DNA of 61,050 nucleotides, taken from positions 1-61,050 of IMG/VR virus record IMGVR_UViG_3300021141_000010; one strand, written 5' to 3'. Below the pieces are notes generated by a model. It searched no databases and was not told the origin of the DNA. It saw only the letters and a list, made by a program, of their open reading frames with translations. Position numbers and translations under genes: made by a program. This document shows positions 1-61,050 of this stretch, piece by piece; the first letter of the stretch is position 1, and each line of letters opens with the position of its first letter. The DNA is from a virus (Duplodnaviria > Caudoviricetes).

Positions 1-2
1 CA

Positions 3-401
3 TTACTTGATCCCCTTCTCGACAGAGGAATACTTCAAGTAGCCAACCCGGTCGACGGTTTCACCGTCGACCGTAAGCCAGAACGTAGGTGTGTTTGCAT
101 AGTTGTGATCGTAGCAATAGGCTACCTTCCACCCTGCGGCTTGGAACAGCGGTGCTTCGCACCGCTGCCAGCAAACCGAATCTCGGTTTGCTGACATGAA
201 GACAACCACCTCCGGTGGTTGCTTCTGCTTCGGCTTGTCGCTCGGGCTGGGTGTCGGGTCGTTCTTCGACACTATGCTGTCCCCAGTGTCAAACATCTCC
301 AACCCATGCTTTCCGTCATAGAAAATCCACGAACAGACGCACAGAACGACCGCGCCGATCCCTAAAACCCCCATCGCTATATCCCCTGATTTTATTCTCA
401 T
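3..401 (-). CDS. Membrane-anchored thioredoxin-like protein lacking CxxC (paralog of 46125..46589)
   Basis: N-terminal hydrophobic helix. C-terminus EVVVF..PLFQAAGWKVAYCYDHNYANTPTFWL..VG aligns by eye with EVIMF..PKFEQAGYKVGICYDHAFPVTPHFLI..VG of 46125..46589. Confidence 0.6.
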   Translation of the reverse strand: MRIKSGDIAMGVLGIGAVVLCVCSWIFYDGKHGLEMFDTGDSIVSKNDPTPSPSDKPKQKQPPEVVVFMSANRDSVCWQRCEAPLFQAAGWKVAYCYDHNYANTPTFWLTVDGETVDRVGYLKYSSVEKGIK

Positions 402-451
402 ACGTTTCCCGAAGCGTCTAATCTTATGAGATTACCTAATCCACACTACCG

Positions 452-1144
452 TTAATCATTGCGATTGTCAATACGCTCGTGGTAGGCTCGGTAGGCTTTT
501 ATCACAGGAATTATCGCAGGATGCCGCATATTGCAGTCTTCAGAGAACTCTTGTACTCCAACGCAATCGAGGTGCTTGACTGCTTCGATGAAGGGTCTTA
601 AGCCGAATGATCGTCGAGTATCCTGCTCCGCATCTCCGGCAAAGACCATCGTAGAGCCGATCCCCAATCGCGTGACAACAGCAAGGAACTCCTCGCTATT
701 GAGATTCTGGCACTCGTCGACAAACACCAAGGCGTTCTCGAACGTCGCCCCTTGGATGTAGGGCAATGGTCGAATCTCGACCAACTCGCTCGGCAGTCCT
801 AACTTGCGAGCGATTTCCATCACCGAATCGATGTACGGGTTCATCTTCTCTTCGGCTGTGCCCGGCAAATATCCCATCCGTGATCTACCCATCTCAAGGG
901 GAGATCGAATGAACACAATCTTTTCGATCCGCCTAGCTCGAATCGCCTGCGCGCCCCAAGCCATCGCCGCGAACGACTTTCCTGTTCCGGCGGGGCCGAC
1001 AAACAGGACTATCGGTTTATCCTCTAGCAATCCCCAGGCATCCAGTTGGCTTCTGTTGAGTTGGAACTTTTTGCGAGGGGAGTCGGCGAATTTCGCGGCA
1101 GGTGATTGTGGCTCGTCCTGAGGTGCTGTCTTGCGTCTAGCCAT
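452..1144 (-). CDS. phoH: PhoH-family ATPase
   Basis: GPAGTGKS Walker A, MGYLPGTAEEKMNPY, IQGATFENALVFVDECQN, RLG, GDAEQD, RHP motifs. Start placed at MARRK (1144). Confidence 0.93.
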   Translation of the reverse strand: MARRKTAPQDEPQSPAAKFADSPRKKFQLNRSQLDAWGLLEDKPIVLFVGPAGTGKSFAAMAWGAQAIRARRIEKIVFIRSPLEMGRSRMGYLPGTAEEKMNPYIDSVMEIARKLGLPSELVEIRPLPYIQGATFENALVFVDECQNLNSEEFLAVVTRLGIGSTMVFAGDAEQDTRRSFGLRPFIEAVKHLDCVGVQEFSEDCNMRHPAIIPVIKAYRAYHERIDNRND

Positions 1145-1188
1145 TGTAGGCTTTCTAGGGTAAGAGTGTCGGGAGCAAGGCTTTCCCC

Positions 1189-1197
1189 ATTGTAGCA
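1189..1197 (-). promoter_or_regulatory. Extended -10 promoter (TGcTACAAT) for phoH
   Basis: Minus strand reads TGCTACAAT about 45 nt upstream of the phoH ATG. Confidence 0.45.
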
Positions 1198-1606
1198 AGG
1201 CATCGCCAAAAAAGAAAAACTTGACCAGTGCGCACGCCGGGCTTCCCTCCTGATTCCCAACCAATATAGAGTTGGTTAAGCAGGATTCCCCGCTAGGGGG
1301 ATACTGGTTGTCTTGTGGCCTTTGGTTTAGGGTTCTTCCGGTGTTTGGAACCACCGGCAGGGTTGTTGGTTTATTCTTTATCAGATTATGACCACGGCGT
1401 AGCCCGTTGTGCAGGATCAATCACCTGCCCGTTGCGTGGAAACTGCCCAGAGGGCAGTACCCCTTTCGCCTAACCAAAATTTACCCCGACTGCCTGTGTC
1501 AGTCGGGTAGCCTGCCCTTCGTATTAAGGAACCAGCATTGAATTGAGTACGAATATCCAGCAGTTTGTCCGCAAGAAAGAAACGTATTTTTTTTTGTCGA
1601 AACGCG

Positions 1607-1640
1607 AAAAGACTGGCGGGAGTTGCAACTCCCGCCAGTC
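1607..1640 (-). terminator. Hairpin (30-bp perfect palindrome) followed by TTTT; probable terminator
   Basis: GACTGGCGGGAGTTG|CAACTCCCGCCAGTC at 1611-1640, with TTTT following on the minus strand. Confidence 0.55.
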
Positions 1641-1798
1641 ACGTTTCTTTCTTGCAGTTCGCTTATCGTACACAGGCACTCCGAGGCTTTCGGCATCACG
1701 CCTATTCGCTCCCTGTTTAGCAGTGGCCCTACAATCCTTTAGGGATCAGGCCAGCGAGCCCATCTAGCCACCGAGTCGGCTCTAGCAAGATTCCGTGA

Positions 1799-1827
1799 AT
1801 TTTAGCAAGTAGGCAATAGCCTGTCAA
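1799..1827 (-). promoter_or_regulatory. Near-consensus sigma70 promoter facing the non-coding region
   Basis: Minus strand TTGACA-17 nt-TAAAAT with TG extension. Confidence 0.7.
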
Positions 1828-1915
1828 TGGGTTAGATTATTTTGGAAAACGATCCGCTCTTGAGCGTAGAACCTTTCGCTGTTGATGTTTTGTTTACAAC
1901 TAACTGGAGGAAAAC

Positions 1916-2134
1916 ATGCCGCTATACTTTTTGAGCAGACGTGATTGCAGCTACGACGAACTACGACAAGTCGTAGTTCGTGCTAAGAACGAAAAAGAGG
2001 CGCGTGTACTCGCCTCTGCCTACAGAGGCGACGAAGGTGAAGAGGTTTGGCTTGACGAGAGGCAAAGCATTTGCGAAAAACTGCAAGTGCGAGGCAAGAA
2101 TCGAGTTATTTGTGTTGATTTTTACGAAGCGTAA
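1916..2134 (+). CDS. Hypothetical phage protein (72 aa)
   Basis: GGAGG SD 5 nt before ATG. Confidence 0.75.
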   Translation: MPLYFLSRRDCSYDELRQVVVRAKNEKEARVLASAYRGDEGEEVWLDERQSICEKLQVRGKNRVICVDFYEA

Positions 2135-2155
2135 TCTACATTTAAGGGCAAAATT

Positions 2156-2839
2156 ATGACCATTGACAAAGCAACTGAATCTGGGTGGCGACCCGTCACC
2201 AAGCAGGATTTAATCGATATCATAGACAGCGGCAAGCCGCTGTCGGCCCGCTTTCGGGATGCTGAGAATGGAGAATGGAAGTGCGACCTGCTTGTCGGAT
2301 TCCAAATTATCCAAGGCAGGATGTGGTACACGAAATCAACGAGAACCAACTGGCAGCATTGTGAAGTCAAGCCTGTCGTTCTTCGAGATCCGAAGTTTTC
2401 GGATCTCGAAAACGGGCCTATCGAGTGCCTAGTCTACCTACACGGAGAAAACCATACTCCAGAGAGGGGCATCTTGGTTGGTATGCGATACCATCCAAAC
2501 GAGCGGAACAAGACTGGGTTGGTGTACCACGTCAGTCGACAGGGGCAACCAGAAGACGGTACTTCCTATAATGTTAGCTGGTGCGTCAAGGTGGTTGATG
2601 GTGGCGTAGCATTGCTGTCTCCGACCACCCAACCTGCGCAAGCAGAATTGACCACCGACGACGACGATTGGCGAACGCCGACTGCGGAGGATTTGAAAAA
2701 CGGCCCAATCGAGTGCGAAGTGCGAGATTTTCATGATTCTGTTTGGGAGAAGCGAAAGCTGCAACGCATCAGTTTGGACGCGAATTTTCCGTATCGAACT
2801 GCGAGTTGCGGTTGGAAGTTTTGTCGGATTCCCAAGTAA
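2156..2839 (+). CDS. Hypothetical protein with three internal repeats
   Basis: WRPVTKQDL / LRDPKFSDLENGPIEC / WRTPTAEDLKNGPIEC units. Confidence 0.7.
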   Translation: MTIDKATESGWRPVTKQDLIDIIDSGKPLSARFRDAENGEWKCDLLVGFQIIQGRMWYTKSTRTNWQHCEVKPVVLRDPKFSDLENGPIECLVYLHGENHTPERGILVGMRYHPNERNKTGLVYHVSRQGQPEDGTSYNVSWCVKVVDGGVALLSPTTQPAQAELTTDDDDWRTPTAEDLKNGPIECEVRDFHDSVWEKRKLQRISLDANFPYRTASCGWKFCRIPK

Positions 2840-2842
2840 TCC

Positions 2843-2874
2843 TTGCCAATCCTAGCGATTTTCGCTAGGATTGG
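2843..2874 (+). promoter_or_regulatory. Promoter inside a 13-bp inverted repeat; probable leaderless transcript
   Basis: TTGCCA(2843)-17-TAGGAT(2866), ATG 7 nt later. IR CCAATCCTAGCGA-TTT-TCGCTAGGATTGG. Confidence 0.55.
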
Positions 2875-2878
2875 TCAC

Positions 2879-3682
2879 ATGAGTACCGAGTCTGAGACAA
2901 ATCCAAACGTCTTTACGCCTGACCGCATTTGGCAGGCGTTTTCTTGTGCGCTGACGACAACCAGCGATCCAGAATTGGCCGCCGCTCTCGGTATCACTGA
3001 GGGTAAGCTAAAAGACTGGAAGCAGAATGAACCAGCTTTCTATCGAGCCATCATAGCCGCCCGGAGAGCAGGAGCCGACAGCAGAGGCGGAAACGGTCTT
3101 ATCGCCCGTCATGTGGGAAACTCGCTTCCGAAGGAGCTACGCGATCTCTGGGAGGAACTCTCCGAGGAGAAGTCTGACCGCGAAGCGGTCATGTACAACC
3201 TCGCAACGCGAGGGGACTTCGACAAACAACGGTTGCTCGTTCACGCTCTTAGCGTGACTCGCTTCGATCTGAACGCCTGTTGCCAGATGCTTGACATCTC
3301 CAAGGCCCAGTTAGATAAGTGGGCCAAGGACGATCCCCGGTTTGCAAAACTTTGGGATGAAGTCTACTTCCAGAAGAAAAACTTCGTCGAATCAAAGCTC
3401 ATGGATCTAGTCGAAGCAGGCAATGCCAAAGCAGTCATGTTCGCCAACGAACGGCTTAACCGAGAGCAGTACGGGCAAAAAATCGAAGTCACCGGACAGA
3501 TTCAGCACGTCCACGGGATCATCGACTTTACCAAACTGGACTTGGACGTAGATACTAAGTCGAAGATCCTGCTCGCTTGTAAGCAAGCAGGGATGTTAGA
3601 TATGGACGGCTTGATGATCGAAGATAGTCAGACCGTTGAAGGGCAAGTTGTTGAGGCGGCTAGACAGCTACCGGGGCACTAA
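2879..3682 (+). CDS. Terminase small subunit-like protein with two HTH units
   Basis: ELAAALGITEGKLKDWKQNEPAF and ACCQMLDISKAQLDKWAKDDPRF, then VESKL..GNAKAVMF..R.QYGQKIEVTG typical of TerS. Confidence 0.6.
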   Translation: MSTESETNPNVFTPDRIWQAFSCALTTTSDPELAAALGITEGKLKDWKQNEPAFYRAIIAARRAGADSRGGNGLIARHVGNSLPKELRDLWEELSEEKSDREAVMYNLATRGDFDKQRLLVHALSVTRFDLNACCQMLDISKAQLDKWAKDDPRFAKLWDEVYFQKKNFVESKLMDLVEAGNAKAVMFANERLNREQYGQKIEVTGQIQHVHGIIDFTKLDLDVDTKSKILLACKQAGMLDMDGLMIEDSQTVEGQVVEAARQLPGH

Positions 3683-4508
3683 TCTTCGGCATCGGATCGT
3701 AGCCAGAGAGTTCGAGATCCTCGAACGTATAGTCCCAAAGGTTCTCTCGCCAAGTCTTGATTTGTAAGATCGGCTCATTCCTTGGGGTGCGGTTCATCAA
3801 CTCCCGCACTGCATCTTTGTGGTTGTCATAGATATGCGCATCGCCAAGCGTGTGCGTAAAGTATCTCGGGATCTTCCCGAGAGTCTTTGCTGCGAGCGAC
3901 AACAGGAGCGAGTAGGAAGCGATGTTGAACGGCACTCCGAGGAACATATCGCCAGATCGTTGATATAGTTGCAGGTCGAGGAATGTCCGGTTAACGTGAA
4001 AGTGAAATAGGGTATGACATGGCGGCAACGCCATATCCGGGATCTCCGTAGGGTTCCAAGACGATACGACAATCCTGCGACTCGCGGGGTTGTCTCGCAA
4101 TTCACTCATCGCCCATTTGATCTGATCGACCCCGCCGAAGTCTCGCCACTGCTTACCGTAGATCGGGCCGAGATCACCGTCCTCGGAACACCATTCGTCC
4201 CAAATTGAGACACCCTTGGCTTGTAAGGACTTGACGTTGGTTTCTCCCCGGAGAAACCAAAATAGTTCCTCGGCGATATGCCGAAACGGCAATCGCTTGG
4301 TTGTAAGCAGAGGGAATCCTCGTCGGAGGTCGAACCGCATCTGAGCCCCGAAGATGCTGGTCGTACCGACACCGGTACGATCCATCTGTTGCGAACCGTA
4401 GGCGAACACCCAGCGAAGCAGACCGAGGTAGCCATCTTCGTTTTCCATCGCGCGGCTGGGATAATGATCTTTGAGGGTCGGCGCGGGGACGTATTGAGGA
4501 TCGAGCAT
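3660..4508 (-). CDS. thyA: Thymidylate synthase
   Basis: DRTGVGT, FPLLTTK, IWDEW, LGPIYGKQWR, MALPPCH, YQRSGDMFLGVPFNIASY, GDAHIY. Start at 4508 (TGATG overlap) or 4448. Confidence 0.97.
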   Translation of the reverse strand: MLDPQYVPAPTLKDHYPSRAMENEDGYLGLLRWVFAYGSQQMDRTGVGTTSIFGAQMRFDLRRGFPLLTTKRLPFRHIAEELFWFLRGETNVKSLQAKGVSIWDEWCSEDGDLGPIYGKQWRDFGGVDQIKWAMSELRDNPASRRIVVSSWNPTEIPDMALPPCHTLFHFHVNRTFLDLQLYQRSGDMFLGVPFNIASYSLLLSLAAKTLGKIPRYFTHTLGDAHIYDNHKDAVRELMNRTPRNEPILQIKTWRENLWDYTFEDLELSGYDPMPKISAPVAV

Positions 4509-4789
4509 CAGCAATCCCATTTCCTGAGTGATTTGTTGATCCGAGAATTGGGGTCATTAGCCGTTTCAGAGGAAGTGTTCTTCTTGCGCATTCCCTCCAT
4601 CCTACTACAGAAGGACTTCCGCCTCGCAGCCGCCTTCGGCGACCGCTTGGCTTCCTCCTTCGATACGGGTCGCTTGAGATCCGAGCCGGGATTCTCCCGT
4701 TCGTAGGACTTGCGACCTGCCTCATTCAAGCCGCCCTCTTCGTTCTTCCCAGACTTTCGCTGCCAACTAGCAGATTTCTTTTTAGGCAT
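4508..4789 (-). CDS. DUF6321-like small basic phage protein
   Basis: WQRKSGKNEEGGLNEAGR..RRKSFCSRM..SRINKSLRKWDC pattern. TGATG coupling at 4789. Confidence 0.7.
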   Translation of the reverse strand: MPKKKSASWQRKSGKNEEGGLNEAGRKSYERENPGSDLKRPVSKEEAKRSPKAAARRKSFCSRMEGMRKKNTSSETANDPNSRINKSLRKWDC

Positions 4790-4902
4790 CAGCAGGCTCC
4801 CATACAAATAAGAACAATCAAAATCAGCATCTGAGCATTCAGTAGGATCACCCCGCCTACCAAAGCCAAGATAATCAGCACGCCTACGATGTCGTCAGTC
4901 AT
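4789..4902 (-). CDS. 37-aa hydrophobic membrane peptide (not in ORF track)
   Basis: MTDDIVGVLIILALVGGVILLNAQMLILIVLICMGAC; stop/start overlaps with both neighbours. Confidence 0.65.
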   Translation of the reverse strand: MTDDIVGVLIILALVGGVILLNAQMLILIVLICMGAC

Positions 4903-5285
4903 TAGAGTTCACCCAATCGTTTGCGAACAGCGTTGGCCCTACTATCTGTAGGCCAATAGCAAAGGACAATATTATGCCTATTGATTTGCCCCAATAAACG
5001 CTCAAGGGCCGAGTCCCCAATACCCGCTGCGGATTGTGGACTCAGCCCAAGAGCAATCTCTGCGATTATACTTACCAGTGGGTCGTCGTCAATAAACAAA
5101 TGCACATTGCATTGTCGGTCAAGATCAGCGAGCGCGGCGGTCGCCCCACGAACTAAGCTCGCCATCCTATTGCGGATTTTGCAGGTTCCCTGCAATTCCG
5201 CAACCCATTTCCTGCTGTCTGGATGGGTGTTTGATGCCCACTTGGTCGCATCCGCAGTCACATAGATGGAGTAGTCAACAATCAT
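4902..5285 (-). CDS. Degenerate RNase H-fold protein
   Basis: RNRM..ATAALADLDRQCNVHLFIDD..LERLLGQINRHNIV resembles RNase HI NNRMEL..ALEALKEHCEVILSTD..WQRLDAALGQHQI. Confidence 0.45.
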   Translation of the reverse strand: MIVDYSIYVTADATKWASNTHPDSRKWVAELQGTCKIRNRMASLVRGATAALADLDRQCNVHLFIDDDPLVSIIAEIALGLSPQSAAGIGDSALERLLGQINRHNIVLCYWPTDSRANAVRKRLGEL

Positions 5286-5548
5286 TTAGGGTTGAGAGCT
5301 TTCTCGATGGCTAGTTTCTTCTCCGTCTCAATCGCTTTCCGTTGGATTTCGGCTTCGATCAGGTGGTCGTCTGATTCGTACTTTGAACACCAATCATCGT
5401 GCCGGACTCGGGGGAACCCAGTGGCTCTGGGGGGATTGTATCTGCATTCGCGGGCTTTTCCGTCACCTGACGAGAACCGGCAGAGTTTGCACGCTTTCGG
5501 GGGGAGTTGTTTGCCGTCATTTTGGAATTTGCTGTGTGGGATTGGCAT
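5282..5548 (-). CDS. Small Cys-rich putative metal-binding protein
   Basis: CxxC..ECRYNPP..FPRV..DWC motif common in small phage proteins. Confidence 0.65.
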   Translation of the reverse strand: MPIPHSKFQNDGKQLPPKACKLCRFSSGDGKARECRYNPPRATGFPRVRHDDWCSKYESDDHLIEAEIQRKAIETEKKLAIEKALNPK

Positions 5549-5793
5549 GCTTCTTTGGGGGTTAGGATTTCTAGAGACTTCACCGCCGCGCGGAGAATCG
5601 TGTACGCTGTCATGTTTTCGTCTTGATCATTGTTGTCTGCGTATTTCCAGCAGGCAATCACAAGGGATCGTCGGTCTTTCCGAAGAACACGACCGAAAAC
5701 CTCGAAAACGATATGCTGTTCGCCCTCGGAGTGGTCGTCAAAGACCACACGCACTACGTCTCCTAGATTGCAGTTCTTGTTTATTTTGGACAT
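5359..5793 (-). CDS. Hypothetical protein
   Basis: First ~80 aa look globular (GDVVRVVFDDH). The 3' end overlaps the next gene by 190 nt. Confidence 0.55.
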   Translation of the reverse strand: MSKINKNCNLGDVVRVVFDDHSEGEQHIVFEVFGRVLRKDRRSLVIACWKYADNNDQDENMTAYTILRAAVKSLEILTPKEACQSHTANSKMTANNSPRKRANSAGSRQVTEKPANADTIPPEPLGSPESGTMIGVQSTNQTTT

Positions 5794-5883
5794 TTTCCAC
5801 CTGATTGTAGGAAATTGTCATTGCAACAAGACAACATCCCGATATGCTACTTCACATCAGTTTCATTCCATAGGAGGCAAACC

Positions 5884-6333
5884 ATGACTGATTATAACGA
5901 GGCGTATGATCTCGCCAAAGTTTTCGCGATTGTGGCAGCAAAGAAGTACCGAATTGACATCGACGAAGCCGTCTCGGACGGCTACTTAGCAGTTTCCGAA
6001 AAACTCACCAAGTTTGACCCAGAAAAGGCTAAGCTATCGACGTATATCTATATGGTGGTAACCCGCCAAATCATCACGACTTTGCGATCTCGCAAAGTCC
6101 GATCCTGCGTCAAGAACAACTCTGAGGCAGTGTGCGATGGTGCGGTGGCTACCTACGAAGGAAATTCCGACGATGATTCATCGGTGGTGGTTCGGCTTGC
6201 CTTGGATCTTGCCGCTAGCGGCAAGAAACACAAGACGATTCGCAAGAGTGTTGAGAACGCTCTCGTCGAAGCGGGTTGGGGCAAGAATCGAATCGCCGAA
6301 GCATTCGATTCTGTTCTAGAGGGGCATAACTAA
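5884..6333 (+). CDS. Sigma70 region-2-like protein (truncated phage sigma factor)
   Basis: DEAVSDGYLAVSEKLTKFDPEKAKLSTYIYMVVTRQI matches the region 2 pattern; GGAGG SD. Confidence 0.7.
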   Translation: MTDYNEAYDLAKVFAIVAAKKYRIDIDEAVSDGYLAVSEKLTKFDPEKAKLSTYIYMVVTRQIITTLRSRKVRSCVKNNSEAVCDGAVATYEGNSDDDSSVVVRLALDLAASGKKHKTIRKSVENALVEAGWGKNRIAEAFDSVLEGHN

Positions 6334-6420
6334 TTACTCGATATCTAGCAATCCTGTTGCTTGTCGCAACAGGATGCACATCAACTAAACCCCAACACTA
6401 CGAAATTATGGAAATTGGCT

Positions 6421-6615
6421 ATGGCAGGGCTATCAATACTCCGATATCCGAACGAATCGGTACTCATCGGAAACGACATCAAAATCACTGTGCTATCTAT
6501 CGGTCGCGGGAATCGAATTCGCCTCAAAATTGAGGCTCCTAAAGAAGTACCGGTGCTTCGCGAAGAGATACTCACACTTAAAAAAGCTGGGAAGGCTCAA
6601 GGGGTGCGAGGATGA
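6421..6615 (+). CDS. csrA: Carbon storage regulator CsrA/RsmA homolog
   Basis: [43 protein letters not shown]. Confidence 0.9.
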
Positions 6616-6731
6616 TCGTCGAATTCCTGATTGCCGTGTTTTGTGGACTCGTAGTTTGTGCAGTGGTCGAGATTGCGGGTTGGATTATATCTGAGGTGCT
6701 GTCGGCACTAGAGGAGGTGAAAGATGAGTAA
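6612..6731 (+). CDS. 39-aa membrane peptide (not in ORF track)
   Basis: [39 protein letters not shown]; ATGA overlap with csrA. Confidence 0.55.
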
Positions 6732-7113
6732 CCAAGGTTTTCGAGGTGTTCCCGGCATACCGGATGGGTGGGAGTTACTGGCGATACGACATGCTGAGTC
6801 CGGCGAGTGGTATATTGAGCCGACCCGCAACCTGCCTGCATTAGCGGAGATTCGCACGACTTACAAGCGTCCCATCATCCGCAAGATCGAGACTCATAAA
6901 AAGTACCGACAGTTTGCTAATAAAGCTGAGTACGAACCGCATCGCAATCGCTGGTGGAGATGGAAAGACCCAATTGAGCCTTGCGACACAACTTTCCCTC
7001 CGATTGGATATGGCGAAAACGGTTTGCTGACTGCAACGTGGGAGCAGGCGTTTCAGGGTCGCGTTTTCGATGACGGCACTCCCTTCGGCGTGGAGATTCA
7101 GGATGACCAATAG
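6724..7113 (+). CDS. Hypothetical phage protein
   Basis: GAGGAGGTG SD; C-terminal FDDGTPFGVE motif. Confidence 0.75.
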   Translation: MSNQGFRGVPGIPDGWELLAIRHAESGEWYIEPTRNLPALAEIRTTYKRPIIRKIETHKKYRQFANKAEYEPHRNRWWRWKDPIEPCDTTFPPIGYGENGLLTATWEQAFQGRVFDDGTPFGVEIQDDQ

Positions 7114-8503
7114 CCCCAAGCACACCCTCTTTCCTTATCAGGAAGAGGGCGTAGAGTTCATGAATGCCGTTCATGGCGGCATTCTCCTAGCCGACGAGCA
7201 GGGACTCGGTAAGACTGCGCAGGTTTCGACCTTGGCGTCCCGCCAAGGTCTTTGGCCGTTGCTTATCGTCTGTCCAGCTTCCCTCAAGGGAAACTGGCAA
7301 CGAGAACTCAAGATGTGGGCAGGGGTTGAGGCGCATGTCATCGAGGGCAAGTCGCTTGCGACTTTGCCCGAGACTCTGCCGCCTGCTGTCATCGTCAACT
7401 ACGATATCCTCTACGACCAGCGGCCCTTACTGGGCCGCTACCAGTGGAAGTGTATCGCCTTTGATGAAGTACATAACCTTAGCAACCGAACCAGCAATCG
7501 AACCAAGGCGGCTAAGTATCTTAGCCGAATGACGACTAAGGTGATCGGGATGTCCGGCACTCCGGTTATGAATAGACCAGCCGACTTCTGGCCTATCTTG
7601 AACATCATCCGACCTGAGCTATTCCCAAGCTGGCAGGCTTATGCTACTCGCTACTGTGATCCGCGAAAGACGCATTGGGGCTGGGAATACAAGGGAGCCA
7701 AGAACCTCGAAGAACTGCATGAGAAGATCAAACCTTTCATGCTTCGGCGACTCAAGGCCGAGGTTTTAGATCTCCCAGAGAAGAAGATGATCGTCATCCC
7801 GTTACAACTAGATGACAGAAGCGAACTCGATGCCGCCGAGGAAGATTTCCTTGGTTGGCTAGCCCAAAATACCAAGTATGGCAGTGTTAGTTCTGCACAG
7901 AAAGCCGAAGCTGTCACACGGCTCGGAGTCCTACTCAGGCTAACCAGTAGGCTAAAAGCACGCGCTGTGGTGGATTGGTCACGAAAGTTCTTTCGTGACA
8001 ACCCTAAGGAAAAGTTGATTCTTTTTGCGGTTCACACGCAGATGGTCGATGTTCTCAAGCGTAGAATCTTGCCGGAGAAGAATGTCGTCGTCATCGACGG
8101 TTCGACTCCGACTAAAAAACGTCAGGGCATCGTAGATCGGTTTCAGACCGATCCGCAATGTAAACTGATGGTAGCCAACATTAAGGCGGCGGGGGTAGGC
8201 TTGACGCTAACAGCGGCAAGCACTATTGCCAACGCTGAGATGTGGTGGACACCAGCAGTGATGGCTCAAGGCGCAGATCGCGTCCACCGCATCGGCCAGA
8301 AAGAGGATTGCGATATCTATTATTTGGTCGTCCCGGAGACGGTCGAAGAACGTATCTGCCAAGCAATCCAGACTAAACAGCAAGTCGCAAATAGCATCAT
8401 CGATGGCCGACAAGCCGCGACGATGCCCGTATTAGATCTACTCTTATCCAAGACAGGAGGACTATTAAGTGGCAAAGTACGACCTGACAAAGCCAAAAGT
8501 TAA
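7103..8503 (+). CDS. SNF2-family helicase/ATPase
   Basis: ILLADEQGLGKT, CPASL, DEVH, SGTPVMN, GVGLTL, QGADRVHRIGQ. Confidence 0.93.
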   Translation: MTNSPKHTLFPYQEEGVEFMNAVHGGILLADEQGLGKTAQVSTLASRQGLWPLLIVCPASLKGNWQRELKMWAGVEAHVIEGKSLATLPETLPPAVIVNYDILYDQRPLLGRYQWKCIAFDEVHNLSNRTSNRTKAAKYLSRMTTKVIGMSGTPVMNRPADFWPILNIIRPELFPSWQAYATRYCDPRKTHWGWEYKGAKNLEELHEKIKPFMLRRLKAEVLDLPEKKMIVIPLQLDDRSELDAAEEDFLGWLAQNTKYGSVSSAQKAEAVTRLGVLLRLTSRLKARAVVDWSRKFFRDNPKEKLILFAVHTQMVDVLKRRILPEKNVVVIDGSTPTKKRQGIVDRFQTDPQCKLMVANIKAAGVGLTLTAASTIANAEMWWTPAVMAQGADRVHRIGQKEDCDIYYLVVPETVEERICQAIQTKQQVANSIIDGRQAATMPVLDLLLSKTGGLLSGKVRPDKAKS

Positions 8504-8759
8504 AGCCTTGACAGTCAACCGATTGCCCGAGCGATTGGTTGTTGGGATTAAAACGCTTGCAATCCAGTTGGATTGCACAGTCGAAGATCTGATGACTGTC
8601 ATTCTGGAAAGAGCATTGGCCGATGGCCAAAAGCTCTTTGTACCGGTACAACGGCTCAAGAAAGCTAGGAAACAAGAGATTGAGGATCGCAGGAAGCTGC
8701 GAGCCTCGATGGAACAACTACAACCGAAACTCAAACAGCTAGAAACTCAAAATGGATAG
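8469..8759 (+). CDS. Possible ribbon-helix-helix DNA-binding protein
   Basis: LTVNRLPERLVVGIKTLAIQLDCTVEDLMTVILERAL strand-helix-helix pattern. Confidence 0.5.
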   Translation: MAKYDLTKPKVKALTVNRLPERLVVGIKTLAIQLDCTVEDLMTVILERALADGQKLFVPVQRLKKARKQEIEDRRKLRASMEQLQPKLKQLETQNG

Positions 8760-9144
8760 CATCTTAGATACGGTAGGATACGCAGAGTTCGTCAAAACAA
8801 GAGTCAAAGACCCCACAGCAATCGCAGATAATCTGCAACGCAGACCCAGACAAATTGTTGGGATGCTCCACGCTGTTCTTGGGATCTCTGGCGAGGCGGG
8901 AGAGCTTTTGGATGCGATCAAAAAGACCGCTATCTATGAAAAAGAACTCGACATCGCCAATGTCATTGAGGAGCTTGGCGACTTGGAATTCTATCTGGAA
9001 ATGATGCGGCAAGAACTTGGGGTGTCGCGACATTTCATCCTAGCCCAAAACATCGATAAACTCCAAAAACGATACCCCGACAAGTACACCGATCAACACG
9101 CGATTGAACGCAAGGATAAAATAGATGCCACTGCTACCACCTGA
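8752..9144 (+). CDS. MazG-like NTP pyrophosphohydrolase
   Basis: LGISGEAGELLDAIKK..IEELGDLEFY..NIDKLQKRYP. Confidence 0.9.
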   Translation: MDSILDTVGYAEFVKTRVKDPTAIADNLQRRPRQIVGMLHAVLGISGEAGELLDAIKKTAIYEKELDIANVIEELGDLEFYLEMMRQELGVSRHFILAQNIDKLQKRYPDKYTDQHAIERKDKIDATATT

Positions 9145-9745
9145 ACCAGATCAACCAAAAACCGAATCTCCTGCTGTCCGGCTTCGCCGGAAGCATATCA
9201 AGGTCAGCGGGGGCCAGTACAGTTCGTTGAAGGACTTCAACGAACTGCTCAAGACCTATAGCTATGCCGACATCGACAAGATGCTGACGTGGCTGAGGAA
9301 ACAGCCTGAGTCAGTCAAGAACATTCCCAGTTCGCTACTACGGCACAAGTACAAAGAACTGCTTTCGCAGCAGAAGAATGCCTTGGATGACTATCCGATC
9401 TCCGAGACGGCCAAGGCAGTCCTTGGCCGTTTGGAGAACACAATCGAACCTCAGTACATCCAGCATTGTATGGATACATACGACGCTTTTGTATTATATC
9501 TGAAACAAAAGACCGGAGTAGCCGAGACGCTAGTGACTCACTTGCCTCCATCAAGCGAGTTTGCATTTCTATGGTTCGAGCGAATCTGCGGATCCTTCTC
9601 GCAGAAGTTCCGCAAGTTCGAGGTCAACCATCCGAAGTTCCAACAATTCCTGCATGGAATTGCTAAGAGCCAAGGTGAATCACTACCTTTCGTCCGATTG
9701 ATGAACGAATATAATGACACCAACGGATCTGCTTCAAAGGCATAA
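9125..9745 (+). CDS. Hypothetical protein (replication region)
   Basis: 206-aa ORF overlapping both neighbours in the operon. Confidence 0.6.
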   Translation: MPLLPPEPDQPKTESPAVRLRRKHIKVSGGQYSSLKDFNELLKTYSYADIDKMLTWLRKQPESVKNIPSSLLRHKYKELLSQQKNALDDYPISETAKAVLGRLENTIEPQYIQHCMDTYDAFVLYLKQKTGVAETLVTHLPPSSEFAFLWFERICGSFSQKFRKFEVNHPKFQQFLHGIAKSQGESLPFVRLMNEYNDTNGSASKA

Positions 9746-10583
9746 CATATCGGTCGCAGGCCCAGACGACCCTCACTATCGTCTGGGCTGGACAAATACC
9801 AAGTGCCCGTTTTGCCACGGACATAAGAACCACTTGGGGATCAAGAACGACTTCTCTCGCGCCAACTGCTACAAGTGCGGAAAGAAAGACGTTCTTTACG
9901 CACTCCGTCTACTTACCAGGGAAAACCTCGATGAACTCAAGCAAATCCGAGCTTTCGCTACACCAGATCGTAGCGAAAGCGTTGCCCGGTATGGAAAGTA
10001 CACACCCGTCTCGGGCCTTGTTGCCCTTAGTCAACGAGATCGAGCGTATCTGCATGACCGGGGATTGGACGCTGATGGAAGTGTAGAGCGATATAAACTT
10101 AGATCCATCGGCCCCTTTTCGGGAGTGCCCAAGGGAATTTTCATTCCGATTACGTTTAACTGGGAACCCGTCTCTTGGACGATCCGATTCCGAGAAGCCG
10201 TAGACGGACAGCGGTATAAAACCGCTTCCGATAGCCAGAAAAGTATGTCTGAAAAAGATATACTTTTTGGCGCAGAGACTTGTACCAATACGATCATTGT
10301 GGTAGAAGGGTTCTTCGACATGGCGAATATCGGGGACGGTGCTGTATGCACCTTCGGCTTAGCATACACACAGAAGCAGGTTCAATTGATGGCAGGATAC
10401 CCTCGTAGGGTAATCTGCTTCGACAACTCGCGGGACGCGCAGCAAGTCGCTGCGCGGCTTGCTAGCGACTTGGCAGTGTTTCCAGGGGAGACACTGCAAG
10501 TGACTCTCGACGCAGACGACCCAGGGTCGGCAAGTCGAGAGGAGGTTCAAGAACTTAGGAAATTTGCGGGGTTAGATCAATGA
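9714..10583 (+). CDS. DNA primase (Zn-binding + TOPRIM)
   Basis: CPFC..H..CYKC, VVEGFFD, CFDNS, DPG motifs. Confidence 0.88.
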   Translation: MTPTDLLQRHNISVAGPDDPHYRLGWTNTKCPFCHGHKNHLGIKNDFSRANCYKCGKKDVLYALRLLTRENLDELKQIRAFATPDRSESVARYGKYTPVSGLVALSQRDRAYLHDRGLDADGSVERYKLRSIGPFSGVPKGIFIPITFNWEPVSWTIRFREAVDGQRYKTASDSQKSMSEKDILFGAETCTNTIIVVEGFFDMANIGDGAVCTFGLAYTQKQVQLMAGYPRRVICFDNSRDAQQVAARLASDLAVFPGETLQVTLDADDPGSASREEVQELRKFAGLDQ

Positions 10584-10936
10584 GCTACAACGGCCCTCCG
10601 CCAAAACGGCCAGAAAATGTTACGCAGCAGCCCGTGTCTCCGCCTCCTCCAAAGAAACAGCCCGAGACTCTTGCAATCAAGATATGCGACCCCTTGGAGA
10701 TCGGTGCGATGTACGCAAACGCTGATACCACGCGCTTCCGCAAGTTCGTGGACAAGGCGAAAGCAGGTGAACTGTCGTTCACCTGCTCTTTTGTCTGGCA
10801 ACCGCTTCCCGAGCCGGTTAGCGTGGAAGCAGGCCATCGAATCAAGCACCCCAATGGGTGCTTGATCGAAATCACCGAGGATGGGATCAAAATCAACGAA
10901 CTCGTAGACATTAAACTCAGAAAGACACAATCATAA
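10580..10936 (+). CDS. Hypothetical protein
   Basis: ATGA-coupled ORF in the operon. Confidence 0.6.
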   Translation: MSYNGPPPKRPENVTQQPVSPPPPKKQPETLAIKICDPLEIGAMYANADTTRFRKFVDKAKAGELSFTCSFVWQPLPEPVSVEAGHRIKHPNGCLIEITEDGIKINELVDIKLRKTQS

Positions 10937-11187
10937 TGTACGAACTGTCACTATCCGTTGTTGCATACACGCTCCTCATGCTCCACTGCATCGAATCTGT
11001 AAGATGGTTTTGGTGGATTAAGGCGGCGAGCATAGTCGGACTGGCTATCTTCATTAACGAAGGCATCGACCGCATAATCAGAGGAATGCCTCTAGGCGGG
11101 GGCCTTGGTCTGCTCTTTTGCTACGCCCTGGCAGTTCTTCTTGCCTTGGACATCTGCCAAGAACTCGATACCCGAGAAACTCGATAA
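10936..11187 (+). CDS. Small multi-pass membrane protein
   Basis: Three hydrophobic segments; TAATG coupling. Confidence 0.6.
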   Translation: MYELSLSVVAYTLLMLHCIESVRWFWWIKAASIVGLAIFINEGIDRIIRGMPLGGGLGLLFCYALAVLLALDICQELDTRETR

Positions 11188-11403
11188 TGAAGGTAATCAG
11201 ACATGGTACTCGTAGTATATTACTGGACTTGTGCTGGCCTGCGCGGACATAGGTCTTTGCAGGGCGTTAGCATCATAGAGCCTCCCACACAAGTAATCTT
11301 TTATGGGTCAGAGGTCATCTTTGAGCCCGGGGGATACCAAAGTGGCATTAAACCTTCGGACACATCCATAGTTTTGAGGACAATATGAAGGTAATCCGAC
11401 ATG
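11187..11403 (+). repeat. 19-bp direct repeat (1 mismatch) duplicating the dnaB start and flanking a 198-bp segment
   Basis: ATGAAGGTAATCAGACATG at 11187 and ATGAAGGTAATCCGACATG at 11385. Confidence 0.8.
11203..11388 (+). CDS. Hypothetical 61-aa protein inside the duplicated segment
   Basis: ORF ends in an ATGA overlap with dnaB. Confidence 0.35.
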   Translation: MVLVVYYWTCAGLRGHRSLQGVSIIEPPTQVIFYGSEVIFEPGGYQSGIKPSDTSIVLRTI

Positions 11404-12764
11404 ATGGCAGCGACGAACGGCACGCAGTCTGCGCCCTCGTCCATTCTCCCGAAGTCCTCGCGGCGGTTTCCGCCGCTTGGGATAACGAAGCCTTCGCGAG
11501 CAAGTATGCCAACATACTTGCTCGATGGTGCGTTGACCACTACGGCAAGTATGGGGATGCCCCAGGGATCGGAGGCATCACTGCCAAGTTCGATACTTGG
11601 AAAGACATTGCAGACTCGACCGTTGTGGATACGATGGCAGACTGGCTAGCCAGTCTGCCTGCAACGTCGGACATGGCCCCCGACTACGCCATCGACCTAA
11701 TCCGCAATATCGTCCAGCGTAATAGTCTCAAGCGACTCGGTAATGCAATTACCAACCTTGCCGAAACCGGCAAGGTTGAAGATGCTCTGAACATCCAGTC
11801 CCAATGGAAGCGACCGAAGATCGGCCAAGAGGAATCAGGAGTATTCCCACTGGCCGACCTATCGATAGTTGAACGTGCTTTTGAGCAATCCTCCAAGAAG
11901 CCACTAATCGAATTTTCCGGCGCGCTCGGCGAATTCTTTGGCGATGTCATGTCTACTGACTCGTTTGTATCTCTATTAGCTCCAGAAAAGACTGGTAAAA
12001 CTACAGTCTTGATGGACTTGACATCGAGGGCCGTAGACCAAGGGAGAAGAACGGCGTTCTTCTCCTGCGGGGACATGAGCCAAGATCAGGTCATCTTACG
12101 CCTGCTTCCAAGGCTTTGCAGGCGACCGCTGAAGGGCGGTCGCTTTATGATTCCTAAGGAACTGGCCTACGAAAACAAAGAGCCGAAGATCGTAAGGGAG
12201 CCGAAATCGGCTCCTCCGATCACAAAGGAAGATGCGATCAAAGCGTTTTCCTCGTCGGCGGGAGCAGATCCGAAACGATTTAGATTGCTCACACACCCTG
12301 CCGGTACGATCACTGCCAAGGATATTTCCAACCAAGTCAGCCGGTGGGCTGACGAAGGTTGGGTTCCCGAGGTCATCGTCATCGACTACGCAGACATCCT
12401 TGGCGCACCGCCCGGGCTCAAGGAGAAGCGAGAGCAGATCGATGAGACATGGCGAGAACTCCGAGCCTTGTCTACTCGTATGCGATGCTTGGTTCTGACT
12501 GCATCGCAGTCAGATACCGAGGGCTATTCGGCATGGCTTTTGACAAAGAAAAACTTTTCGGATTCCAAGACCAAGGTGGCACACGTCACCGCGATGATCG
12601 GCTTGAATATGACCGAATCCGAGAGGCGGCAGAATATCTGCCGCTACAATTACGTCGCGCTCCGCGAAGCAGAATTCATGCAAGACAAACCGGCCTACAT
12701 CGCCGTGGCCGGTTGTACCAAAGTCGGCAGACCTAGCCTAATCTCATGTTGGCCCAATGACTAG
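11385..12764 (+). CDS. dnaB: DnaB-like replicative helicase
   Basis: APEKTGKT Walker A, VIVIDYAD, LRALS..LVLTASQS. Confidence 0.85.
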   Translation: MKVIRHDGSDERHAVCALVHSPEVLAAVSAAWDNEAFASKYANILARWCVDHYGKYGDAPGIGGITAKFDTWKDIADSTVVDTMADWLASLPATSDMAPDYAIDLIRNIVQRNSLKRLGNAITNLAETGKVEDALNIQSQWKRPKIGQEESGVFPLADLSIVERAFEQSSKKPLIEFSGALGEFFGDVMSTDSFVSLLAPEKTGKTTVLMDLTSRAVDQGRRTAFFSCGDMSQDQVILRLLPRLCRRPLKGGRFMIPKELAYENKEPKIVREPKSAPPITKEDAIKAFSSSAGADPKRFRLLTHPAGTITAKDISNQVSRWADEGWVPEVIVIDYADILGAPPGLKEKREQIDETWRELRALSTRMRCLVLTASQSDTEGYSAWLLTKKNFSDSKTKVAHVTAMIGLNMTESERRQNICRYNYVALREAEFMQDKPAYIAVAGCTKVGRPSLISCWPND

Positions 12765-13533
12765 TTCCTCACGTCGCTATCCTATCGACCAAGTAGTCGA
12801 ACCAAAGCTCGAAGCCCTTCGCTGGTTCGTTCTATGCGTGGAGCTAGGCAGTGCCCAAGCCGCCAGCAAAAAGCTCAAGATAAGCAACACGGCGATTATC
12901 CCTAACAGCAACCGTAAGCTGGAGGCCATACTGCGAGTCAAGTTGCTCGACTCGTGCCGCAAGCCTACGCCTGACGGCGAGGTGCTGTACAAGCACGCCA
13001 AGAAGATACTTGCGGCACACGACAGGCTCCTACGCGAAATGCAGAGGCGTGGGGATGCCCAAAAAGTACGCCCACAAGTGGTCGTACACATCGAACGCTG
13101 GTTGGGAATTGTCACCCCTAACCTTGTGGATCTCCTGTCGGATAAGTACCAAGTTACGAAGATAGTTTCTTACGACAGCTTCAGCGATTGGCTCATGAAG
13201 AGAGACAAGCCTGGACACGATATATTTGTCTCGGCGTGCGAAAATGCAGAAGGGGACGCTATTCAAACACTGCCGATAAGTCTGTTCGGGACAGATCCGA
13301 ATAGGCTGATCACTGGCGAGTGGTACGGATACTTGTCGGATATGCAAGAAGGTATCGCCGAGGTCAGCAACCCTATCGAGATGGCTTATGCCATCTCGAA
13401 TGGTGTAGGTTCTGGCTATTTACCTGCGGCATGGATTCCCTGCGAATTAGCAGGGAATCTGCCTATTCTGGAAGAAAATACCGGAAAATCGATAACGGTG
13501 GCAGCCTTTAGGCGGCCCCCGGACGTAGAATAG
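12757..13533 (+). CDS. LysR-family transcriptional regulator (divergent)
   Basis: LEALRWFVLCVELGSAQAASKKLKIS..RKLEAILRVKLL..PTPDGEVLYKHAKKIL; C-terminal GVGSGYLP. Confidence 0.8.
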   Translation: MTSSSRRYPIDQVVEPKLEALRWFVLCVELGSAQAASKKLKISNTAIIPNSNRKLEAILRVKLLDSCRKPTPDGEVLYKHAKKILAAHDRLLREMQRRGDAQKVRPQVVVHIERWLGIVTPNLVDLLSDKYQVTKIVSYDSFSDWLMKRDKPGHDIFVSACENAEGDAIQTLPISLFGTDPNRLITGEWYGYLSDMQEGIAEVSNPIEMAYAISNGVGSGYLPAAWIPCELAGNLPILEENTGKSITVAAFRRPPDVE

Positions 13534-13636
13534 AGAGCTTGCAGGTCGTTAGTAACCCCTGCCTGACTCTTTGCACGATAACATACGGTGTGTTACGGTG
13601 CTGTTTTGTAGTTACAACCAGAAAGAGGGTATTCCG

Positions 13637-13873
13637 ATGCGGAAACCGACAATTCTCGCGGCGATTGTAATCACCGCTTTGTTCACCTGCGTAGCCCATG
13701 CTGGCGACACCCAAACAGTCTTTGATCGTTTGGGCCGCCCAGTAGGCAAAGTCGCAACCTGCGTCGGCGGGACTTGCTCGCAAGTCTATGACCGAGTTGG
13801 CCGACCAGTTGCTAAGGTCGCCAAGACCGCTGGCAGAGTCGTTGTCTACGACCGGTTGGGGCGACGACGCTAA
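13637..13873 (+). CDS. Small secreted protein with three V(F/Y)DRxGR repeats
   Basis: Signal peptide ending AHA; VFDRLGRPVGKV, VYDRVGRPVAKV, VYDRLGRRR. Confidence 0.7.
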   Translation: MRKPTILAAIVITALFTCVAHAGDTQTVFDRLGRPVGKVATCVGGTCSQVYDRVGRPVAKVAKTAGRVVVYDRLGRRR

Positions 13874-15237
13874 TGAAACCAGCAAGTCCGCAAGCCTATG
13901 CCTTGATGCACGAGGGATCCCTTGCGCTTTCCAGAATGGAAAGCATAGGGATGCCAGTGTGCGAAGAACGACTCGACGCTGCGATTGCCGATATCGGCAA
14001 TCGCATCAAAGGGATGGAAGCGGAGTTGCGGTCGATGCCTGAGTACGAGGAGCAGCGAAAGCGGTACGGAGCCAAGACAAAACTAGGTTCCCGAGAGCAA
14101 CTAGCCGATATCCTGTACAACGTCATGGGGTTTCCAGGTGGGATTATCAATCCAGAGACAGGTAAATTGTCTCTGGACGACGAGAATCTACGAGAGATCA
14201 ACACGCCATATGCAAAACTATTCCAACGCACACAGAAGTTGGAAAAGTTGCGTGGGACATATCTTGCCCCATTCAAGCGAGAACTCTGCAATGGCAGAGT
14301 TCACGCTTTTTTCAATCTGCACAAGGTTACGACCTATCGGTCAAGTTCAGATTCCCCAAACTTGCAGAACATCCCTATCCGAGATCCCGATATCGGGAAG
14401 GTGATCCGGGGGATTATTAAGCCTAGCGATCCGAACAACGTGATTGTGGAGATCGACTACGCTCAGCTAGAAGTTTATATCGCAGCGTGCTACCATCGAG
14501 ATCCGACCATGTTGGACATCCTTGAAACCGGTGCTGACCTGCACAAAGATTCTACGCTCGGGTGCTTTAAGCTCGACACTGTAGAAAAGCCCATTCGCCA
14601 AGCTATTAAGGGATTTTGGACATTCGCGGCGTTCTATGGGGATGCCCCTGCAAGCATTGCTAAAAACCTTTGGAGATTTGCCGAATCGCACACAATGCAA
14701 AGTGGCAAGCCGCTCTTACAGCATTTGTCTGAGAGGGGTATCAAGAGCCTCGGACACGAAAAGGCGATGGCTCCTGACTCATTCATGCAACACATCGATA
14801 GCATGTTCAGCCATTTCTGGAACAAGCGATTCCCAGTGTATAAGCAATGGAGAAACGATTGGTTTCAAGAATACCTACGCAATGGCCACTTCCACACCCT
14901 GACCGGGTTTCGCGTCTGGGGCATCTTCAAGCGTAATGAAATTATCAACAGTCCGGTACAAGGCGCAGCCTTTCACTGCCTACTTAAGAGTATCATAGAG
15001 TTGACAAAACGCATCCTCCAAAGGAAGATGCGCAGCCGCCTTTTCTGCCAGATCCACGACTCACTGATCGCTGAAGTCCCCCGAGAGGAACTTGACGATT
15101 ACATTGAGATGGCAAACGAGGTAATGACGAAGTGGATACGAACACAGTGGCCTTGGATTATCGTTGATCTAAAAACCGAAGTAGAAGTAGGAGAGGATTC
15201 ATGGGCGAGCAAGAAAGCCTACCACAAGGCAGGCTAG
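13873..15237 (+). CDS. polA: Family A DNA polymerase, polymerase domain only
   Basis: TYRSSSDSPNLQNIP, motif A EIDYAQLE, motif B RQAIK..FYG, NSPVQG, motif C QIHDSL. No N-terminal exonuclease. Confidence 0.93.
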   Translation: MKPASPQAYALMHEGSLALSRMESIGMPVCEERLDAAIADIGNRIKGMEAELRSMPEYEEQRKRYGAKTKLGSREQLADILYNVMGFPGGIINPETGKLSLDDENLREINTPYAKLFQRTQKLEKLRGTYLAPFKRELCNGRVHAFFNLHKVTTYRSSSDSPNLQNIPIRDPDIGKVIRGIIKPSDPNNVIVEIDYAQLEVYIAACYHRDPTMLDILETGADLHKDSTLGCFKLDTVEKPIRQAIKGFWTFAAFYGDAPASIAKNLWRFAESHTMQSGKPLLQHLSERGIKSLGHEKAMAPDSFMQHIDSMFSHFWNKRFPVYKQWRNDWFQEYLRNGHFHTLTGFRVWGIFKRNEIINSPVQGAAFHCLLKSIIELTKRILQRKMRSRLFCQIHDSLIAEVPREELDDYIEMANEVMTKWIRTQWPWIIVDLKTEVEVGEDSWASKKAYHKAG

Positions 15238-15806
15238 ACAGATTACCTCCAATCATTGGATTGCGGGGGGCTATTGGCTCCGGCAAAGATACTGCCGCCC
15301 AATGGCTAGCATTTCATTTTGGCTACGGGATTATGGGGTTCTCGGATCCTGTATATGAAGCCCTATATCGACTTAACCCACCGATATTGGTTGCCCATCA
15401 TCGTTGCATCTATTTGCAAACCCTCGTAGATAAAGACGGTTGGGACACGATCAAGCGACGATACCCAGCCGTTCGGCAAATGCTACGCACGGCAGGTACG
15501 GAGAACGGCAGAGATGTATTTGGCCCATACTGCTGGGTCAACATCGCTAAGCAACGCATGCGAGCTAAGGATCTGCCAAGATATGCTTTTCGCGACGTTC
15601 GCTTCCCCGAGGAAGTGGAACTAATCAAATCTAACGGCGGCGAGGTCTGGGAGATTCAGGGGCGAATCTCTGAGGAAGTTGCCACCCTGCCCGAACACCG
15701 AAGCGAACAACAGCAGTTTGCTGTTGATCGCATCGTCCTGAACGATGGGTCACTCCCCCAGTTCCAACGCCGAATCACCGAGATTATGAAGGGATTTTTA
15801 AAGTAA
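15201..15806 (+). CDS. Deoxynucleoside monophosphate kinase
   Basis: IIGLRGAIGSGKDTAA, RQML..GTE.GR, DVRFPEE, HRSE. Confidence 0.88.
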   Translation: MGEQESLPQGRLDRLPPIIGLRGAIGSGKDTAAQWLAFHFGYGIMGFSDPVYEALYRLNPPILVAHHRCIYLQTLVDKDGWDTIKRRYPAVRQMLRTAGTENGRDVFGPYCWVNIAKQRMRAKDLPRYAFRDVRFPEEVELIKSNGGEVWEIQGRISEEVATLPEHRSEQQQFAVDRIVLNDGSLPQFQRRITEIMKGFLK

Positions 15807-16711
15807 TGGGCCTCTATCAAAAGTATCGACCATCCTCTCTAGCCGATCTTGTCGGCCAGAGTGCTGTCATAACTCAATTGAGGTCAATGCTCGCCAAGCA
15901 GGCATTGCCTCACGCTATACTGTTTTCAGGCCCTAGCGGAACAGGCAAAACCACCTTGGCAAGAATACTCTCCAAGGAACTCGGAGCATCCGGCGTAGAT
16001 ATCATCGAGAAAAACGCAGCCAGCGATAACGGAGTTGATGCTATTCGCGAAATCGAAGGGCGATTGCAGATGCGAGGGCTCTCCGGCGGCAAACGAATCT
16101 ACATCATTGATGAGGCTCACCAGATTACGTCTCAGGGCCAGCGAGCTATGCTCAAGATGACCGAGGATACCCCATCGCATGTCTACTTCATTCTGTGTAC
16201 TACCAACCCAGAGAAGCTGGAAAAGCCGTTGCAGACTCGGCTCACGCACTTCAAGCTCGGCGATGTAAGCATAGCCGATTTGAATACGTTAGTGGGCAGA
16301 GTAGCGACCGCCGAGGGGATCGACCTGATGATCCCGACAACGATCTCACAGGCGGCCAACGGAAGCCCAAGGCAAGCCTTGGTGCTGCTAGAGCAGATTG
16401 CCAATGCTCCGAAGGAGCGTTGGCCGGAGATCCTCGGTAACCCCGAAGAACTCAAGCCGGATGTATTCAAGATAGTTCAGGATCTTTACGCCGGAAGGAA
16501 GATATTTCCCACGCACAGCCTAGTCTTGAAGGATCTACCTGAAGGCGAGATCGAGCGGCTGAGGTGTGCGATTATGTCCTACGGCGCGACGATGATTCTG
16601 AATTCAAAATCCATCCCCACGGTCACGAACATCATGTCCCACTTTGAGAATCCATTTTTTTCTTCTCGTAAACCCGGATTTATTCTTGCTTTGGCTAGGG
16701 CCGCAGCGTAG
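15806..16711 (+). CDS. Clamp loader AAA+ subunit (DnaX/RFC-like)
   Basis: LYQKYRP, LFSGPSGTGKTTLARI, NAAS..GVDAIR, IIDEAH, GSPRQAL. Confidence 0.92.
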   Translation: MGLYQKYRPSSLADLVGQSAVITQLRSMLAKQALPHAILFSGPSGTGKTTLARILSKELGASGVDIIEKNAASDNGVDAIREIEGRLQMRGLSGGKRIYIIDEAHQITSQGQRAMLKMTEDTPSHVYFILCTTNPEKLEKPLQTRLTHFKLGDVSIADLNTLVGRVATAEGIDLMIPTTISQAANGSPRQALVLLEQIANAPKERWPEILGNPEELKPDVFKIVQDLYAGRKIFPTHSLVLKDLPEGEIERLRCAIMSYGATMILNSKSIPTVTNIMSHFENPFFSSRKPGFILALARAAA

Positions 16712-16755
16712 AACCTAGCACAGTCGGATCAAAAATTTTCAATTAGGAGGCAGAA

Positions 16756-17175
16756 ATGTCTGACCAAACAAACTTGTCGGTAGATCGGAACCGTCTCGAT
16801 GCGGATCTTGAAATCCTTCCGCAAGATATCTTGTTGTGGAATCGCGCGGCTAGTGAAGATGCCACAAGAGCCCTTGTTGCCGAGAATCATTTGAAACTCG
16901 TCGAAGCTAAACTGAGCATCGATATTCGGCAAAACCCTATCAACTATGGGGTCACCAAGACGACTGAGGACACCATCAAAGCACTGATCCTCATCCAGCC
17001 GAGCTACATCGAAGCCCAGCAGGCCGTAGTTTTAGCAAAGACGCAATTGTCGGAAAGCCGCGCCGTCTGTGATGCACTCGACGCAAAGCGTTCCAGTTTG
17101 AAGTATCTGACCGAGTTGACCATCGCGGGCTTCCTCGGTTCTACCACCATCCAACCGAAGGGAGTGAAGAACTAA
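16756..17175 (+). CDS. UvsY-like recombination mediator
   Basis: Helical protein with KTTEDTIKALI..Y..ALDAKRSSL pattern, directly upstream of the SSB. Confidence 0.55.
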   Translation: MSDQTNLSVDRNRLDADLEILPQDILLWNRAASEDATRALVAENHLKLVEAKLSIDIRQNPINYGVTKTTEDTIKALILIQPSYIEAQQAVVLAKTQLSESRAVCDALDAKRSSLKYLTELTIAGFLGSTTIQPKGVKN

Positions 17176-17176
17176 C

Positions 17177-18313
17177 ATGGCATTGTCATCCAAGAAAACA
17201 CGAGATAAAGCAGCAGAAGGTCGCGGCGGCGGCGTCTTGAGGATTCCTCAGGGCGTAAAGACTCTCAAGATCGACAAGGCAGGTACGATCAAGATGGTGA
17301 TCCTGCCGTACACTGTACCGCAGGGTGCGAAGCATCCTGTCGCAAAGGACGGCGAGTTGCACTACGCTCGCGACTACTACGTCCACAACAACATGGGATC
17401 AGACGGCAAGGGCTATGCCATCTGCCCTAAGCTGACCAAGGGCGGGAAGTGCCCAATCTGCGACGGCATCAGTGCCGCCATCGATTCGGGCGAACTGACC
17501 AAGGAGACGGCCAAGAAGTTCTACGCTAAGCAACGCACACTGTACACAGTGTGGTTGCCTGAGCAGAACCAAGTCGTGCTGTTTGACCACAGCTACCACC
17601 TGTTCTCCAAGCAGTTGAACACGACTGTCTCGGCCAAAGTAGCGATCCCGGGTCGCGAGTGGATTGATTACTTCGCAGATCCGACCGAAGGTGCGTACAT
17701 CTATGTCACTTTCGCCGAGAAGCCGATGCCCAACGGAAAGTGCTACGAAGCCGTCTCGTTTGATTTCGACCGACACGGCGGCGTCCCCGATGCGATCTTG
17801 GCCCAAGCTCTGCAACTCGATAACCTATTGATCATCGAGAATGCAGAAACCTTGAAGGCCAAGTTCTACGACGAAGATCCAGAGGATCTTTCCGCTGCCC
17901 CTGCTGAAACCGAGGCCCCTGCCACGGTTTCGGCTGAAATGCAACCAACACCGGCTCCAAAGCCGTTGGAGATTCCGAAGCCTGCTACTCCAGAGCCAAA
18001 GGTGCAAAGACCAACGGTCACGACGACCCAATCACCTACACCGGCGGCGAAGGCGGCAGATTCTTGGCCTGCTAAGGGTTCGGTGGTTTACCACCGAACT
18101 TTGGGTGAAGTGACAGTCCACAAGAACGCCGGAGGGGTAATCAGCGTCTTCGATAAAGAAGATGAGCCCCATAAGGTGAACTTGGCCGACTTGTCGCGAG
18201 AGCCTATGGCACAAGCGACAGAAGCCATGCCAGCTATGCCTTCAGACCCAGCACCAGCCTCCGCTGAGTCTGATAGCAATGTAGCATGGGATTCGGATTG
18301 GCCCGAGCAATGA
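17177..18313 (+). CDS. Gp32-like single-stranded DNA-binding protein
   Basis: ILPY..YYVH..ICPK..KCPICD zinc site, Pro/Ala/Thr linker, acidic aromatic tail WDSDWPEQ. Confidence 0.7.
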   Translation: MALSSKKTRDKAAEGRGGGVLRIPQGVKTLKIDKAGTIKMVILPYTVPQGAKHPVAKDGELHYARDYYVHNNMGSDGKGYAICPKLTKGGKCPICDGISAAIDSGELTKETAKKFYAKQRTLYTVWLPEQNQVVLFDHSYHLFSKQLNTTVSAKVAIPGREWIDYFADPTEGAYIYVTFAEKPMPNGKCYEAVSFDFDRHGGVPDAILAQALQLDNLLIIENAETLKAKFYDEDPEDLSAAPAETEAPATVSAEMQPTPAPKPLEIPKPATPEPKVQRPTVTTTQSPTPAAKAADSWPAKGSVVYHRTLGEVTVHKNAGGVISVFDKEDEPHKVNLADLSREPMAQATEAMPAMPSDPAPASAESDSNVAWDSDWPEQ

Positions 18314-18409
18314 TCGGGCTAGGGGTCGGCGGCGTTGGGCCTCCCTAACGGGGACATCCAAGCGAGGGCGTAAAATCGCGGCAAAGCAGGTGCGAATCCT
18401 GCCCGATCC
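18312..18409 (+). ncRNA. tRNA-like structured element (acceptor stem + T-arm mimic, non-canonical body)
   Basis: GATCGG(18312)/CCGATC(18403) stem stacked on GCAGG-TGCGAAT-CCTGC arm. Confidence 0.45.
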
Positions 18410-18412
18410 TTT

Positions 18413-18453
18413 TGTCGGGACTTGTAACCAAGTCCCGACATTTACGATACAAT
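18413..18453 (+). promoter_or_regulatory. 12-bp inverted repeat followed by TACAAT
   Basis: TGTCGGGACTTG-TAAC-CAAGTCCCGACA; TACAAT at 18448. Confidence 0.4.
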
Positions 18454-18498
18454 AGGCTTTTGGCCCGTTTTATGATGCTCGGCAATAGGAGAAAAACC

Positions 18499-18651
18499 AT
18501 GCCATTGAAAAAAGGTTCCAGTCAAAAAACGATTTCGGAAAATATCCGAAAGGAGATGAAGAAGCATCCCGACATGAGCAACAAGCAGGCAGTCGCAATT
18601 GCCCTCAGCCAAGCAGGCAAAAGCAAGAAAGCGACTAAGAAGAAAAAATAA
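18499..18651 (+). CDS. Small basic protein ([16 protein letters not shown] family)
   Basis: AGGAG SD; [16 protein letters not shown] motif widespread in phages. Confidence 0.8.
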
Positions 18652-18788
18652 CGGTTGGCTTCCGAGCGGGTTCCAACTTCTCCGCAAAATAAGCTGGTGT
18701 GAGGTAAGTGCCGGGATTCACAAACCCTAACTGCCTAGTTCAAGTAACAAGTAGAACAAAACCTCCAACTTGTGTACTGGACAACTAT

Positions 18789-18829
18789 ACCACCCATCAT
18801 TTGTTTACTCAGGTGATGGGTGGTTTTTT
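18789..18829 (+). terminator. Rho-independent terminator
   Basis: ACCACCCATCA/TGATGGGTGGT stem followed by a T-tract. Confidence 0.65.
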
Positions 18830-18861
18830 CATGTTTCTACGTTTGTAAAAGGGCAAAAGCA

Positions 18862-19392
18862 ATGGTTGTTTATGTGGACTGTGATGGCGTTCTGGGAGAT
18901 TGGGTTAAGCAAGTCCATTCGTGGGCTGATAAACCCCTCAAACCTTGGAGAGCTTGGGACGGATTCTCTGAGCATGGGATTACTCAAGCAGAACTCGACG
19001 ACATGATGTCATTTGTTTCGTTCTGGGAGTCGATGGAACTTTTACCTGGGGCCAAAAAACTTTGGGCCGAGATCGGCAAACTTGCCGATTCAGCATACGT
19101 CTGCACGCGACCCTTCCCGCATCCGAATTGCCTGTACGGCAGAGCCGTTTGGTTGCAGAAGGAACTGGGTATCAGCACCAGACATACGATTTTCATGCAC
19201 GACAAATACGAACTGGCTCGCCCAGGGGCGATCCTAATCGACGACAATCTTGATAATTGTCGGCTTTTCGAGGCCAAAGGCGGCCTCGCAATCTTGTATC
19301 CTCAATCGTACAACAGTACGATTGAGGTTAAAGACAAGACGCAATACGTTCTCGATCAAATTCGTACTATCAAGGAGATGCCGAATGGCTAA
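18862..19392 (+). CDS. 5'(3')-deoxyribonucleotidase (HAD, NT5C-like)
   Basis: YVDCDGVL, FWESMELLPGA, ILIDDN. Confidence 0.87.
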   Translation: MVVYVDCDGVLGDWVKQVHSWADKPLKPWRAWDGFSEHGITQAELDDMMSFVSFWESMELLPGAKKLWAEIGKLADSAYVCTRPFPHPNCLYGRAVWLQKELGISTRHTIFMHDKYELARPGAILIDDNLDNCRLFEAKGGLAILYPQSYNSTIEVKDKTQYVLDQIRTIKEMPNG

Positions 19393-20455
19393 GAAAAAAC
19401 CACTCGAAGTCCTAGAAGAGGCGGCGACGACCAAACGAAAGGAACAGAAGTTCCTTTCGCTCGGATGCCCTCTATTGAACCTTGCCGTATCCGGCGATTG
19501 GCGTAAGGGTATTATGGCAGGAACCTACGTTTTCTACGTTGGTGATTCGTCTAGCGGTAAGACGTTGGCGACTCTGACGCTATTGGCCGAAGCGGCCAAC
19601 AACCCGGACTTCGACGATTACGAATTATGGCACATCGACGCCGAAGTGGGCAACCACTTCGATTTCGAGAAGTTTTTCGGATCCAAGGCGGCAGGGCGGA
19701 TTCAGGTACTGCGATCCGAACCGGGCAAGCCGATGCTACTTGAGTTTGTGTATGATTGGCTAGAAACGAAGATCAAGGCGGGCAAAAAATTTGTCGCGAT
19801 CATCGACTCGATGGACACACTGTCCAGCGAGCAGAAAGAGAAGCAGATTGCCGAGGACGCGAAGAATCGCGCCGAGGGCAAGGACATTGACGGCAACTAC
19901 GGGGACGGTAAGGCGAAGATCAACAGCCAACGGCTCCCAAGAATCCTCACAATGATCGAGGACTCTGGGTCGATCTTGCTCAGCATTTCACAAGTGCGGG
20001 ACAATCTCAAAGCTGGATTGTACGGGCCGAAGCATGTTCGCGGCGGCGGCCATGCCATCAAGTTCGGCGGGTCGGTTGAGATTTGGACATACCCCGGCGA
20101 GAAACTGACAAAAGAGATCAACGGCCAGAAGCGAATCATCGGCATCAACCCGGTATTCAAAGTCGAAAAGAATCGAGTCAACGGAAGACAACGAACTGTT
20201 AGCATTCCAATCATGCCGGATTTCGGCGTGGATGCGACAGGCGCGGCAGTTGATTTCTTGCTGAAAGAAAAAGAATGGACAGCATCATCGGGCAGGATTT
20301 CCTGCCCGTTCTACGAAACCACACACTACCGCGAAGAACTCATTCGCAAGATTGAAGATGATGGCCGAGAACAAGAGTTGTTCGAGGCTATGCAGGCTTG
20401 TTGGGACTCTATCGAGGCTCAACTAACAGTAACCCGTAAGAAAAGGTATGAATGA
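19385..20455 (+). CDS. recA: RecA/UvsX-like recombinase
   Basis: GDSSSGKT, IDAE, IIDSM, ISQVR, GGHAIKF, VEKNR. Confidence 0.88.
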   Translation: MAKKKPLEVLEEAATTKRKEQKFLSLGCPLLNLAVSGDWRKGIMAGTYVFYVGDSSSGKTLATLTLLAEAANNPDFDDYELWHIDAEVGNHFDFEKFFGSKAAGRIQVLRSEPGKPMLLEFVYDWLETKIKAGKKFVAIIDSMDTLSSEQKEKQIAEDAKNRAEGKDIDGNYGDGKAKINSQRLPRILTMIEDSGSILLSISQVRDNLKAGLYGPKHVRGGGHAIKFGGSVEIWTYPGEKLTKEINGQKRIIGINPVFKVEKNRVNGRQRTVSIPIMPDFGVDATGAAVDFLLKEKEWTASSGRISCPFYETTHYREELIRKIEDDGREQELFEAMQACWDSIEAQLTVTRKKRYE

Positions 20456-20691
20456 TGAACGCTGATGTAGCAGAACAAGCCATAGAACTACTTGACTCCT
20501 CGGCGCGGAACGTGGTGCAAAAAATTCTGGCCGCCACAACACTCACAACAGAAGAGCGGTTGGGGATGCTGACTGCCATCACGTCAGACATTGCAAAACT
20601 TCGAGATAAGTTTGTGGCGATTAGCCACCAACTCGAATCTATTGAAGCCGTTCGCAAGCAATTGCAAGAACTCAAGGAATCTCGCCAATGA
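20452..20691 (+). CDS. Hypothetical coiled-coil protein
   Basis: ATGA-coupled on both sides. Confidence 0.6.
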   Translation: MMNADVAEQAIELLDSSARNVVQKILAATTLTTEERLGMLTAITSDIAKLRDKFVAISHQLESIEAVRKQLQELKESRQ

Positions 20692-21536
20692 CCGATGACA
20701 ATCGCTACGCGATCATCGACGTAAGCAATCTCGCCTACGCTCGGTGGCACACCATCCCGCCGCAGTTTTGGCGGGATGATCCAGGCACGCTGTTCAAGGC
20801 GTTGCATCAGTCCTGCAACAAGTTGCAGGACGACCTGTGCGTGGATACCTTAATTTTCTGCTTCGACGGCGGGTATGACTATCGCAAGAAGATCGACCCT
20901 GCCTACAAGCAACCTCGCAAAGAGGCGAGGTTGCAAGCACCCGAGGACGAAAAGGAACTCAGGCAGATCCTATTTGACCAGATTGCGGCGTTCCGCGAGG
21001 TTCACTTGCCTATGATTGGAGCCAGGAATATCTTCTGGGCCAAGGGTTTTGAGGCTGACGATCTGATGGCATCTTGCGTACTGAATCTGCCAAAGGCTCG
21101 GAAAGTCTACATCGTCAGCAATGACGAGGATCTCTACCAGATGATCGAAGGCAGTCGGGTGGTAGTCTACCGTCCGACTGCCAAAACGATTGTCAACGAG
21201 GAGGATTTCCGTAGAAAACATTCCGAGATGCCGCCATGTCTTTATGCCTCCGCAAAAGCGTGGGCAGGCTGCGCATCCGACAATGTTGTCGGACTGGCAG
21301 GCATCGGCATGGCTAAGGCTGCAAAATTTTTAATGGGAAAAGGCAACCCTGACTTCCGAAAACGCTTTACCGACAACGTACAAGTGTATGTAAAGAATAT
21401 CCAGCTTACCAAACTACCCGCACCAGAAACCCCAACCTGCAATCCTGTTCCACAGGACGTTCCTTTGGATTGGTCAGTGATGGAACGAGTGTTTGACAGC
21501 GTAGCAAAGCGAACCCCGAAAGGTATCAAGAAATGA
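20688..21536 (+). CDS. 5'-3' exonuclease / flap endonuclease
   Basis: IIDVSN, CFDGG..R..YK..R, FEADD, SNDEDLYQ, SDNVVGLAGIG. Confidence 0.9.
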   Translation: MTDDNRYAIIDVSNLAYARWHTIPPQFWRDDPGTLFKALHQSCNKLQDDLCVDTLIFCFDGGYDYRKKIDPAYKQPRKEARLQAPEDEKELRQILFDQIAAFREVHLPMIGARNIFWAKGFEADDLMASCVLNLPKARKVYIVSNDEDLYQMIEGSRVVVYRPTAKTIVNEEDFRRKHSEMPPCLYASAKAWAGCASDNVVGLAGIGMAKAAKFLMGKGNPDFRKRFTDNVQVYVKNIQLTKLPAPETPTCNPVPQDVPLDWSVMERVFDSVAKRTPKGIKK

Positions 21537-21871
21537 GCATTCGTTTCACTAGGAAACAATGGCTAGATTCCAATCAAAAGCCGAATGATCGGCGAACTGC
21601 TGAGGAGAGGAGGGCCGATAAGCAGAAGAACAAGACCACGCGACTGACAAAAGCCCCCCGACGAGTCCGCTTCCGCGAACTCGTGCAAGCCGTTGAGCAG
21701 AAGTGGGAAGGCCACGAAGTCATCAAAGATAAGCGAGTGCTGGAAGCAGTCGCGAGGAGAGCTAACTCGCAGAGCCTCGAACAGGCCCAAGAGCAGAGCC
21801 TGTGGAACCGACAATTCAACGACAAACGGGAGACTTACCGCACAAGCAGTGAAAGGCCCAACAATGTCTAA
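21533..21871 (+). CDS. Hypothetical basic protein
   Basis: ATGA-coupled ORF. Confidence 0.55.
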   Translation: MSIRFTRKQWLDSNQKPNDRRTAEERRADKQKNKTTRLTKAPRRVRFRELVQAVEQKWEGHEVIKDKRVLEAVARRANSQSLEQAQEQSLWNRQFNDKRETYRTSSERPNNV

Positions 21872-22466
21872 GAAAAAAGCCACAACCGAGGCTCCGGCCA
21901 AAAAGAAACGCAAGGGCGATCCGAAGAAAGGCTCCGCCTTCGAGCGAGAGTTTGCAAAGAAGCTCTCGCTCTGGTGGAGCGAAGGGAAAGCCGACGACTG
22001 GTTCTGGCGAGTCGGCGGCTCGGGCGGCCGAGCCACCAATCGAGCCAAGCAGGGTAAATCCACCAGCAATGGTTGCGGTGATATTGGAGCCCAATGTCAC
22101 GAAGCTCAGAGATTGCTGAACGTGGTTACTTTTGAACTCAAAAGAGGCTATAACAGCACCACGATTCAAGACGTGCTTGATAAGCCCAACGGGCCAAATC
22201 AAATGCGGGATTTCATTGAGCAGGCGAAGCGATCAGCTTCGACTGCGGGGACTCCGTATTGGATTCTTGTTCTCAAGCGAGACAAGCGAGAAGAACTCGT
22301 CGTGACCAACATGATGTCTGGAAGCACCGCAGAAGTGAAATATCTCATGGTCGACTATTCGGGTCACTTCGATTTTGCGTTGCTTGAGGCCGGATCGGAT
22401 TTCTGGACTGATGGGCAACTGAAAATACTACAAGAGATGGCAAAGAAATATGAAAATCCAGCGTAA
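21864..22466 (+). CDS. Holliday junction resolvase-like PD-(D/E)xK nuclease
   Basis: KGSAFERE..RVGGSGG..GDI..FELKRGY. Confidence 0.8.
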   Translation: MSKKKATTEAPAKKKRKGDPKKGSAFEREFAKKLSLWWSEGKADDWFWRVGGSGGRATNRAKQGKSTSNGCGDIGAQCHEAQRLLNVVTFELKRGYNSTTIQDVLDKPNGPNQMRDFIEQAKRSASTAGTPYWILVLKRDKREELVVTNMMSGSTAEVKYLMVDYSGHFDFALLEAGSDFWTDGQLKILQEMAKKYENPA

Positions 22467-23457
22467 AGAATTCCTTCGTCATCTAGAGTCCTGCGCACCC
22501 GGCTTGTCCTCTACCGAGAATATCGAGCAGTCTGACTGCTTTCTGTTCTCCAACGGGAAGGTCTACACCTTCAACGATGAGGTACTCTGCCAGCAGGATA
22601 CCATAGTCAATTTCCGATGTGCGGCTCCTGCGAAGCCGCTTTTGGAAACCTTGCGTAAGCTCACCGAGGAAGAGATCGATATCGAGTACAAAGACGACCG
22701 ATTGGTAATCAAGTGTGCCAACGTCCGTCAGATCAAACTCAATGTCCACCCTGAAGTCATCCCCCACTACGAAACGGTGGATGCCGCAGGCGAGTGGGCA
22801 GACGTTCCACCGGTGTTCGCAGACGCATTGGCGATGGCCGCCGATTCAGCGGCCAAAGACTCCGAGGCATGGGAATTGACCTGCGTTGAACTCAGCCCCC
22901 GTGGCCTACAGGCCACGGATACATTCCAGGCAATCCGCTACAAGCTGGATTGCCCGATCAGTAAGCCGACGCTTATCAAGCGTTCGGCTTGCGGTGCGGT
23001 GAACGGCCTGGGCGTTGCCGCCCTTGCCGAATCGGAAGGTTGGTTGCATTTCAAAACGTATACAGGATTGCAAGTCGCAGTCCGAACGTACAGCGGATCT
23101 CTGCCTGATCTATCCGATGCGTTCAAGTCGGAATCGGAAGCCAGCTTGAGATTTCCTAGTTGCCTGCTCGATGCCTTGCAGAAGGCTACGGCGTTCCTCG
23201 CTGACACGGGAACTGGGAAACAGGCCCAGTTCCGGCTCAAGCAGGGGAAAATAATGGTGCGTGGGCAGAACGAAATGGGCATTTATGAGGAAGTCCGGCC
23301 CGTAGAATATGATGGCCCGGCTAGGGCGTTTGGCATCAACCCTAAGTATGTTCAAACGCTCCTCAAGCACGATTACCCGGTTTCGCTGACGCAGACTGCC
23401 TTGCGGATTCGCGGCGAATCCTTTGTATTCCTCACTTCAATGGAGACGGTGGTATGA
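22450..23457 (+). CDS. DNA sliding clamp (beta-like)
   Basis: 335 aa; ELTCV..LQATDTFQA and FGINPKYV match the ATDxxR and FNxxY beta motifs; clamp loader present. Confidence 0.72.
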   Translation: MKIQRKEFLRHLESCAPGLSSTENIEQSDCFLFSNGKVYTFNDEVLCQQDTIVNFRCAAPAKPLLETLRKLTEEEIDIEYKDDRLVIKCANVRQIKLNVHPEVIPHYETVDAAGEWADVPPVFADALAMAADSAAKDSEAWELTCVELSPRGLQATDTFQAIRYKLDCPISKPTLIKRSACGAVNGLGVAALAESEGWLHFKTYTGLQVAVRTYSGSLPDLSDAFKSESEASLRFPSCLLDALQKATAFLADTGTGKQAQFRLKQGKIMVRGQNEMGIYEEVRPVEYDGPARAFGINPKYVQTLLKHDYPVSLTQTALRIRGESFVFLTSMETVV

Positions 23458-23702
23458 GCAAATTTGAGGTCGGCGATCTCGTAGAAGTTTGCAATACGCA
23501 TTTAGGTTTGCATGGTCGTCGAGGAGTCGTGACAGAAATTGCAGGTATTGATACTTCTAGAATATTGATCGATGCGTGTGGTTCTATCTATTTACTGAAT
23601 GCTAGCCTTAGATTAGTCGATGCTGAACCAAAAACCAAAAACCGACAAGGACTACGGCCCATCGATCAACGGATTCCAGATCAGATTCACCCAAGAACCT
23701 AA
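23454..23702 (+). CDS. Hypothetical KOW/SH3-like protein
   Basis: KFEVGDLVEV..GRRGVVTEI. Confidence 0.55.
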   Translation: MSKFEVGDLVEVCNTHLGLHGRRGVVTEIAGIDTSRILIDACGSIYLLNASLRLVDAEPKTKNRQGLRPIDQRIPDQIHPRT

Positions 23703-23907
23703 CTCCCTTGGGACGACAGATTCGGACGGCGTAGGTGTTGAGGATCTCACCGTCGACTGCGAGTACCAACTCCCGGGCGAAGAGCCGTTCTTTGTCATCC
23801 GAACCACCTCGGGTTGGTCATTCGACCAACCCGAAACCCTGCTGGCTTTGCTAACCACTGTCAAGGAATCCGAGAAGAAATGCCGCTGTTCGCTTCCGCA
23901 AAGCTAA
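23620..23907 (+). CDS. Hypothetical protein
   Basis: FTQE..FFVIRT..WSFD; overlaps neighbours. Confidence 0.55.
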   Translation: MLNQKPKTDKDYGPSINGFQIRFTQEPNSLGTTDSDGVGVEDLTVDCEYQLPGEEPFFVIRTTSGWSFDQPETLLALLTTVKESEKKCRCSLPQS

Positions 23908-25100
23908 CCAAGTCCTTGCCCGTCGTCCCACTTTGCGGGACGTGCAAGGCAGACCGAACTTGCCAGCATCCAAAGCAGACTTGGCCGGGTAAACCGGCCA
24001 AAGTCGTCTTTGTGGTAGATAAAGCCGGTGACGATGCGCCGGATGCTCTTCTAGACGGGCAATTTGGTCGTTTAGGGACGGTTTGCAATCGCGTTGGCAT
24101 AACACTCGACGCTTACCCTAAAGTACCTGCGGCGGCCTGCCCAGGAGCCTCAAACGAGGCGTGGAGGCATTGCCAACCGCTTGTGGCGAGCGAACTCGCT
24201 CGCCTCAACCCCGAAGTCGTCATTCCCTACGGGCCGAGGGCCACGCAGTCGGTCATTGGTCGGTATTGGCAACAACCTGCCGAACTTTACGACCGATGGT
24301 ACGGCGCAGTGATCCCTTGCAGGGATCTTAACGCCTGGATCTGTCCGGTGGGCCTCATGGGCGAACACAAACGGATGCTCGACGTGTCGAGCATGTTTGA
24401 ATACAAGTACCTACGAGATGCGATGCGAATATCGGGCCGCCCGTGGCCCGATGGGTGCGTACCGCTAGACAGTCGAATCCAGCAGGTCTACCACGCCCAA
24501 GAGATCATCACCCAACTGGACAAGATCACCAAGACGGCTAAGATCGCGGCGTTCGACTACGAAACCACCGGGTTAAAGCCCGAATGGGACAACCAGCTAA
24601 TCGTGTCGATGTCGGTGGCATACGTCGCCGAAGGCGACGTGCATTGCATATCGTTCCCGGTATTCGCCGATACGCACGATGCGATCCGGCGATTCCTAGT
24701 ATCAGACATTCAGAAGATCGCTGCGAACATGAAGTTCGAGGATCGGTGGAGCCGATCCAAGCTGGGGGTTCAGGTTCGTCGGTGGTGGTGGGACACAATG
24801 CAGGCCGCACACTGGGAGAACCCCAATAGCGGCATCACGGGCTTGAAATTTCAAGCGTTTGCGAAGTTGGGCGTGCCTTACTTCGCTGATGATGTGGATT
24901 CATTTTTCGAGTCCGAGGAAAATTCTCAGCGAAACAAGATATTTTCGATTCCCACGCCAAAGCTCCTGACGTATAACGGGATGGATGCCATAGTCGAATT
25001 GCTGTTAGCATCGATGCAGATGGTCGAGAATGGCATCATCAAGGAACACTTTGTACCTAGTAAGTATCTACCAGCAAAATGCTCACAGAAATCCACCTGA
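23880..25100 (+). CDS. Degenerate family-4 UDG-like domain fused to a 3'-5' exonuclease (missing N-terminal half of PolA)
   Basis: CGTC..C, AAAC..HCQPLV..EL..LNPEVVIPYG (UDG4-like); ExoI AFDYETTGL, ExoII ANMKFED, ExoIII YNGMDA. Confidence 0.85.
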   Translation: MPLFASAKLTKSLPVVPLCGTCKADRTCQHPKQTWPGKPAKVVFVVDKAGDDAPDALLDGQFGRLGTVCNRVGITLDAYPKVPAAACPGASNEAWRHCQPLVASELARLNPEVVIPYGPRATQSVIGRYWQQPAELYDRWYGAVIPCRDLNAWICPVGLMGEHKRMLDVSSMFEYKYLRDAMRISGRPWPDGCVPLDSRIQQVYHAQEIITQLDKITKTAKIAAFDYETTGLKPEWDNQLIVSMSVAYVAEGDVHCISFPVFADTHDAIRRFLVSDIQKIAANMKFEDRWSRSKLGVQVRRWWWDTMQAAHWENPNSGITGLKFQAFAKLGVPYFADDVDSFFESEENSQRNKIFSIPTPKLLTYNGMDAIVELLLASMQMVENGIIKEHFVPSKYLPAKCSQKST

Positions 25101-26209
25101 CCAACTTCCAAGCTCATCGGTCACGATCATTGGCGTTCTCTCCTAATGTCAACGTCATCGTAGGCCCCACAAACGCAGGTAAATCGTCAGTCTTTCGTGC
25201 AATCCGTTGGCTTGTGGAACACAAGCCGATCACCGGATTGCAGACGTTTGACGAGCTTCATACCGAAGTGACCATCGCCTCTGAGAGAGGCGAGGTCACT
25301 CGATTCAAGCATCCATCCGAAGGGTACGGCTACAGAGTCGCCGGACAGGCCTTCGTGGCGTGCGCCACGAAGCAACCATCCGAAGTCCAAGCTACGCTTG
25401 GACTCTCGGAAATCAACCTGCAAGGACAGCACGATGCCCCATTCTTGCTGACGTTATCCCCCGGCCAGATGGCAAAGGAACTTAACCGAATCGTAGACTT
25501 GTCGATCATCGACAAGGCAAACGCAATGGCAGCTAGCAACGCCACCCGAACCAAAGGCGAACTTTCGGCGATGGAAACCATCGCCGAGAAGCAGAAAGCA
25601 GAACTCGACCAGATCGCCTGGGTTCCAGGCGTTCTGGCCCAGCATGAATCATTAGTAGTGTTTATGCAAGAGTTGCAGCATAAGCAAAGCCGATACACGC
25701 TGCTGTCTGACAAGACGCAGGTAATCGACGAGCTATCCAAGGCTCTGCTAGCATTAGAAAGTCTGATACTGGGCTTGCAAGCCTTGGCCGATCAGGCCAA
25801 GGATGTCGCCGACAAGCAGAGTCGCCGCAAGGCGATTCTTACGACGGTTGCACCTTTGGTCGACGTATCGGCTAAGATCAGTTTAGTTAATACTGTTGGA
25901 TCAGGATTAGCTAAACTGAAAAAGCAGGGCGAGCAGATCGCCGCCAAGCGATCTTGCTTGGCCACGATTCGATCAGTAGCCCAGCAGCTAGTCGCTATTA
26001 AGCCCATCGACGGAGACGTGGATGGGCTACTGGCAACGGGCAAGCGACTCGCGGAGTCGCGAGCCAAGCAGACCAAGTTAGTACGATTGATGTGGAGCGT
26101 TGCAGATTGGCAAGGAACTTATCGACTCGCTTGCCAATCCGTTATCGAGTTAGAAACCAAAATCAAATTAGTGAGGGAAGTATGCCCAACGTGCAAAAGA
26201 CCGCTCTAG
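25079..26209 (+). CDS. SbcC/Rad50-like ATPase, N-terminal half with zinc hook
   Basis: NFQAH, GPTNAGKS Walker A, QGQHD Q-loop, coiled coil, terminal CPTC. Confidence 0.88.
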   Translation: MLTEIHLTNFQAHRSRSLAFSPNVNVIVGPTNAGKSSVFRAIRWLVEHKPITGLQTFDELHTEVTIASERGEVTRFKHPSEGYGYRVAGQAFVACATKQPSEVQATLGLSEINLQGQHDAPFLLTLSPGQMAKELNRIVDLSIIDKANAMAASNATRTKGELSAMETIAEKQKAELDQIAWVPGVLAQHESLVVFMQELQHKQSRYTLLSDKTQVIDELSKALLALESLILGLQALADQAKDVADKQSRRKAILTTVAPLVDVSAKISLVNTVGSGLAKLKKQGEQIAAKRSCLATIRSVAQQLVAIKPIDGDVDGLLATGKRLAESRAKQTKLVRLMWSVADWQGTYRLACQSVIELETKIKLVREVCPTCKRPL

Positions 26210-27087
26210 CCATCCTGTGTTCGGATCTCCACTTGCGGGAAACTGCTCCGAGTGCCAGGGCTGAAAAGGATTGGTACGAGGTCATGGAGAACCACCTGAA
26301 CGCATTGGGGAAAGCATCATCTCGTTGGGGTGTTCCTATCGTCTGTGCCGGTGACGTGTTCGACCGATGGAACCCATCGAGCGAACTCGTCCGATTCGCG
26401 ATCCAGAAGCTACCCCCACTGAACGCTATTCCCGGCCAACACGATCTTCGCTACCACGACTACGAAAGTAGGCTCCGAGGAGCCTACGGATGTCTGGTCG
26501 CTGCGGAGATCCTATGGGATATACCCGTAGGTCGGTGGGATGGTGTCCCTGCCGAGATGGTGCAAGTGTGGGCCATGCCTTGGGGTAGGTGGGAGCCGCC
26601 GACCAAGGCTGAAAATTTCTATGGAATCAAGCTGGGAGTCCTGCACAAGTACGCATGGAGCAACCAGTTCAACTGCCACGCCAAAGCCGACGAGTCGTCT
26701 CGATTCGAGCGACTCTACCCCAACCTCGATGCTATGATTATCGGAGACAATCATATCCCTTGGATGCTACCCAACGTAATGAACCACGGCGGGTTCATTC
26801 CGCAGAACGCCGATCAGAAATCCTTAGTACCACACTATGGTGTTCTGATGTCTGACGGCTCCATCGAGAAGCATCCCTACGATGTTCCCGAGCCAATATG
26901 GCTCGAATCGTGGCAACCGCAGGTCGAGGAGTCCAAGATCGCTTCCGAGGTCATTCAAGAGTTGCAGGATCTCCAACACACTGGTGATTCATTCCTAGAA
27001 ACACTAGAGCGTTCCGTCGATGCTGCCCCGCCCCGAACTGCCCATATCCTTAGGCAGATGCTTGCAGATTTGAAACAAGATGGCTGA
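26182..27087 (+). CDS. SbcD/Mre11-like metallophosphoesterase nuclease
   Basis: SDLH, AGDVFD, PGQHD, LH, GDNH. Confidence 0.88.
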   Translation: MPNVQKTALAILCSDLHLRETAPSARAEKDWYEVMENHLNALGKASSRWGVPIVCAGDVFDRWNPSSELVRFAIQKLPPLNAIPGQHDLRYHDYESRLRGAYGCLVAAEILWDIPVGRWDGVPAEMVQVWAMPWGRWEPPTKAENFYGIKLGVLHKYAWSNQFNCHAKADESSRFERLYPNLDAMIIGDNHIPWMLPNVMNHGGFIPQNADQKSLVPHYGVLMSDGSIEKHPYDVPEPIWLESWQPQVEESKIASEVIQELQDLQHTGDSFLETLERSVDAAPPRTAHILRQMLADLKQDG

Positions 27088-27340
27088 TTTTGTCTGCGTA
27101 ATCTGTAAAAACTTGGTCTACCGTATTCCAGAAGTACCTAGCCCAGACGTACAATACATTGCCTGCCCCTACGGAGGGGCAGGCAATAAACCATGCACAC
27201 TGAAAGCCAGGAGAACCGATTGTGGACTATGCGGAAATTCAAAAGAAATTAGAGTCAGCCAAGACTCTGCGAACGAGGTTGGAGGGGCAGAAGGAGCAAC
27301 TACTCCGCAACCTCAAGGATCTCGGACACGAGACGATTGA
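27080..27340 (+). CDS. Small Cys-rich hypothetical protein
   Basis: CVIC..C..C..CGLC; overlaps the next ORF. Confidence 0.4.
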   Translation: MADFVCVICKNLVYRIPEVPSPDVQYIACPYGGAGNKPCTLKARRTDCGLCGNSKEIRVSQDSANEVGGAEGATTPQPQGSRTRDD

Positions 27341-27470
27341 GTCAGCGCAAGCAGAAATCACGGAACTCGAACAGTACATCGAAACCAATGAACCAGCTTT
27401 CAACCAACAGTGTGACGAATTTTTTGCGGCTAACCAAGATGCAATCAACGCTCTCGGTGGCCTCAAGTAA
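27222..27470 (+). CDS. Coiled-coil protein (probable middle SbcC fragment)
   Basis: RLEGQKEQLLRNLKDLGHETIESAQAEITELE heptads, located between SbcD and the SbcC C-half. Confidence 0.65.
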   Translation: MDYAEIQKKLESAKTLRTRLEGQKEQLLRNLKDLGHETIESAQAEITELEQYIETNEPAFNQQCDEFFAANQDAINALGGLK

Positions 27471-28002
27471 GCATAGGGCTGCCGTCATGGCGGTCGAAAG
27501 CAGCAAGTCGTCTATCGACGACTTGCGAGAACGATACGAAGCCGCCTTGGCGGCCAAAGAGATTATCCAACAAGTCAGCATGGAGTGCCAGGAGGCTTGC
27601 CAGAAACGCATCGGGTACGTTGTTACCCGATGTTTGCAGGCGGTGTTCCCTGACCAAGGGCTTACGTTTCGGCTCGTATTCGAGCAGAAACGGGGCCAGA
27701 CAGAAGTGCGCGGCGTCCTCGTCGATGCGGAAGGTCACGAGCTTGACCCCCTCCAATCGTGCGGCGGCGGAATTTTAGACGTGGCGGCTTTCGGCTTGCG
27801 GCTCGCTTGCCTTATGCTACAACGTCCTCAACCCGCTCGGGTTCTGATTCTGGACGAACCGTTCCGGTTCGTCTCGTCGCACTACCGCAGCAACGTCCGC
27901 GCACTACTGTCTGAGCTTTCACAGGAGATGGGTGTCCAGATCATCATGGTCACTCACATTGAAGAATTCATGGACTTCGATAGCAGATTGGAGATTGCGT
28001 AA
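27439..28002 (+). CDS. SbcC/Rad50-like ATPase, C-terminal half
   Basis: Signature SCGGG, Walker B LILDEP, H-loop MVTH. Confidence 0.87.
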   Translation: MQSTLSVASSKHRAAVMAVESSKSSIDDLRERYEAALAAKEIIQQVSMECQEACQKRIGYVVTRCLQAVFPDQGLTFRLVFEQKRGQTEVRGVLVDAEGHELDPLQSCGGGILDVAAFGLRLACLMLQRPQPARVLILDEPFRFVSSHYRSNVRALLSELSQEMGVQIIMVTHIEEFMDFDSRLEIA

Positions 28003-28187
28003 TGCGGCAACTTGATTGGTGGGAGACGATCCGACCGGGTGACTTGGCATGGTTCCCCGCCCCCCTGGCGGATGGCTATTGCCCTGTGAACGTATCAATC
28101 GGCATGACAGTTGACGAGGCGTTCTGGCATTACAAAAGGGTTAACGTACTAGTTATCTTCTACAGACCCGACGAGATCAACGCATGA
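28002..28187 (+). CDS. Hypothetical protein
   Basis: TAATG/ATGA coupling. Confidence 0.55.
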   Translation: MRQLDWWETIRPGDLAWFPAPLADGYCPVNVSIGMTVDEAFWHYKRVNVLVIFYRPDEINA

Positions 28188-28408
28188 GCAGTGACCGATT
28201 CGAGTATGTCCTGAGATACGGTAACACACCAATCGACGACGACGTGGCACAAGCCATGTTCGTCGGTACGGATGCCCCTGCCGGATCTCTTGAAAAAATC
28301 GAAGTGATGCGAAAACGCGCAGAACTCGGCCAACCTATTTTCCACGAAAACGACCGATCCGATTGGCGAGGGATCGGATTAACTTTTACTAAACCCAATG
28401 ATGAGTAA
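28184..28408 (+). CDS. Hypothetical phage protein
   Basis: TDAPAGSLEKIEVMRKRAELGQPIFHEND motif; coupled. Confidence 0.7.
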   Translation: MSSDRFEYVLRYGNTPIDDDVAQAMFVGTDAPAGSLEKIEVMRKRAELGQPIFHENDRSDWRGIGLTFTKPNDE

Positions 28409-28862
28409 GAAAAAGAAAAACCCACCTGCCGAGATATATGTGTGCCACTGGTCGCCCGGCAAGCACCCTCCTATGGGATTCTATAGCTACAGAGCAGACC
28501 GAAAGATCAGGACGCAGGAGGAAGCCTACGCTTTGCAGCGTAGGCTTCTGAAAAAAGCCAAGAGGATGCTAGACGCGAAGCGTCCTTTGAACGCTTCGCA
28601 TTTCATGCAAGCTCTGCTAGCTATTGAGCCCGGTGCGTGGGTTCGCGAGTATGGCAGGGCGATCAGTAACACCCGAATGGTGTCGTTTAAGGCGCGGTCG
28701 GAGCAAACCCGCGACGAGATGCTCAGAACCGTAAACGACCTCAGCAAAGTCCATAATGTTGTAAGCTCTGTGGAGCAAAGAGATGGGTTTTTTATCCACA
28801 GTTACGAGGCCCACATGATACAGAAGACCATCAGGATTTACCCAAAGGAGTATTGCAAGTGA
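28398..28862 (+). CDS. Hypothetical protein
   Basis: 154-aa ORF in the operon. Confidence 0.55.
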   Translation: MMSKKKKNPPAEIYVCHWSPGKHPPMGFYSYRADRKIRTQEEAYALQRRLLKKAKRMLDAKRPLNASHFMQALLAIEPGAWVREYGRAISNTRMVSFKARSEQTRDEMLRTVNDLSKVHNVVSSVEQRDGFFIHSYEAHMIQKTIRIYPKEYCK

Positions 28863-29539
28863 CCAATAATCGCAAAATCTATACGATACACAACAACAAT
28901 CTTGGGGATCACTGGACGAGCTACTGTTTGATGGCTGTTGTAGGTGAAATGCATCAAACTCGATACGAACTCGGAACGATCAACGCAGGTTTCGACTTCG
29001 TAGATCGCCTTACGGAAATCGAAGCCTTGTTCAATCAGCATGTTCGTTATGCTCCGATCTTGGTACGCGAACAAGGTACGCACAAAATCGACGCTTGGTT
29101 GAATTGGTGCTTCCCGGCCTTGCCAGTAGATGCTGGGTTCCGTTGGGACATAATCAATGTGACCAAGACGGTATGCTATCAATTTGACGGCATATCTTCC
29201 GACACCCACAAGAATCCAGACGAACAGACAGCCTCGCAAATATTAAATTATTTCGAGGAGCTTGGGTACAGATGTATCCGTTTGGGCAAGCATATGAGTC
29301 TACAGGAAGTGTGCCTAAATCTATCGCAGTGTGCGTTGTTCGTGGGGTGCGACAGTGGCATAAGCCACGTCGCACACAGTGTGGGTTGTCCAGTATTTAT
29401 GTACGAGAAGCACCTACCCACCGAGACTTGCCATCGACTTAAGCAGTCAGATGTTTTTCGCAATTTATCAGAACTGAGAATGAAATCCCAGCACTGGCTT
29501 CAACTGCTAAGTATCGGCATGCGGCTTTCGACACCTTGA
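28853..29539 (+). CDS. GT9-like (heptosyltransferase-fold) glycosyltransferase
   Basis: N-terminal LGDH; SLQEV..LSQCALFVGCDSGISHVAHSVGCP. Confidence 0.75.
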   Translation: MQVTNNRKIYTIHNNNLGDHWTSYCLMAVVGEMHQTRYELGTINAGFDFVDRLTEIEALFNQHVRYAPILVREQGTHKIDAWLNWCFPALPVDAGFRWDIINVTKTVCYQFDGISSDTHKNPDEQTASQILNYFEELGYRCIRLGKHMSLQEVCLNLSQCALFVGCDSGISHVAHSVGCPVFMYEKHLPTETCHRLKQSDVFRNLSELRMKSQHWLQLLSIGMRLSTP

Positions 29540-29562
29540 CCCGGCCAAGAGTAAGACGGCAG

Positions 29563-31590
29563 CTAGCCGCATAGCCCTGCGGCTTCGTCCTTCTCAGCTT
29601 TGCTGATTGCGCGAAGCACGACTAGTTTCACAACCGGACGCACGAATAAGCCACCGAGGTTTCTCTTGGTGGCTTCTTCGTTTAGCCAGTCCAGAATTAG
29701 CTCAAGATTATCTCTACACCACTGAACGCCTTGGGAATCCATTATCCTCGCTCTTTGATTACAAGAGCAGTTTGGCGTTGCTTCGATGCCTATCTTTTTG
29801 AGCCATGCCTTAAGGTTGGTTCCACAACCACAAGGCTTGCCTTCCTTGTCGGTCTTGGGCCAAGGCTTCGTCTCATTTTCCGGGCGATCCTCAGGCACGC
29901 GAGAGAGTACGGTCATGCCGTACTGCTTGTCATTATGCTCGGCGACGAACCATTCTGGACTCGCAGCGATAAAACTCTTGATGGCCCACCAGAGTCCCTT
30001 GGTATCCCCTTCGCCGACCAGTCCGTAAGTTGCTGTGTCGTGAATCATGATCCGCTTGCGGATCTTCGGAGCATAGGTGGTTAGCTCTTGCAATAATCGC
30101 TCGCCTGTATGGCGGGTGTCAAGAAACAAGAAATCCCCCTCGGGGATTTCTCGAACCATCTCATCGTGGTTCGCCTTTGTCACAGTGTACGACAAAGGCC
30201 GACCGGCGTGATTTCGCACCAAATCTTGGAGAATCTGAATGAGCGAGTCATCCTCCTCTTGCCAAGAGAACACCTCGGCGACCTTTTGACAACTCTTGGA
30301 GCATTGCCCGTCTCCGCAAGTAGGCTTCGAGCATGTTTTACGCCCCATAGCTGCGAGCAAGAAAGCAGAGCTTTCTCGCCGTTCGGTGAGTTCGATAGCG
30401 GCATCGCACCCAATTGTCCAACGCATGAATGCGTTGATATGCTGGTCAAGATCCCGAGGGTTCTTGACTAGGAACTCTGCAACATCGCCTAGCGATGTTG
30501 CGGCGGTAGGTAGTAGCATTCCGAGGTTGGATTTGTAGAGCGCGTCTAAGGCTACGGGGGCGGCCTTATTTTGGACGAACGGAGTGAAGTTCTTGGGGTC
30601 GGAAGCAATCATGTCGTACTGAGCTTGTGGAACCCCAACTTCGTCTACGAAGTGCTTGCGGATAGGCTCAGTGTCCATCCCAAGTTCCTTGTACCCAAGC
30701 AGGTAGTTCCTGACCTTCCCTTCCATCGTCAGCGGGTACTTCGGCCCGCCGACTCTGCCGAATCGGTGGTTCCACTTGAGGAACGGAAGACAGATTGTCT
30801 TCCGGCCCGCCGCTCGGTACTTGCGGTGGATGTAGCATTCCTCGCCACCGAACATGCGGAAGTCGGGATTGAATCCTAGCCAATGCTCCTTCGACGAGCA
30901 GAAGAGTCCCAAGCCCTGCGCCGGGATCTCGAACGGCGGGTCGTTCGAGTCGAACCCGGCCACCTTGTAGCCTCGGCCCATCAATGCGTGTTCGTGGCCT
31001 GCAAATGGCACGTCCAGGACGTGCCATTCTCCGAGGCCCTCGGGATGGAGTTTACGAATCTGGAGTTTCCCATCGGCGGTTTGCCCTGTCACCACAAGAA
31101 CCCCGTCTGGATGCCACCAAGCCGTCGCCCAAGTGCCTTCCATCTGGTCGCGGAAGACGCACTCGAAGTGGGTCGAAACGAACGAGAGGCCGTCATATAA
31201 AAGAGGGCCGGTGAAAAGATTCTTTTGCATCTCTTCATCCGAATTGGTAAGGAATTCCCGTAAGCGGTGAATTCCGTTCGCTTGGAGGAACACATGGGGA
31301 TCCGTCACCATGACATACTGCCCTTCCGCTTCGCGGAAGAGTCGTTCGCGGGTCTGAGTCGTCCCTGACGACTCCGTGTGGGCGATGTACCGAACTTTGT
31401 CCTTGGCCGATAGGCTCTGGACAAAGTTTCGGGTATGGGTTCCGTGTTCGCTGTCGGGGTTGTTGTCGAGGACGATGAACTCGCAATCCCGAGCGGTGTC
31501 CTGGTACATTCGGTGCGCCTGCACCGAAAAGTACACGCCGTCGAAGTCATCGTAAGTCGCCATGGCGATGGTAAGGAAGGGCTTGGTCAT
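29563..31590 (-). CDS. GT-A glycosyltransferase (GT2/GT27-like) + class I SAM methyltransferase-like domain + Cys-rich C-terminal domain
   Basis: LTIAMATYDD, IVLDNN, VTDPH, GLGLF, FGGEE, NHRF; DFLFLDTRH..QEL..IMIHDT; GCGT.LK..CSC..RA.MD. Confidence 0.82.
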   Translation of the reverse strand: MTKPFLTIAMATYDDFDGVYFSVQAHRMYQDTARDCEFIVLDNNPDSEHGTHTRNFVQSLSAKDKVRYIAHTESSGTTQTRERLFREAEGQYVMVTDPHVFLQANGIHRLREFLTNSDEEMQKNLFTGPLLYDGLSFVSTHFECVFRDQMEGTWATAWWHPDGVLVVTGQTADGKLQIRKLHPEGLGEWHVLDVPFAGHEHALMGRGYKVAGFDSNDPPFEIPAQGLGLFCSSKEHWLGFNPDFRMFGGEECYIHRKYRAAGRKTICLPFLKWNHRFGRVGGPKYPLTMEGKVRNYLLGYKELGMDTEPIRKHFVDEVGVPQAQYDMIASDPKNFTPFVQNKAAPVALDALYKSNLGMLLPTAATSLGDVAEFLVKNPRDLDQHINAFMRWTIGCDAAIELTERRESSAFLLAAMGRKTCSKPTCGDGQCSKSCQKVAEVFSWQEEDDSLIQILQDLVRNHAGRPLSYTVTKANHDEMVREIPEGDFLFLDTRHTGERLLQELTTYAPKIRKRIMIHDTATYGLVGEGDTKGLWWAIKSFIAASPEWFVAEHNDKQYGMTVLSRVPEDRPENETKPWPKTDKEGKPCGCGTNLKAWLKKIGIEATPNCSCNQRARIMDSQGVQWCRDNLELILDWLNEEATKRNLGGLFVRPVVKLVVLRAISKAEKDEAAGLCG

Positions 31591-31668
31591 TTATTTGTTC
31601 CCGCTGAAATGGAAAGAGACATCCTGATTCTACAGGATGTCTCTAAGTCAGCAAAATTTGTGAGATAG

Positions 31669-34600
31669 TTATGGGAACAACGGAGGTGATAAAGTCACCG
31701 ACGTTGTGGGTGCAATTGTGGTCGTCGTCGTGGTCGGCCCACACGGGAAGGATGCCTGGGCACACGTCTCATTTGCTACCCAATACCCGCTGGCCCGGTC
31801 GCACCAGGACTCAGTCTGGCCGCTGGCACAGAGCGAGTATTCAGTACCAAAACAACATCGCCCAAGCGGAACAGGCGTGGTGGTCGTCGTAGTGCCGCAC
31901 ACATCTGCCGGAGAGCAAGAAGCACCTTGAGTCCATCCCAGAACTTGATATTGGGGGACGCTAGGGAAGTTGTAAAAATCACATTCTGCTTGAGTAAGAC
32001 CTTCTGTACAAAAGATACCCCCCGACTCAACTGCTCTTAGGCAACACCTACCGGTCGGAGGCAATGTCGTTGTCGTGGTAGTAGTGAAAGATGGGCATGT
32101 AAACGAATCGCAGTTCTGGTTAGCATACCAGACACTAGCTAGCCGCAACGAACAGTCCGCCTGCGTCTCGGTGGCGCAGAAGGTGGAGCCGCCAGAAGGG
32201 TAGCAACATGCGCCGGTAGGTACAGGCGTAGTTGGACAATCCGCAGTTTCGCAAGTGCTTCCGGGGCCTTGGGGCGATCCATATCTGGCGATGCATTGTT
32301 GAGGGGTAAGCATCTCGCAAGCGGCATCGAGGAAGCAGCAAGCCTGAGGAGCGACTGTCGTGCCAGTCGTTGTGGACGTAGATGTCTGCGTGGTAGGAAG
32401 TACGGATCCGCAGGTGTACCTGCGGATCTCACAGTCGGACGCACTAAGAGTCGGCGGATATGCTGGACAGGGGCAAGTCGACGGGCATGGGTCGTCGATT
32501 TTAACCCAGCCGCCGATAAGATTGCCTCTGAATGTGCATTGCTTGTCGCAAGGCTGAGTTGTGCAACAAGCACACGGTTCGATAGACCTAAACTGACAGC
32601 CAGTCTCTACCAAGTCGCAAATACTCGCAGGCGGCGTAGCTGGTGGGTAGCAACCACAACAACACGGATTATCTTCTAGCACATTAGTACATCCCGGAGA
32701 GTACCCGCCGATGTTGGGCCAAGATCCGTGTGGCGGGCATTTACATCCAGAGACTCCGTTACGGACTGGGAAACACCCGTCGTTCATACCTACAGTTTTT
32801 TGCCATCTCAATGTAGATCCGTACCCGTCCTCATACACTGCGTACCACATGCAAGATCCTTCGCAAGACGTGCATAAATTGGACGGCGTTGTTCCTGGAC
32901 GAACGCAACTCCCAGAAACGATAGTCCCGCATGGCGGCGATGTGGATGGGTACGACAACACACAGTTGCATCCTGGTTGGCATGTGCTTACTGGCACATA
33001 TCCGCGACCTGTGAGGTACTGAGATGAGCAAGATCCCGAGCAGGGAGCAAGCGTAGTCGATGTGGTGCTTGAACCGCAGTTGCATTCCTGGTTGTACGTT
33101 GTGTCATAACACACAAACTGACCAGGAGCCCCAGTAGTTGTTGGGCATGTTATGCCCACCATACTCGCACCGCCTGGGCGACAGACGGTTCGCACACAAT
33201 CAGAGGCGGACACAGGGCAAAACGTAGGAGGCTCACATCCGCACGGGACAGGAGTAGTAGATGTTGTGGACGTTGTGGACGTTGTGGACGTTGTTGTGGT
33301 GTTTTGGTTGATCGGCAGGTAGTCGTTCAGCGGTGACGACTCACACGTCTCGCAGGGAGGCCCAGGCACGCATGGGGACTCAAATAGGTAAACACCTATC
33401 GGGGATTCTGTCACCCCGTTGACAAACACATCTTGATAGTATATGAACTTTGGCGGACTGGCTGACGGTCTAGTCCCAGCAGGGCAACTTTGGCATTGTA
33501 TCCAATTACCAGCGAACTTTTCCCCATCCTCAAACAATAAAGCCTCTGAGCCGTATCGCCCTCCCCAGTAGAACACTTGATCAGCATAGCCAAAAGCCTT
33601 AAAGCCTGCATAGCCCGTGCTGAATTCAGAGTCGTCGAGCGCGCATGGAGAGGCCACGCATGGGGTGTCGTGTATCATCACCCACGAGGTAGGCCCAGGA
33701 TCAAAAGCGGCAACGCTACCTACCTTTAGCAATGGTACTTGGCCTGTTGGGCAATCTTGGCAGATCGCCCAACCACCGACGCCGCCTTTCCATATGGCGG
33801 CTCTGTACTCGCCGGGGATCGCGGGGACTACGGAGGCTGCCAATGAGCAAGCCTCTTCTCCCGGAGCCGGGGTAGTTGTGGTCGTGCTAGTAGTGCTGGT
33901 CGTCGTGGAGACTACGAGACACTGGCTAAGGACTTCGCCTTCCTCTAGAAAACATGGATCTCCAACCCCGTAGCATGAGCAAGGCTCCGTGCATGGGAAG
34001 TTGTACAGATCGCTTACGACCACATAACGCAGTGATGGCTGCCACGATTGGGGCCAGCTTGTAGTTGTCGTGGACGTGCTGCCAGACGGGCTGCCAGTGG
34101 TCGTAGTGACGGGCATGCATCGAAGCCTACAAGGCGTGTACGAACACGGCGCGGGGGTTGTGCTTGTTGTGGTGGTGCTTGAGGTGGTCGTACTCGTTGT
34201 GGTCGTGGTGGTCGTGCTTGAGGTGGTCGTATTGGAACACCCGCCTTGCGGGGGTTTCCAAACCAAACCGCCTAACCCAAACCCAGCAGTGAATATGCAC
34301 TCACCTTGGCACACGGGTCTGGGCGATATGTCTGGGGGCTGTGTAGACGTAGTCGAGGAAGACGAGGCTACCTCCTGCGGTCGCTCATTTGTCCAATAAC
34401 CATTCTTATGCCTAAAGACTTGTACGAAGTCGGTAGTTGTTAAGGCATAATAGTTGTAGACCAGGACTTTCACTGGCAGATCAATGCCGTCCAGAACTGG
34501 GATCAGCTTCTTCTGGGCTTCATCTAATTTGAACAGGCAGCACACGGCTTCGCCTGGAAACACCTCACCGTCTTCTCGGGTTGCGGCAGGTAGTCCTGTC

Positions 34601-34761
34601 TCACATGGCGGTAAAGCCCAGTACGCATCCGGTGCGGTTTGGAAGTTTCTGTTAGTCGGAGGGAGCATCGACGGGGGTGGTGCGGATCGTACCGCCTCGA
34701 CTAACCCCTTGACGACCTTCAGACCTTCTTTAGTTAGCGTGTAGAATTTATTTTGAGTCAT
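31669..34761 (-). CDS. Mucin-like Cys/Thr-rich putative tail fibre or adhesin (1030 aa)
   Basis: Tail-fibre position downstream of the tape measure; about 87 Cys by hand count; many poly-Thr/Ser tracts; four C-terminal 6-Cys (G/Q)(A/R)CC repeats. Confidence 0.7.
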   Translation of the reverse strand: MTQNKFYTLTKEGLKVVKGLVEAVRSAPPPSMLPPTNRNFQTAPDAYWALPPCETGLPAATREDGEVFPGEAVCCLFKLDEAQKKLIPVLDGIDLPVKVLVYNYYALTTTDFVQVFRHKNGYWTNERPQEVASSSSTTSTQPPDISPRPVCQGECIFTAGFGLGGLVWKPPQGGCSNTTTSSTTTTTTTSTTTSSTTTTSTTPAPCSYTPCRLRCMPVTTTTGSPSGSTSTTTTSWPQSWQPSLRYVVVSDLYNFPCTEPCSCYGVGDPCFLEEGEVLSQCLVVSTTTSTTSTTTTTPAPGEEACSLAASVVPAIPGEYRAAIWKGGVGGWAICQDCPTGQVPLLKVGSVAAFDPGPTSWVMIHDTPCVASPCALDDSEFSTGYAGFKAFGYADQVFYWGGRYGSEALLFEDGEKFAGNWIQCQSCPAGTRPSASPPKFIYYQDVFVNGVTESPIGVYLFESPCVPGPPCETCESSPLNDYLPINQNTTTTSTTSTTSTTSTTPVPCGCEPPTFCPVSASDCVRTVCRPGGASMVGITCPTTTGAPGQFVCYDTTYNQECNCGSSTTSTTLAPCSGSCSSQYLTGRGYVPVSTCQPGCNCVLSYPSTSPPCGTIVSGSCVRPGTTPSNLCTSCEGSCMWYAVYEDGYGSTLRWQKTVGMNDGCFPVRNGVSGCKCPPHGSWPNIGGYSPGCTNVLEDNPCCCGCYPPATPPASICDLVETGCQFRSIEPCACCTTQPCDKQCTFRGNLIGGWVKIDDPCPSTCPCPAYPPTLSASDCEIRRYTCGSVLPTTQTSTSTTTGTTVAPQACCFLDAACEMLTPQQCIARYGSPQGPGSTCETADCPTTPVPTGACCYPSGGSTFCATETQADCSLRLASVWYANQNCDSFTCPSFTTTTTTTLPPTGRCCLRAVESGGIFCTEGLTQAECDFYNFPSVPQYQVLGWTQGASCSPADVCGTTTTTTPVPLGRCCFGTEYSLCASGQTESWCDRASGYWVANETCAQASFPCGPTTTTTTIAPTTSVTLSPPLFP

Positions 34762-35216
34762 AGGGGGAAGGCCGAGATATGCAAAATGGAGGTAGATCGT
34801 GTGGAAGACGCATACAGCTTCCCACTGAACTGTCCATACATCATCCGCTCTGGCCCTATTGTACCGACTAATCCCGATTCGTTGTAAATTTCAATTACGT
34901 TCATCTTCTGCTGGCTTTCCAGCAATTCATTTTTCTGTTGCAGTTGCGGGACTTTGTGTCCCAGAAGCAGTTCGTAAGCCTCGCAAGACTCTGGGAGAAT
35001 GATCTCCTTTTTCTCACCTGGGTTAATTTTGATATTTTGTTGCTGGGATGCGTATTTGGACGGAACTAATCGGTCGCACGCCCATCGAGCAACGGTCGTT
35101 TGCCCAGTCTCGAACTCAAGGTAATGGCCCTGGACAACCAGGGTAAACCTATCGTCGTTTATGGTTTTTGGAGTGCCTTGGGTGGTCAAAAATTGCTCTT
35201 CGTTTCTATGCGTCAT
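34758..35216 (-). CDS. Hypothetical tail-region protein
   Basis: ATGA-coupled in the tail operon. Confidence 0.65.
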   Translation of the reverse strand: MTHRNEEQFLTTQGTPKTINDDRFTLVVQGHYLEFETGQTTVARWACDRLVPSKYASQQQNIKINPGEKKEIILPESCEAYELLLGHKVPQLQQKNELLESQQKMNVIEIYNESGLVGTIGPERMMYGQFSGKLYASSTRSTSILHISAFPL

Positions 35217-36124
35217 GGTATGAGTGTGGTTGGGATCCCGAGAAGTAGTAGATTGGCCTCTTTTGGAATTCTCAGCGTCTGGATGTAGACATCTTCTTCG
35301 TTATCCACAGCCTCCCCAGAGGAATTGAGGAAAACAACTTCCATGTTCTCTCCCTTGCTGTCCTTTGCAATTACGAAGTCCTCTGCCTTGGTTCCAAGTG
35401 TCCCTTCCTTTTTAATCTTCATCCCCATTGCTGGCACTTTTTTATCGAAAGTTTCCAGATTGCATTCAAAGGTGTATGTGACTTTGTAGTAGTAGAAGCA
35501 TGACCCATACAACACACGCTCCCATTTCGCATCCGTAAAGCGTACACACCTAGAAGGAAGACCCCAAAGGGGTGCGTCGTTGACTTTGTTTATGAGTAGC
35601 ACATAAGTGCTGAGCGGCAGGACGCCGGTGTTAAAGCCGATTGTGACCGAAGGGTAGCTGATCTTGTCTTCAACTTCGGGGCCGGTGATCGGCTCAAAGT
35701 TCGGGTGTCGGAGAGGCATGCCGTCCTTGTCCACCTTCATTTCGCGACTGACGTGAACAAAGTCACCAGAAAGAGTGAACGGCTCAAGGAGCGGGTTGTC
35801 GATGGGCGGGAACATGCATCTCGACATCGGCTTGGTGGTGTACTTCGTACTGACCATCCAATCCAACGTAGGCTCGCCTTCCTCGACATCTCGGTGTACC
35901 GAGATGGAGAGTTCAGGCGTGCGAAACGCCCACGGATCGTAGTCATTGTCGATAGCATATGCAGTGCCTAGCGGGGGCAGTTGCGTATTGACCGCCGCCA
36001 AAACCATCTCCGGCCCATCGAGATACGAATTGGTTCGGAATTGCCATATGACATCGTAGGTTCTATGACCTTCTTCATCACGAGCCATGCTCTGGTTTTT
36101 TAGTCCGACTAGGTATGCTGTCAT
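35213..36124 (-). CDS. Putative distal tail/hub protein
   Basis: Immediately downstream of the tape measure; beta-rich; GGAG SD. Confidence 0.6.
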   Translation of the reverse strand: MTAYLVGLKNQSMARDEEGHRTYDVIWQFRTNSYLDGPEMVLAAVNTQLPPLGTAYAIDNDYDPWAFRTPELSISVHRDVEEGEPTLDWMVSTKYTTKPMSRCMFPPIDNPLLEPFTLSGDFVHVSREMKVDKDGMPLRHPNFEPITGPEVEDKISYPSVTIGFNTGVLPLSTYVLLINKVNDAPLWGLPSRCVRFTDAKWERVLYGSCFYYYKVTYTFECNLETFDKKVPAMGMKIKKEGTLGTKAEDFVIAKDSKGENMEVVFLNSSGEAVDNEEDVYIQTLRIPKEANLLLLGIPTTLIP

Positions 36125-36133
36125 AAAGATCTC

Positions 36134-39100
36134 CTAAAGGTCGAGTTCTGCGACTTCCATAGGTTTCTGCTGTGTGTTTTTCTCAATCCGCTGTAGGATT
36201 TGATTGGCTTTGTTCTGTGCTTGCAATTTCGGATCGGATGTCGCGGCCTTCATACCTCGCATTCTATCCATGTACTCAGCCATCCTCTTTGTGTAGTCGC
36301 CGCTGTGGACAGACATAGCATCCTGTACTTTGTAGTCGCTTCCTTTTGTGCCCGTTTTTGTGCCTTTGGCATCTGGTTGGATAGCAGCAAACATAGCCGC
36401 AGCATCCGTAGGTGCTTCGGGTATTGCCAACTCTGGGGGCTCAGGGGGCTTTTGAGCCTCGGGAACTTTGAGATTCAGATTCATTTCGGGGGATGAGAAC
36501 TCGACTCCTTCGAGCCCCGTTTTGATTTTGCCTGTCTCTTCGTTTATGATCGTCTTAGCGGCTTCAAAAAATCCGTCCTCGCGAGTCTTTGCAACGTCCC
36601 CCGAAAGGGTGTCCATAAAACTTGTGATCGCTTTGGTTCCTTTGCCCCATTCTGAAGGTGAGGTAATGAATTTCCATACTCGTTTACCGGCATCCAGAAT
36701 TCGCATGAACACGTCTTTCACGAAATCCATTGCGGCTGAGAAAGCATTTTTAATTGCTTTGGGCAAATAGTCTATTAACCATGTTCCGAAGGCAACGGTG
36801 AGTCGTAGCCCCATTCTCCACATGACTAGGATGTTTCCGGGGACAGCCATAAAGAACCCACCAAGGATTTTACCTAAATCCGAAAACATCGAACGCCAGT
36901 TCTCATAAACATACTTGGCAATGATGCCTGCGTTCTCTGCGAAGTTGTAAAAGAAACCATAGGCGGCTTGTGCAAACCACTGCATAGTTTCCCAAATCTT
37001 GGTTATCGCCCCAGAAATTCCGCCTGCACCCTGCAATGCGTTCATCACAGCAAAAATACCAGCTACGACCAATCCAATGCCGCCGACTATTAACGGGATC
37101 GGCCCTAAAAAAGACATCCAAGCGAATATTGAAACCAATCGAAATCCATTCATCATCCGCACGAGCAAACCTATAGCACCGCCAGTCCTAACCGCACCCA
37201 TTAGTCCAGTAGCGGCATTTTGGAGCATCGCAAATGTGGACAGTGCGACTACGACTGCCAGTTGTCTGAAGTATTCGAGAAGGCCCACAGAACGGATGGT
37301 CTGGTAAGATAATGCCAAAAATCTCCCGACAGCAGAGTTTCGCAACATTGCTATCGTGTTGATCGCAAGAGCCCTTGCGTTGCCCAATATGCTAGTGGTG
37401 AAGTAGACCATGCCTCTATAGGCAGCCGCAATCGCCCTATCCATCATGAGCGTGACTGTATTGTATATCTGAGTCATAACAGTGACCATACGCAACGCAC
37501 CGGCGAATACGACACCAGCATACTGGGCTACATATGCCATTGATTGAAACAATACAATGACAGGTGTCAAGACTACTCGCAGTCCGTACAACACAGAAAC
37601 AGCACTATGCAACCACCAACGAACACTGGCCACAGCCAATCCGAGCATGTGGAAGGCGGCTATAAAGGCTACGACTTTGACAACAAAATCAACTATTCTT
37701 GCGGCGGCCTCTCGATTATTTTTTATCCAATCTTGGAGCATTTTGACATATACAATAGCAGTTTTTAGGGCATCTTTAAGCCTAGCATCCAGCACATCCA
37801 TGACAGACAGCTTCATCTCCAGAAACATCTCAGATAATCGACTAGTTAGACCGCCCACCTCTTTCGACATCCTGTTGAGAAGATCAGCGAAGTAGCCACC
37901 TTTAGAAGTCTCCACTTCTAGAGCCTTCGCGAAATGCTCAGATGTTACCAGACCTTGCTCTTTGGCTAGTGTGATTTCTTTGATCCGCTGTTTGAGTTCA
38001 TCGTCAGTGAACCCAGGCTTCAGCGATGCTCTAGCCATCGTAACCAGCGGATTGAACCCATGCTCGGCTAGCTGATTTAAATCTTGTTGCATCAATTTGC
38101 CTTTGGTCATAATCTGAGAGAAGACCAAAGACAGTCGGCTTAGCCGCTCCTGACTACCACCGGCAACGACCCCTAGTCTTTTAATAGCATCGGTAGCCAT
38201 ATCGACAGCAACGCCGCGACCCATCATATTCTTAGTCTCCTCAGCGATGCCTGCCATGCTATATGGAGTCTGTTGAGCGTATTGCATCAAGTCCCCCATA
38301 ACAGCGTTAGCCTTCGCAGCATCTCGCGTAAACACTTCGATACCTGCACTCGCCGCCTTGAAGTTGGCGTATACGTCAAGCATGCCCTTGCCGGACTGCA
38401 CGAGGCTACTCAACGCATTGGCATGCATATAGATATCAGCACGCGCGCCCATACCTCCCATGCCGCCACCGCCTACAGCGTTTCCGCCTCCCGCAGCGTT
38501 GCCGCCACCGCCACCGCCACCGCCACCGCCACCGCCACCGCCACCGCCGCCTACAGCGTTTCCGAATTGGTTTTGCATGTTATTGAGCATGTTGTTCACA
38601 TGCCTAGTCATCTGTCTCGTGAATCTTGTGACCATCGGTTGGATGTTCACCGTATTAGTAGCTACTTGAAAGCTGTTTTGCATCATTTGTAAAACAGCTT
38701 GTAGCGTAGACTGCAAGATGACTCTAAGTCTAGCTCGCACCATGGGCACATACATGACGCGAGTAAGCATGGCGAGAGCGGCTGTGCTTATAGTATTCTG
38801 TGTGACCTGTAGGATGGTGTGCAGCACTACCTGTACGGCTTGTCTTATGGTGGCGTTTATTCGGCCGGAGCCCGCAGGCCGGATATTGTGGGCATTGACT
38901 ACAAGTAACCGAATGTAGCGAAGCAGAGAGTGTTCGACCACATGGATAGCTTGACGAATCGTAGTGTTCACACGACCCGCTCCCGATGACCGGATATTGT
39001 GCGCGTTCACCACCATCAGCCGAATGTATCGAAGCACGCTGTGCAGCACGACATCGACAGCTTGTCGAATAGTAGAATTAACCCTAGCGGAGCCGGAGGG

Positions 39101-39673
39101 TCGTATAGAATTAGTCTTTGCCACCAGACCGTTTGTCAAATTGATCAGGACATCCGTAATGGCGGCTAGGGACGCCTTGATCTGCTTGTTGATCTTAGTC
39201 GTAGAGACATTTATTTTGTTAGATGTAGCAACCAAACCTTGGATTGCGCGGAGCAGATCCCGTTCGAGCAGATCAACGGCGTTCTGCATAGCCATCTTCA
39301 CAGCATTCGCTGCTTTACTCACGCTTGGGGTTGCAAATTTCTTTGCTGCATCATTTACCGCATCGACCAAGGATTTTTCTATGGCTTTTGTGGCATTCTT
39401 TATCGAATCCGTAACCCCTTTATGTTTTATTTGGATCGTGTGGATCTGACCGACCAGAGACTGTGCAGCTTGTTTAAGGCCCCGTTCGATCAAATCCACA
39501 GAGTTCTTGACCGCCATCTTCACAGCATTCGCAGACGCTTTCTGCGAAGCTACCTTATCGATAGAGTCTTGGAGACGCTTGGCCTTATCTTCAACATCCT
39601 TGATCGCCTTATCAAATTTCTTGCTATCGGCGACGATTCGGACGCGAATTGGAGGTAGTTCTCGATCTGCCAT
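36134..39673 (-). CDS. Tape measure protein
   Basis: 1179 aa; tape_meas core AQQTPYS..LGVVAGG..QIMTKGKL..DLNQL; hydrophobic stretches; follows the chaperone pair. Confidence 0.9.
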   Translation of the reverse strand: MADRELPPIRVRIVADSKKFDKAIKDVEDKAKRLQDSIDKVASQKASANAVKMAVKNSVDLIERGLKQAAQSLVGQIHTIQIKHKGVTDSIKNATKAIEKSLVDAVNDAAKKFATPSVSKAANAVKMAMQNAVDLLERDLLRAIQGLVATSNKINVSTTKINKQIKASLAAITDVLINLTNGLVAKTNSIRPSGSARVNSTIRQAVDVVLHSVLRYIRLMVVNAHNIRSSGAGRVNTTIRQAIHVVEHSLLRYIRLLVVNAHNIRPAGSGRINATIRQAVQVVLHTILQVTQNTISTAALAMLTRVMYVPMVRARLRVILQSTLQAVLQMMQNSFQVATNTVNIQPMVTRFTRQMTRHVNNMLNNMQNQFGNAVGGGGGGGGGGGGGGGGGNAAGGGNAVGGGGMGGMGARADIYMHANALSSLVQSGKGMLDVYANFKAASAGIEVFTRDAAKANAVMGDLMQYAQQTPYSMAGIAEETKNMMGRGVAVDMATDAIKRLGVVAGGSQERLSRLSLVFSQIMTKGKLMQQDLNQLAEHGFNPLVTMARASLKPGFTDDELKQRIKEITLAKEQGLVTSEHFAKALEVETSKGGYFADLLNRMSKEVGGLTSRLSEMFLEMKLSVMDVLDARLKDALKTAIVYVKMLQDWIKNNREAAARIVDFVVKVVAFIAAFHMLGLAVASVRWWLHSAVSVLYGLRVVLTPVIVLFQSMAYVAQYAGVVFAGALRMVTVMTQIYNTVTLMMDRAIAAAYRGMVYFTTSILGNARALAINTIAMLRNSAVGRFLALSYQTIRSVGLLEYFRQLAVVVALSTFAMLQNAATGLMGAVRTGGAIGLLVRMMNGFRLVSIFAWMSFLGPIPLIVGGIGLVVAGIFAVMNALQGAGGISGAITKIWETMQWFAQAAYGFFYNFAENAGIIAKYVYENWRSMFSDLGKILGGFFMAVPGNILVMWRMGLRLTVAFGTWLIDYLPKAIKNAFSAAMDFVKDVFMRILDAGKRVWKFITSPSEWGKGTKAITSFMDTLSGDVAKTREDGFFEAAKTIINEETGKIKTGLEGVEFSSPEMNLNLKVPEAQKPPEPPELAIPEAPTDAAAMFAAIQPDAKGTKTGTKGSDYKVQDAMSVHSGDYTKRMAEYMDRMRGMKAATSDPKLQAQNKANQILQRIEKNTQQKPMEVAELDL
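38461..38560 (-). repeat. (GGCGGT)n poly-Gly tract in the tape measure
   Basis: ccgccaccgcca tandem on + strand; GNAVG(n)-NAAGGG-NAVGGGG. Confidence 0.85.
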
Positions 39674-39990
39674 TATTGATCCTCATCCTTCATTCCGAAA
39701 ATAGCTAGCCAAGTATCTTTCGAGCTTTTTTCCTCAGGTACGGATGGTTTAAGTTCCAAAAGGAACTCATTGATCGGCCCTACCTTTGCTCCCTGGGAAG
39801 CATAGATGGCCCGTATCATCGAAGCAGAGTAGTAGTCAGACTTCTCTGAATGCGACATGCGTTCTTCAAAGTACGCCTGCCATTCATCAAATTCCGATAC
39901 CGTAGTCAACTGCTTAATCAGCGATACGGGCCATCCAAGTTCATGTGCCAGTTTGTACCACAGGTACTTTTCTGGCCCTAATCGTTTTTT
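39673..39990 (-). CDS. Tail assembly chaperone gpT-like segment (expressed by -1 frameshift)
   Basis: The -1 frame is open from the slippery site: RLGPEKYLWYKLAHELGWPVSLIKQLTTVSEFDEWQAYF. Confidence 0.78.
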   Translation of the reverse strand, partial: KKRLGPEKYLWYKLAHELGWPVSLIKQLTTVSEFDEWQAYFEERMSHSEKSDYYSASMIRAIYASQGAKVGPINEFLLELKPSVPEEKSSKDTWLAIFGMKDEDQ

Positions 39991-40346
39991 TCCGAGCCCT
40001 CGTCGGCTTTCTTGATCCTGAGGCCATTGAGTTCAATAGCAATCTCGAACAAAGCCTTTTGAGCAGTATCCGGCCATTCCTGGATTTTCGACTCAGGAAT
40101 CAACTTGCTGTCTGCGTCGTACAAACAGAAAGACAGAAGGGTGCTATAAAGACCCTTGTAGTCTTTCATGCTCACGACCTCGCCATTCGCATCGCGATTA
40201 GTTCTCGATGCCGTCTTGTTGAAATACTCATCTCGCTGCGCCCCTGTCAACTCCTTGATGGAGTACCGAACGAACTCGCCTTCGGAGAGTTCGAGTTCGA
40301 CTGGCTGAGACTTGCGGAGAACTGAAATTCGCACTGCATCTGACAT
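39978..40346 (-). CDS. Tail assembly chaperone gpG-like
   Basis: IKELTGAQRDEY..ELNGL..EKN; lies between tail tube and tape measure. Confidence 0.82.
   Translation of the reverse strand: MSDAVRISVLRKSQPVELELSEGEFVRYSIKELTGAQRDEYFNKTASRTNRDANGEVVSMKDYKGLYSTLLSFCLYDADSKLIPESKIQEWPDTAQKALFEIAIELNGLRIKKADEGSEKND
39984..39990 (-). other. Programmed -1 frameshift slippery heptamer A AAA AAC
   Basis: GAA AAA AAC GAT TAG at the end of the chaperone ORF. Confidence 0.8.
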
Positions 40347-40368
40347 AATTTTTTCACCCTTCTGCTAC

Positions 40369-40395
40369 AAAAAAGGCGAACACTCGGGTTCGCCT
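40369..40395 (-). terminator. Terminator after the tail tube gene
   Basis: GGCGAAC/GTTCGCC stem followed by TTTTTT. Confidence 0.65.
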
Positions 40396-40421
40396 GGAAA
40401 CTAACAAGTGTTCGGCCAGGA

Positions 40422-40886
40422 TTACGGAGCAGGCGTCGTGGTTGTGGTCGTGGTTGTAACCACGTTTGCAAGCACAGGCCCGATTTCTGCTGGGGTAGCG
40501 GCAGTTGACAAGTTACTTGGAATGAGTTCCAAAGTAGCCTGAGGACGCTCACCTTCTTTGAGAGCATCCGGCGTGAATTTATTCACGACGGCATAGAATG
40601 TGAAAGTCGCACCGTCTGGGAATGTGATGACGATTTGACGATTCGACCCGAGAATGTTCTGCATCTGCGGGATGACATTTGAATCATATGCTACCACAAC
40701 CGAAATGGTTCCCAGAGTAACCAACTTCTTACCGAGGTTGGTTCGGTAGCGACCATTTCGCATCGTGGTCTGGTCAATAACTCCGTTGGCATCCAATTCG
40801 GGTGGGGTTACTTCGATTTCCTCGAAAAGCGCAGTAATCCCGGTGATCGCAATGAGTGTCTTGAACCCGTCTGTTAGCTTTGCCAT
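40422..40886 (-). CDS. Major tail tube protein with C-terminal poly-Thr tail
   Basis: VTPPELD..IDQTTM..VITFPDGATFTF; ends VVTTTTTTTPAP. Confidence 0.8.
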   Translation of the reverse strand: MAKLTDGFKTLIAITGITALFEEIEVTPPELDANGVIDQTTMRNGRYRTNLGKKLVTLGTISVVVAYDSNVIPQMQNILGSNRQIVITFPDGATFTFYAVVNKFTPDALKEGERPQATLELIPSNLSTAATPAEIGPVLANVVTTTTTTTTPAP

Positions 40887-40889
40887 CGT

Positions 40890-41282
40890 TTACTCCGAAA
40901 TGGTGAGCAGGAATTGTTGTGCGTAGTGGTATCGCCGGGTCTGTTGTTCTTGCCCTGCAAATCCTATTGTATTAGATTTAGTGATGACTAGCAATTTTTG
41001 ACCATCGGACAGAGGGAACCCGTAAACGGATTCAAACATATCCGAAAGCTGCTTAAGAACCCCACCTGCGGTAGAATCCACCCCCCTAACGCGAACTTCA
41101 ATACGGGGATGCTCATCGCGTTTGCCGGATCGATGCTTCCGAGGTTCCAAACGACCACTCCCAATTTCATAGATTAAAATTGAGTTATCTGGCTGGTCTG
41201 GGACGTGATTGATGAATATTGAATATCCAAGGTTTGGGAGATTTGTCTCGATTACCTCTGCCAAGGCTTCTGCACCGGTCAT
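40890..41282 (-). CDS. Tail terminator / minor capsid-like protein
   Basis: PDQPDNSILIY..EHPRIEVRVRG; synteny. Confidence 0.7.
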   Translation of the reverse strand: MTGAEALAEVIETNLPNLGYSIFINHVPDQPDNSILIYEIGSGRLEPRKHRSGKRDEHPRIEVRVRGVDSTAGGVLKQLSDMFESVYGFPLSDGQKLLVITKSNTIGFAGQEQQTRRYHYAQQFLLTISE

Positions 41283-41707
41283 ATTCTGGACATCTCCTCT
41301 GCTATCATTCCGACCATAACGCTTTGGAACATATCAACTCCATGATCCATCCACTTCCACTGAGTTCCAGGGTGTATGGCTTCTTGAATCTCATCGTGTT
41401 GCTTAGCGGCGTACTTCTCGGGTTTTTGCAGTACAATACGCCCCGAAGATACGAATACTCGGTAGTGTGGGAATTCAGGCTCTGCCCCATATCCGATGAT
41501 GGTTTCAGTCTGTAAGCCTTCTTTTTCCTGCATCCAGATACCAGACGCTTGCAGGGCTCCAGTTTCCTGCTTTACGAAAACGTCCGTATTCCTCAGAAGA
41601 GTATCAGCGGCATCCGCACTAGACTGCCTAAAGGCGTGTCCTAGATCCTTGGCGTATGCCCTAAGGGCCTTACTCAGCGCAGGCACTCCGTCTATTTTAA
41701 CTCTCAT
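41279..41707 (-). CDS. HK97 gp10-like neck protein
   Basis: VKIDGV..ETGALQASG..YAAKQHD..WKWM. Confidence 0.7.
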   Translation of the reverse strand: MRVKIDGVPALSKALRAYAKDLGHAFRQSSADAADTLLRNTDVFVKQETGALQASGIWMQEKEGLQTETIIGYGAEPEFPHYRVFVSSGRIVLQKPEKYAAKQHDEIQEAIHPGTQWKWMDHGVDMFQSVMVGMIAEEMSRI

Positions 41708-42051
41708 TAGCCGCAAGCCTCGTAGAGCGTTTCGGTGTTTCGCAGGTTCGGAGTCATCGACGAGTCGATGACTTCATACACATCTGAGTTCTGCTTGGGG
41801 TTGTCCCAGTAGGCGGTATCGGCCAGTGTGCCCAATCGCATCAATCCGCCTACTTCTAGGCGGACTTCTGTGATCGTCTGCACCCGAGACATGACTCGGG
41901 TGTTGGTATTGCTCAGCACTTCCTTGAGCATCTCTTCCCACCGGCAGGTATACTCGACCGGTGATCCCCAAATAGGTTCGCCGGTCTTCTGTGTGCCTAC
42001 CCTAGGCCAATAGACCATGGTCTGTTTCTGCGCACGCCTAATAAGTGACAT
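41707..42051 (-). CDS. Head-closure protein
   Basis: QTMVYW..GEP.WGSPVEYTCRWEE; synteny. Confidence 0.65.
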   Translation of the reverse strand: MSLIRRAQKQTMVYWPRVGTQKTGEPIWGSPVEYTCRWEEMLKEVLSNTNTRVMSRVQTITEVRLEVGGLMRLGTLADTAYWDNPKQNSDVYEVIDSSMTPNLRNTETLYEACG

Positions 42052-42439
42052 CGGTGTTTGCCTCCTTACCGGCCCAGAACAGATCGAATTTGACCATGCC
42101 TTTGACGACCTTGTTATTCCAGACGGCAAGTTTGCCGCTGGAATCAAGCATCATGGCAGTGGTTCCAAAGTGCGTCAGGCCAAGTCCGTCTGCAAGACGG
42201 ACTTGGTAGCTTGCTTGGATCGTCTTGACCTGCTCGCTTTGTATCCGAGGGTCACTGATGGCAATCAGGTGAGCCGAGAGATACCGCTCGACAAGCTCGG
42301 CGGTATTCACGTCTAGGGACGTTCCGATGATGTTCGTCACCATCAGAGACGCACTGTCAATCATCAACTGGGGATCTGGTACGTTCGTCGAGTCGTACTG
42401 GATGATCTTGTTGACGGCGACCAAAGTTGTTCTTGCCAT
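42038..42439 (-). CDS. Head-tail adaptor protein
   Basis: ERYLSAHLI..THFGTTAMMLDSSGKL. Confidence 0.72.
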   Translation of the reverse strand: MARTTLVAVNKIIQYDSTNVPDPQLMIDSASLMVTNIIGTSLDVNTAELVERYLSAHLIAISDPRIQSEQVKTIQASYQVRLADGLGLTHFGTTAMMLDSSGKLAVWNNKVVKGMVKFDLFWAGKEANTDVTY

Positions 42440-42442
42440 TTA

Positions 42443-44563
42443 TCACCCCACGATACTTCCGAGTGCGACCGAATCTCCGGCGTTGGCCGGAACCAGAATG
42501 TTGTACTTGCGGAGACTTCCCGTTCGGTAAACGATGTAGGTAGCCCCCTTAACCAAGTTGTTGAATTGAATGACCCCTTGGTTGTCGGCGGCGGCCGTCC
42601 GAGCGGCATCTTCCATGACGATGCCCGTCGATCCTGTAGGTGGTGACGATGCCTGGATCGTCACCTGCGCACCCGCCTGAGCGACTCCGTTCAGGTCGAA
42701 CACAGTCCAGTATCCGGTTGTCCGTGGAGCCACGCTCGGCGTGACTCCACCGGTGCTAGTCAGCGTGTACGTCTGCGAGACGTTCCCGCTGACCACTAGC
42801 GAAACCGGAGTGAAGCTGAACCCTGCGGCGGTGATCGCGACGGTAAACGTCGCGTCATCGAGACTGAAAGTAGTCACACCGCTGGCGTTGGTAACGCCAG
42901 CATAGGTTTCCCCTGCCCGGTAAACGCGAACGGTGGCGGCTTCGACCGGATTGGCCGAGGCGTCTCGAACCGTGATCGTTACGATCCTCGCGCCCGACCC
43001 TTGGCCGGTCGCTCCGGTGATCCAAGCAGCATCGCCGCGATCTCGGATCGCTTCGAGCGAATCTGTCGTCTCGTTGTAGCCTGCCCCCGCTGTGGTCAAG
43101 TTGATTTCGGCTCGGGTGGTGCTATCTGCCGTTTTGCCTGCGATGGCTCCTAGCCATCGCGACATATAGGTGATGCCCGAGAACAGCGTTGCTGGGATGC
43201 GGGTCACTAGGGCAGTCACGTTGGCCGCCACGGCGGCCAACGCTGTGCTGGTGGCTAGGCCCGACTGGATTGCGGAAATCGAGTGAACGTGGACGGTTGG
43301 TATAACAATGAATTGGTCGCCCACAGTCGGAGCGGACGTGAACGCCTCTTCGACTGTAAACACCCCATTGCTGTTTACATACCCAGTGATTGGGCTGTTC
43401 TGCTCGTTCAGAGATGCCGCACTGATGAAGAGCAGAACGGCGTGCTTGAAAGCACCTGATGGGTAGTTGACATTGGAGGAGAAGGTAGTTGTCGTTGGAG
43501 TCGTCGCTGAGGTGACGGTTCCTTCGACAACGGTGTTGGACTTTTTGATGATGCTGATGTATTTAGCGAGACTATGTGCGACCCCATCGTGATCGTCAAC
43601 ATTTTCTTCTAGCACCGCATCGGCAATAGCCGATGCCGTAGGCACATCTGAAACTGCCGCTGGGTTTGCGGGCAGATTGTCAGTCTTGGCTTTGATTGCG
43701 GCTACCTCTGTGTCTACATAGGATGCCAACGTACCCAGAAGAGTCGTGATGTTTGCGAAGCTCGCGGCAATGTCGCTGGCATCTGCCGGGTCTACCGGCA
43801 GATTGTCAGTCTTGGCCTTGATTGCAGCTACTTCGGTATCTATGTACCCAGCTATCGTGGCCAGGGCTGCATTTACGCTCGCGAAGCTCGCGGCAATGTC
43901 GCTGGCATCTGCCGGGTCTACCGGCAGATTGTCAGTCTTCGCCTTGATTGCAGCTACCTCTGTGTCGATGTAGCTTGAGATGGTAGCAAGTGTGTTATTG
44001 ACTGTTACGAAGCTGGCAGCAATATCACTGGCATCTGCCGGATCTACCGGCAGATTGTCAGTCTTGGCTTTGATTGCAGCTACCTCTGTGTCAACATAAG
44101 AGGCGAGCGTATCGACGCTCGCCTGTGATGCTCGCGAGGCAACAGTCGTTTCGTCTGCTACGGAGGCTGGGAACGTCACCGCCGCCGCTGCGTTGGCGTC
44201 TTGTCCGTTGATTTGCACTACGTTGGCTTTTCGATTGCGATTCTCAATCGAGAAGGCTTTGAGCTTGATGCGAGTCAAATCTTTGCCGTCGACTGTTCCC
44301 GCTGTGAAGACTACATCGTAGTCTTCACCTACGGCATAGAACGTAGCATCCGCCGATGTGTCAATTGTGACCATGTGAAGACCGGCCTTGCCGTCATAGT
44401 CCGCAGAGACGCTGATGCCGGACGTACTTTCCGTGACGCTGTTCTTGTACACAGCGAAAGTCATCGCTACCGCTGGTGTGGTGGGTACGAGGGCTTGGCT
44501 CAAGGTGTTAAACTTGATCCTAATCACCGACCCTGCTAGGAAATCACCAATGTATTCGCTCAT
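42443..44563 (-). CDS. Virion fibre/decoration-like protein with 41-aa repeats and C-terminal Ig/carboxypeptidase-regulatory-like domains
   Basis: 4x Y(V/I)DTEVAAIKAKTDNLP; VRDASANPVEAATV..TNASGVTTFSL. Confidence 0.65.
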   Translation of the reverse strand: MSEYIGDFLAGSVIRIKFNTLSQALVPTTPAVAMTFAVYKNSVTESTSGISVSADYDGKAGLHMVTIDTSADATFYAVGEDYDVVFTAGTVDGKDLTRIKLKAFSIENRNRKANVVQINGQDANAAAAVTFPASVADETTVASRASQASVDTLASYVDTEVAAIKAKTDNLPVDPADASDIAASFVTVNNTLATISSYIDTEVAAIKAKTDNLPVDPADASDIAASFASVNAALATIAGYIDTEVAAIKAKTDNLPVDPADASDIAASFANITTLLGTLASYVDTEVAAIKAKTDNLPANPAAVSDVPTASAIADAVLEENVDDHDGVAHSLAKYISIIKKSNTVVEGTVTSATTPTTTTFSSNVNYPSGAFKHAVLLFISAASLNEQNSPITGYVNSNGVFTVEEAFTSAPTVGDQFIVIPTVHVHSISAIQSGLATSTALAAVAANVTALVTRIPATLFSGITYMSRWLGAIAGKTADSTTRAEINLTTAGAGYNETTDSLEAIRDRGDAAWITGATGQGSGARIVTITVRDASANPVEAATVRVYRAGETYAGVTNASGVTTFSLDDATFTVAITAAGFSFTPVSLVVSGNVSQTYTLTSTGGVTPSVAPRTTGYWTVFDLNGVAQAGAQVTIQASSPPTGSTGIVMEDAARTAAADNQGVIQFNNLVKGATYIVYRTGSLRKYNILVPANAGDSVALGSIVG
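43670..44100 (-). repeat. 123-bp tandem coding repeat (about 3.5 units)
   Basis: GGCAGATTGTCAGTCTT recurs at about 43671, 43797, 43923 and 44049; spacing about 123-126 nt. Confidence 0.8.
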
Positions 44564-44566
44564 GGT

Positions 44567-45223
44567 TTATTTGATTAAGGGGTGGTCTAGGGGATCGAAA
44601 GTACCGCCGCCGCCAGTCGCACCGTAAACTGGCGATTCCACAAGCGACAGAACATATGTCCGCCATGCTGCCGAATTGGTAACTGTCACGTTGGTCGTCG
44701 GCCAAATTGTTGTGCGGCTCAACTGGTGATCCAATCGCGTTTGCCACAATGAACTATCTGTTGCCGACTGAACGAGCGACATTCCTGTCGGACTTGACAG
44801 AGTATTTGCCGCATTGCGATTTTGCGCCCACGCTACCAACGCTTGATCGCTTGCGTTAGTTTGAAATGTGTTTGCCGTTTGTGCAGAATATACAATCGTC
44901 GTGCCCGTGCCGGAGTTGGTCGAAATGTAATTTGGAAACACAAGAGTTCCCGGGCCACCTCTCCAAACCGTTGCGTAAATCTGATCCGCATTTGTCCATG
45001 TGCCGTAAGACTCGGATGATGTCTGAGCAAACTTGTACGCGATAACTAACGAACCACTGCTAAGCGAGATTGCAACTCTCGTTACCCATCCTGCGGGAAC
45101 TGTTGGAATTATTGATGCTCCATCGTTGTAGGCAAACCACAACAACAAGTCTCCCGCCGCATGCGTAAGCATGGTTCCGGTCGAAGCATTGACGGTACTA
45201 GACGCTTGCAAGGCTATTGTCAC
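44567..45223 (-). CDS. Putative beta-rich virion protein
   Basis: HAAGDLLLWFA..PTVPAGW motif; structural operon. Confidence 0.6.
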   Translation of the reverse strand: MTIALQASSTVNASTGTMLTHAAGDLLLWFAYNDGASIIPTVPAGWVTRVAISLSSGSLVIAYKFAQTSSESYGTWTNADQIYATVWRGGPGTLVFPNYISTNSGTGTTIVYSAQTANTFQTNASDQALVAWAQNRNAANTLSSPTGMSLVQSATDSSLWQTRLDHQLSRTTIWPTTNVTVTNSAAWRTYVLSLVESPVYGATGGGGTFDPLDHPLIK

Positions 45224-45735
45224 AGCTGAGGCTCCGTAGCAGGATCACCGTTCCAAACTGTCAGTTTTTCTCTTGCCGCTTGCAGCCTGTCCTGCCACGA
45301 GTCATCTTTCGCTTGTCGCACTAGATCCAGCTTCAACGATTCCAAAGCGTCATCCACGTCTTGCTGCGAGGCTGTGATCTTGTGGTTCTGTAATACAGAC
45401 TCCATTCGATTCACTTCCAAAGCTAGCTTGTCTGCGCCCGGCACAATGCCGTACTCATGTAAAGTGTAGAGCTTCTCTTGGATGTCTTGGCGAGCCAGTG
45501 GCAAGCCAGTACCGGTTAACGCATAGACTGCCCACTTCGATCCGCCGTTTTCAAGAGCGTCTCGCAGAGCCTCGGTAGACGTATCGCCGAGGATCTCGGC
45601 GATGCCGCTCCAAGTCCACATACGAGTGTCGACGACATGAACATGCGGAGCGTTCAAGTCGGCGTACACTTGCGAAGCAGTCTTTTGTTGCCACCCAGGT
45701 ATACTTGAAATCAGTGATCGTAGGTCAACAGCCAT
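45220..45735 (-). CDS. Hypothetical protein
   Basis: GGAG SD; GTGA coupling with the next gene. Confidence 0.65.
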   Translation of the reverse strand: MAVDLRSLISSIPGWQQKTASQVYADLNAPHVHVVDTRMWTWSGIAEILGDTSTEALRDALENGGSKWAVYALTGTGLPLARQDIQEKLYTLHEYGIVPGADKLALEVNRMESVLQNHKITASQQDVDDALESLKLDLVRQAKDDSWQDRLQAAREKLTVWNGDPATEPQL

Positions 45736-45747
45736 TCTGCGCTCCGG

Positions 45748-46128
45748 TTACTTGTCGGAAATCCGACTAGAATTGAGGTGAGTATCCATATTATCCACCC
45801 TCTCCGAGAGGTTATCCACTTTCCCCTCAATGGAGTCCAACCGTTCGGGCACGGAAGCCAATCGCTGCAAACTCGCCGATACGCTTTTCATCGTATCGTT
45901 CGCCTGTTCCAAAGTGGTGTTTAGGTTGTCTAAGTGCAGGAACCCGCGATCCCTTGCGGGGATCGCGATCTCCTTGCCGAACCAACTTGCGGCCCTCCAC
46001 GCGCCCAGTCCAACAGCAATCAGAATGGCAACAACCACCCCGGTGGTTGTGTAGTTCTGTTCGGTCAAGAACCGATGAGCTTGAGAGGGGTCTACCGCTT
46101 GGGCAATGATGGAATGAGTGCGAATCAT
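45748..46128 (-). CDS. Single-TM coiled-coil protein (holin/spanin-like)
   Basis: GVVVAILIAVGLGAW TM followed by heptads. Confidence 0.55.
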   Translation of the reverse strand: MIRTHSIIAQAVDPSQAHRFLTEQNYTTTGVVVAILIAVGLGAWRAASWFGKEIAIPARDRGFLHLDNLNTTLEQANDTMKSVSASLQRLASVPERLDSIEGKVDNLSERVDNMDTHLNSSRISDK

Positions 46129-46589
46129 CTAGCCTGCTCCTTTTTCAGTCGTTCAAGTGACATTGCGCCGACAATTTCGTATGTCTTACCATTTTCCTGG
46201 ATGAGAAAATGCGGCGTAACTGGAAAGGCGTGATCGTAGCAAATGCCGACCTTGTATCCGGCTTGTTCAAACTTTGGCCGCTGTACGGCCCACCACTGGT
46301 CGCAAGCCGGGCACGGCTTGCGAGAGAACATGATGACTTCTTTGAGTGCCTCGGCTCGCGGTGCTTGCGAAGGAGGTGCGAGATTGCATTCGCAATTCTC
46401 GCCACAGTTGCACACATCTACGCACTTGCAGACAGGGTTCATGCAAGCGATGGTGAACGGGCCGATCTTGATCGGCTCGTTCGGCTCGGGCTTTTTGGTA
46501 AGGTTCTTCGCGAACATGAACAGAACTGCTAGCACCGCGAAGGTGAACAGAACGCCGACTACTGTTTCTCTGGGCGTCTCGTTGCTCAT
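46125..46589 (-). CDS. Membrane-anchored thioredoxin-like protein with a metallothionein-like Cys cluster
   Basis: TM; CMNPVCKCVDVCNCGENCEC; MFSRKPCPACDQW; TP.F cis-Pro motif. Confidence 0.68.
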   Translation of the reverse strand: MSNETPRETVVGVLFTFAVLAVLFMFAKNLTKKPEPNEPIKIGPFTIACMNPVCKCVDVCNCGENCECNLAPPSQAPRAEALKEVIMFSRKPCPACDQWWAVQRPKFEQAGYKVGICYDHAFPVTPHFLIQENGKTYEIVGAMSLERLKKEQAR

Positions 46590-47473
46590 AATTTGCTCCC
46601 CACAAAGACCCAGAAGTCGTGATACTTCGTGCAAACAAATGCGTCTTGCATTGTGAACAATCCGAATCCTCCTTCACCCCATCCTTGACTGTTGGTTGGC
46701 CCGTACATCGGGTCTTGGCTAGGCCCCCAAGAGTTCTCAATGTCCGGGTGAACCAGATCGTTGCCGCCAACCCACTTACCAGAGTGGAACAAGGTGGCGT
46801 GGTTGCCAATGCTTCCGCCTTGGACGGCGTAGCCGTTCCTCAGTCGCATCGAGTTGCCGCCAACATGCCAAGCGTGGATGACTTGATGATCTCTCGCGAG
46901 CGCGCTCGCGAGAGCGATCTTGAAGGTGTTGTAGTTGTCGACCGGTAGCTTGTACGCCTCGAAAGTGGTGTAGCTTGCAGCGGCGTCTCTCGCCACTTCC
47001 ATCCACTTCGCTGGCAACTGGCTTTTGAGATAGATGTTGTCGGGGATTGTGTATTTGTCCTGACCTTTGCTCAAAACACGGGGAGCAATCCCCTGTTTTG
47101 AGAAAGCCATGCCGTCCTGTAGCAGAGATCCCTGATCTCTGCCCCGGTTGATGTGCATGTAGAGGTAGCAATCACTCAACACAACGTGAACAAGCCCATC
47201 CAAGTCCCGACCGTTGTGGAACGCATTAACGGTGGCCGATGCGTTGCACTTGCCAAGATTCCCCTGGTTCAACACCCACTTGAATCGGCGTTGTCGCATC
47301 TGCTTGTAGACATCACCCTTGAGGGACTTCTCAATGTCTTTCGGCTCAAGGTAGAAGTTCTCCCCGTACACTGGCATATCAGCCACGAGCGCACGCTCGG
47401 CGGGTGTCGGAGGGATGCAACCTACGGAAACCGTAGTCCCGTCTGGGAGTTTGAAGAATTCGGTTTCGCTCAT
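46586..47473 (-). CDS. Papain-like (C1) cysteine peptidase
   Basis: NQGNLGKC (oxyanion Q, catalytic C), GNHA, ENSWG..WGEGGFG. Confidence 0.85.
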   Translation of the reverse strand: MSETEFFKLPDGTTVSVGCIPPTPAERALVADMPVYGENFYLEPKDIEKSLKGDVYKQMRQRRFKWVLNQGNLGKCNASATVNAFHNGRDLDGLVHVVLSDCYLYMHINRGRDQGSLLQDGMAFSKQGIAPRVLSKGQDKYTIPDNIYLKSQLPAKWMEVARDAAASYTTFEAYKLPVDNYNTFKIALASALARDHQVIHAWHVGGNSMRLRNGYAVQGGSIGNHATLFHSGKWVGGNDLVHPDIENSWGPSQDPMYGPTNSQGWGEGGFGLFTMQDAFVCTKYHDFWVFVGSKL

Positions 47474-47850
47474 TTCAGGGACTCCTCAAAGGAACTCTTC
47501 CATGCCACCACTTTGCGAACCTTAGTGATCTTCCCTTCGGGAAGATCGACATAAGCCACCAAAGGCGGCTCGATGTTCTTTGCTTTTGCTGCTTCGAGAA
47601 TGGGCTTCGCCCATTCGTCGTCTTTGTCGACATCGCGGAACCCAACCAATTTGTTGGCTTCAACAAATTGGTTGGCGTTGCGAATCGCGATAGTCTGATC
47701 GACCGTAGCAGCAGTCTTTTCGCTGACTAGCACAACGGTCGACCCCGCTATGTTGGCAAAACTGCCCCTTCCAAGGGGCAGCTTGTCTCCGAACAGCAGG
47801 AACAAACCGCCAGCAATCATCAGCCATGGGCCGAGGCGGTTCTCGTTCAT
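47470..47850 (-). CDS. Membrane-anchored hypothetical protein
   Basis: N-terminal TM, then an alpha/beta domain. Confidence 0.6.
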   Translation of the reverse strand: MNENRLGPWLMIAGGLFLLFGDKLPLGRGSFANIAGSTVVLVSEKTAATVDQTIAIRNANQFVEANKLVGFRDVDKDDEWAKPILEAAKAKNIEPPLVAYVDLPEGKITKVRKVVAWKSSFEESLK

Positions 47851-47852
47851 GC

Positions 47853-48062
47853 TTATTCTCCCGTCTTCTTTGGCATCGTGGCGCGATAGGAATCGCCCAA
47901 GATCCAAGCCGACACGATGCCTCCAATGAAGAGCAAAGTAGCTTCGGGGATCGGTTGCCCTGCTTGCAGTGCTTTGATTGCTTCGTAAACCGGTTGGATC
48001 AACGATCCGACAGCCAAGATGTTTCGCTTCGATTTCAAGAAAGCTGCGATGAAGTCTTTCAT
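47853..48062 (-). CDS. Small two-TM holin-like protein
   Basis: FLKSKRNILAV..IVSAWILGDSYR. Confidence 0.6.
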   Translation of the reverse strand: MKDFIAAFLKSKRNILAVGSLIQPVYEAIKALQAGQPIPEATLLFIGGIVSAWILGDSYRATMPKKTGE

Positions 48063-48068
48063 TTGATG

Positions 48069-48371
48069 CTATTCCTTTGGAGTTGGGGTGAAGATCAAAG
48101 TAACAATCGCGTGTAGATGCGTGGTTGCATCACTGACGCCTCGCTGCTCGAAGTAGTCCGTCAAGACTTCGACGGCATTGACTGCACGATCTCGATCAAC
48201 TTTGGCGACATGGGAGCCGTCTTGGGGGGCTGGAATGGTCACAGGGGCAACTGGCTGTAACTGCTTGAGCAGTTCTGCCAGTTGATCCTGCGGGGCCTTG
48301 GGCTTACTGCCCCATGCCCAATAACCACCAACGGCCAGCAGAGCCAGTCCGATCATTGTGGTGATATCCAT
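48069..48371 (-). CDS. Membrane-anchored hypothetical protein
   Basis: N-terminal TM; TAATG coupling. Confidence 0.6.
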   Translation of the reverse strand: MDITTMIGLALLAVGGYWAWGSKPKAPQDQLAELLKQLQPVAPVTIPAPQDGSHVAKVDRDRAVNAVEVLTDYFEQRGVSDATTHLHAIVTLIFTPTPKE

Positions 48372-48628
48372 TAGTCGGCCCCCACACCTGTCAGGACTTC
48401 TTCGTCATCGAGTTCGACGCCCGAGGTCTTGCGATCCTGGAAGTATTTGATGACGGCCATAACGAGTTGGACGAGGAGAATGACCATCGCTGGATCGATC
48501 CCCACCAAAGCCTGATCCTTCTGTACCGCATCCCGAATCTGTTCCGTGTCTCCGTTGAATTGCTCGTTGTATTTACGAGCAAGTCGAACGGCCAGTCTGC
48601 GGTTTCTGAGTCTCAGTTTGCCAAACAT
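48371..48628 (-). CDS. Small membrane protein
   Basis: GIDPAMVILLVQLVMAVIKYF TM. Confidence 0.6.
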   Translation of the reverse strand: MFGKLRLRNRRLAVRLARKYNEQFNGDTEQIRDAVQKDQALVGIDPAMVILLVQLVMAVIKYFQDRKTSGVELDDEEVLTGVGAD

Positions 48629-48810
48629 TACTCGGCCTTCACGCCTTTCTTGGCCTCGGGCTTCTTGTCAGCCTCAACCAACTTGAACTTTTGTTCGCCA
48701 AAAACCGCGACCAAATCGCGATCCGACTCGACGACTTCACCCTTTGATGCAACCACCATCGGATTGTCGGATACTAGGTGTGATCCTTCAAGCAATTCGT
48801 ACTTAGCCAT
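48628..48810 (-). CDS. Small hypothetical protein following the capsid gene
   Basis: 60 aa; coupled to the next gene. Confidence 0.6.
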   Translation of the reverse strand: MAKYELLEGSHLVSDNPMVVASKGEVVESDRDLVAVFGEQKFKLVEADKKPEAKKGVKAE

Positions 48811-48834
48811 GAGCTATAGCCCTAAAGCCCTTTG

Positions 48835-48883
48835 CGAAAAGAAACCCCGACTATATGCCAAGGGCTTAGCATACAGTCGGGGT
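48835..48883 (-). terminator. Terminator after the major capsid gene
   Basis: ACCCCGACTGTATGC/GCATATAGTCGGGGT stem followed by TTCTTTT. Confidence 0.7.
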
Positions 48884-48913
48884 GCAGCGGGTGGTCAGGT
48901 TGTCATTTCAGCG

Positions 48914-49990
48914 TTAGCTGAAGTGGACGATGCCGCAGTTGGAGTTGATGTCAACCTTCATCTGAGGAACCATCATCGCCATCACTCGGAACTTCTCAAG
49001 CAAGCCGCCACGCTCTTGCCATTGGACTGTTTGAATGTCCATTCCGATGATGGTGCGAACAGTGCTGGAATCTTCTTGAACGAGCAACAGTTGGTTGCCG
49101 GTCAAGTAGTCACAAATTTCGACACTCGAAATTTGTGGGATCTGCTCGATCATCCGTTGCAACGAGGTCGAATCGTAGCTGGTGGAGAACGGACGCAGCA
49201 TGTATTGCAGGAAGCCCGTCGAGTACCAGAGCTTGAACGGCCCGTAGTGGAACTTGTCGTAAGCCAGTTGGATCATCGACAAGACGTTGGTGTAGGTATC
49301 GTTTGGAACCCAACCAACACCTGCGGGGTTGGCTACCGAACCGGTGAGCCGGTTCGGGAAGTTGGTCAACCCATAGAGGGTCGCCCCGCCGAAGGTGAAC
49401 GTGCCGAAGGTTCCCAAATGGAGCTTCTCAGCTTCTTCTGCAACCTTGATCGCAGCCAATTCCAACATCGAAGTGTCGAGTGGCGTATTGCCGTTCCGAC
49501 TGGTAGCCAACTGACGACTCGACATGGTGACTTCTTTGCTGATGATCGGCAAAGGAAGGTTGACCAAATCGTAGGTCGGTCGGTCGTTGTCACCAGGAGA
49601 CAGAGCGTCCATCGAAACGCGAGCCGCGCTGATGTCCGATTGTCGTTCGTATTGGTAAACCGTCTTGCCGAACCCGTTCGGCAAGTTGACCGCGAGGCCA
49701 GAGCTTCGCAGCCAGTTGACGATCTTGAGTCGCTTACGCGCCGCCTTGACGACTACGTCATCGACGTACTCCCATTCGTCCTTACGCAAGGTAGCACCTG
49801 CGTTGGTGACGTATGCGTTGACAATCGGATTGCCGTTGCTATCGACCTTACCAGTGTTGTGGTTGATGTAGGATCGACCATCTTCACCTACGAATGGGCG
49901 AAGAATGTTGGTGTCGAATCCACTCGCCAAAAGTTGGGACGAAATGCTCCCCGACGCTTGGCTATTCAAAACGAATTCAATGTTTTCCAT
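48914..49990 (-). CDS. Major capsid protein (HK97 fold, encapsulin-like family)
   Basis: TLRKDEW..D..PLPII..SRN..PLD..YGLTNFPNR; follows protease and cement genes. Confidence 0.88.
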   Translation of the reverse strand: MENIEFVLNSQASGSISSQLLASGFDTNILRPFVGEDGRSYINHNTGKVDSNGNPIVNAYVTNAGATLRKDEWEYVDDVVVKAARKRLKIVNWLRSSGLAVNLPNGFGKTVYQYERQSDISAARVSMDALSPGDNDRPTYDLVNLPLPIISKEVTMSSRQLATSRNGNTPLDTSMLELAAIKVAEEAEKLHLGTFGTFTFGGATLYGLTNFPNRLTGSVANPAGVGWVPNDTYTNVLSMIQLAYDKFHYGPFKLWYSTGFLQYMLRPFSTSYDSTSLQRMIEQIPQISSVEICDYLTGNQLLLVQEDSSTVRTIIGMDIQTVQWQERGGLLEKFRVMAMMVPQMKVDINSNCGIVHFS

Positions 49991-50008
49991 GAGAGTCGGT
50001 GTCCCTTA

Positions 50009-50443
50009 CTAGATGAAACGAACTGCGATCAGGTTTTGGGTTGTGACGTTCGAGGCTTCCTCGCAGATCGCAAACACCTTAACCGGCGTTCCGGTGGTTT
50101 TGATGAGAGTTCCGTCACCGCCGGAGATCAAGAGATCCCCAACTGCGACGTTTTCGTTGGCCTTGAGGCGGGCGTATCGCTTGGCTCCGGGGATGACATA
50201 CTCGGCATAAACCCGAGTGCCTGCGGCAGCGGCATCGTCTGATCCCAAGCCTTGCAGAGCATCTTCGTGGAGAATGAGGGTCGCACCATCACCACCAGAG
50301 GTAGCGTGTACATTGCACTCGGTCGCCGAAGTTCGGCGAACCAACATGCCAGGACGGAGAGTTGCGCCGGATGCGACCAAGAACTCCTCTTGGACTCCAT
50401 CAGGCCCAGCCAGTCGAATCGTGTTTGCAGCAGCAATCGTCAT
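50009..50443 (-). CDS. Capsid cement/decoration protein
   Basis: LRPGMLV..VAVGDLLISGGDGTL; lies between protease and capsid. Confidence 0.75.
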   Translation of the reverse strand: MTIAAANTIRLAGPDGVQEEFLVASGATLRPGMLVRRTSATECNVHATSGGDGATLILHEDALQGLGSDDAAAAGTRVYAEYVIPGAKRYARLKANENVAVGDLLISGGDGTLIKTTGTPVKVFAICEEASNVTTQNLIAVRFI

Positions 50444-50449
50444 TTGTCA

Positions 50450-51622
50450 CTAAGCCTTTGCTGAGAAAGTGGACGGAGCTAGGAATCCTTTGACCGCCGA
50501 GGCCGAAGGCTTTTCAATAGGAGCAGCAGACCCGGCATACAAAGGAGCCGAAGCTGGTGCAGAAGCAGTGGGGGCAGGTGCGGCATTCACCGCGAATACT
50601 GCCATCTTGCTGAGCGTTGCTGTTGGCAACACTGCAAGTTCTTCCTTGCTGAATTGATTCTTTTCGTTGGCTACGATCTGCTCGATCAAGCCATCGCGGT
50701 GTGCGGTGTTGACGGCGAAGGCTTCTTCGATCTTCGTCTTGACATCGGCAGGGGCCGATGCAAGAAGCTCGTCGAGATTCTTCGGAGCTTCGTTAGCGAC
50801 CGGGACTTCAACAGTCACGGTTCGTTGCAACTTGGCGAGTGCTTCAACCTGAACATCGGAGAGGTTGGTCACAAAGTCTTTGTGTTCGTCGCCAAGTACG
50901 GCGAGGATTTCATCGCGTTTCATTTTGACCTTCTCATTGACTATAAGAGGTTTTGATTCTCGAACTTCTTGTATTCGATTCTCTAATAGTTTACCCTCTG
51001 CTTCAGTCGCCGCCAAATTTTCAGCAGATTGGGTATTGACATCTGCGGCTTGAGAGTCTTTGTTGACCAGCAACCCCGCGCCGTCTTTAAGCGAACAAGC
51101 ACCCACACCATTGACGATTACCGCAAGGTGATCGGGACGAAAATTACGGGCCTTACCCGTAAATTCCTTACCGTTGTACTGACCAGAGAACACTTCTTTA
51201 TCAACGAAAAGACCGGTAGAAACTTCCATCGGCTCTTGCTTCGCAAGAGCCGTTTTGATAGCTTGGCCGCCGGGCACTACATCCAGTCGCGTTTCGTCAA
51301 ACCACGCTTCCGCACGAAGTTTTTTCGTGCGGGCGTTCCAAGAGGTGTTGAGAACCATGCCAACTCCAAAATCCTCAATGGATTCGGGGAGACATCCCGA
51401 TACGAACTGGTCACCCCGTTTGGGGTGACCTACGGTGATGGGCTTGTGATTCCAAGAAGCGACGGACTTGGTAATATCGGACTGTTCGTAAAGAATAGGC
51501 CCTTGATTACCGGCGAACACGCCTTCAACGATCATTGCTACGGGAGCGACGAGGTAGCTTCGACCCGCCAGTGTTTTCTTCTGAACTTTGCTCAGGGCTA
51601 GATTCGCTACCAATGTTTCCAT
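50450..51622 (-). CDS. Prohead protease/scaffold (DUF2213-like)
   Basis: WNHKPITVGHP, EVSTG, PDHLA, GACS..DG.G; helical C-terminal scaffold. Confidence 0.82.
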   Translation of the reverse strand: METLVANLALSKVQKKTLAGRSYLVAPVAMIVEGVFAGNQGPILYEQSDITKSVASWNHKPITVGHPKRGDQFVSGCLPESIEDFGVGMVLNTSWNARTKKLRAEAWFDETRLDVVPGGQAIKTALAKQEPMEVSTGLFVDKEVFSGQYNGKEFTGKARNFRPDHLAVIVNGVGACSLKDGAGLLVNKDSQAADVNTQSAENLAATEAEGKLLENRIQEVRESKPLIVNEKVKMKRDEILAVLGDEHKDFVTNLSDVQVEALAKLQRTVTVEVPVANEAPKNLDELLASAPADVKTKIEEAFAVNTAHRDGLIEQIVANEKNQFSKEELAVLPTATLSKMAVFAVNAAPAPTASAPASAPLYAGSAAPIEKPSASAVKGFLAPSTFSAKA

Positions 51623-51938
51623 CTTGAGATTCCTGTACAGGGAGTTCGATTCCCGCGAAAGCCTTGGACGCAATGCAAACGAACTTAGGGAACAGTATCC
51701 CGTAGGCTTGCTCGAAGGGAGCAGACTGCGCATCAGCCAAAATCTGACGCAAAGCCAGCACAGAATCATTATAACTTATGCTGCAATGGTCGCAATTTTC
51801 GACGCACGGGCTCGAACAGCACACTTGGAGATCTGCCTCGTGTATGAGGCTCTTTAGCTTCGCAGATCCGAGGAATACTTCCCCTTGTTCGAGCAATTCG
51901 ACAACTTCTGCGGCGAGGTCTGGGTTGAAATTACGCAT
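51525..51938 (-). CDS. Hypothetical protein between portal and protease
   Basis: Overlaps the portal stop; Cys cluster; 3' end overlaps the protease start. Confidence 0.45.
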   Translation of the reverse strand: MRNFNPDLAAEVVELLEQGEVFLGSAKLKSLIHEADLQVCCSSPCVENCDHCSISYNDSVLALRQILADAQSAPFEQAYGILFPKFVCIASKAFAGIELPVQESQDGNIGSESSPEQSSEENTGGSKLPRRSRSNDR

Positions 51939-53454
51939 TTGGCGGATTCTCCTTTTGGACTACGTTAGGGGGTGTTTTGCTGGGGTCTTTGGTATCTGTG
52001 GGCTTGGGGACATCGGGGATGCTTGAGGGCGTGTTGTTTTCCTGGCCGGACATCCCCTTCGCCAATTCTTGCAGAACTGGTGAGAACTCGGATCGCTTAG
52101 CCTTGGATATCGCCTCAGCCTCCTCAAATCGCAATCCCATAAATTTCGTGAGCCATTCGACCAAAGGAACAGCAGACTCGGCTCCGGCAGTCGTGTACCT
52201 AGCCAGGGCTTCGGTACGCTTGAGTCCGATTTCTGCCTTCTCTCCCTCAGTCATCTCGGCAAGTGGCTTCCACTTGACGATGTAAGGACGAGGCTTGCCG
52301 TCTCGCTTCTTGGTAGGCGGCAGTGCGCCGAACTGTTGGATCCGGTTGATCGTGGCTCTGATGATCTTTGGGGTGACGAAAAGTTCGCGTCGTTGGGCGA
52401 TCTTCTTCTTCCACGCATCTTCATCTTGTTCATTGGTCTGATTGCCACCGTAGTTACCAACCAGTTTGGTGATTGGGTATCCCTTAGCCGCCGCAATCAT
52501 CCGCAGAGCATTGTCAATGAACGGTTGGGGGGAGACTAGGGTGGGGGTCAGGGGCTTGACCTGCACACCCACCCCTGCGAAGTATCGTGACATGCCTTGT
52601 TCGTACTTGTAGATTTCGTCCTTGATCGCTTCGCGATCTTCTTCGGTGAGTTCGCCGTTTTGGGGATCCACCTCGAAGGCGTAGCCGGGAAAGCCCCCTT
52701 TCCAGTAAGCCTCTCCCGAAGCTGCGTTGATCTTACGCACATCGAAAAGTCGGTTGAAAACCGGTTCCATCCTCGGAAATCCAAAGATTTCGCTGGTGGT
52801 AAGGCGAGTATCCGCAACATGGATAACTCGCGACCAGTGAACTTGTATGGTATCTGTTACAGGAGTAGCATTCCTGTCTAGAGTCGAATCAATGGTGTCC
52901 TGAAAATCCAGTTCATAGAGCCTAGGTTGGCCATACCGAGGATTGTTACGATCCCTCTCCCACTCAGCAATCCTTGCTGAGGATTGGTCGAAAACTCGGT
53001 AGTACAGGACATTGGCAACGCCTGGGGAGTTAGCAACGCCGTCTTCGGTGAAACCCGGAGCAGGGAGAACAAACTCCTTCCCATCGTCTAACCCGATAAA
53101 CAAAACGGCATACTGGCCGATACCGGATACGGTATCGACCTTCGCTAGGTATTCGTGGAGGCTTGTCTCCACGACGAATGTAGAGACGGCCTTCTCGAAA
53201 GCCGTTTCGCGGCCTTCGTCTGTCTCGTAGATATCGGGGTATTCTGACCAGGATTCCTCGGGTTCTAGCGTCACGACTCGCTGTGCGATGTCTTGGCGGC
53301 GGTACATTTGAACGTAGTCGTCGATGGAGATCGACTCTGGGTAGCCGACCTCATCGTCGATGTCCCGATCTTCATTCTTGCCGTCGAGCAGGCTGTTATA
53401 GAACGCAGCACGGGACAACATGGCATTGGTGATGATGGAGTCTAGCTTGCTCAT
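51931..53454 (-). CDS. Portal protein (DUF1073-like)
   Basis: YRRQDIAQRVV, PRYGQP..Y, VHWSRVIH, PITKLVG; follows TerL. Confidence 0.85.
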   Translation of the reverse strand: MSKLDSIITNAMLSRAAFYNSLLDGKNEDRDIDDEVGYPESISIDDYVQMYRRQDIAQRVVTLEPEESWSEYPDIYETDEGRETAFEKAVSTFVVETSLHEYLAKVDTVSGIGQYAVLFIGLDDGKEFVLPAPGFTEDGVANSPGVANVLYYRVFDQSSARIAEWERDRNNPRYGQPRLYELDFQDTIDSTLDRNATPVTDTIQVHWSRVIHVADTRLTTSEIFGFPRMEPVFNRLFDVRKINAASGEAYWKGGFPGYAFEVDPQNGELTEEDREAIKDEIYKYEQGMSRYFAGVGVQVKPLTPTLVSPQPFIDNALRMIAAAKGYPITKLVGNYGGNQTNEQDEDAWKKKIAQRRELFVTPKIIRATINRIQQFGALPPTKKRDGKPRPYIVKWKPLAEMTEGEKAEIGLKRTEALARYTTAGAESAVPLVEWLTKFMGLRFEEAEAISKAKRSEFSPVLQELAKGMSGQENNTPSSIPDVPKPTDTKDPSKTPPNVVQKENPPNA

Positions 53455-54869
53455 AGGATTCCCAGTCTGGTTCGTTGTTTATCAAGCATGGAGAAAGCAC
53501 CCGAGCTTGCGTCTACTTGGTCGTCGTGCTTCCCGTTGGGGAAGTATGCGAGTTCTTCGAGGTAGGGGGTATTAAAAGCTCCCTTTACCATGTAGACATT
53601 CCCGGCATTGACCTGCACAGAGAATGTGTCTGCTCGGAGTTCCTTCTTGCCGGAGGCTAGGTTAGGGTAAACGCGAAAGCCGGACAGCCTCTTGACGGAA
53701 TCCCGTACAGAATCCACGCCCGATGACCCCGGCTCACGCTCAATTCCAATTCGGACGGATTTCCCATCCCGGTTCGCACAAGCGACGATTTGTCGTTCAC
53801 GCTCATCGGATGACCATTGGCCCCGACAGATGTCAAGGATCCAATATGAGCCATCCTTATGTAACCCCATTTTAACACCAACCGACCAGTCGCCGCCACC
53901 TTTGGTCGCAGCTTTGTCCCAGTATCGGACAATCTTGGAAAAGGCATCGATCCCCGGCGGATACTCAACAATGTTGATTCGCTCAGGTTTGAACATACCC
54001 CCACCTAGCGGGATTGGATCTTGGAGGATCTGACCTGAGTAGCCGAACTGTCCAAGCTCGACCTGCATCCGGTCGAGCGTCGGACGAGATAGTCGCACAG
54101 GGTCGAATAAGCCATTCTGATAGTAGTCTTGTAAGCTGGCTGGTTTGACTGCTGGGGTGATCTCACCCGGCAGGCAAATGTGCCGAACAGCGGCTTCTCC
54201 CCGTTCGATGTAAAGGGTGGACGGGTCGTCTTGGTGCAATCTCTGCATGACCACGAAGGTAGGCGTAAGGTCTTTGTTGACCTTACGCGAAGAGATGGTT
54301 TCCTTACACCAGTTTTTGGCGGTTTCCAAGTCGGCTTTTGATCGAACTTCCCTCGGGTTGATCGGATCGTCGATGACGATGATGTGTGCGTGCATCCCCG
54401 TGACCGATCCCCCAACGGCGACGGCGTACCGGTCGCCGTTATAATTGTTGGCCCAGTGACTCTTCGAGTTAGTATCCTTGCTGAGTTGGATATTTGGAAA
54501 CGTCTTCTGGTACAGCGGAGACTCTACGATCTGCCTGGACTTGCCAGACAAGTCCAGGGCCAGAGCGTCGGTATAGGACGCACCGATCATCCGAAGGTGG
54601 GGCATGCGAGTCCAGGCCCAAGGTACGAGCATCACGCTGAACAGCGTTGACTTGCTCGTACCGGGGGAGATGTTCACCAGAAGATCGTTGGGCGAGTTCT
54701 CTCCTCGAAAAACTCGTTCCATTGCCTCTTGTATTGTGTCACAGAGGAACTTAATATGCCAGTTGCATACCAAGGGGTCTTTGACGATGGTGTGCCAGAA
54801 ATGCTTAACGAACTCGAAATACGAGGCGCGGCAAGTCGAGGCGAGTAGGTCGTAATAGTCAAATTTCAC
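53451..54869 (-). CDS. terL: Terminase large subunit
   Basis: NISPGTSKS, TGMHAHIIVIDDP, MQRLH, YWDKA, HDDQVDA. GTG start chosen. Confidence 0.93.
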   Translation of the reverse strand: MKFDYYDLLASTCRASYFEFVKHFWHTIVKDPLVCNWHIKFLCDTIQEAMERVFRGENSPNDLLVNISPGTSKSTLFSVMLVPWAWTRMPHLRMIGASYTDALALDLSGKSRQIVESPLYQKTFPNIQLSKDTNSKSHWANNYNGDRYAVAVGGSVTGMHAHIIVIDDPINPREVRSKADLETAKNWCKETISSRKVNKDLTPTFVVMQRLHQDDPSTLYIERGEAAVRHICLPGEITPAVKPASLQDYYQNGLFDPVRLSRPTLDRMQVELGQFGYSGQILQDPIPLGGGMFKPERINIVEYPPGIDAFSKIVRYWDKAATKGGGDWSVGVKMGLHKDGSYWILDICRGQWSSDERERQIVACANRDGKSVRIGIEREPGSSGVDSVRDSVKRLSGFRVYPNLASGKKELRADTFSVQVNAGNVYMVKGAFNTPYLEELAYFPNGKHDDQVDASSGAFSMLDKQRTRLGIL

Positions 54870-54940
54870 AAAATAGCCCTGTAGACAAAAACCTGATACC
54901 CAGTAAGATACCATTAGTTCTTTTAATTCACAAGGATTCT

Positions 54941-55381
54941 ATGACAAACGCAGCAGAAGAGATGATCGAACCGCCAACCAGACAAGAGATGGCGTCCGAC
55001 GAGAAATTGGCACGCCGCATCTTGACTCGAACCAAAGATCAAGACATCCGAATACTCTGCAAGAATTTCATCAAGTGGGTGGCACAAGTAGATCGGTACG
55101 CCGATTCGATCTACCCCTGCTTCTCGATGATGGAGAAGGAGATTCGTCAGCACGGTGCGTCGTTTTCTTTGGAAAACGACGGAATCTGGAGGCTACGATC
55201 TTCTAAAGGGAAGATCGTAGTGACTGGAACAAGTCTGAAAGACTTGTTCGTGAACCTGATTCTCTGGCAAGGGGATTGGCCAGAGGACGAGTTTCTAGAA
55301 GATTGCGCTACCGAGGAGGACGCGATCTTTGAGCCAGATAGGCGAAAAACACCGAAAAACAGAGATAGTACCAACGTATAA
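54941..55381 (+). CDS. Hypothetical protein
   Basis: AAGGA SD; divergent from terL. Confidence 0.65.
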   Translation: MTNAAEEMIEPPTRQEMASDEKLARRILTRTKDQDIRILCKNFIKWVAQVDRYADSIYPCFSMMEKEIRQHGASFSLENDGIWRLRSSKGKIVVTGTSLKDLFVNLILWQGDWPEDEFLEDCATEEDAIFEPDRRKTPKNRDSTNV

Positions 55382-55429
55382 CATGAGGATAGCCCGTTTC
55401 TAGGGCATACCCATGTACGAAGGATTACT

Positions 55430-56035
55430 ATGTCGACCGAACCAAATTCCGAAATCGGACAAGCTGTCAATGAACTTCTTACCACCGTAGTCGATTTTAA
55501 GACCCCCGGCGGGTTATTAGGGGCAATGGTCGCCTTTACGCGAGGGCTGGCGGCTTGCGCCGCCGCCCACAATGCGTTTGCAGATTCGGATCTCTCTGAG
55601 AGTAAATTCAAATACAACATTGAACACTCTGGCACAATTTTCGATGTCATTGAATCCGCCGTCTGGCTCTCTGACGAAAATTCTAGCGATTCTATGAGCC
55701 AGGAGATGCTCGATGAGTCGTTCGCATTGTTCGGCAAGCTCCTTGGCAACAAACTCAACAAATGCGACATAGTAACAGCAGTCTTAGAGGAGGAGGCGGT
55801 TTCAGAGGATTGTCAGTTTATTGATCGAGCGACCTTCGCCGTGAGAAGGTTGTATGTGCTGACATATTTGCGAATCGCCCTTGCCCCTCTTGCTCATGCG
55901 ATTTCTGAGGAGATGTGGGATAGCTTTGCCCACGAGTTCTACGAATCCGTGCAAAAACATAGTGTGGAAAAGACGAAAGAGATCATTACTCGCCTCAATG
56001 AGATGTCCCCCCCAATCCAGAAAGGGGCACGATAA
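55430..56035 (+). CDS. Hypothetical acidic helical protein
   Basis: AAGGA SD; TAATG coupling. Confidence 0.65.
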   Translation: MSTEPNSEIGQAVNELLTTVVDFKTPGGLLGAMVAFTRGLAACAAAHNAFADSDLSESKFKYNIEHSGTIFDVIESAVWLSDENSSDSMSQEMLDESFALFGKLLGNKLNKCDIVTAVLEEEAVSEDCQFIDRATFAVRRLYVLTYLRIALAPLAHAISEEMWDSFAHEFYESVQKHSVEKTKEIITRLNEMSPPIQKGAR

Positions 56036-56484
56036 TGCCAAGAGCCAAGAAAGAAATCCAGACGCCACAGCCAGACTGGCTGTGGCGTTATCGCGTAACC
56101 GTGTTGCGAGTCGTCGACGGCGATACCGTCGAACTGCTTTTCGACCAAGGCATGGGAAATTGGTCTATGGAGACTTGTCGGCTCTATGGCATAAACGCTG
56201 TGGAGTTGCGACAAGACGGCGGCGAGGCCGCTAAAACGAACTTGGAGGCCGAAATAGAGGCATCTTCTATAAGCAGAGGCAAGTTCAATCTCCCTGTGGT
56301 CTGGGCCAGAACGATCAAAAACCGCGCCGAATCCAAAGAGATCCAAGAGAAGTACGGTCGATATCTTGTAGAACTCTACTCAACGGCAGAGGAGATGGAT
56401 CGAGGCTTCGCGCATTCGATCAATCAGGGTATGATCGAGAACGGTTTTGCCAAGCCGTATTACGGCATCGGAAAGGTAAAATAG
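56035..56484 (+). CDS. Thermonuclease (SNase-like)
   Basis: VLRVVDGDTV, RLYGINA.E, EKYGRYL, IN..MIENGFA. Confidence 0.88.
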   Translation: MPRAKKEIQTPQPDWLWRYRVTVLRVVDGDTVELLFDQGMGNWSMETCRLYGINAVELRQDGGEAAKTNLEAEIEASSISRGKFNLPVVWARTIKNRAESKEIQEKYGRYLVELYSTAEEMDRGFAHSINQGMIENGFAKPYYGIGKVK

Positions 56485-56486
56485 AA

Positions 56487-56840
56487 ATGCTACATCCTAG
56501 TATTTTGTGTACTGTCTGCCAGTATTACCACACAAAGCTCCAGCTTGTTCGGAGCTTTTTGCAGATGGTTCCCGAGGATACTCGGGAACCTATGACCAGT
56601 CCGCAGTACAAATACTCGTATGGGGTGGCGTTTGACCAGCCCTCGATGAGCTTTGAACTGGTCGGATATAGGGACTGCATTGGCAGAAAGTGGGATTATC
56701 AGTATGTTGAGGGCGGTGTCGTGCTGTGTATGCAAGGCAGTTCGGAGTCTATGAAGGCTCCGAACCTCTCAGATTTGGTGGTTTTTTACTCGGAAACCGA
56801 GTTTTCCGAGTGGTTAGGAAAGATTTCAGATGGCAGATAA
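56487..56840 (+). CDS. Hypothetical protein
   Basis: Fills the operon gap. Confidence 0.5.
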   Translation: MLHPSILCTVCQYYHTKLQLVRSFLQMVPEDTREPMTSPQYKYSYGVAFDQPSMSFELVGYRDCIGRKWDYQYVEGGVVLCMQGSSESMKAPNLSDLVVFYSETEFSEWLGKISDGR

Positions 56841-58386
56841 ACCTAGTTTGACAACAACGGAGGAGAAGCTCGCTAGTGTCGTTTCGGCACAATCGAAGAT
56901 GATCTCGATGCTTATTACCAATCGAAGACTTTTTGCAGCGTGCCTGATTGCTGACGTATCGGCATCGAAATCCGTGAGGGAGCGTGCTGAGAAACTCCTT
57001 AGCTCGACTAACGATGATTTGATCCCTGAGGTCGATGCCTTCGTTCAAGGCTTTTGTGACGAACTACCGCACATCTTCCGAGCGTCTGACGACTCTTTTG
57101 AGGACGAAGAGGACGAAGAGGACGAAGAGGACGAAGAGGACGAAGAGGACGAAGAGGACGAAGAGGACGAAGAGGACGAAGAGGACGAGCCAGCACCGCC
57201 TTTCGACTCAGCGTCTCAAGCCTACCGAGACGAAGTTTCGTACATCGTCTCGAAGATGCCCTCGGACGAGCATCTTCGGACTAAGGGTGCTGATCGCATG
57301 TTCAAGATCCTTAGTTGGCTTCCACGGGTCGTGGACTTCACCCACCGCACTGTCTCGATTGACGCGCGACTGCGAGTCCTTGTGCCTACGCACAAGGACG
57401 AGAAAGGCGCGGACGTATACCAGAGCTTGGTGTTCAATACGAGTTTGTTCGATCCGAAGACAAAATCGCCTGTCATTGAGTATCCGATTGGTGGGGATCT
57501 GCTGTCCTCGGACGGCCCCATCTACCTAGCCAATTCTTGGAATCCAAAACTGTCGCCGGATATGCCAGTCGAAGTCGAAGTCACCCTCAACATCGGGTTC
57601 GATTTCTTTGATGTCCCAGATGCCCCGGTCGCCGAGGCTCCAGAGTTTCATAGCGAGTACGATGAAGTAGCTCCCAAGCCTGCTTGGGAGCCAAAGGTTG
57701 GTGATTGGGTAACAATCACCAAGCCTGAGGACACAAAGAAAGAGCCTGGATGGGTTGGCGAGATGGACAAATATCTCGGCAAGGCTCGGCAGATTGCCTC
57801 AGTCAGGAGCCAGACTGGGTTTTTCCACCTGTGCGTCCCAGCAGACCACGATGACTGTCGACAAGGCCGATCACTCTGGACTTTCCACAAGGATTGGATG
57901 ACTCCAGCCGAAGCACCCGCTGAGGCCAAAGCCGAGGATATCAAGTCTCCGCTAGAACAGACGGTCGGCGAAAAGATCACTATCGAAACAGATGGTTGGG
58001 TATTCAAGGGGTTTGCCACGAAGGTTGCTGCATCGTCCTGGCAATCCGGCATAACCACTGCGGTGGATTTCACCTTCTCGCCAACCTCCTGCGAACCGAA
58101 GAAGAAGCAGGAGCCAGAGGCTCCTGCTGAGGCTCCCAAGCCCGGCAAGCGGCAGATCACCCATGCCGACCTCGGCAAGCGAGTCGTCGTAACCCACCGA
58201 AAGGATGGGTACGAGTCCAGTTACTCACGCTATCTAACCAGCATCACAGTCCGGCCCTCCCGTCCAGATCGTGTCGAGTACGGCGTGAAACGCTCTCGCG
58301 AGTTCGATGACTTCCATTCCGACATCCTTGTCGTCTACCCAGACGACCCCAACTCGGAATACCAAGTCGAACTCGCCAACGGGTAG
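56830..58386 (+). CDS. Multi-domain hypothetical protein with an acidic (EDE)n tract
   Basis: 518 aa; KVGDWVTI..W..EMDKYLG domain; followed by a terminator. Confidence 0.7.
   Translation: MADKPSLTTTEEKLASVVSAQSKMISMLITNRRLFAACLIADVSASKSVRERAEKLLSSTNDDLIPEVDAFVQGFCDELPHIFRASDDSFEDEEDEEDEEDEEDEEDEEDEEDEEDEEDEPAPPFDSASQAYRDEVSYIVSKMPSDEHLRTKGADRMFKILSWLPRVVDFTHRTVSIDARLRVLVPTHKDEKGADVYQSLVFNTSLFDPKTKSPVIEYPIGGDLLSSDGPIYLANSWNPKLSPDMPVEVEVTLNIGFDFFDVPDAPVAEAPEFHSEYDEVAPKPAWEPKVGDWVTITKPEDTKKEPGWVGEMDKYLGKARQIASVRSQTGFFHLCVPADHDDCRQGRSLWTFHKDWMTPAEAPAEAKAEDIKSPLEQTVGEKITIETDGWVFKGFATKVAASSWQSGITTAVDFTFSPTSCEPKKKQEPEAPAEAPKPGKRQITHADLGKRVVVTHRKDGYESSYSRYLTSITVRPSRPDRVEYGVKRSREFDDFHSDILVVYPDDPNSEYQVELANG
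57100..57189 (+). repeat. 9-bp tandem repeat GAGGACGAA x9 plus one variant
   Basis: Read directly from the sequence. Confidence 0.95.
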
Positions 58387-58416
58387 CCCAGTCTAACCAA
58401 CCCAAAAACCTACCTA

Positions 58417-58448
58417 AACCAGCAGGATTAAAACCCTGCTGGTTTTTT
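58417..58448 (+). terminator. Rho-independent terminator
   Basis: AAACCAGCAGG/CCTGCTGGTTT followed by a T-tract. Confidence 0.75.
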
Positions 58449-58523
58449 CGTTTAACTGACAACCACCCCCTACAAGACTACACTAATAGCAGATCCCATC
58501 CACCCCTCACAAGGAACCCTGCT

Positions 58524-58757
58524 ATGGTCGACCTCCAAACTCTCCTCCTAGTGGTAGCTATCCTCGCCCTCTGGGCACACACAACCCATCTAGCCCGCCG
58601 TCTTCAAGACGTAGAAGCCATCCTAGACGATCACGACGATGAACTAGAGTATATGTGGGATTACCAGAATGAACGCTGGCAGGTCACCGCAGAGCAGTTC
58701 CAAAACATCGATGCTATCTTCTCCCAGATGTTCGGCCCAGATCACGAGCCCGAGTAG
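58524..58757 (+). CDS. Small membrane-anchored protein
   Basis: AAGGA SD; CTGACA-17-TACACT upstream; N-terminal TM. Confidence 0.65.
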   Translation: MVDLQTLLLVVAILALWAHTTHLARRLQDVEAILDDHDDELEYMWDYQNERWQVTAEQFQNIDAIFSQMFGPDHEPE

Positions 58758-58780
58758 CAATACTACGAACCCCATATCGA

Positions 58781-58804
58781 AGCCCCGGCAAGCCGGGGCT
58801 TTTT
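58781..58804 (+). terminator. Rho-independent terminator
   Basis: AGCCCCGGC-AA-GCCGGGGCT-TTTT. Confidence 0.75.
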
Positions 58805-58900
58805 CGTTTGTGTCTCACATTCCTAGCTTTGTGATACACAAGCTGCGGTGCTAGCCATCGGCTGGCAGCTAGTGACTATTGGGCGATGGTCGCTGGCGAC

Positions 58901-59046
58901 TAAGCGATCCGCAGAGCGGATCGCGGGTGGTGGGGCTATGTCCGGGTGTGTCCAGACTTTCCAGATGTCCAGAGCTTGGGGCTGAGGGTTAAGCGATCCG
59001 CAGAGCGGATCGCGGGGGTTAAGCGATCCGCAGAGCGGATCGCGGG
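58901..59046. repeat. Three copies of the palindromic unit TAAGCGATCCGC-AGA-GCGGATCGCGGG
   Basis: Copies at 58901, 58990 and 59020. Confidence 0.92.
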
Positions 59047-59286
59047 GGTGGGATCCTCGATTCCTGAAAATTTTAAAATTTCTAAAAATTATATGTGTGG
59101 CTGGGCGGCCTGGGGGGGTGTACTAGTACACCCCCACACCCGTACACTCGACTGACCTCCCCCCCCCATCGCAATTGCAATTAAATTGCAATTTACTTGC
59201 AATCGGTTTGCTATTGCAAATCGATTGCAAGTAGGCATGGCATGCCATGCCTAGGCATGGCATGCCTAGTATAAGTTTTCCTATAT

Positions 59287-59302
59287 AGCAAACGGCGTAC
59301 CA
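59287..59302 (-). promoter_or_regulatory. Sigma54-type -24/-12 promoter
   Basis: Minus strand TGGTACG-CCGT-TTGCT. Confidence 0.55.
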
Positions 59303-59573
59303 ATTAGAAATACTGAATATCGTGTTTTGCGAACTCCGTGTGAGAATAACCGCCCTAAACCATAGGTTTAGGGCGGTTATAGCCCCATAAACCTAGCATA
59401 AGTAAAACCGATTTTCGGTTTTAAGGGCTCTAGCATCGCGATACAGAGGGGCATTTCTTGGGGGGTGTCAATTGTCGCACTACGAAATACGATGCGTCAA
59501 AACGCAAATTTGGAATTATCATGAATTCTAATGCTAGAACTATTTTGGCATTTTGCCAAAATAGTTGGGGAAT

Positions 59574-59588
59574 TGGCACGGGATTTGT
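59574..59588 (+). promoter_or_regulatory. Possible sigma54-type promoter (imperfect -12)
   Basis: TGGCACG-GGAT-TTGT. Confidence 0.35.
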
Positions 59589-59619
59589 TCGCGAGCGTGC
59601 GCGGTAATTAAAAGGTATA

Positions 59620-59693
59620 CCGTCGACGGCTCAGCGGCTCGACTCTGTCGAGCCGTCGACGGCTCAGCGGCTCGACTCTGTCGAGCCGTCGAC
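59620..59693. repeat. 33-bp tandem repeat (2.2 units) containing GTCGAC palindromes
   Basis: CCGTCGACGGCTCAGCGGCTCGACTCTGTCGAG x2. Confidence 0.9.
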
Positions 59694-59884
59694 AGTACGA
59701 ATAGCCCTGATATAAAATCCTCTAATTCTAACATCTCGGGATATAACTAAAAACGATATAGCTAAAAATGGTAAAAATAGTAAATAGGGGTTTACTCGAT
59801 TGCCGATATAGCTACAATCAATACGGGCTCGATTCCCAACGGTGGGAATCGACAATCCAGGAAACCATTGTAAGGGGTTTAAAC

Positions 59885-60922
59885 ATGTCATTAATGTACG
59901 ATAGTCTGTTCAACGGATCTAGGAAACCATTGTCAAATGAGCTTCAAACGGAATACGATGCGATGACGCAAAAGCTAGAAGCTCAGATTGCAAAGATGTC
60001 GGATAAAGAGAAAGAAATCGAATGGGCAAGAATAAAAGCTGAGCCCCAAGCAACCCAAGCAACCCAAGCAACCCAAGCAACCCAAGCAACCCAAGCAACC
60101 GCAAAAATGATAGTTGAGAAATATACCGCCGATGAAATCTTGAATGCCTCGCGAAAAGAGATAGCAAACGCGCGTAAGGTAGCCAAATCATTTGGTTTTA
60201 ACTACCTATTATCGGTCGACAGCGACCCGAAAACGGCAAAGAGCAATAAGGCGAATAAAGGATTTTATACGGCAATCCAGTATTTCGCACCCGGTAAGAA
60301 ATCCGGTTTTCAAGTATGTTCATCCGCAGGCAGTTGTCTAAATCCGTGCTTGGATACTGCAGGCAATCCGATATACCAACCCGCAAAGGATAAAGCACGG
60401 TCGGCCCGTACTCGATTCTATTTCATGGCACGAAAATCGTACTTGATCCTACTGGTAGCAGAAATCCGCTCATTTGTCGCCAAATGCGAAAAGCTCGGGT
60501 TGAAACCTGCTATCCGATTGAATGGCACGTCCGATATTCTATGGGAATCATATGGTTGGCTGTTTGAGGAATTCTCTGAAGTTGTTTTTTATGACTATAC
60601 CAAGCATACCAAGCGTATGAGATTGGATTGGAAGTTACCCGGTAACTATTACCTTACATTCTCACGACAATTAGAAAATCACGACGACACCCTACGGATT
60701 GCCCATAGCGGGCGCAACGTAGCGGTGGTTTTTCGTAAGAAAAACCTTCCCACCTCTTGGAATGGATTACCGGTCATTAATGGTGACGAAACAGATCTGC
60801 GTTTTTTGGATCCATTTGGCGGATATGTCGTCGGATTGTCCGCCAAGGGTAAAGCTAAGAAGGATACCAGCGGATTTGTAATGGAAAATGAAATCTCTTG
60901 GCCATCATCCGCAGTTGTATAA
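59885..60922 (+). CDS. Gp88-like phage protein (radical-SAM-like Cys cluster)
   Basis: VC..A..CLNPCL..AG, IRLNGTSDILWE, FYDYTK, NYYLTFS, NVAVVF, GDETDLRFLD, VVGLSAKG. Confidence 0.8.
   Translation: MSLMYDSLFNGSRKPLSNELQTEYDAMTQKLEAQIAKMSDKEKEIEWARIKAEPQATQATQATQATQATQATAKMIVEKYTADEILNASRKEIANARKVAKSFGFNYLLSVDSDPKTAKSNKANKGFYTAIQYFAPGKKSGFQVCSSAGSCLNPCLDTAGNPIYQPAKDKARSARTRFYFMARKSYLILLVAEIRSFVAKCEKLGLKPAIRLNGTSDILWESYGWLFEEFSEVVFYDYTKHTKRMRLDWKLPGNYYLTFSRQLENHDDTLRIAHSGRNVAVVFRKKNLPTSWNGLPVINGDETDLRFLDPFGGYVVGLSAKGKAKKDTSGFVMENEISWPSSAVV
60047..60100 (+). repeat. CAAGCAACC x6 (QAT linker)
   Basis: Read directly from the sequence. Confidence 0.95.
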
Positions 60923-60924
60923 AT

Positions 60925-61050
60925 CGGGATCGACGGTCGACGCTGTCGACCGTCCGCAGGGAAAAACGGTCGACGCTGTCGACCGTTTTTTTTTGTCGAC
61001 CGTCCGCAGTGCCTTGGATCCCTCGGGATCGACGGTCGACGCTGTCGACC
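60925..61050. repeat. Cluster of CGGTCGAC-GCT-GTCGACCG palindromes; one forms a terminator
   Basis: Three copies plus a half-site; the middle copy is flanked by AAAAA/TTTTTTTTT. Confidence 0.85.

Follow-up and report, generated by a model that had tools for sequence, protein, structure and literature searches.

In animals, mucin glycosylation is initiated by the polypeptide GalNAc-transferases (ppGalNAc-Ts) of family GT27. A locus in the 61,050-nucleotide stretch of viral DNA analysed here (the window) raises the question whether a phage might O-glycosylate its own virion with an enzyme of this shape. A GT27-shaped transferase is encoded there beside tail proteins with long Thr runs, and the phage therefore probably coats its own particle with sugar. 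Judging from sequences and structural models, we consider it likely that the locus encodes a system O-glycosylating the phage's own virion proteins on Thr tracts. Systems of this kind are already known from mycobacteriophages, and the one predicted here is probably a variant of virion O-glycosylation. In the limited library of literature searched, we found no description of a phage pairing of a ppGalNAc-T-like enzyme with a mucin-like substrate.

Gene order at the locus

The window represents a siphovirus-like genome that is about 80% complete, and the uncultivated phage had no match among 50,697 GenBank phage records. The three genes described in a first-pass annotation are all present in the ORF list with the same positions, strands and lengths. 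They encode a GT9-like glycosyltransferase of 228 aa (28853..29539, + strand), a three-part fusion enzyme of 675 aa (29563..31590, − strand), and a Cys-rich tail protein of 1030 aa with 10 Thr/Ser tracts (31669..34761, − strand). The GT9-like gene, which is the last of the replication-side + strand block, indeed converges on the − strand pair. The 1030-aa gene follows, on the same strand, the genes of a tail module (34758..39673, − strand), namely the tape measure gene (36134-39673, − strand; TMP_3, E 3.3e-20), a 303-aa gene syntenic in 31 loci (35213-36124, − strand) and a 152-aa gene syntenic in 20 loci (34758-35216, − strand). A PHROG search of this module also gave a match to phrog_9959 (E 2.5e-26). 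Between the tail terminator and the tape measure lies the gene for the 154-aa major tail (tube) protein (40422..40886, − strand; phrog_158 major tail protein, E 1.3e-5).

Fold and motifs of the transferase domain

The 675-aa enzyme combines a GT-A domain, an O-methyltransferase domain and a small C-terminal Cys/helical domain. Pfam GT2 (PF00535) matched residues 10-116 above the cutoff (E 2.3e-6) and was found in 32/32 aligned family members. The enzyme has 431 relatives at E≤1e-3, and its family is discrete by sequence, with 1429 of 1564 clusters found at E≤1e-3 also reaching ≤1e-10. The strings quoted in the first-pass annotation (RERLFREAEGQYVMVTDPH, IPAQGLGLF, FNPDFRMFGGEE, GRKTICLP and WNHRF) all occur in the translation. 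D97 and H99 of DPH, the candidate metal-binding DxH (31294..31302, − strand), were invariant in alignments A1 (32 sequences), A2 (37) and A5 (34). The homolog alignments also showed invariance of F247, G248, E250 and E251 in FGGEE (aa 247-251; 30838..30852, − strand), the counterpart of the Gal/GalNAc-T motif, and of W273, H275 and F277 in WNHRF, where H275 (30766..30768, − strand) is the candidate distal metal-binding His. The GT-A motifs exceed chance, because none of D97, H99, G248, E250, E251 and H275 varies among the 32 and 37 homologs aligned, even at identities as low as 33%.

The AF2 model of residues 1-345, which covers the GT-A domain (aa 1-340; 30571..31590, − strand), had a pLDDT of 93.5 and a pTM of 0.91. 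About 50 top matches of this model in a Foldseek search of the PDB were all GT27 ppGalNAc-Ts (best E 2.8e-13). VIA, an independent all-against-representatives comparison, ranked mGalNAc-T1 (Z 23.2, rmsd 3.2, 261 aligned) and TgGalNAc-T3 (Z 21.8) above all other GT-A enzymes, which reached at most 17.9 (K4CP 17.9, AvpGT 17.2, TarS 16.4, SpsA 15.8). In both searches, the modelled fold grouped with GT27, the family of GalNAc-T1, T2, T7 and Toxoplasma GalNAc-T3, and not with lipid- or polysaccharide-acting GT2s; this comparison had been named in the first-pass annotation and favoured its reading. By modelled fold, the transferase domain is thus closest to GT27.

By sequence, the family is not demonstrably GT27. 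The first-pass annotation had seen GT27-like elements in the same order in this protein, and this order was reproduced when a profile of the core from DxH to the distal His was compared with PDB sequences: human GalNAc-T7 was the sole match below E 1, at an E of 0.056 that is not significant by itself, and the HMMER alignment paired FGGEE with WGGEN of GalNAc-T7 and H275 with the His of its VGH. Membership of GT27 by sequence did not follow; sequence searches linked the N-terminal part only to generic GT2s (TarP, E 4.4e-5, and TarS; weakly EpsD and TuaG). The phage enzyme thus shares with GT27 a DxH instead of DxD and an (F/W)GGE(E/N) loop followed by a distal His, but differs in lacking significant sequence similarity, a ricin-type lectin domain and a membrane anchor. 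No hydrophobic 19-mer in the 675-aa enzyme reached 1.6, and the maximum of 1.54, just below the membrane threshold, was in a C-terminal helix at aa 645. Unlike GT27 enzymes, which reside in the Golgi, the phage enzyme would work in the cytoplasm. It also carries a fused O-methyltransferase, and long forms of its family carry a beta-hairpin insert of ~55-70 aa that is missing from forms with a 171-aa core. By comparison with GT7, the second acidic residue of FGGEE would be compatible with an inverting mechanism, unlike that of GT27.

Bacterial GT2s (TarP, TarS, SpsA, K4CP, heparosan synthase) share the GT-A fold, and the N-terminal nucleotide-binding half of the phage enzyme matches PF00535 and TarP/TarS by sequence. 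However, these enzymes use DxD instead of DxH, act on polyol phosphates or polysaccharides, score 4 to 8 Z units below GT27 against the phage model in VIA, and show no linkage to Thr-tract proteins.

Candidate acceptor proteins

The 1030-aa protein contains 14.8% Thr, 10.4% Pro and 8.4% Cys, and its 10 Thr/Ser tracts split Cys-rich modules of 3 to 30 Cys each, putative cystine knots for which no Pfam, PHROG or NCBIfam model gave a match. The tracts mix all four Thr codons (ACG 26, ACC 21, ACA 20, ACT 12) and so are no simple DNA repeat. The N-terminal ~130 residues are kept in distant loci and the remainder is variable, with only 16 relatives of the C-terminal half. The protein is probably a fibre or receptor-binding protein, and we propose it as the main acceptor. 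Seven of the 10 tracts run directly into x-[A/V/P]-P, and an eighth reaches AP four residues later. Only this ORF, with 8 occurrences, and the C-terminus of the tube protein show a Thr tract followed by x-x-P within the window. The tube protein closes with eight Thr and then PAP (11 residues, 40425-40457), and we propose it as a second acceptor.

Linkage of the enzyme to Thr tracts

Co-occurrence of the transferase with Thr-tract proteins, the second comparison named in the first-pass annotation, also favoured its reading: in 70/75 viral loci, a same-strand poly-Thr ORF ends at most 3.5 kb upstream of the enzyme gene. In 58/74 viral loci, the gene immediately upstream encoded a 10-residue stretch with 7 or more Thr, against 43 of 2097 other genes of the same loci (2%). 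As many loci are closely related, these raw counts overstate independence; among enzyme clusters formed at 60% identity, the linkage held in 30 of the 33 that were testable. The poly-Thr partners are mutually non-homologous, carrying Calx-beta, PKD, InlB B-repeat, NHL or no known domain. The relatives belong to Planctomycetota and other phyla, and in all related loci the GT-A gene is attached to the tail module in shared orientation. On bacterial and archaeal genome contigs, only 27/63 homologs had a poly-Thr neighbour, and many of the other 36 are TPR, GT25 or other GT2 fusions, which indicates that the family also works in other settings.

Proline stood at +3 after 70% of 726 tracts from 138 non-identical ORFs, compared to 21% at +1, 20% at +2, 7% at +4 and a background of 9%; the median +3 fraction per cluster was 0.75. 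GalNAc-Ts are described as reading T/S-P-x-P via a conserved +3 proline pocket in the parts of bioRxiv 10.1101/2020.06.25.171371 drawn on here, and the sequences of the presumed phage acceptors match this published sequon.

Where 10 kb of sequence downstream of a tube homolog was available, the enzyme and a large poly-Thr gene followed in 13/13 cases with a Thr tail; of the homologs without a Thr tail, 0/3 had the enzyme and 0/3 the poly-Thr gene, a control that comprises 3 loci only, with all Thr-tailed tubes in one clade. The enzyme was also absent from the whole records, one of them complete, of five tube relatives lacking the tail. The Thr-tailed tube, its co-variation with the enzyme, the +3 proline and the folded O-methyltransferase domain described below are support that the first-pass annotation did not contain.

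These data bear on an alternative that we regard as unlikely, namely that the enzyme is cargo (a "moron") with a polysaccharide, a lipid-linked sugar or an envelope glycan of the host as its target, and that the Thr tracts serve adhesin-like fibres only as flexible linkers. Unrelated cargo is commonly found at the end of tail modules, and many phage GT2 enzymes act on targets of this type. The sequence matches to generic GT2s only, of wall teichoic acid and exopolysaccharide, would agree with such a role, as would the domains fused to cellular homologs, which are typical of glycan assembly, and the 36/63 genome loci without poly-Thr neighbour. However, the enzyme has no membrane segment and VIA places its fold 4 to 5 Z units nearer to peptide transferases, and linkers alone leave unexplained the fixed proline at +3, the Thr tails of tube subunits that co-vary with the enzyme, and the linkage with non-homologous Thr-tract proteins.

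The GT9-like gene and alternative roles of the transferases

Pfam GT9 (PF01075) matched residues 123-197 of the 228-aa protein above the cutoff (E 4.3e-8), in agreement with the first-pass annotation, which had taken this protein for the extender of the glycan. Its regular association with the enzyme did not hold: GT9-like homologs sit directly next to the enzyme in only 5/71 viral loci having a downstream neighbour (L001, L002, L016, L017, L019) and in a Pirellulales prophage (L090), and the slot more often holds another GT2 or a methyltransferase. The protein thus partners the enzyme only occasionally and may catalyse a second step; a role as glycan extender is a guess.

It seems quite improbable that host enzymes glycosylate the Thr tracts, or that the GT9-like protein itself performs the protein O-glycosylation, like Aah/TibC on autotransporters, with the GT-A/methyltransferase fusion merely elaborating the glycan. 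Weak NCBIfam matches of the 228-aa protein to heptosyltransferase and Aah/TibC models (Aah/TibC heptosyltransferase, E 0.014) point in this direction, as do those of its Atlas clusters, mostly viral and GT9-like, that are auto-named Aah/TibC family, all of which serve as leads only. Passages of PMC5088730 further describe a planctomycete, the presumed type of host, whose S-layer is O-glycosylated and methylated, with GalNAc-rich, methylated O-glycans. Against this stand the rarity of the GT9-like gene, the almost constant presence of the GT-A enzyme with the tracts, and the T-x-x-P pattern, which suits a GalNAc-T-like groove. That phage DNA is the target of either or both transferases, in base hypermodification, is very hard to credit: the window does encode a thymidylate-synthase-family enzyme (E 2.8e-103), a dNMP kinase, MazG and a 5' nucleotidase, the GT9-like gene closes the replication-side block, and DNA-glycosylating phage transferases are cited in portions of PMC12619734, but the GT-A gene is constantly co-oriented with the tail module, its fold is nearest to peptide transferases (Foldseek, VIA), prophage L090 carries the GT9-like gene after the GT-A gene on the same strand without a replication block, and the Thr tracts and sequon are left unexplained.

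Proposed system and its relation to known systems

In the virion O-glycosylation that we favour, the soluble 675-aa enzyme would be active in the host cytoplasm late in infection. In its GT-A domain, D97, H99 and H275 would form a metal site alongside the FGGEE loop. With a nucleotide sugar of the host as donor, this domain would glycosylate the hydroxyl groups of Thr in T(n)-x-x-P tracts, both in the 1030-aa tail protein, at all ten tracts, and on each tube subunit, at its C-terminal tail. The fused O-methyltransferase domain would methylate the attached sugar, and the variable neighbour gene, GT9-like here and a second GT2 or second methyltransferase in relatives, might add or modify a further residue. 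The tail would thereby acquire a coat of methylated, mucin-like glycans. Of this, the analysis demonstrates the modelled domain folds, the invariant residues, the order of the genes, the enzyme's linkage to Thr tracts in different lineages and the +3 proline; that glycosylation occurs is something we infer, as are the identity of the sugar, the stereochemistry of transfer, the order of steps and a benefit to the phage. Precedents come from mycobacteriophages and from the planctomycete S-layer described above, with its GalNAc-rich, methylated O-glycans.

According to portions of PMC11600133 and PMC12619734, which cite Freeman et al. 2023, the mycobacteriophages Che8, Corndog and Myrna glycosylate their capsid and tube subunits at the C-termini, using phage-encoded transferases whose genes lie beside virion genes, as here, and alongside an O-methyltransferase. 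In Corndog, an O-methyltransferase of the same Pfam family as here, Methyltransf_24, lies next to the transferases. However, the methyltransferase is separate in mycobacteriophages and fused here, gp36 and gp38 of Corndog show no profile similarity to the 675-aa enzyme (hhalign probability <1%), gp37 and gp38 match GT2-like and GT25 models, and the capsid and tube C-termini of Corndog are not Thr tracts. The mycobacteriophage hosts are Actinobacteria, whereas the relatives found here are in Planctomycetota and other phyla. A064R of chlorovirus PBCV-1, a multi-domain glycosyltransferase and methyltransferase building the capsid glycan, likewise unites transferase and sugar methyltransferase domains in one viral protein whose target is a structural protein of the virus itself; it differs in belonging to a eukaryotic virus with N-linked glycans and to another transferase family.

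Methyltransferase and C-terminal domains

The C-terminal half of the 675-aa protein gave weak Pfam matches to Methyltransf_24 and CmcI, which were found in 18/32 (Methyltransf_24) and 14/32 (RMNT_CmcI) aligned family members. The AF2 model of residues 346-675 had a pLDDT of 93.0, and its top Foldseek matches were cation-dependent O-methyltransferases (Anaplasma OMT, E 2.4e-6; PaMTH1; M. hassiacum MeT1; COMT). According to this model, the middle domain (~aa 367-563; 29902..30492, − strand) is a COMT-like, class I SAM-dependent O-methyltransferase. The C-terminal domain of ~90 aa (29566..29838, − strand), for which no Pfam family was found, is helical in the AF2 model, and G588, G590, C608, C610 and C625 are nearly invariant in the homolog alignment. 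In the homologs P0108 and P0115, a DUF6171 domain takes the place of this C-terminal domain.

Gene content of the structural module

The first-pass annotation had described three genes as a candidate phage mucin-type O-glycosylation system, and an ORF listing with a coordinate check located all three ORFs and every quoted motif in the window. The record is linear, has 61,050 bases and an estimated completeness of 80%, and no tRNA genes were found in it. A siphovirus-type structural module occupies the minus strand from ~55 kb down to 29.5 kb. Its genes, all on the minus strand, encode the terminase large subunit (53451-54914), the portal (51931-53454), a protease-like protein (50450-51769), an HK97-type capsid protein (48914-49990), a 706-aa fibre with tandem repeats (42443-44563), the tail terminator (40890-41282), the 154-aa major tail protein (40422-40886), the tape measure (36134-39673), a 303-aa and a 152-aa protein, the 1030-aa Thr/Cys-rich protein (31669-34761), and the 675-aa enzyme (29563-31590). 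The genes of the 303-aa and 152-aa proteins lie between the tape measure and the 1030-aa gene. The third gene of the proposed system, encoding a GT9-like protein of 228 aa, follows on the plus strand (28853-29539). PHROGs contained no match to any of the three proteins of the proposed system or to the products of the 303-aa and 152-aa genes. Among the 51 window ORFs scanned against Pfam no sugar-nucleotide synthesis gene was found, and any donor must therefore be host-derived.

Two further structural proteins show internal repeats. In addition to 4-5 tandem units of ~35 aa (…YIDTEVAAIKAKTDNLPVDPADASDIAASF…), the 706-aa fibre-like protein has a single short Thr run and a weakly scoring CarboxypepD_reg domain. 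The tape measure carries a run of ~17 Gly and three internal repeats of ~38 aa with the form IRPSGS/AGRVN..TIRQA, at about aa 380-420 and 190-290.

Fold and sequence of the GT-A domain

An AlphaFold2 model of enzyme residues 1-345 was obtained with a pLDDT of 93.5 and a pTM of 0.91. When it was compared with the PDB by Foldseek, the matches listed, the best 50, were ppGalNAc-transferases only (top E value 2.8e-13) and included human T2, T4, T7, T10, and T12, mouse T1, Drosophila PGANT9, and Toxoplasma T3. In VIA-align, a structure comparison independent of Foldseek, the best-scoring structure was mouse GalNAc-T1 (Z 23.2, rmsd 3.2, 261 aligned residues), with Toxoplasma GalNAc-T3 next (Z 21.8); after these GT27 structures came a step down to K4CP (17.9), AvpGT (17.2), RmlT (16.8), TarS (16.4), and SpsA (15.8). 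Both comparisons place the predicted GT-A fold nearest to GT27 structures. In the viral structure library, the only close relative belongs to an uncultured phage and is unnamed.

At the sequence level, the Pfam model Glycos_transf_2 (PF00535), a broad model that also covers GT27 catalytic domains, matched enzyme residues 10-116 with 28.1 bits (cutoff 23.3) and matched all 32 aligned family members. A word-indexed search found 431 relatives of the enzyme at E ≤ 1e-3, mostly of 650-700 aa and on phage-sized contigs. Invariance was scored in alignments of 32 and 37 members with identities down to 33%; the invariant residues include D15, D42, R81, D97, H99, G128, P129, H141, G226, G228, and F230 as well as F247, G248, E250, E251, H255, W273, H275, F277, N295, and Y296. 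As read from these alignments, the conserved core of the family is formed by the DxH motif, the FGGEE loop (aa 247-251), and a WxH motif. The DxH motif and distal His that are hallmarks of GT27 are present (D97, H99, and H275, all invariant), and H275 aligns to the His of the GalNAc-T7 VGH motif. The invariant FGGEE aligns to WGGEN, the Gal/GalNAc-T motif, of GalNAc-T7, with Glu instead of Asn as last residue, and the Pfam model Glyco_transf_7C matched only 1 of the 32 members.

Searches for significant similarity gave a different picture from the fold. With the whole enzyme, phmmer against PDB sequences found nothing, and NCBIfam models gave weak sub-threshold matches only. A profile of the full family matched in the PDB only the N-terminal halves of the GT2 enzymes TarP and TarS. 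With a core profile of 34 sequences, extending from the DxH motif to 30 residues beyond the distal His, the sole PDB match below an E value of 1 was human GalNAc-T7, which at E 0.056 is statistically suggestive only. In that alignment, PAQGLGLF faced PAMAGGLF, FGGEE faced WGGEN, CLP faced FVP, and the His of WLH faced that of VGH, which is the order of motifs given in the first-pass annotation. Neither phmmer nor the full or core profile, each run against the PDB, detected a significant sequence match between the catalytic domain and GT27. Asked whether the domain belongs with GT27 or GT2, the fold favors GT27 in both structure comparisons, whereas the full sequence profile points to GT2. We regard the enzyme family as GT27-like in its predicted fold and its motifs, but not as an established member of GT27.

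Run against 1.84 billion cluster representatives, the core profile matched 1,564 proteins at E ≤ 1e-3, corresponding to 1,564 clusters at 50% identity. As 1,429 of these matches had E values of 1e-10 or lower, the family is sharply bounded and does not represent a fringe of GT27 or of GT2 in general. Long forms of the GT-A domain contain a β-hairpin insert of ~55-70 aa between the DxH motif and the PAQG stretch (enzyme aa 157-215, window ~31000-31120, minus strand), which is absent from GT-only viral forms and most cellular forms, where the core comprises 171 aa versus 222-248 aa.

The C-terminal half of the enzyme

For residues 346-675, a model with a pLDDT of 93.0 was obtained, and Foldseek matched it to cation-dependent O-methyltransferases. 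These were an O-methyltransferase of Anaplasma (E 2.4e-6), PaMTH1, the sugar O-methyltransferase MeT1 of Mycobacterium hassiacum, and COMT. The window enzyme itself scored below the cutoffs of the Methyltransf_24 and CmcI models (18.3 and 13.6 bits, respectively). Among the 32 family members, 18 matched Methyltransf_24 (best E 2e-6) and 14 the rhamnosyl O-methyltransferase/CmcI model (best E 5.3e-6). The Rossmann-type fold and the family matches identify this segment as a class I cation-dependent O-methyltransferase, the substrate of which may be a sugar.

The C-terminal ricin-type lectin domain of GT27 is absent from the enzyme, its place being taken by the O-methyltransferase and a helical Cys domain. 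The latter comprises the last ~90 aa (29566-29838, minus strand), is conserved, contains Cys residues 608, 610, and 625, and belongs to no known family. It occupies the position of the GT27 lectin domain and is replaced by DUF6171 in two homologs (P0108 and P0115). No hydrophobic stretch of the enzyme attains the usual threshold for a membrane segment.

Thr tracts in the proposed acceptors

The 1030-aa protein encoded next to the enzyme contains 10 Thr/Ser tracts of 6 to 25 residues each, seven of which directly precede PAP, PVP, LAP, LPP, or IAP; after one further tract, AP follows at a distance of four more residues. DNA slippage was rejected as the source of the tracts, since the Thr codons are mixed. 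The N-terminal ~130 residues of the protein are kept in distant loci and the remainder is divergent. For the C-terminal half only 16 relatives were detectable, all unannotated, and an Atlas search with the N-terminal 135 aa gave scores of at most 0.81, which is chance level. Because of the conserved N terminus, the variable remainder, and its position after the tape measure, the protein is likely a fibre or receptor-binding protein, and we infer that it is a virion component. A second candidate acceptor lies outside the region covered by the first-pass annotation: the major tail protein (the tube protein) ends with eight Thr followed by PAP. In a six-frame scan of the window, Thr tracts followed by x-x-P occurred only in the 1030-aa ORF and in the major tail protein.

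Thr-tract genes beside relatives of the enzyme

Pattern scans yielded 286 relatives of the enzyme on viral contigs (80 loci examined) and 302 on bacterial and archaeal genome contigs (78 loci examined). At least 7 Thr within some 10-residue window were present in the product of the immediate upstream gene at 58 of the 74 viral loci having an upstream neighbor; the background was 43 of 2,097 other genes in all 158 viral and genome loci. At 70 of 75 viral loci, a co-oriented poly-Thr ORF ended no more than 3.5 kb upstream of the enzyme gene. Two of the five misses (L054 and L071) were ORF-calling artefacts with the tract gene actually present, two (L073 and L077) had only short Thr runs before x-x-P, and in the last (L052) the tract gene was located downstream of the enzyme gene.

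Such adjacency might merely reflect the shared ancestry of close relatives. This explanation was weakened by two observations: after clustering of the enzymes at 60% identity, a partner was present in 30 of 33 testable clusters, and the partners are not all homologous. They form more than one family, the distant ones having Calx-beta, PKD, InlB B-repeat, NHL, or no known domains and a Cys content from 0.2% to 16%.

The co-occurrence on related phage contigs that the first-pass annotation suggested as a check was borne out at the viral loci. On genome contigs the link to poly-Thr genes was weaker (27 of 63 loci). Full-length fusions on genome contigs came mostly from Planctomycetota MAGs, and one Pirellulales contig (L090) contained a clear prophage with a minor tail protein, a poly-Thr gene, the enzyme gene, a GT9-like gene, and an integrase. 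Many homologs, proteobacterial ones among them, carry fused TPR, GT25, or additional GT2 domains and have no Thr-tract neighbor. Examples from Alphaproteobacteria, Arenicellales, and others are L098, L133, L136, L144, L150, and L152, in which the DxH GT-A domain is located C-terminal to TPR, GT25, or GT2 domains and no Thr-tract gene is adjacent. Another homolog, P0083, has two copies of the DxH GT-A domain behind an unrelated N-terminal region.

Proline at position +3 of the tracts

The residues flanking Thr/Ser tracts were counted for 726 tracts in 138 non-identical poly-Thr ORFs, all from loci of the enzyme family. Pro was present at position +3 from the last Thr/Ser in 70% of the tracts, at +1 in 21%, at +2 in 20%, and at +4 in 7%, its overall share in these proteins being 9%. 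It also immediately preceded 43% of the tracts. Calculated per enzyme cluster, the fraction with Pro at +3 had a median of 0.75 and was at least 0.5 in 25 of 29 clusters. Enzymes of the GalNAc-T family recognize the sequon T/S-P-x-P, the proline at +3 sitting in a conserved pocket, and at -1 Thr, Pro, Ala, or Ser is preferred by GalNAc-T2 (bioRxiv 10.1101/2020.06.25.171371). The Thr tracts with Pro at +3 beside the enzyme gene match this sequon and resemble the GalNAc-T system in this respect.

Co-variation of tube protein tails and the enzyme

A profile of the tube protein matched at 44 loci, 16 of which extended for 10 kb downstream. Among these 16, all 13 loci with Thr-tailed tubes, which represent one clade, contained the enzyme together with a large poly-Thr gene, and neither the enzyme nor any poly-Thr ORF was present at the loci with tubes without a Thr tail, a small control of three loci (0 of 3). 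The enzyme profile also gave no match in the whole records of five tail-less relatives, one of which is complete with terminal repeats. The Thr-tail habit occurs independently in other lineages, where 29 tracts were located at most 6 residues from a C terminus. On the viral contig L080, three unrelated small proteins (2513-2950, 4276-4755, and 12132-12575) each end in a Thr run, which suggests that several virion components of this phage may be tagged.

The GT9-like gene

The GT9-like protein matched PF01075 with 33.2 bits (cutoff 22), the match being limited to aa 123-197 in its C-terminal half. Its NCBIfam scores were far beneath the equivalog cutoffs, and with 228 aa it is ~100 aa shorter than LPS heptosyltransferases. 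The downstream slot of the enzyme gene was variable in the 71 viral loci with a downstream neighbor: 22 loci had a second GT2 there (in clusters of 20 and 2), 10 an additional Methyltransf_24 protein (in clusters of 9 and 1), and 5 a GT9-like gene. The slot would hold variable enzymes of a second step, in keeping with diversification of the glycan. What the GT9-like protein itself does is uncertain; it could equally be a second-step glycan enzyme or a protein O-transferase of the Aah/TibC type. A less likely explanation is that the gene belongs to the replication and nucleotide-metabolism block on the plus strand (2-29.5 kb), of which it is the last gene, convergent on the enzyme gene. Homologs directly adjoin the enzyme gene in the same convergent layout in the related phages of loci L001, L002, L016, L017, and L019, and one lies on the strand of the enzyme gene in prophage L090. 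In a Schlesneria MAG, a 1350-aa protein with GT9 and several methyltransferase domains (L097:5735-9787) is encoded directly upstream of a cellular GT-A/methyltransferase homolog, and the GT9 pairing is therefore not limited to phages.

Comparison with known systems

Three reports describe glycans on the C termini of capsid and tube subunits in mycobacteriophages, namely Che8, Corndog, and Myrna, and an O-methyltransferase gene followed by three transferase genes in cluster O phages; as far as these reports tell, phage-particle glycosylation has been described for mycobacteriophages only (PMC11600133, PMC12619734, PMC12363180). In our searches, Corndog gp35 matched TylF and Methyltransf_24, gp37 weakly a GT2-like model, and gp38 GT25. 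Freeman et al. 2023 reportedly saw little evidence of virion glycosylation among other phages. Homology to transferases of the mycobacteriophage type was detected neither by hhalign of Corndog gp36 and gp38 against the enzyme (no profile similarity, probability <1%) nor by tblastn of the enzyme against 50,697 GenBank phage records (no match). In contrast to the Thr-tailed proteins described here, the capsid and tube ends of Corndog have no Thr tracts; the two systems therefore appear to share a common logic and to differ in enzyme family and acceptor code.

No description of the enzyme family was found in the literature searched on phage virion glycosylation, GT27, Thr-rich tails, or bacterial and phage homologs of polypeptide GalNAc-transferases. 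The first-pass annotation had known of no described phage pairing of such an enzyme with a mucin-like substrate, and our literature search likewise found none. For phages of planctomycetes, a methylated HexNAc glycan is a reasonable guess, though only a guess, because a planctomycete S-layer protein carries GalNAc-rich, methylated O-glycans (PMC5088730).

The probable function of the GT27-like enzyme is to glycosylate the Thr tracts in tail proteins of the same phage, and the glycan is predicted to be methylated; this reading passed every computational test applied. New compared with mycobacteriophages would be the different enzyme family, with animal mucin-initiating enzymes as nearest structural relatives, and a readable acceptor code of Thr tracts followed by x-x-Pro. 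The 286 viral and 302 genomic relatives and the 1,564 clusters suggest that virion glycosylation may be widespread in uncultivated phages. If the activity is confirmed, the family would provide a soluble enzyme of the bacterial world for site-directed glycosylation of Thr and a way to approach the origin of GT27. One would then also expect phage tails to bear glycan shields, with possible effects on adsorption, stability, recognition by host defence, and the proteomic detection of virion proteins.

More tentatively, and with considerable doubt, the family of >1,500 clusters might be the prokaryotic-virus counterpart of GT27, possibly its sister group or source: a lectin-less, cytoplasmic peptide Thr-O-glycosyltransferase reading T-x-x-P via a proline pocket. 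In that case, the initiation of mucin-type O-glycosylation would not have been invented by eukaryotes, and the coating of tails and fibres with methylated glycans would be widespread among the phages and prophages found in Planctomycetota, Chloroflexota, and further phyla.

Other features of the replication side

Several observations concern the replication and nucleotide-metabolism block. The family A DNA polymerase is apparently split into two ORFs (13873-15237 and 23814-25100, plus strand) ~8.5 kb apart, with a polymerase domain (PF00476, E 2.6e-49) and a 3′-5′ exonuclease domain (PF01612, E 4.2e-4). An SMC/Rad50-like ATPase is seemingly divided into an N-terminal and a C-terminal ORF (AAA_23/SMC_N and AAA_21), between which an ORF for a calcineurin-like phosphoesterase of the Mre11/SbcD type is located (region 25079-26209, 26092-27087, 27337-28002, plus strand). 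A thymidylate-synthase-family enzyme, MazG, a dNMP kinase, and a 5′ nucleotidase co-occur in the window (3660-4520 on the minus strand; 8752-9144, 15201-15806, and 18820-19392 on the plus strand), a set that is sometimes associated with modified DNA bases.
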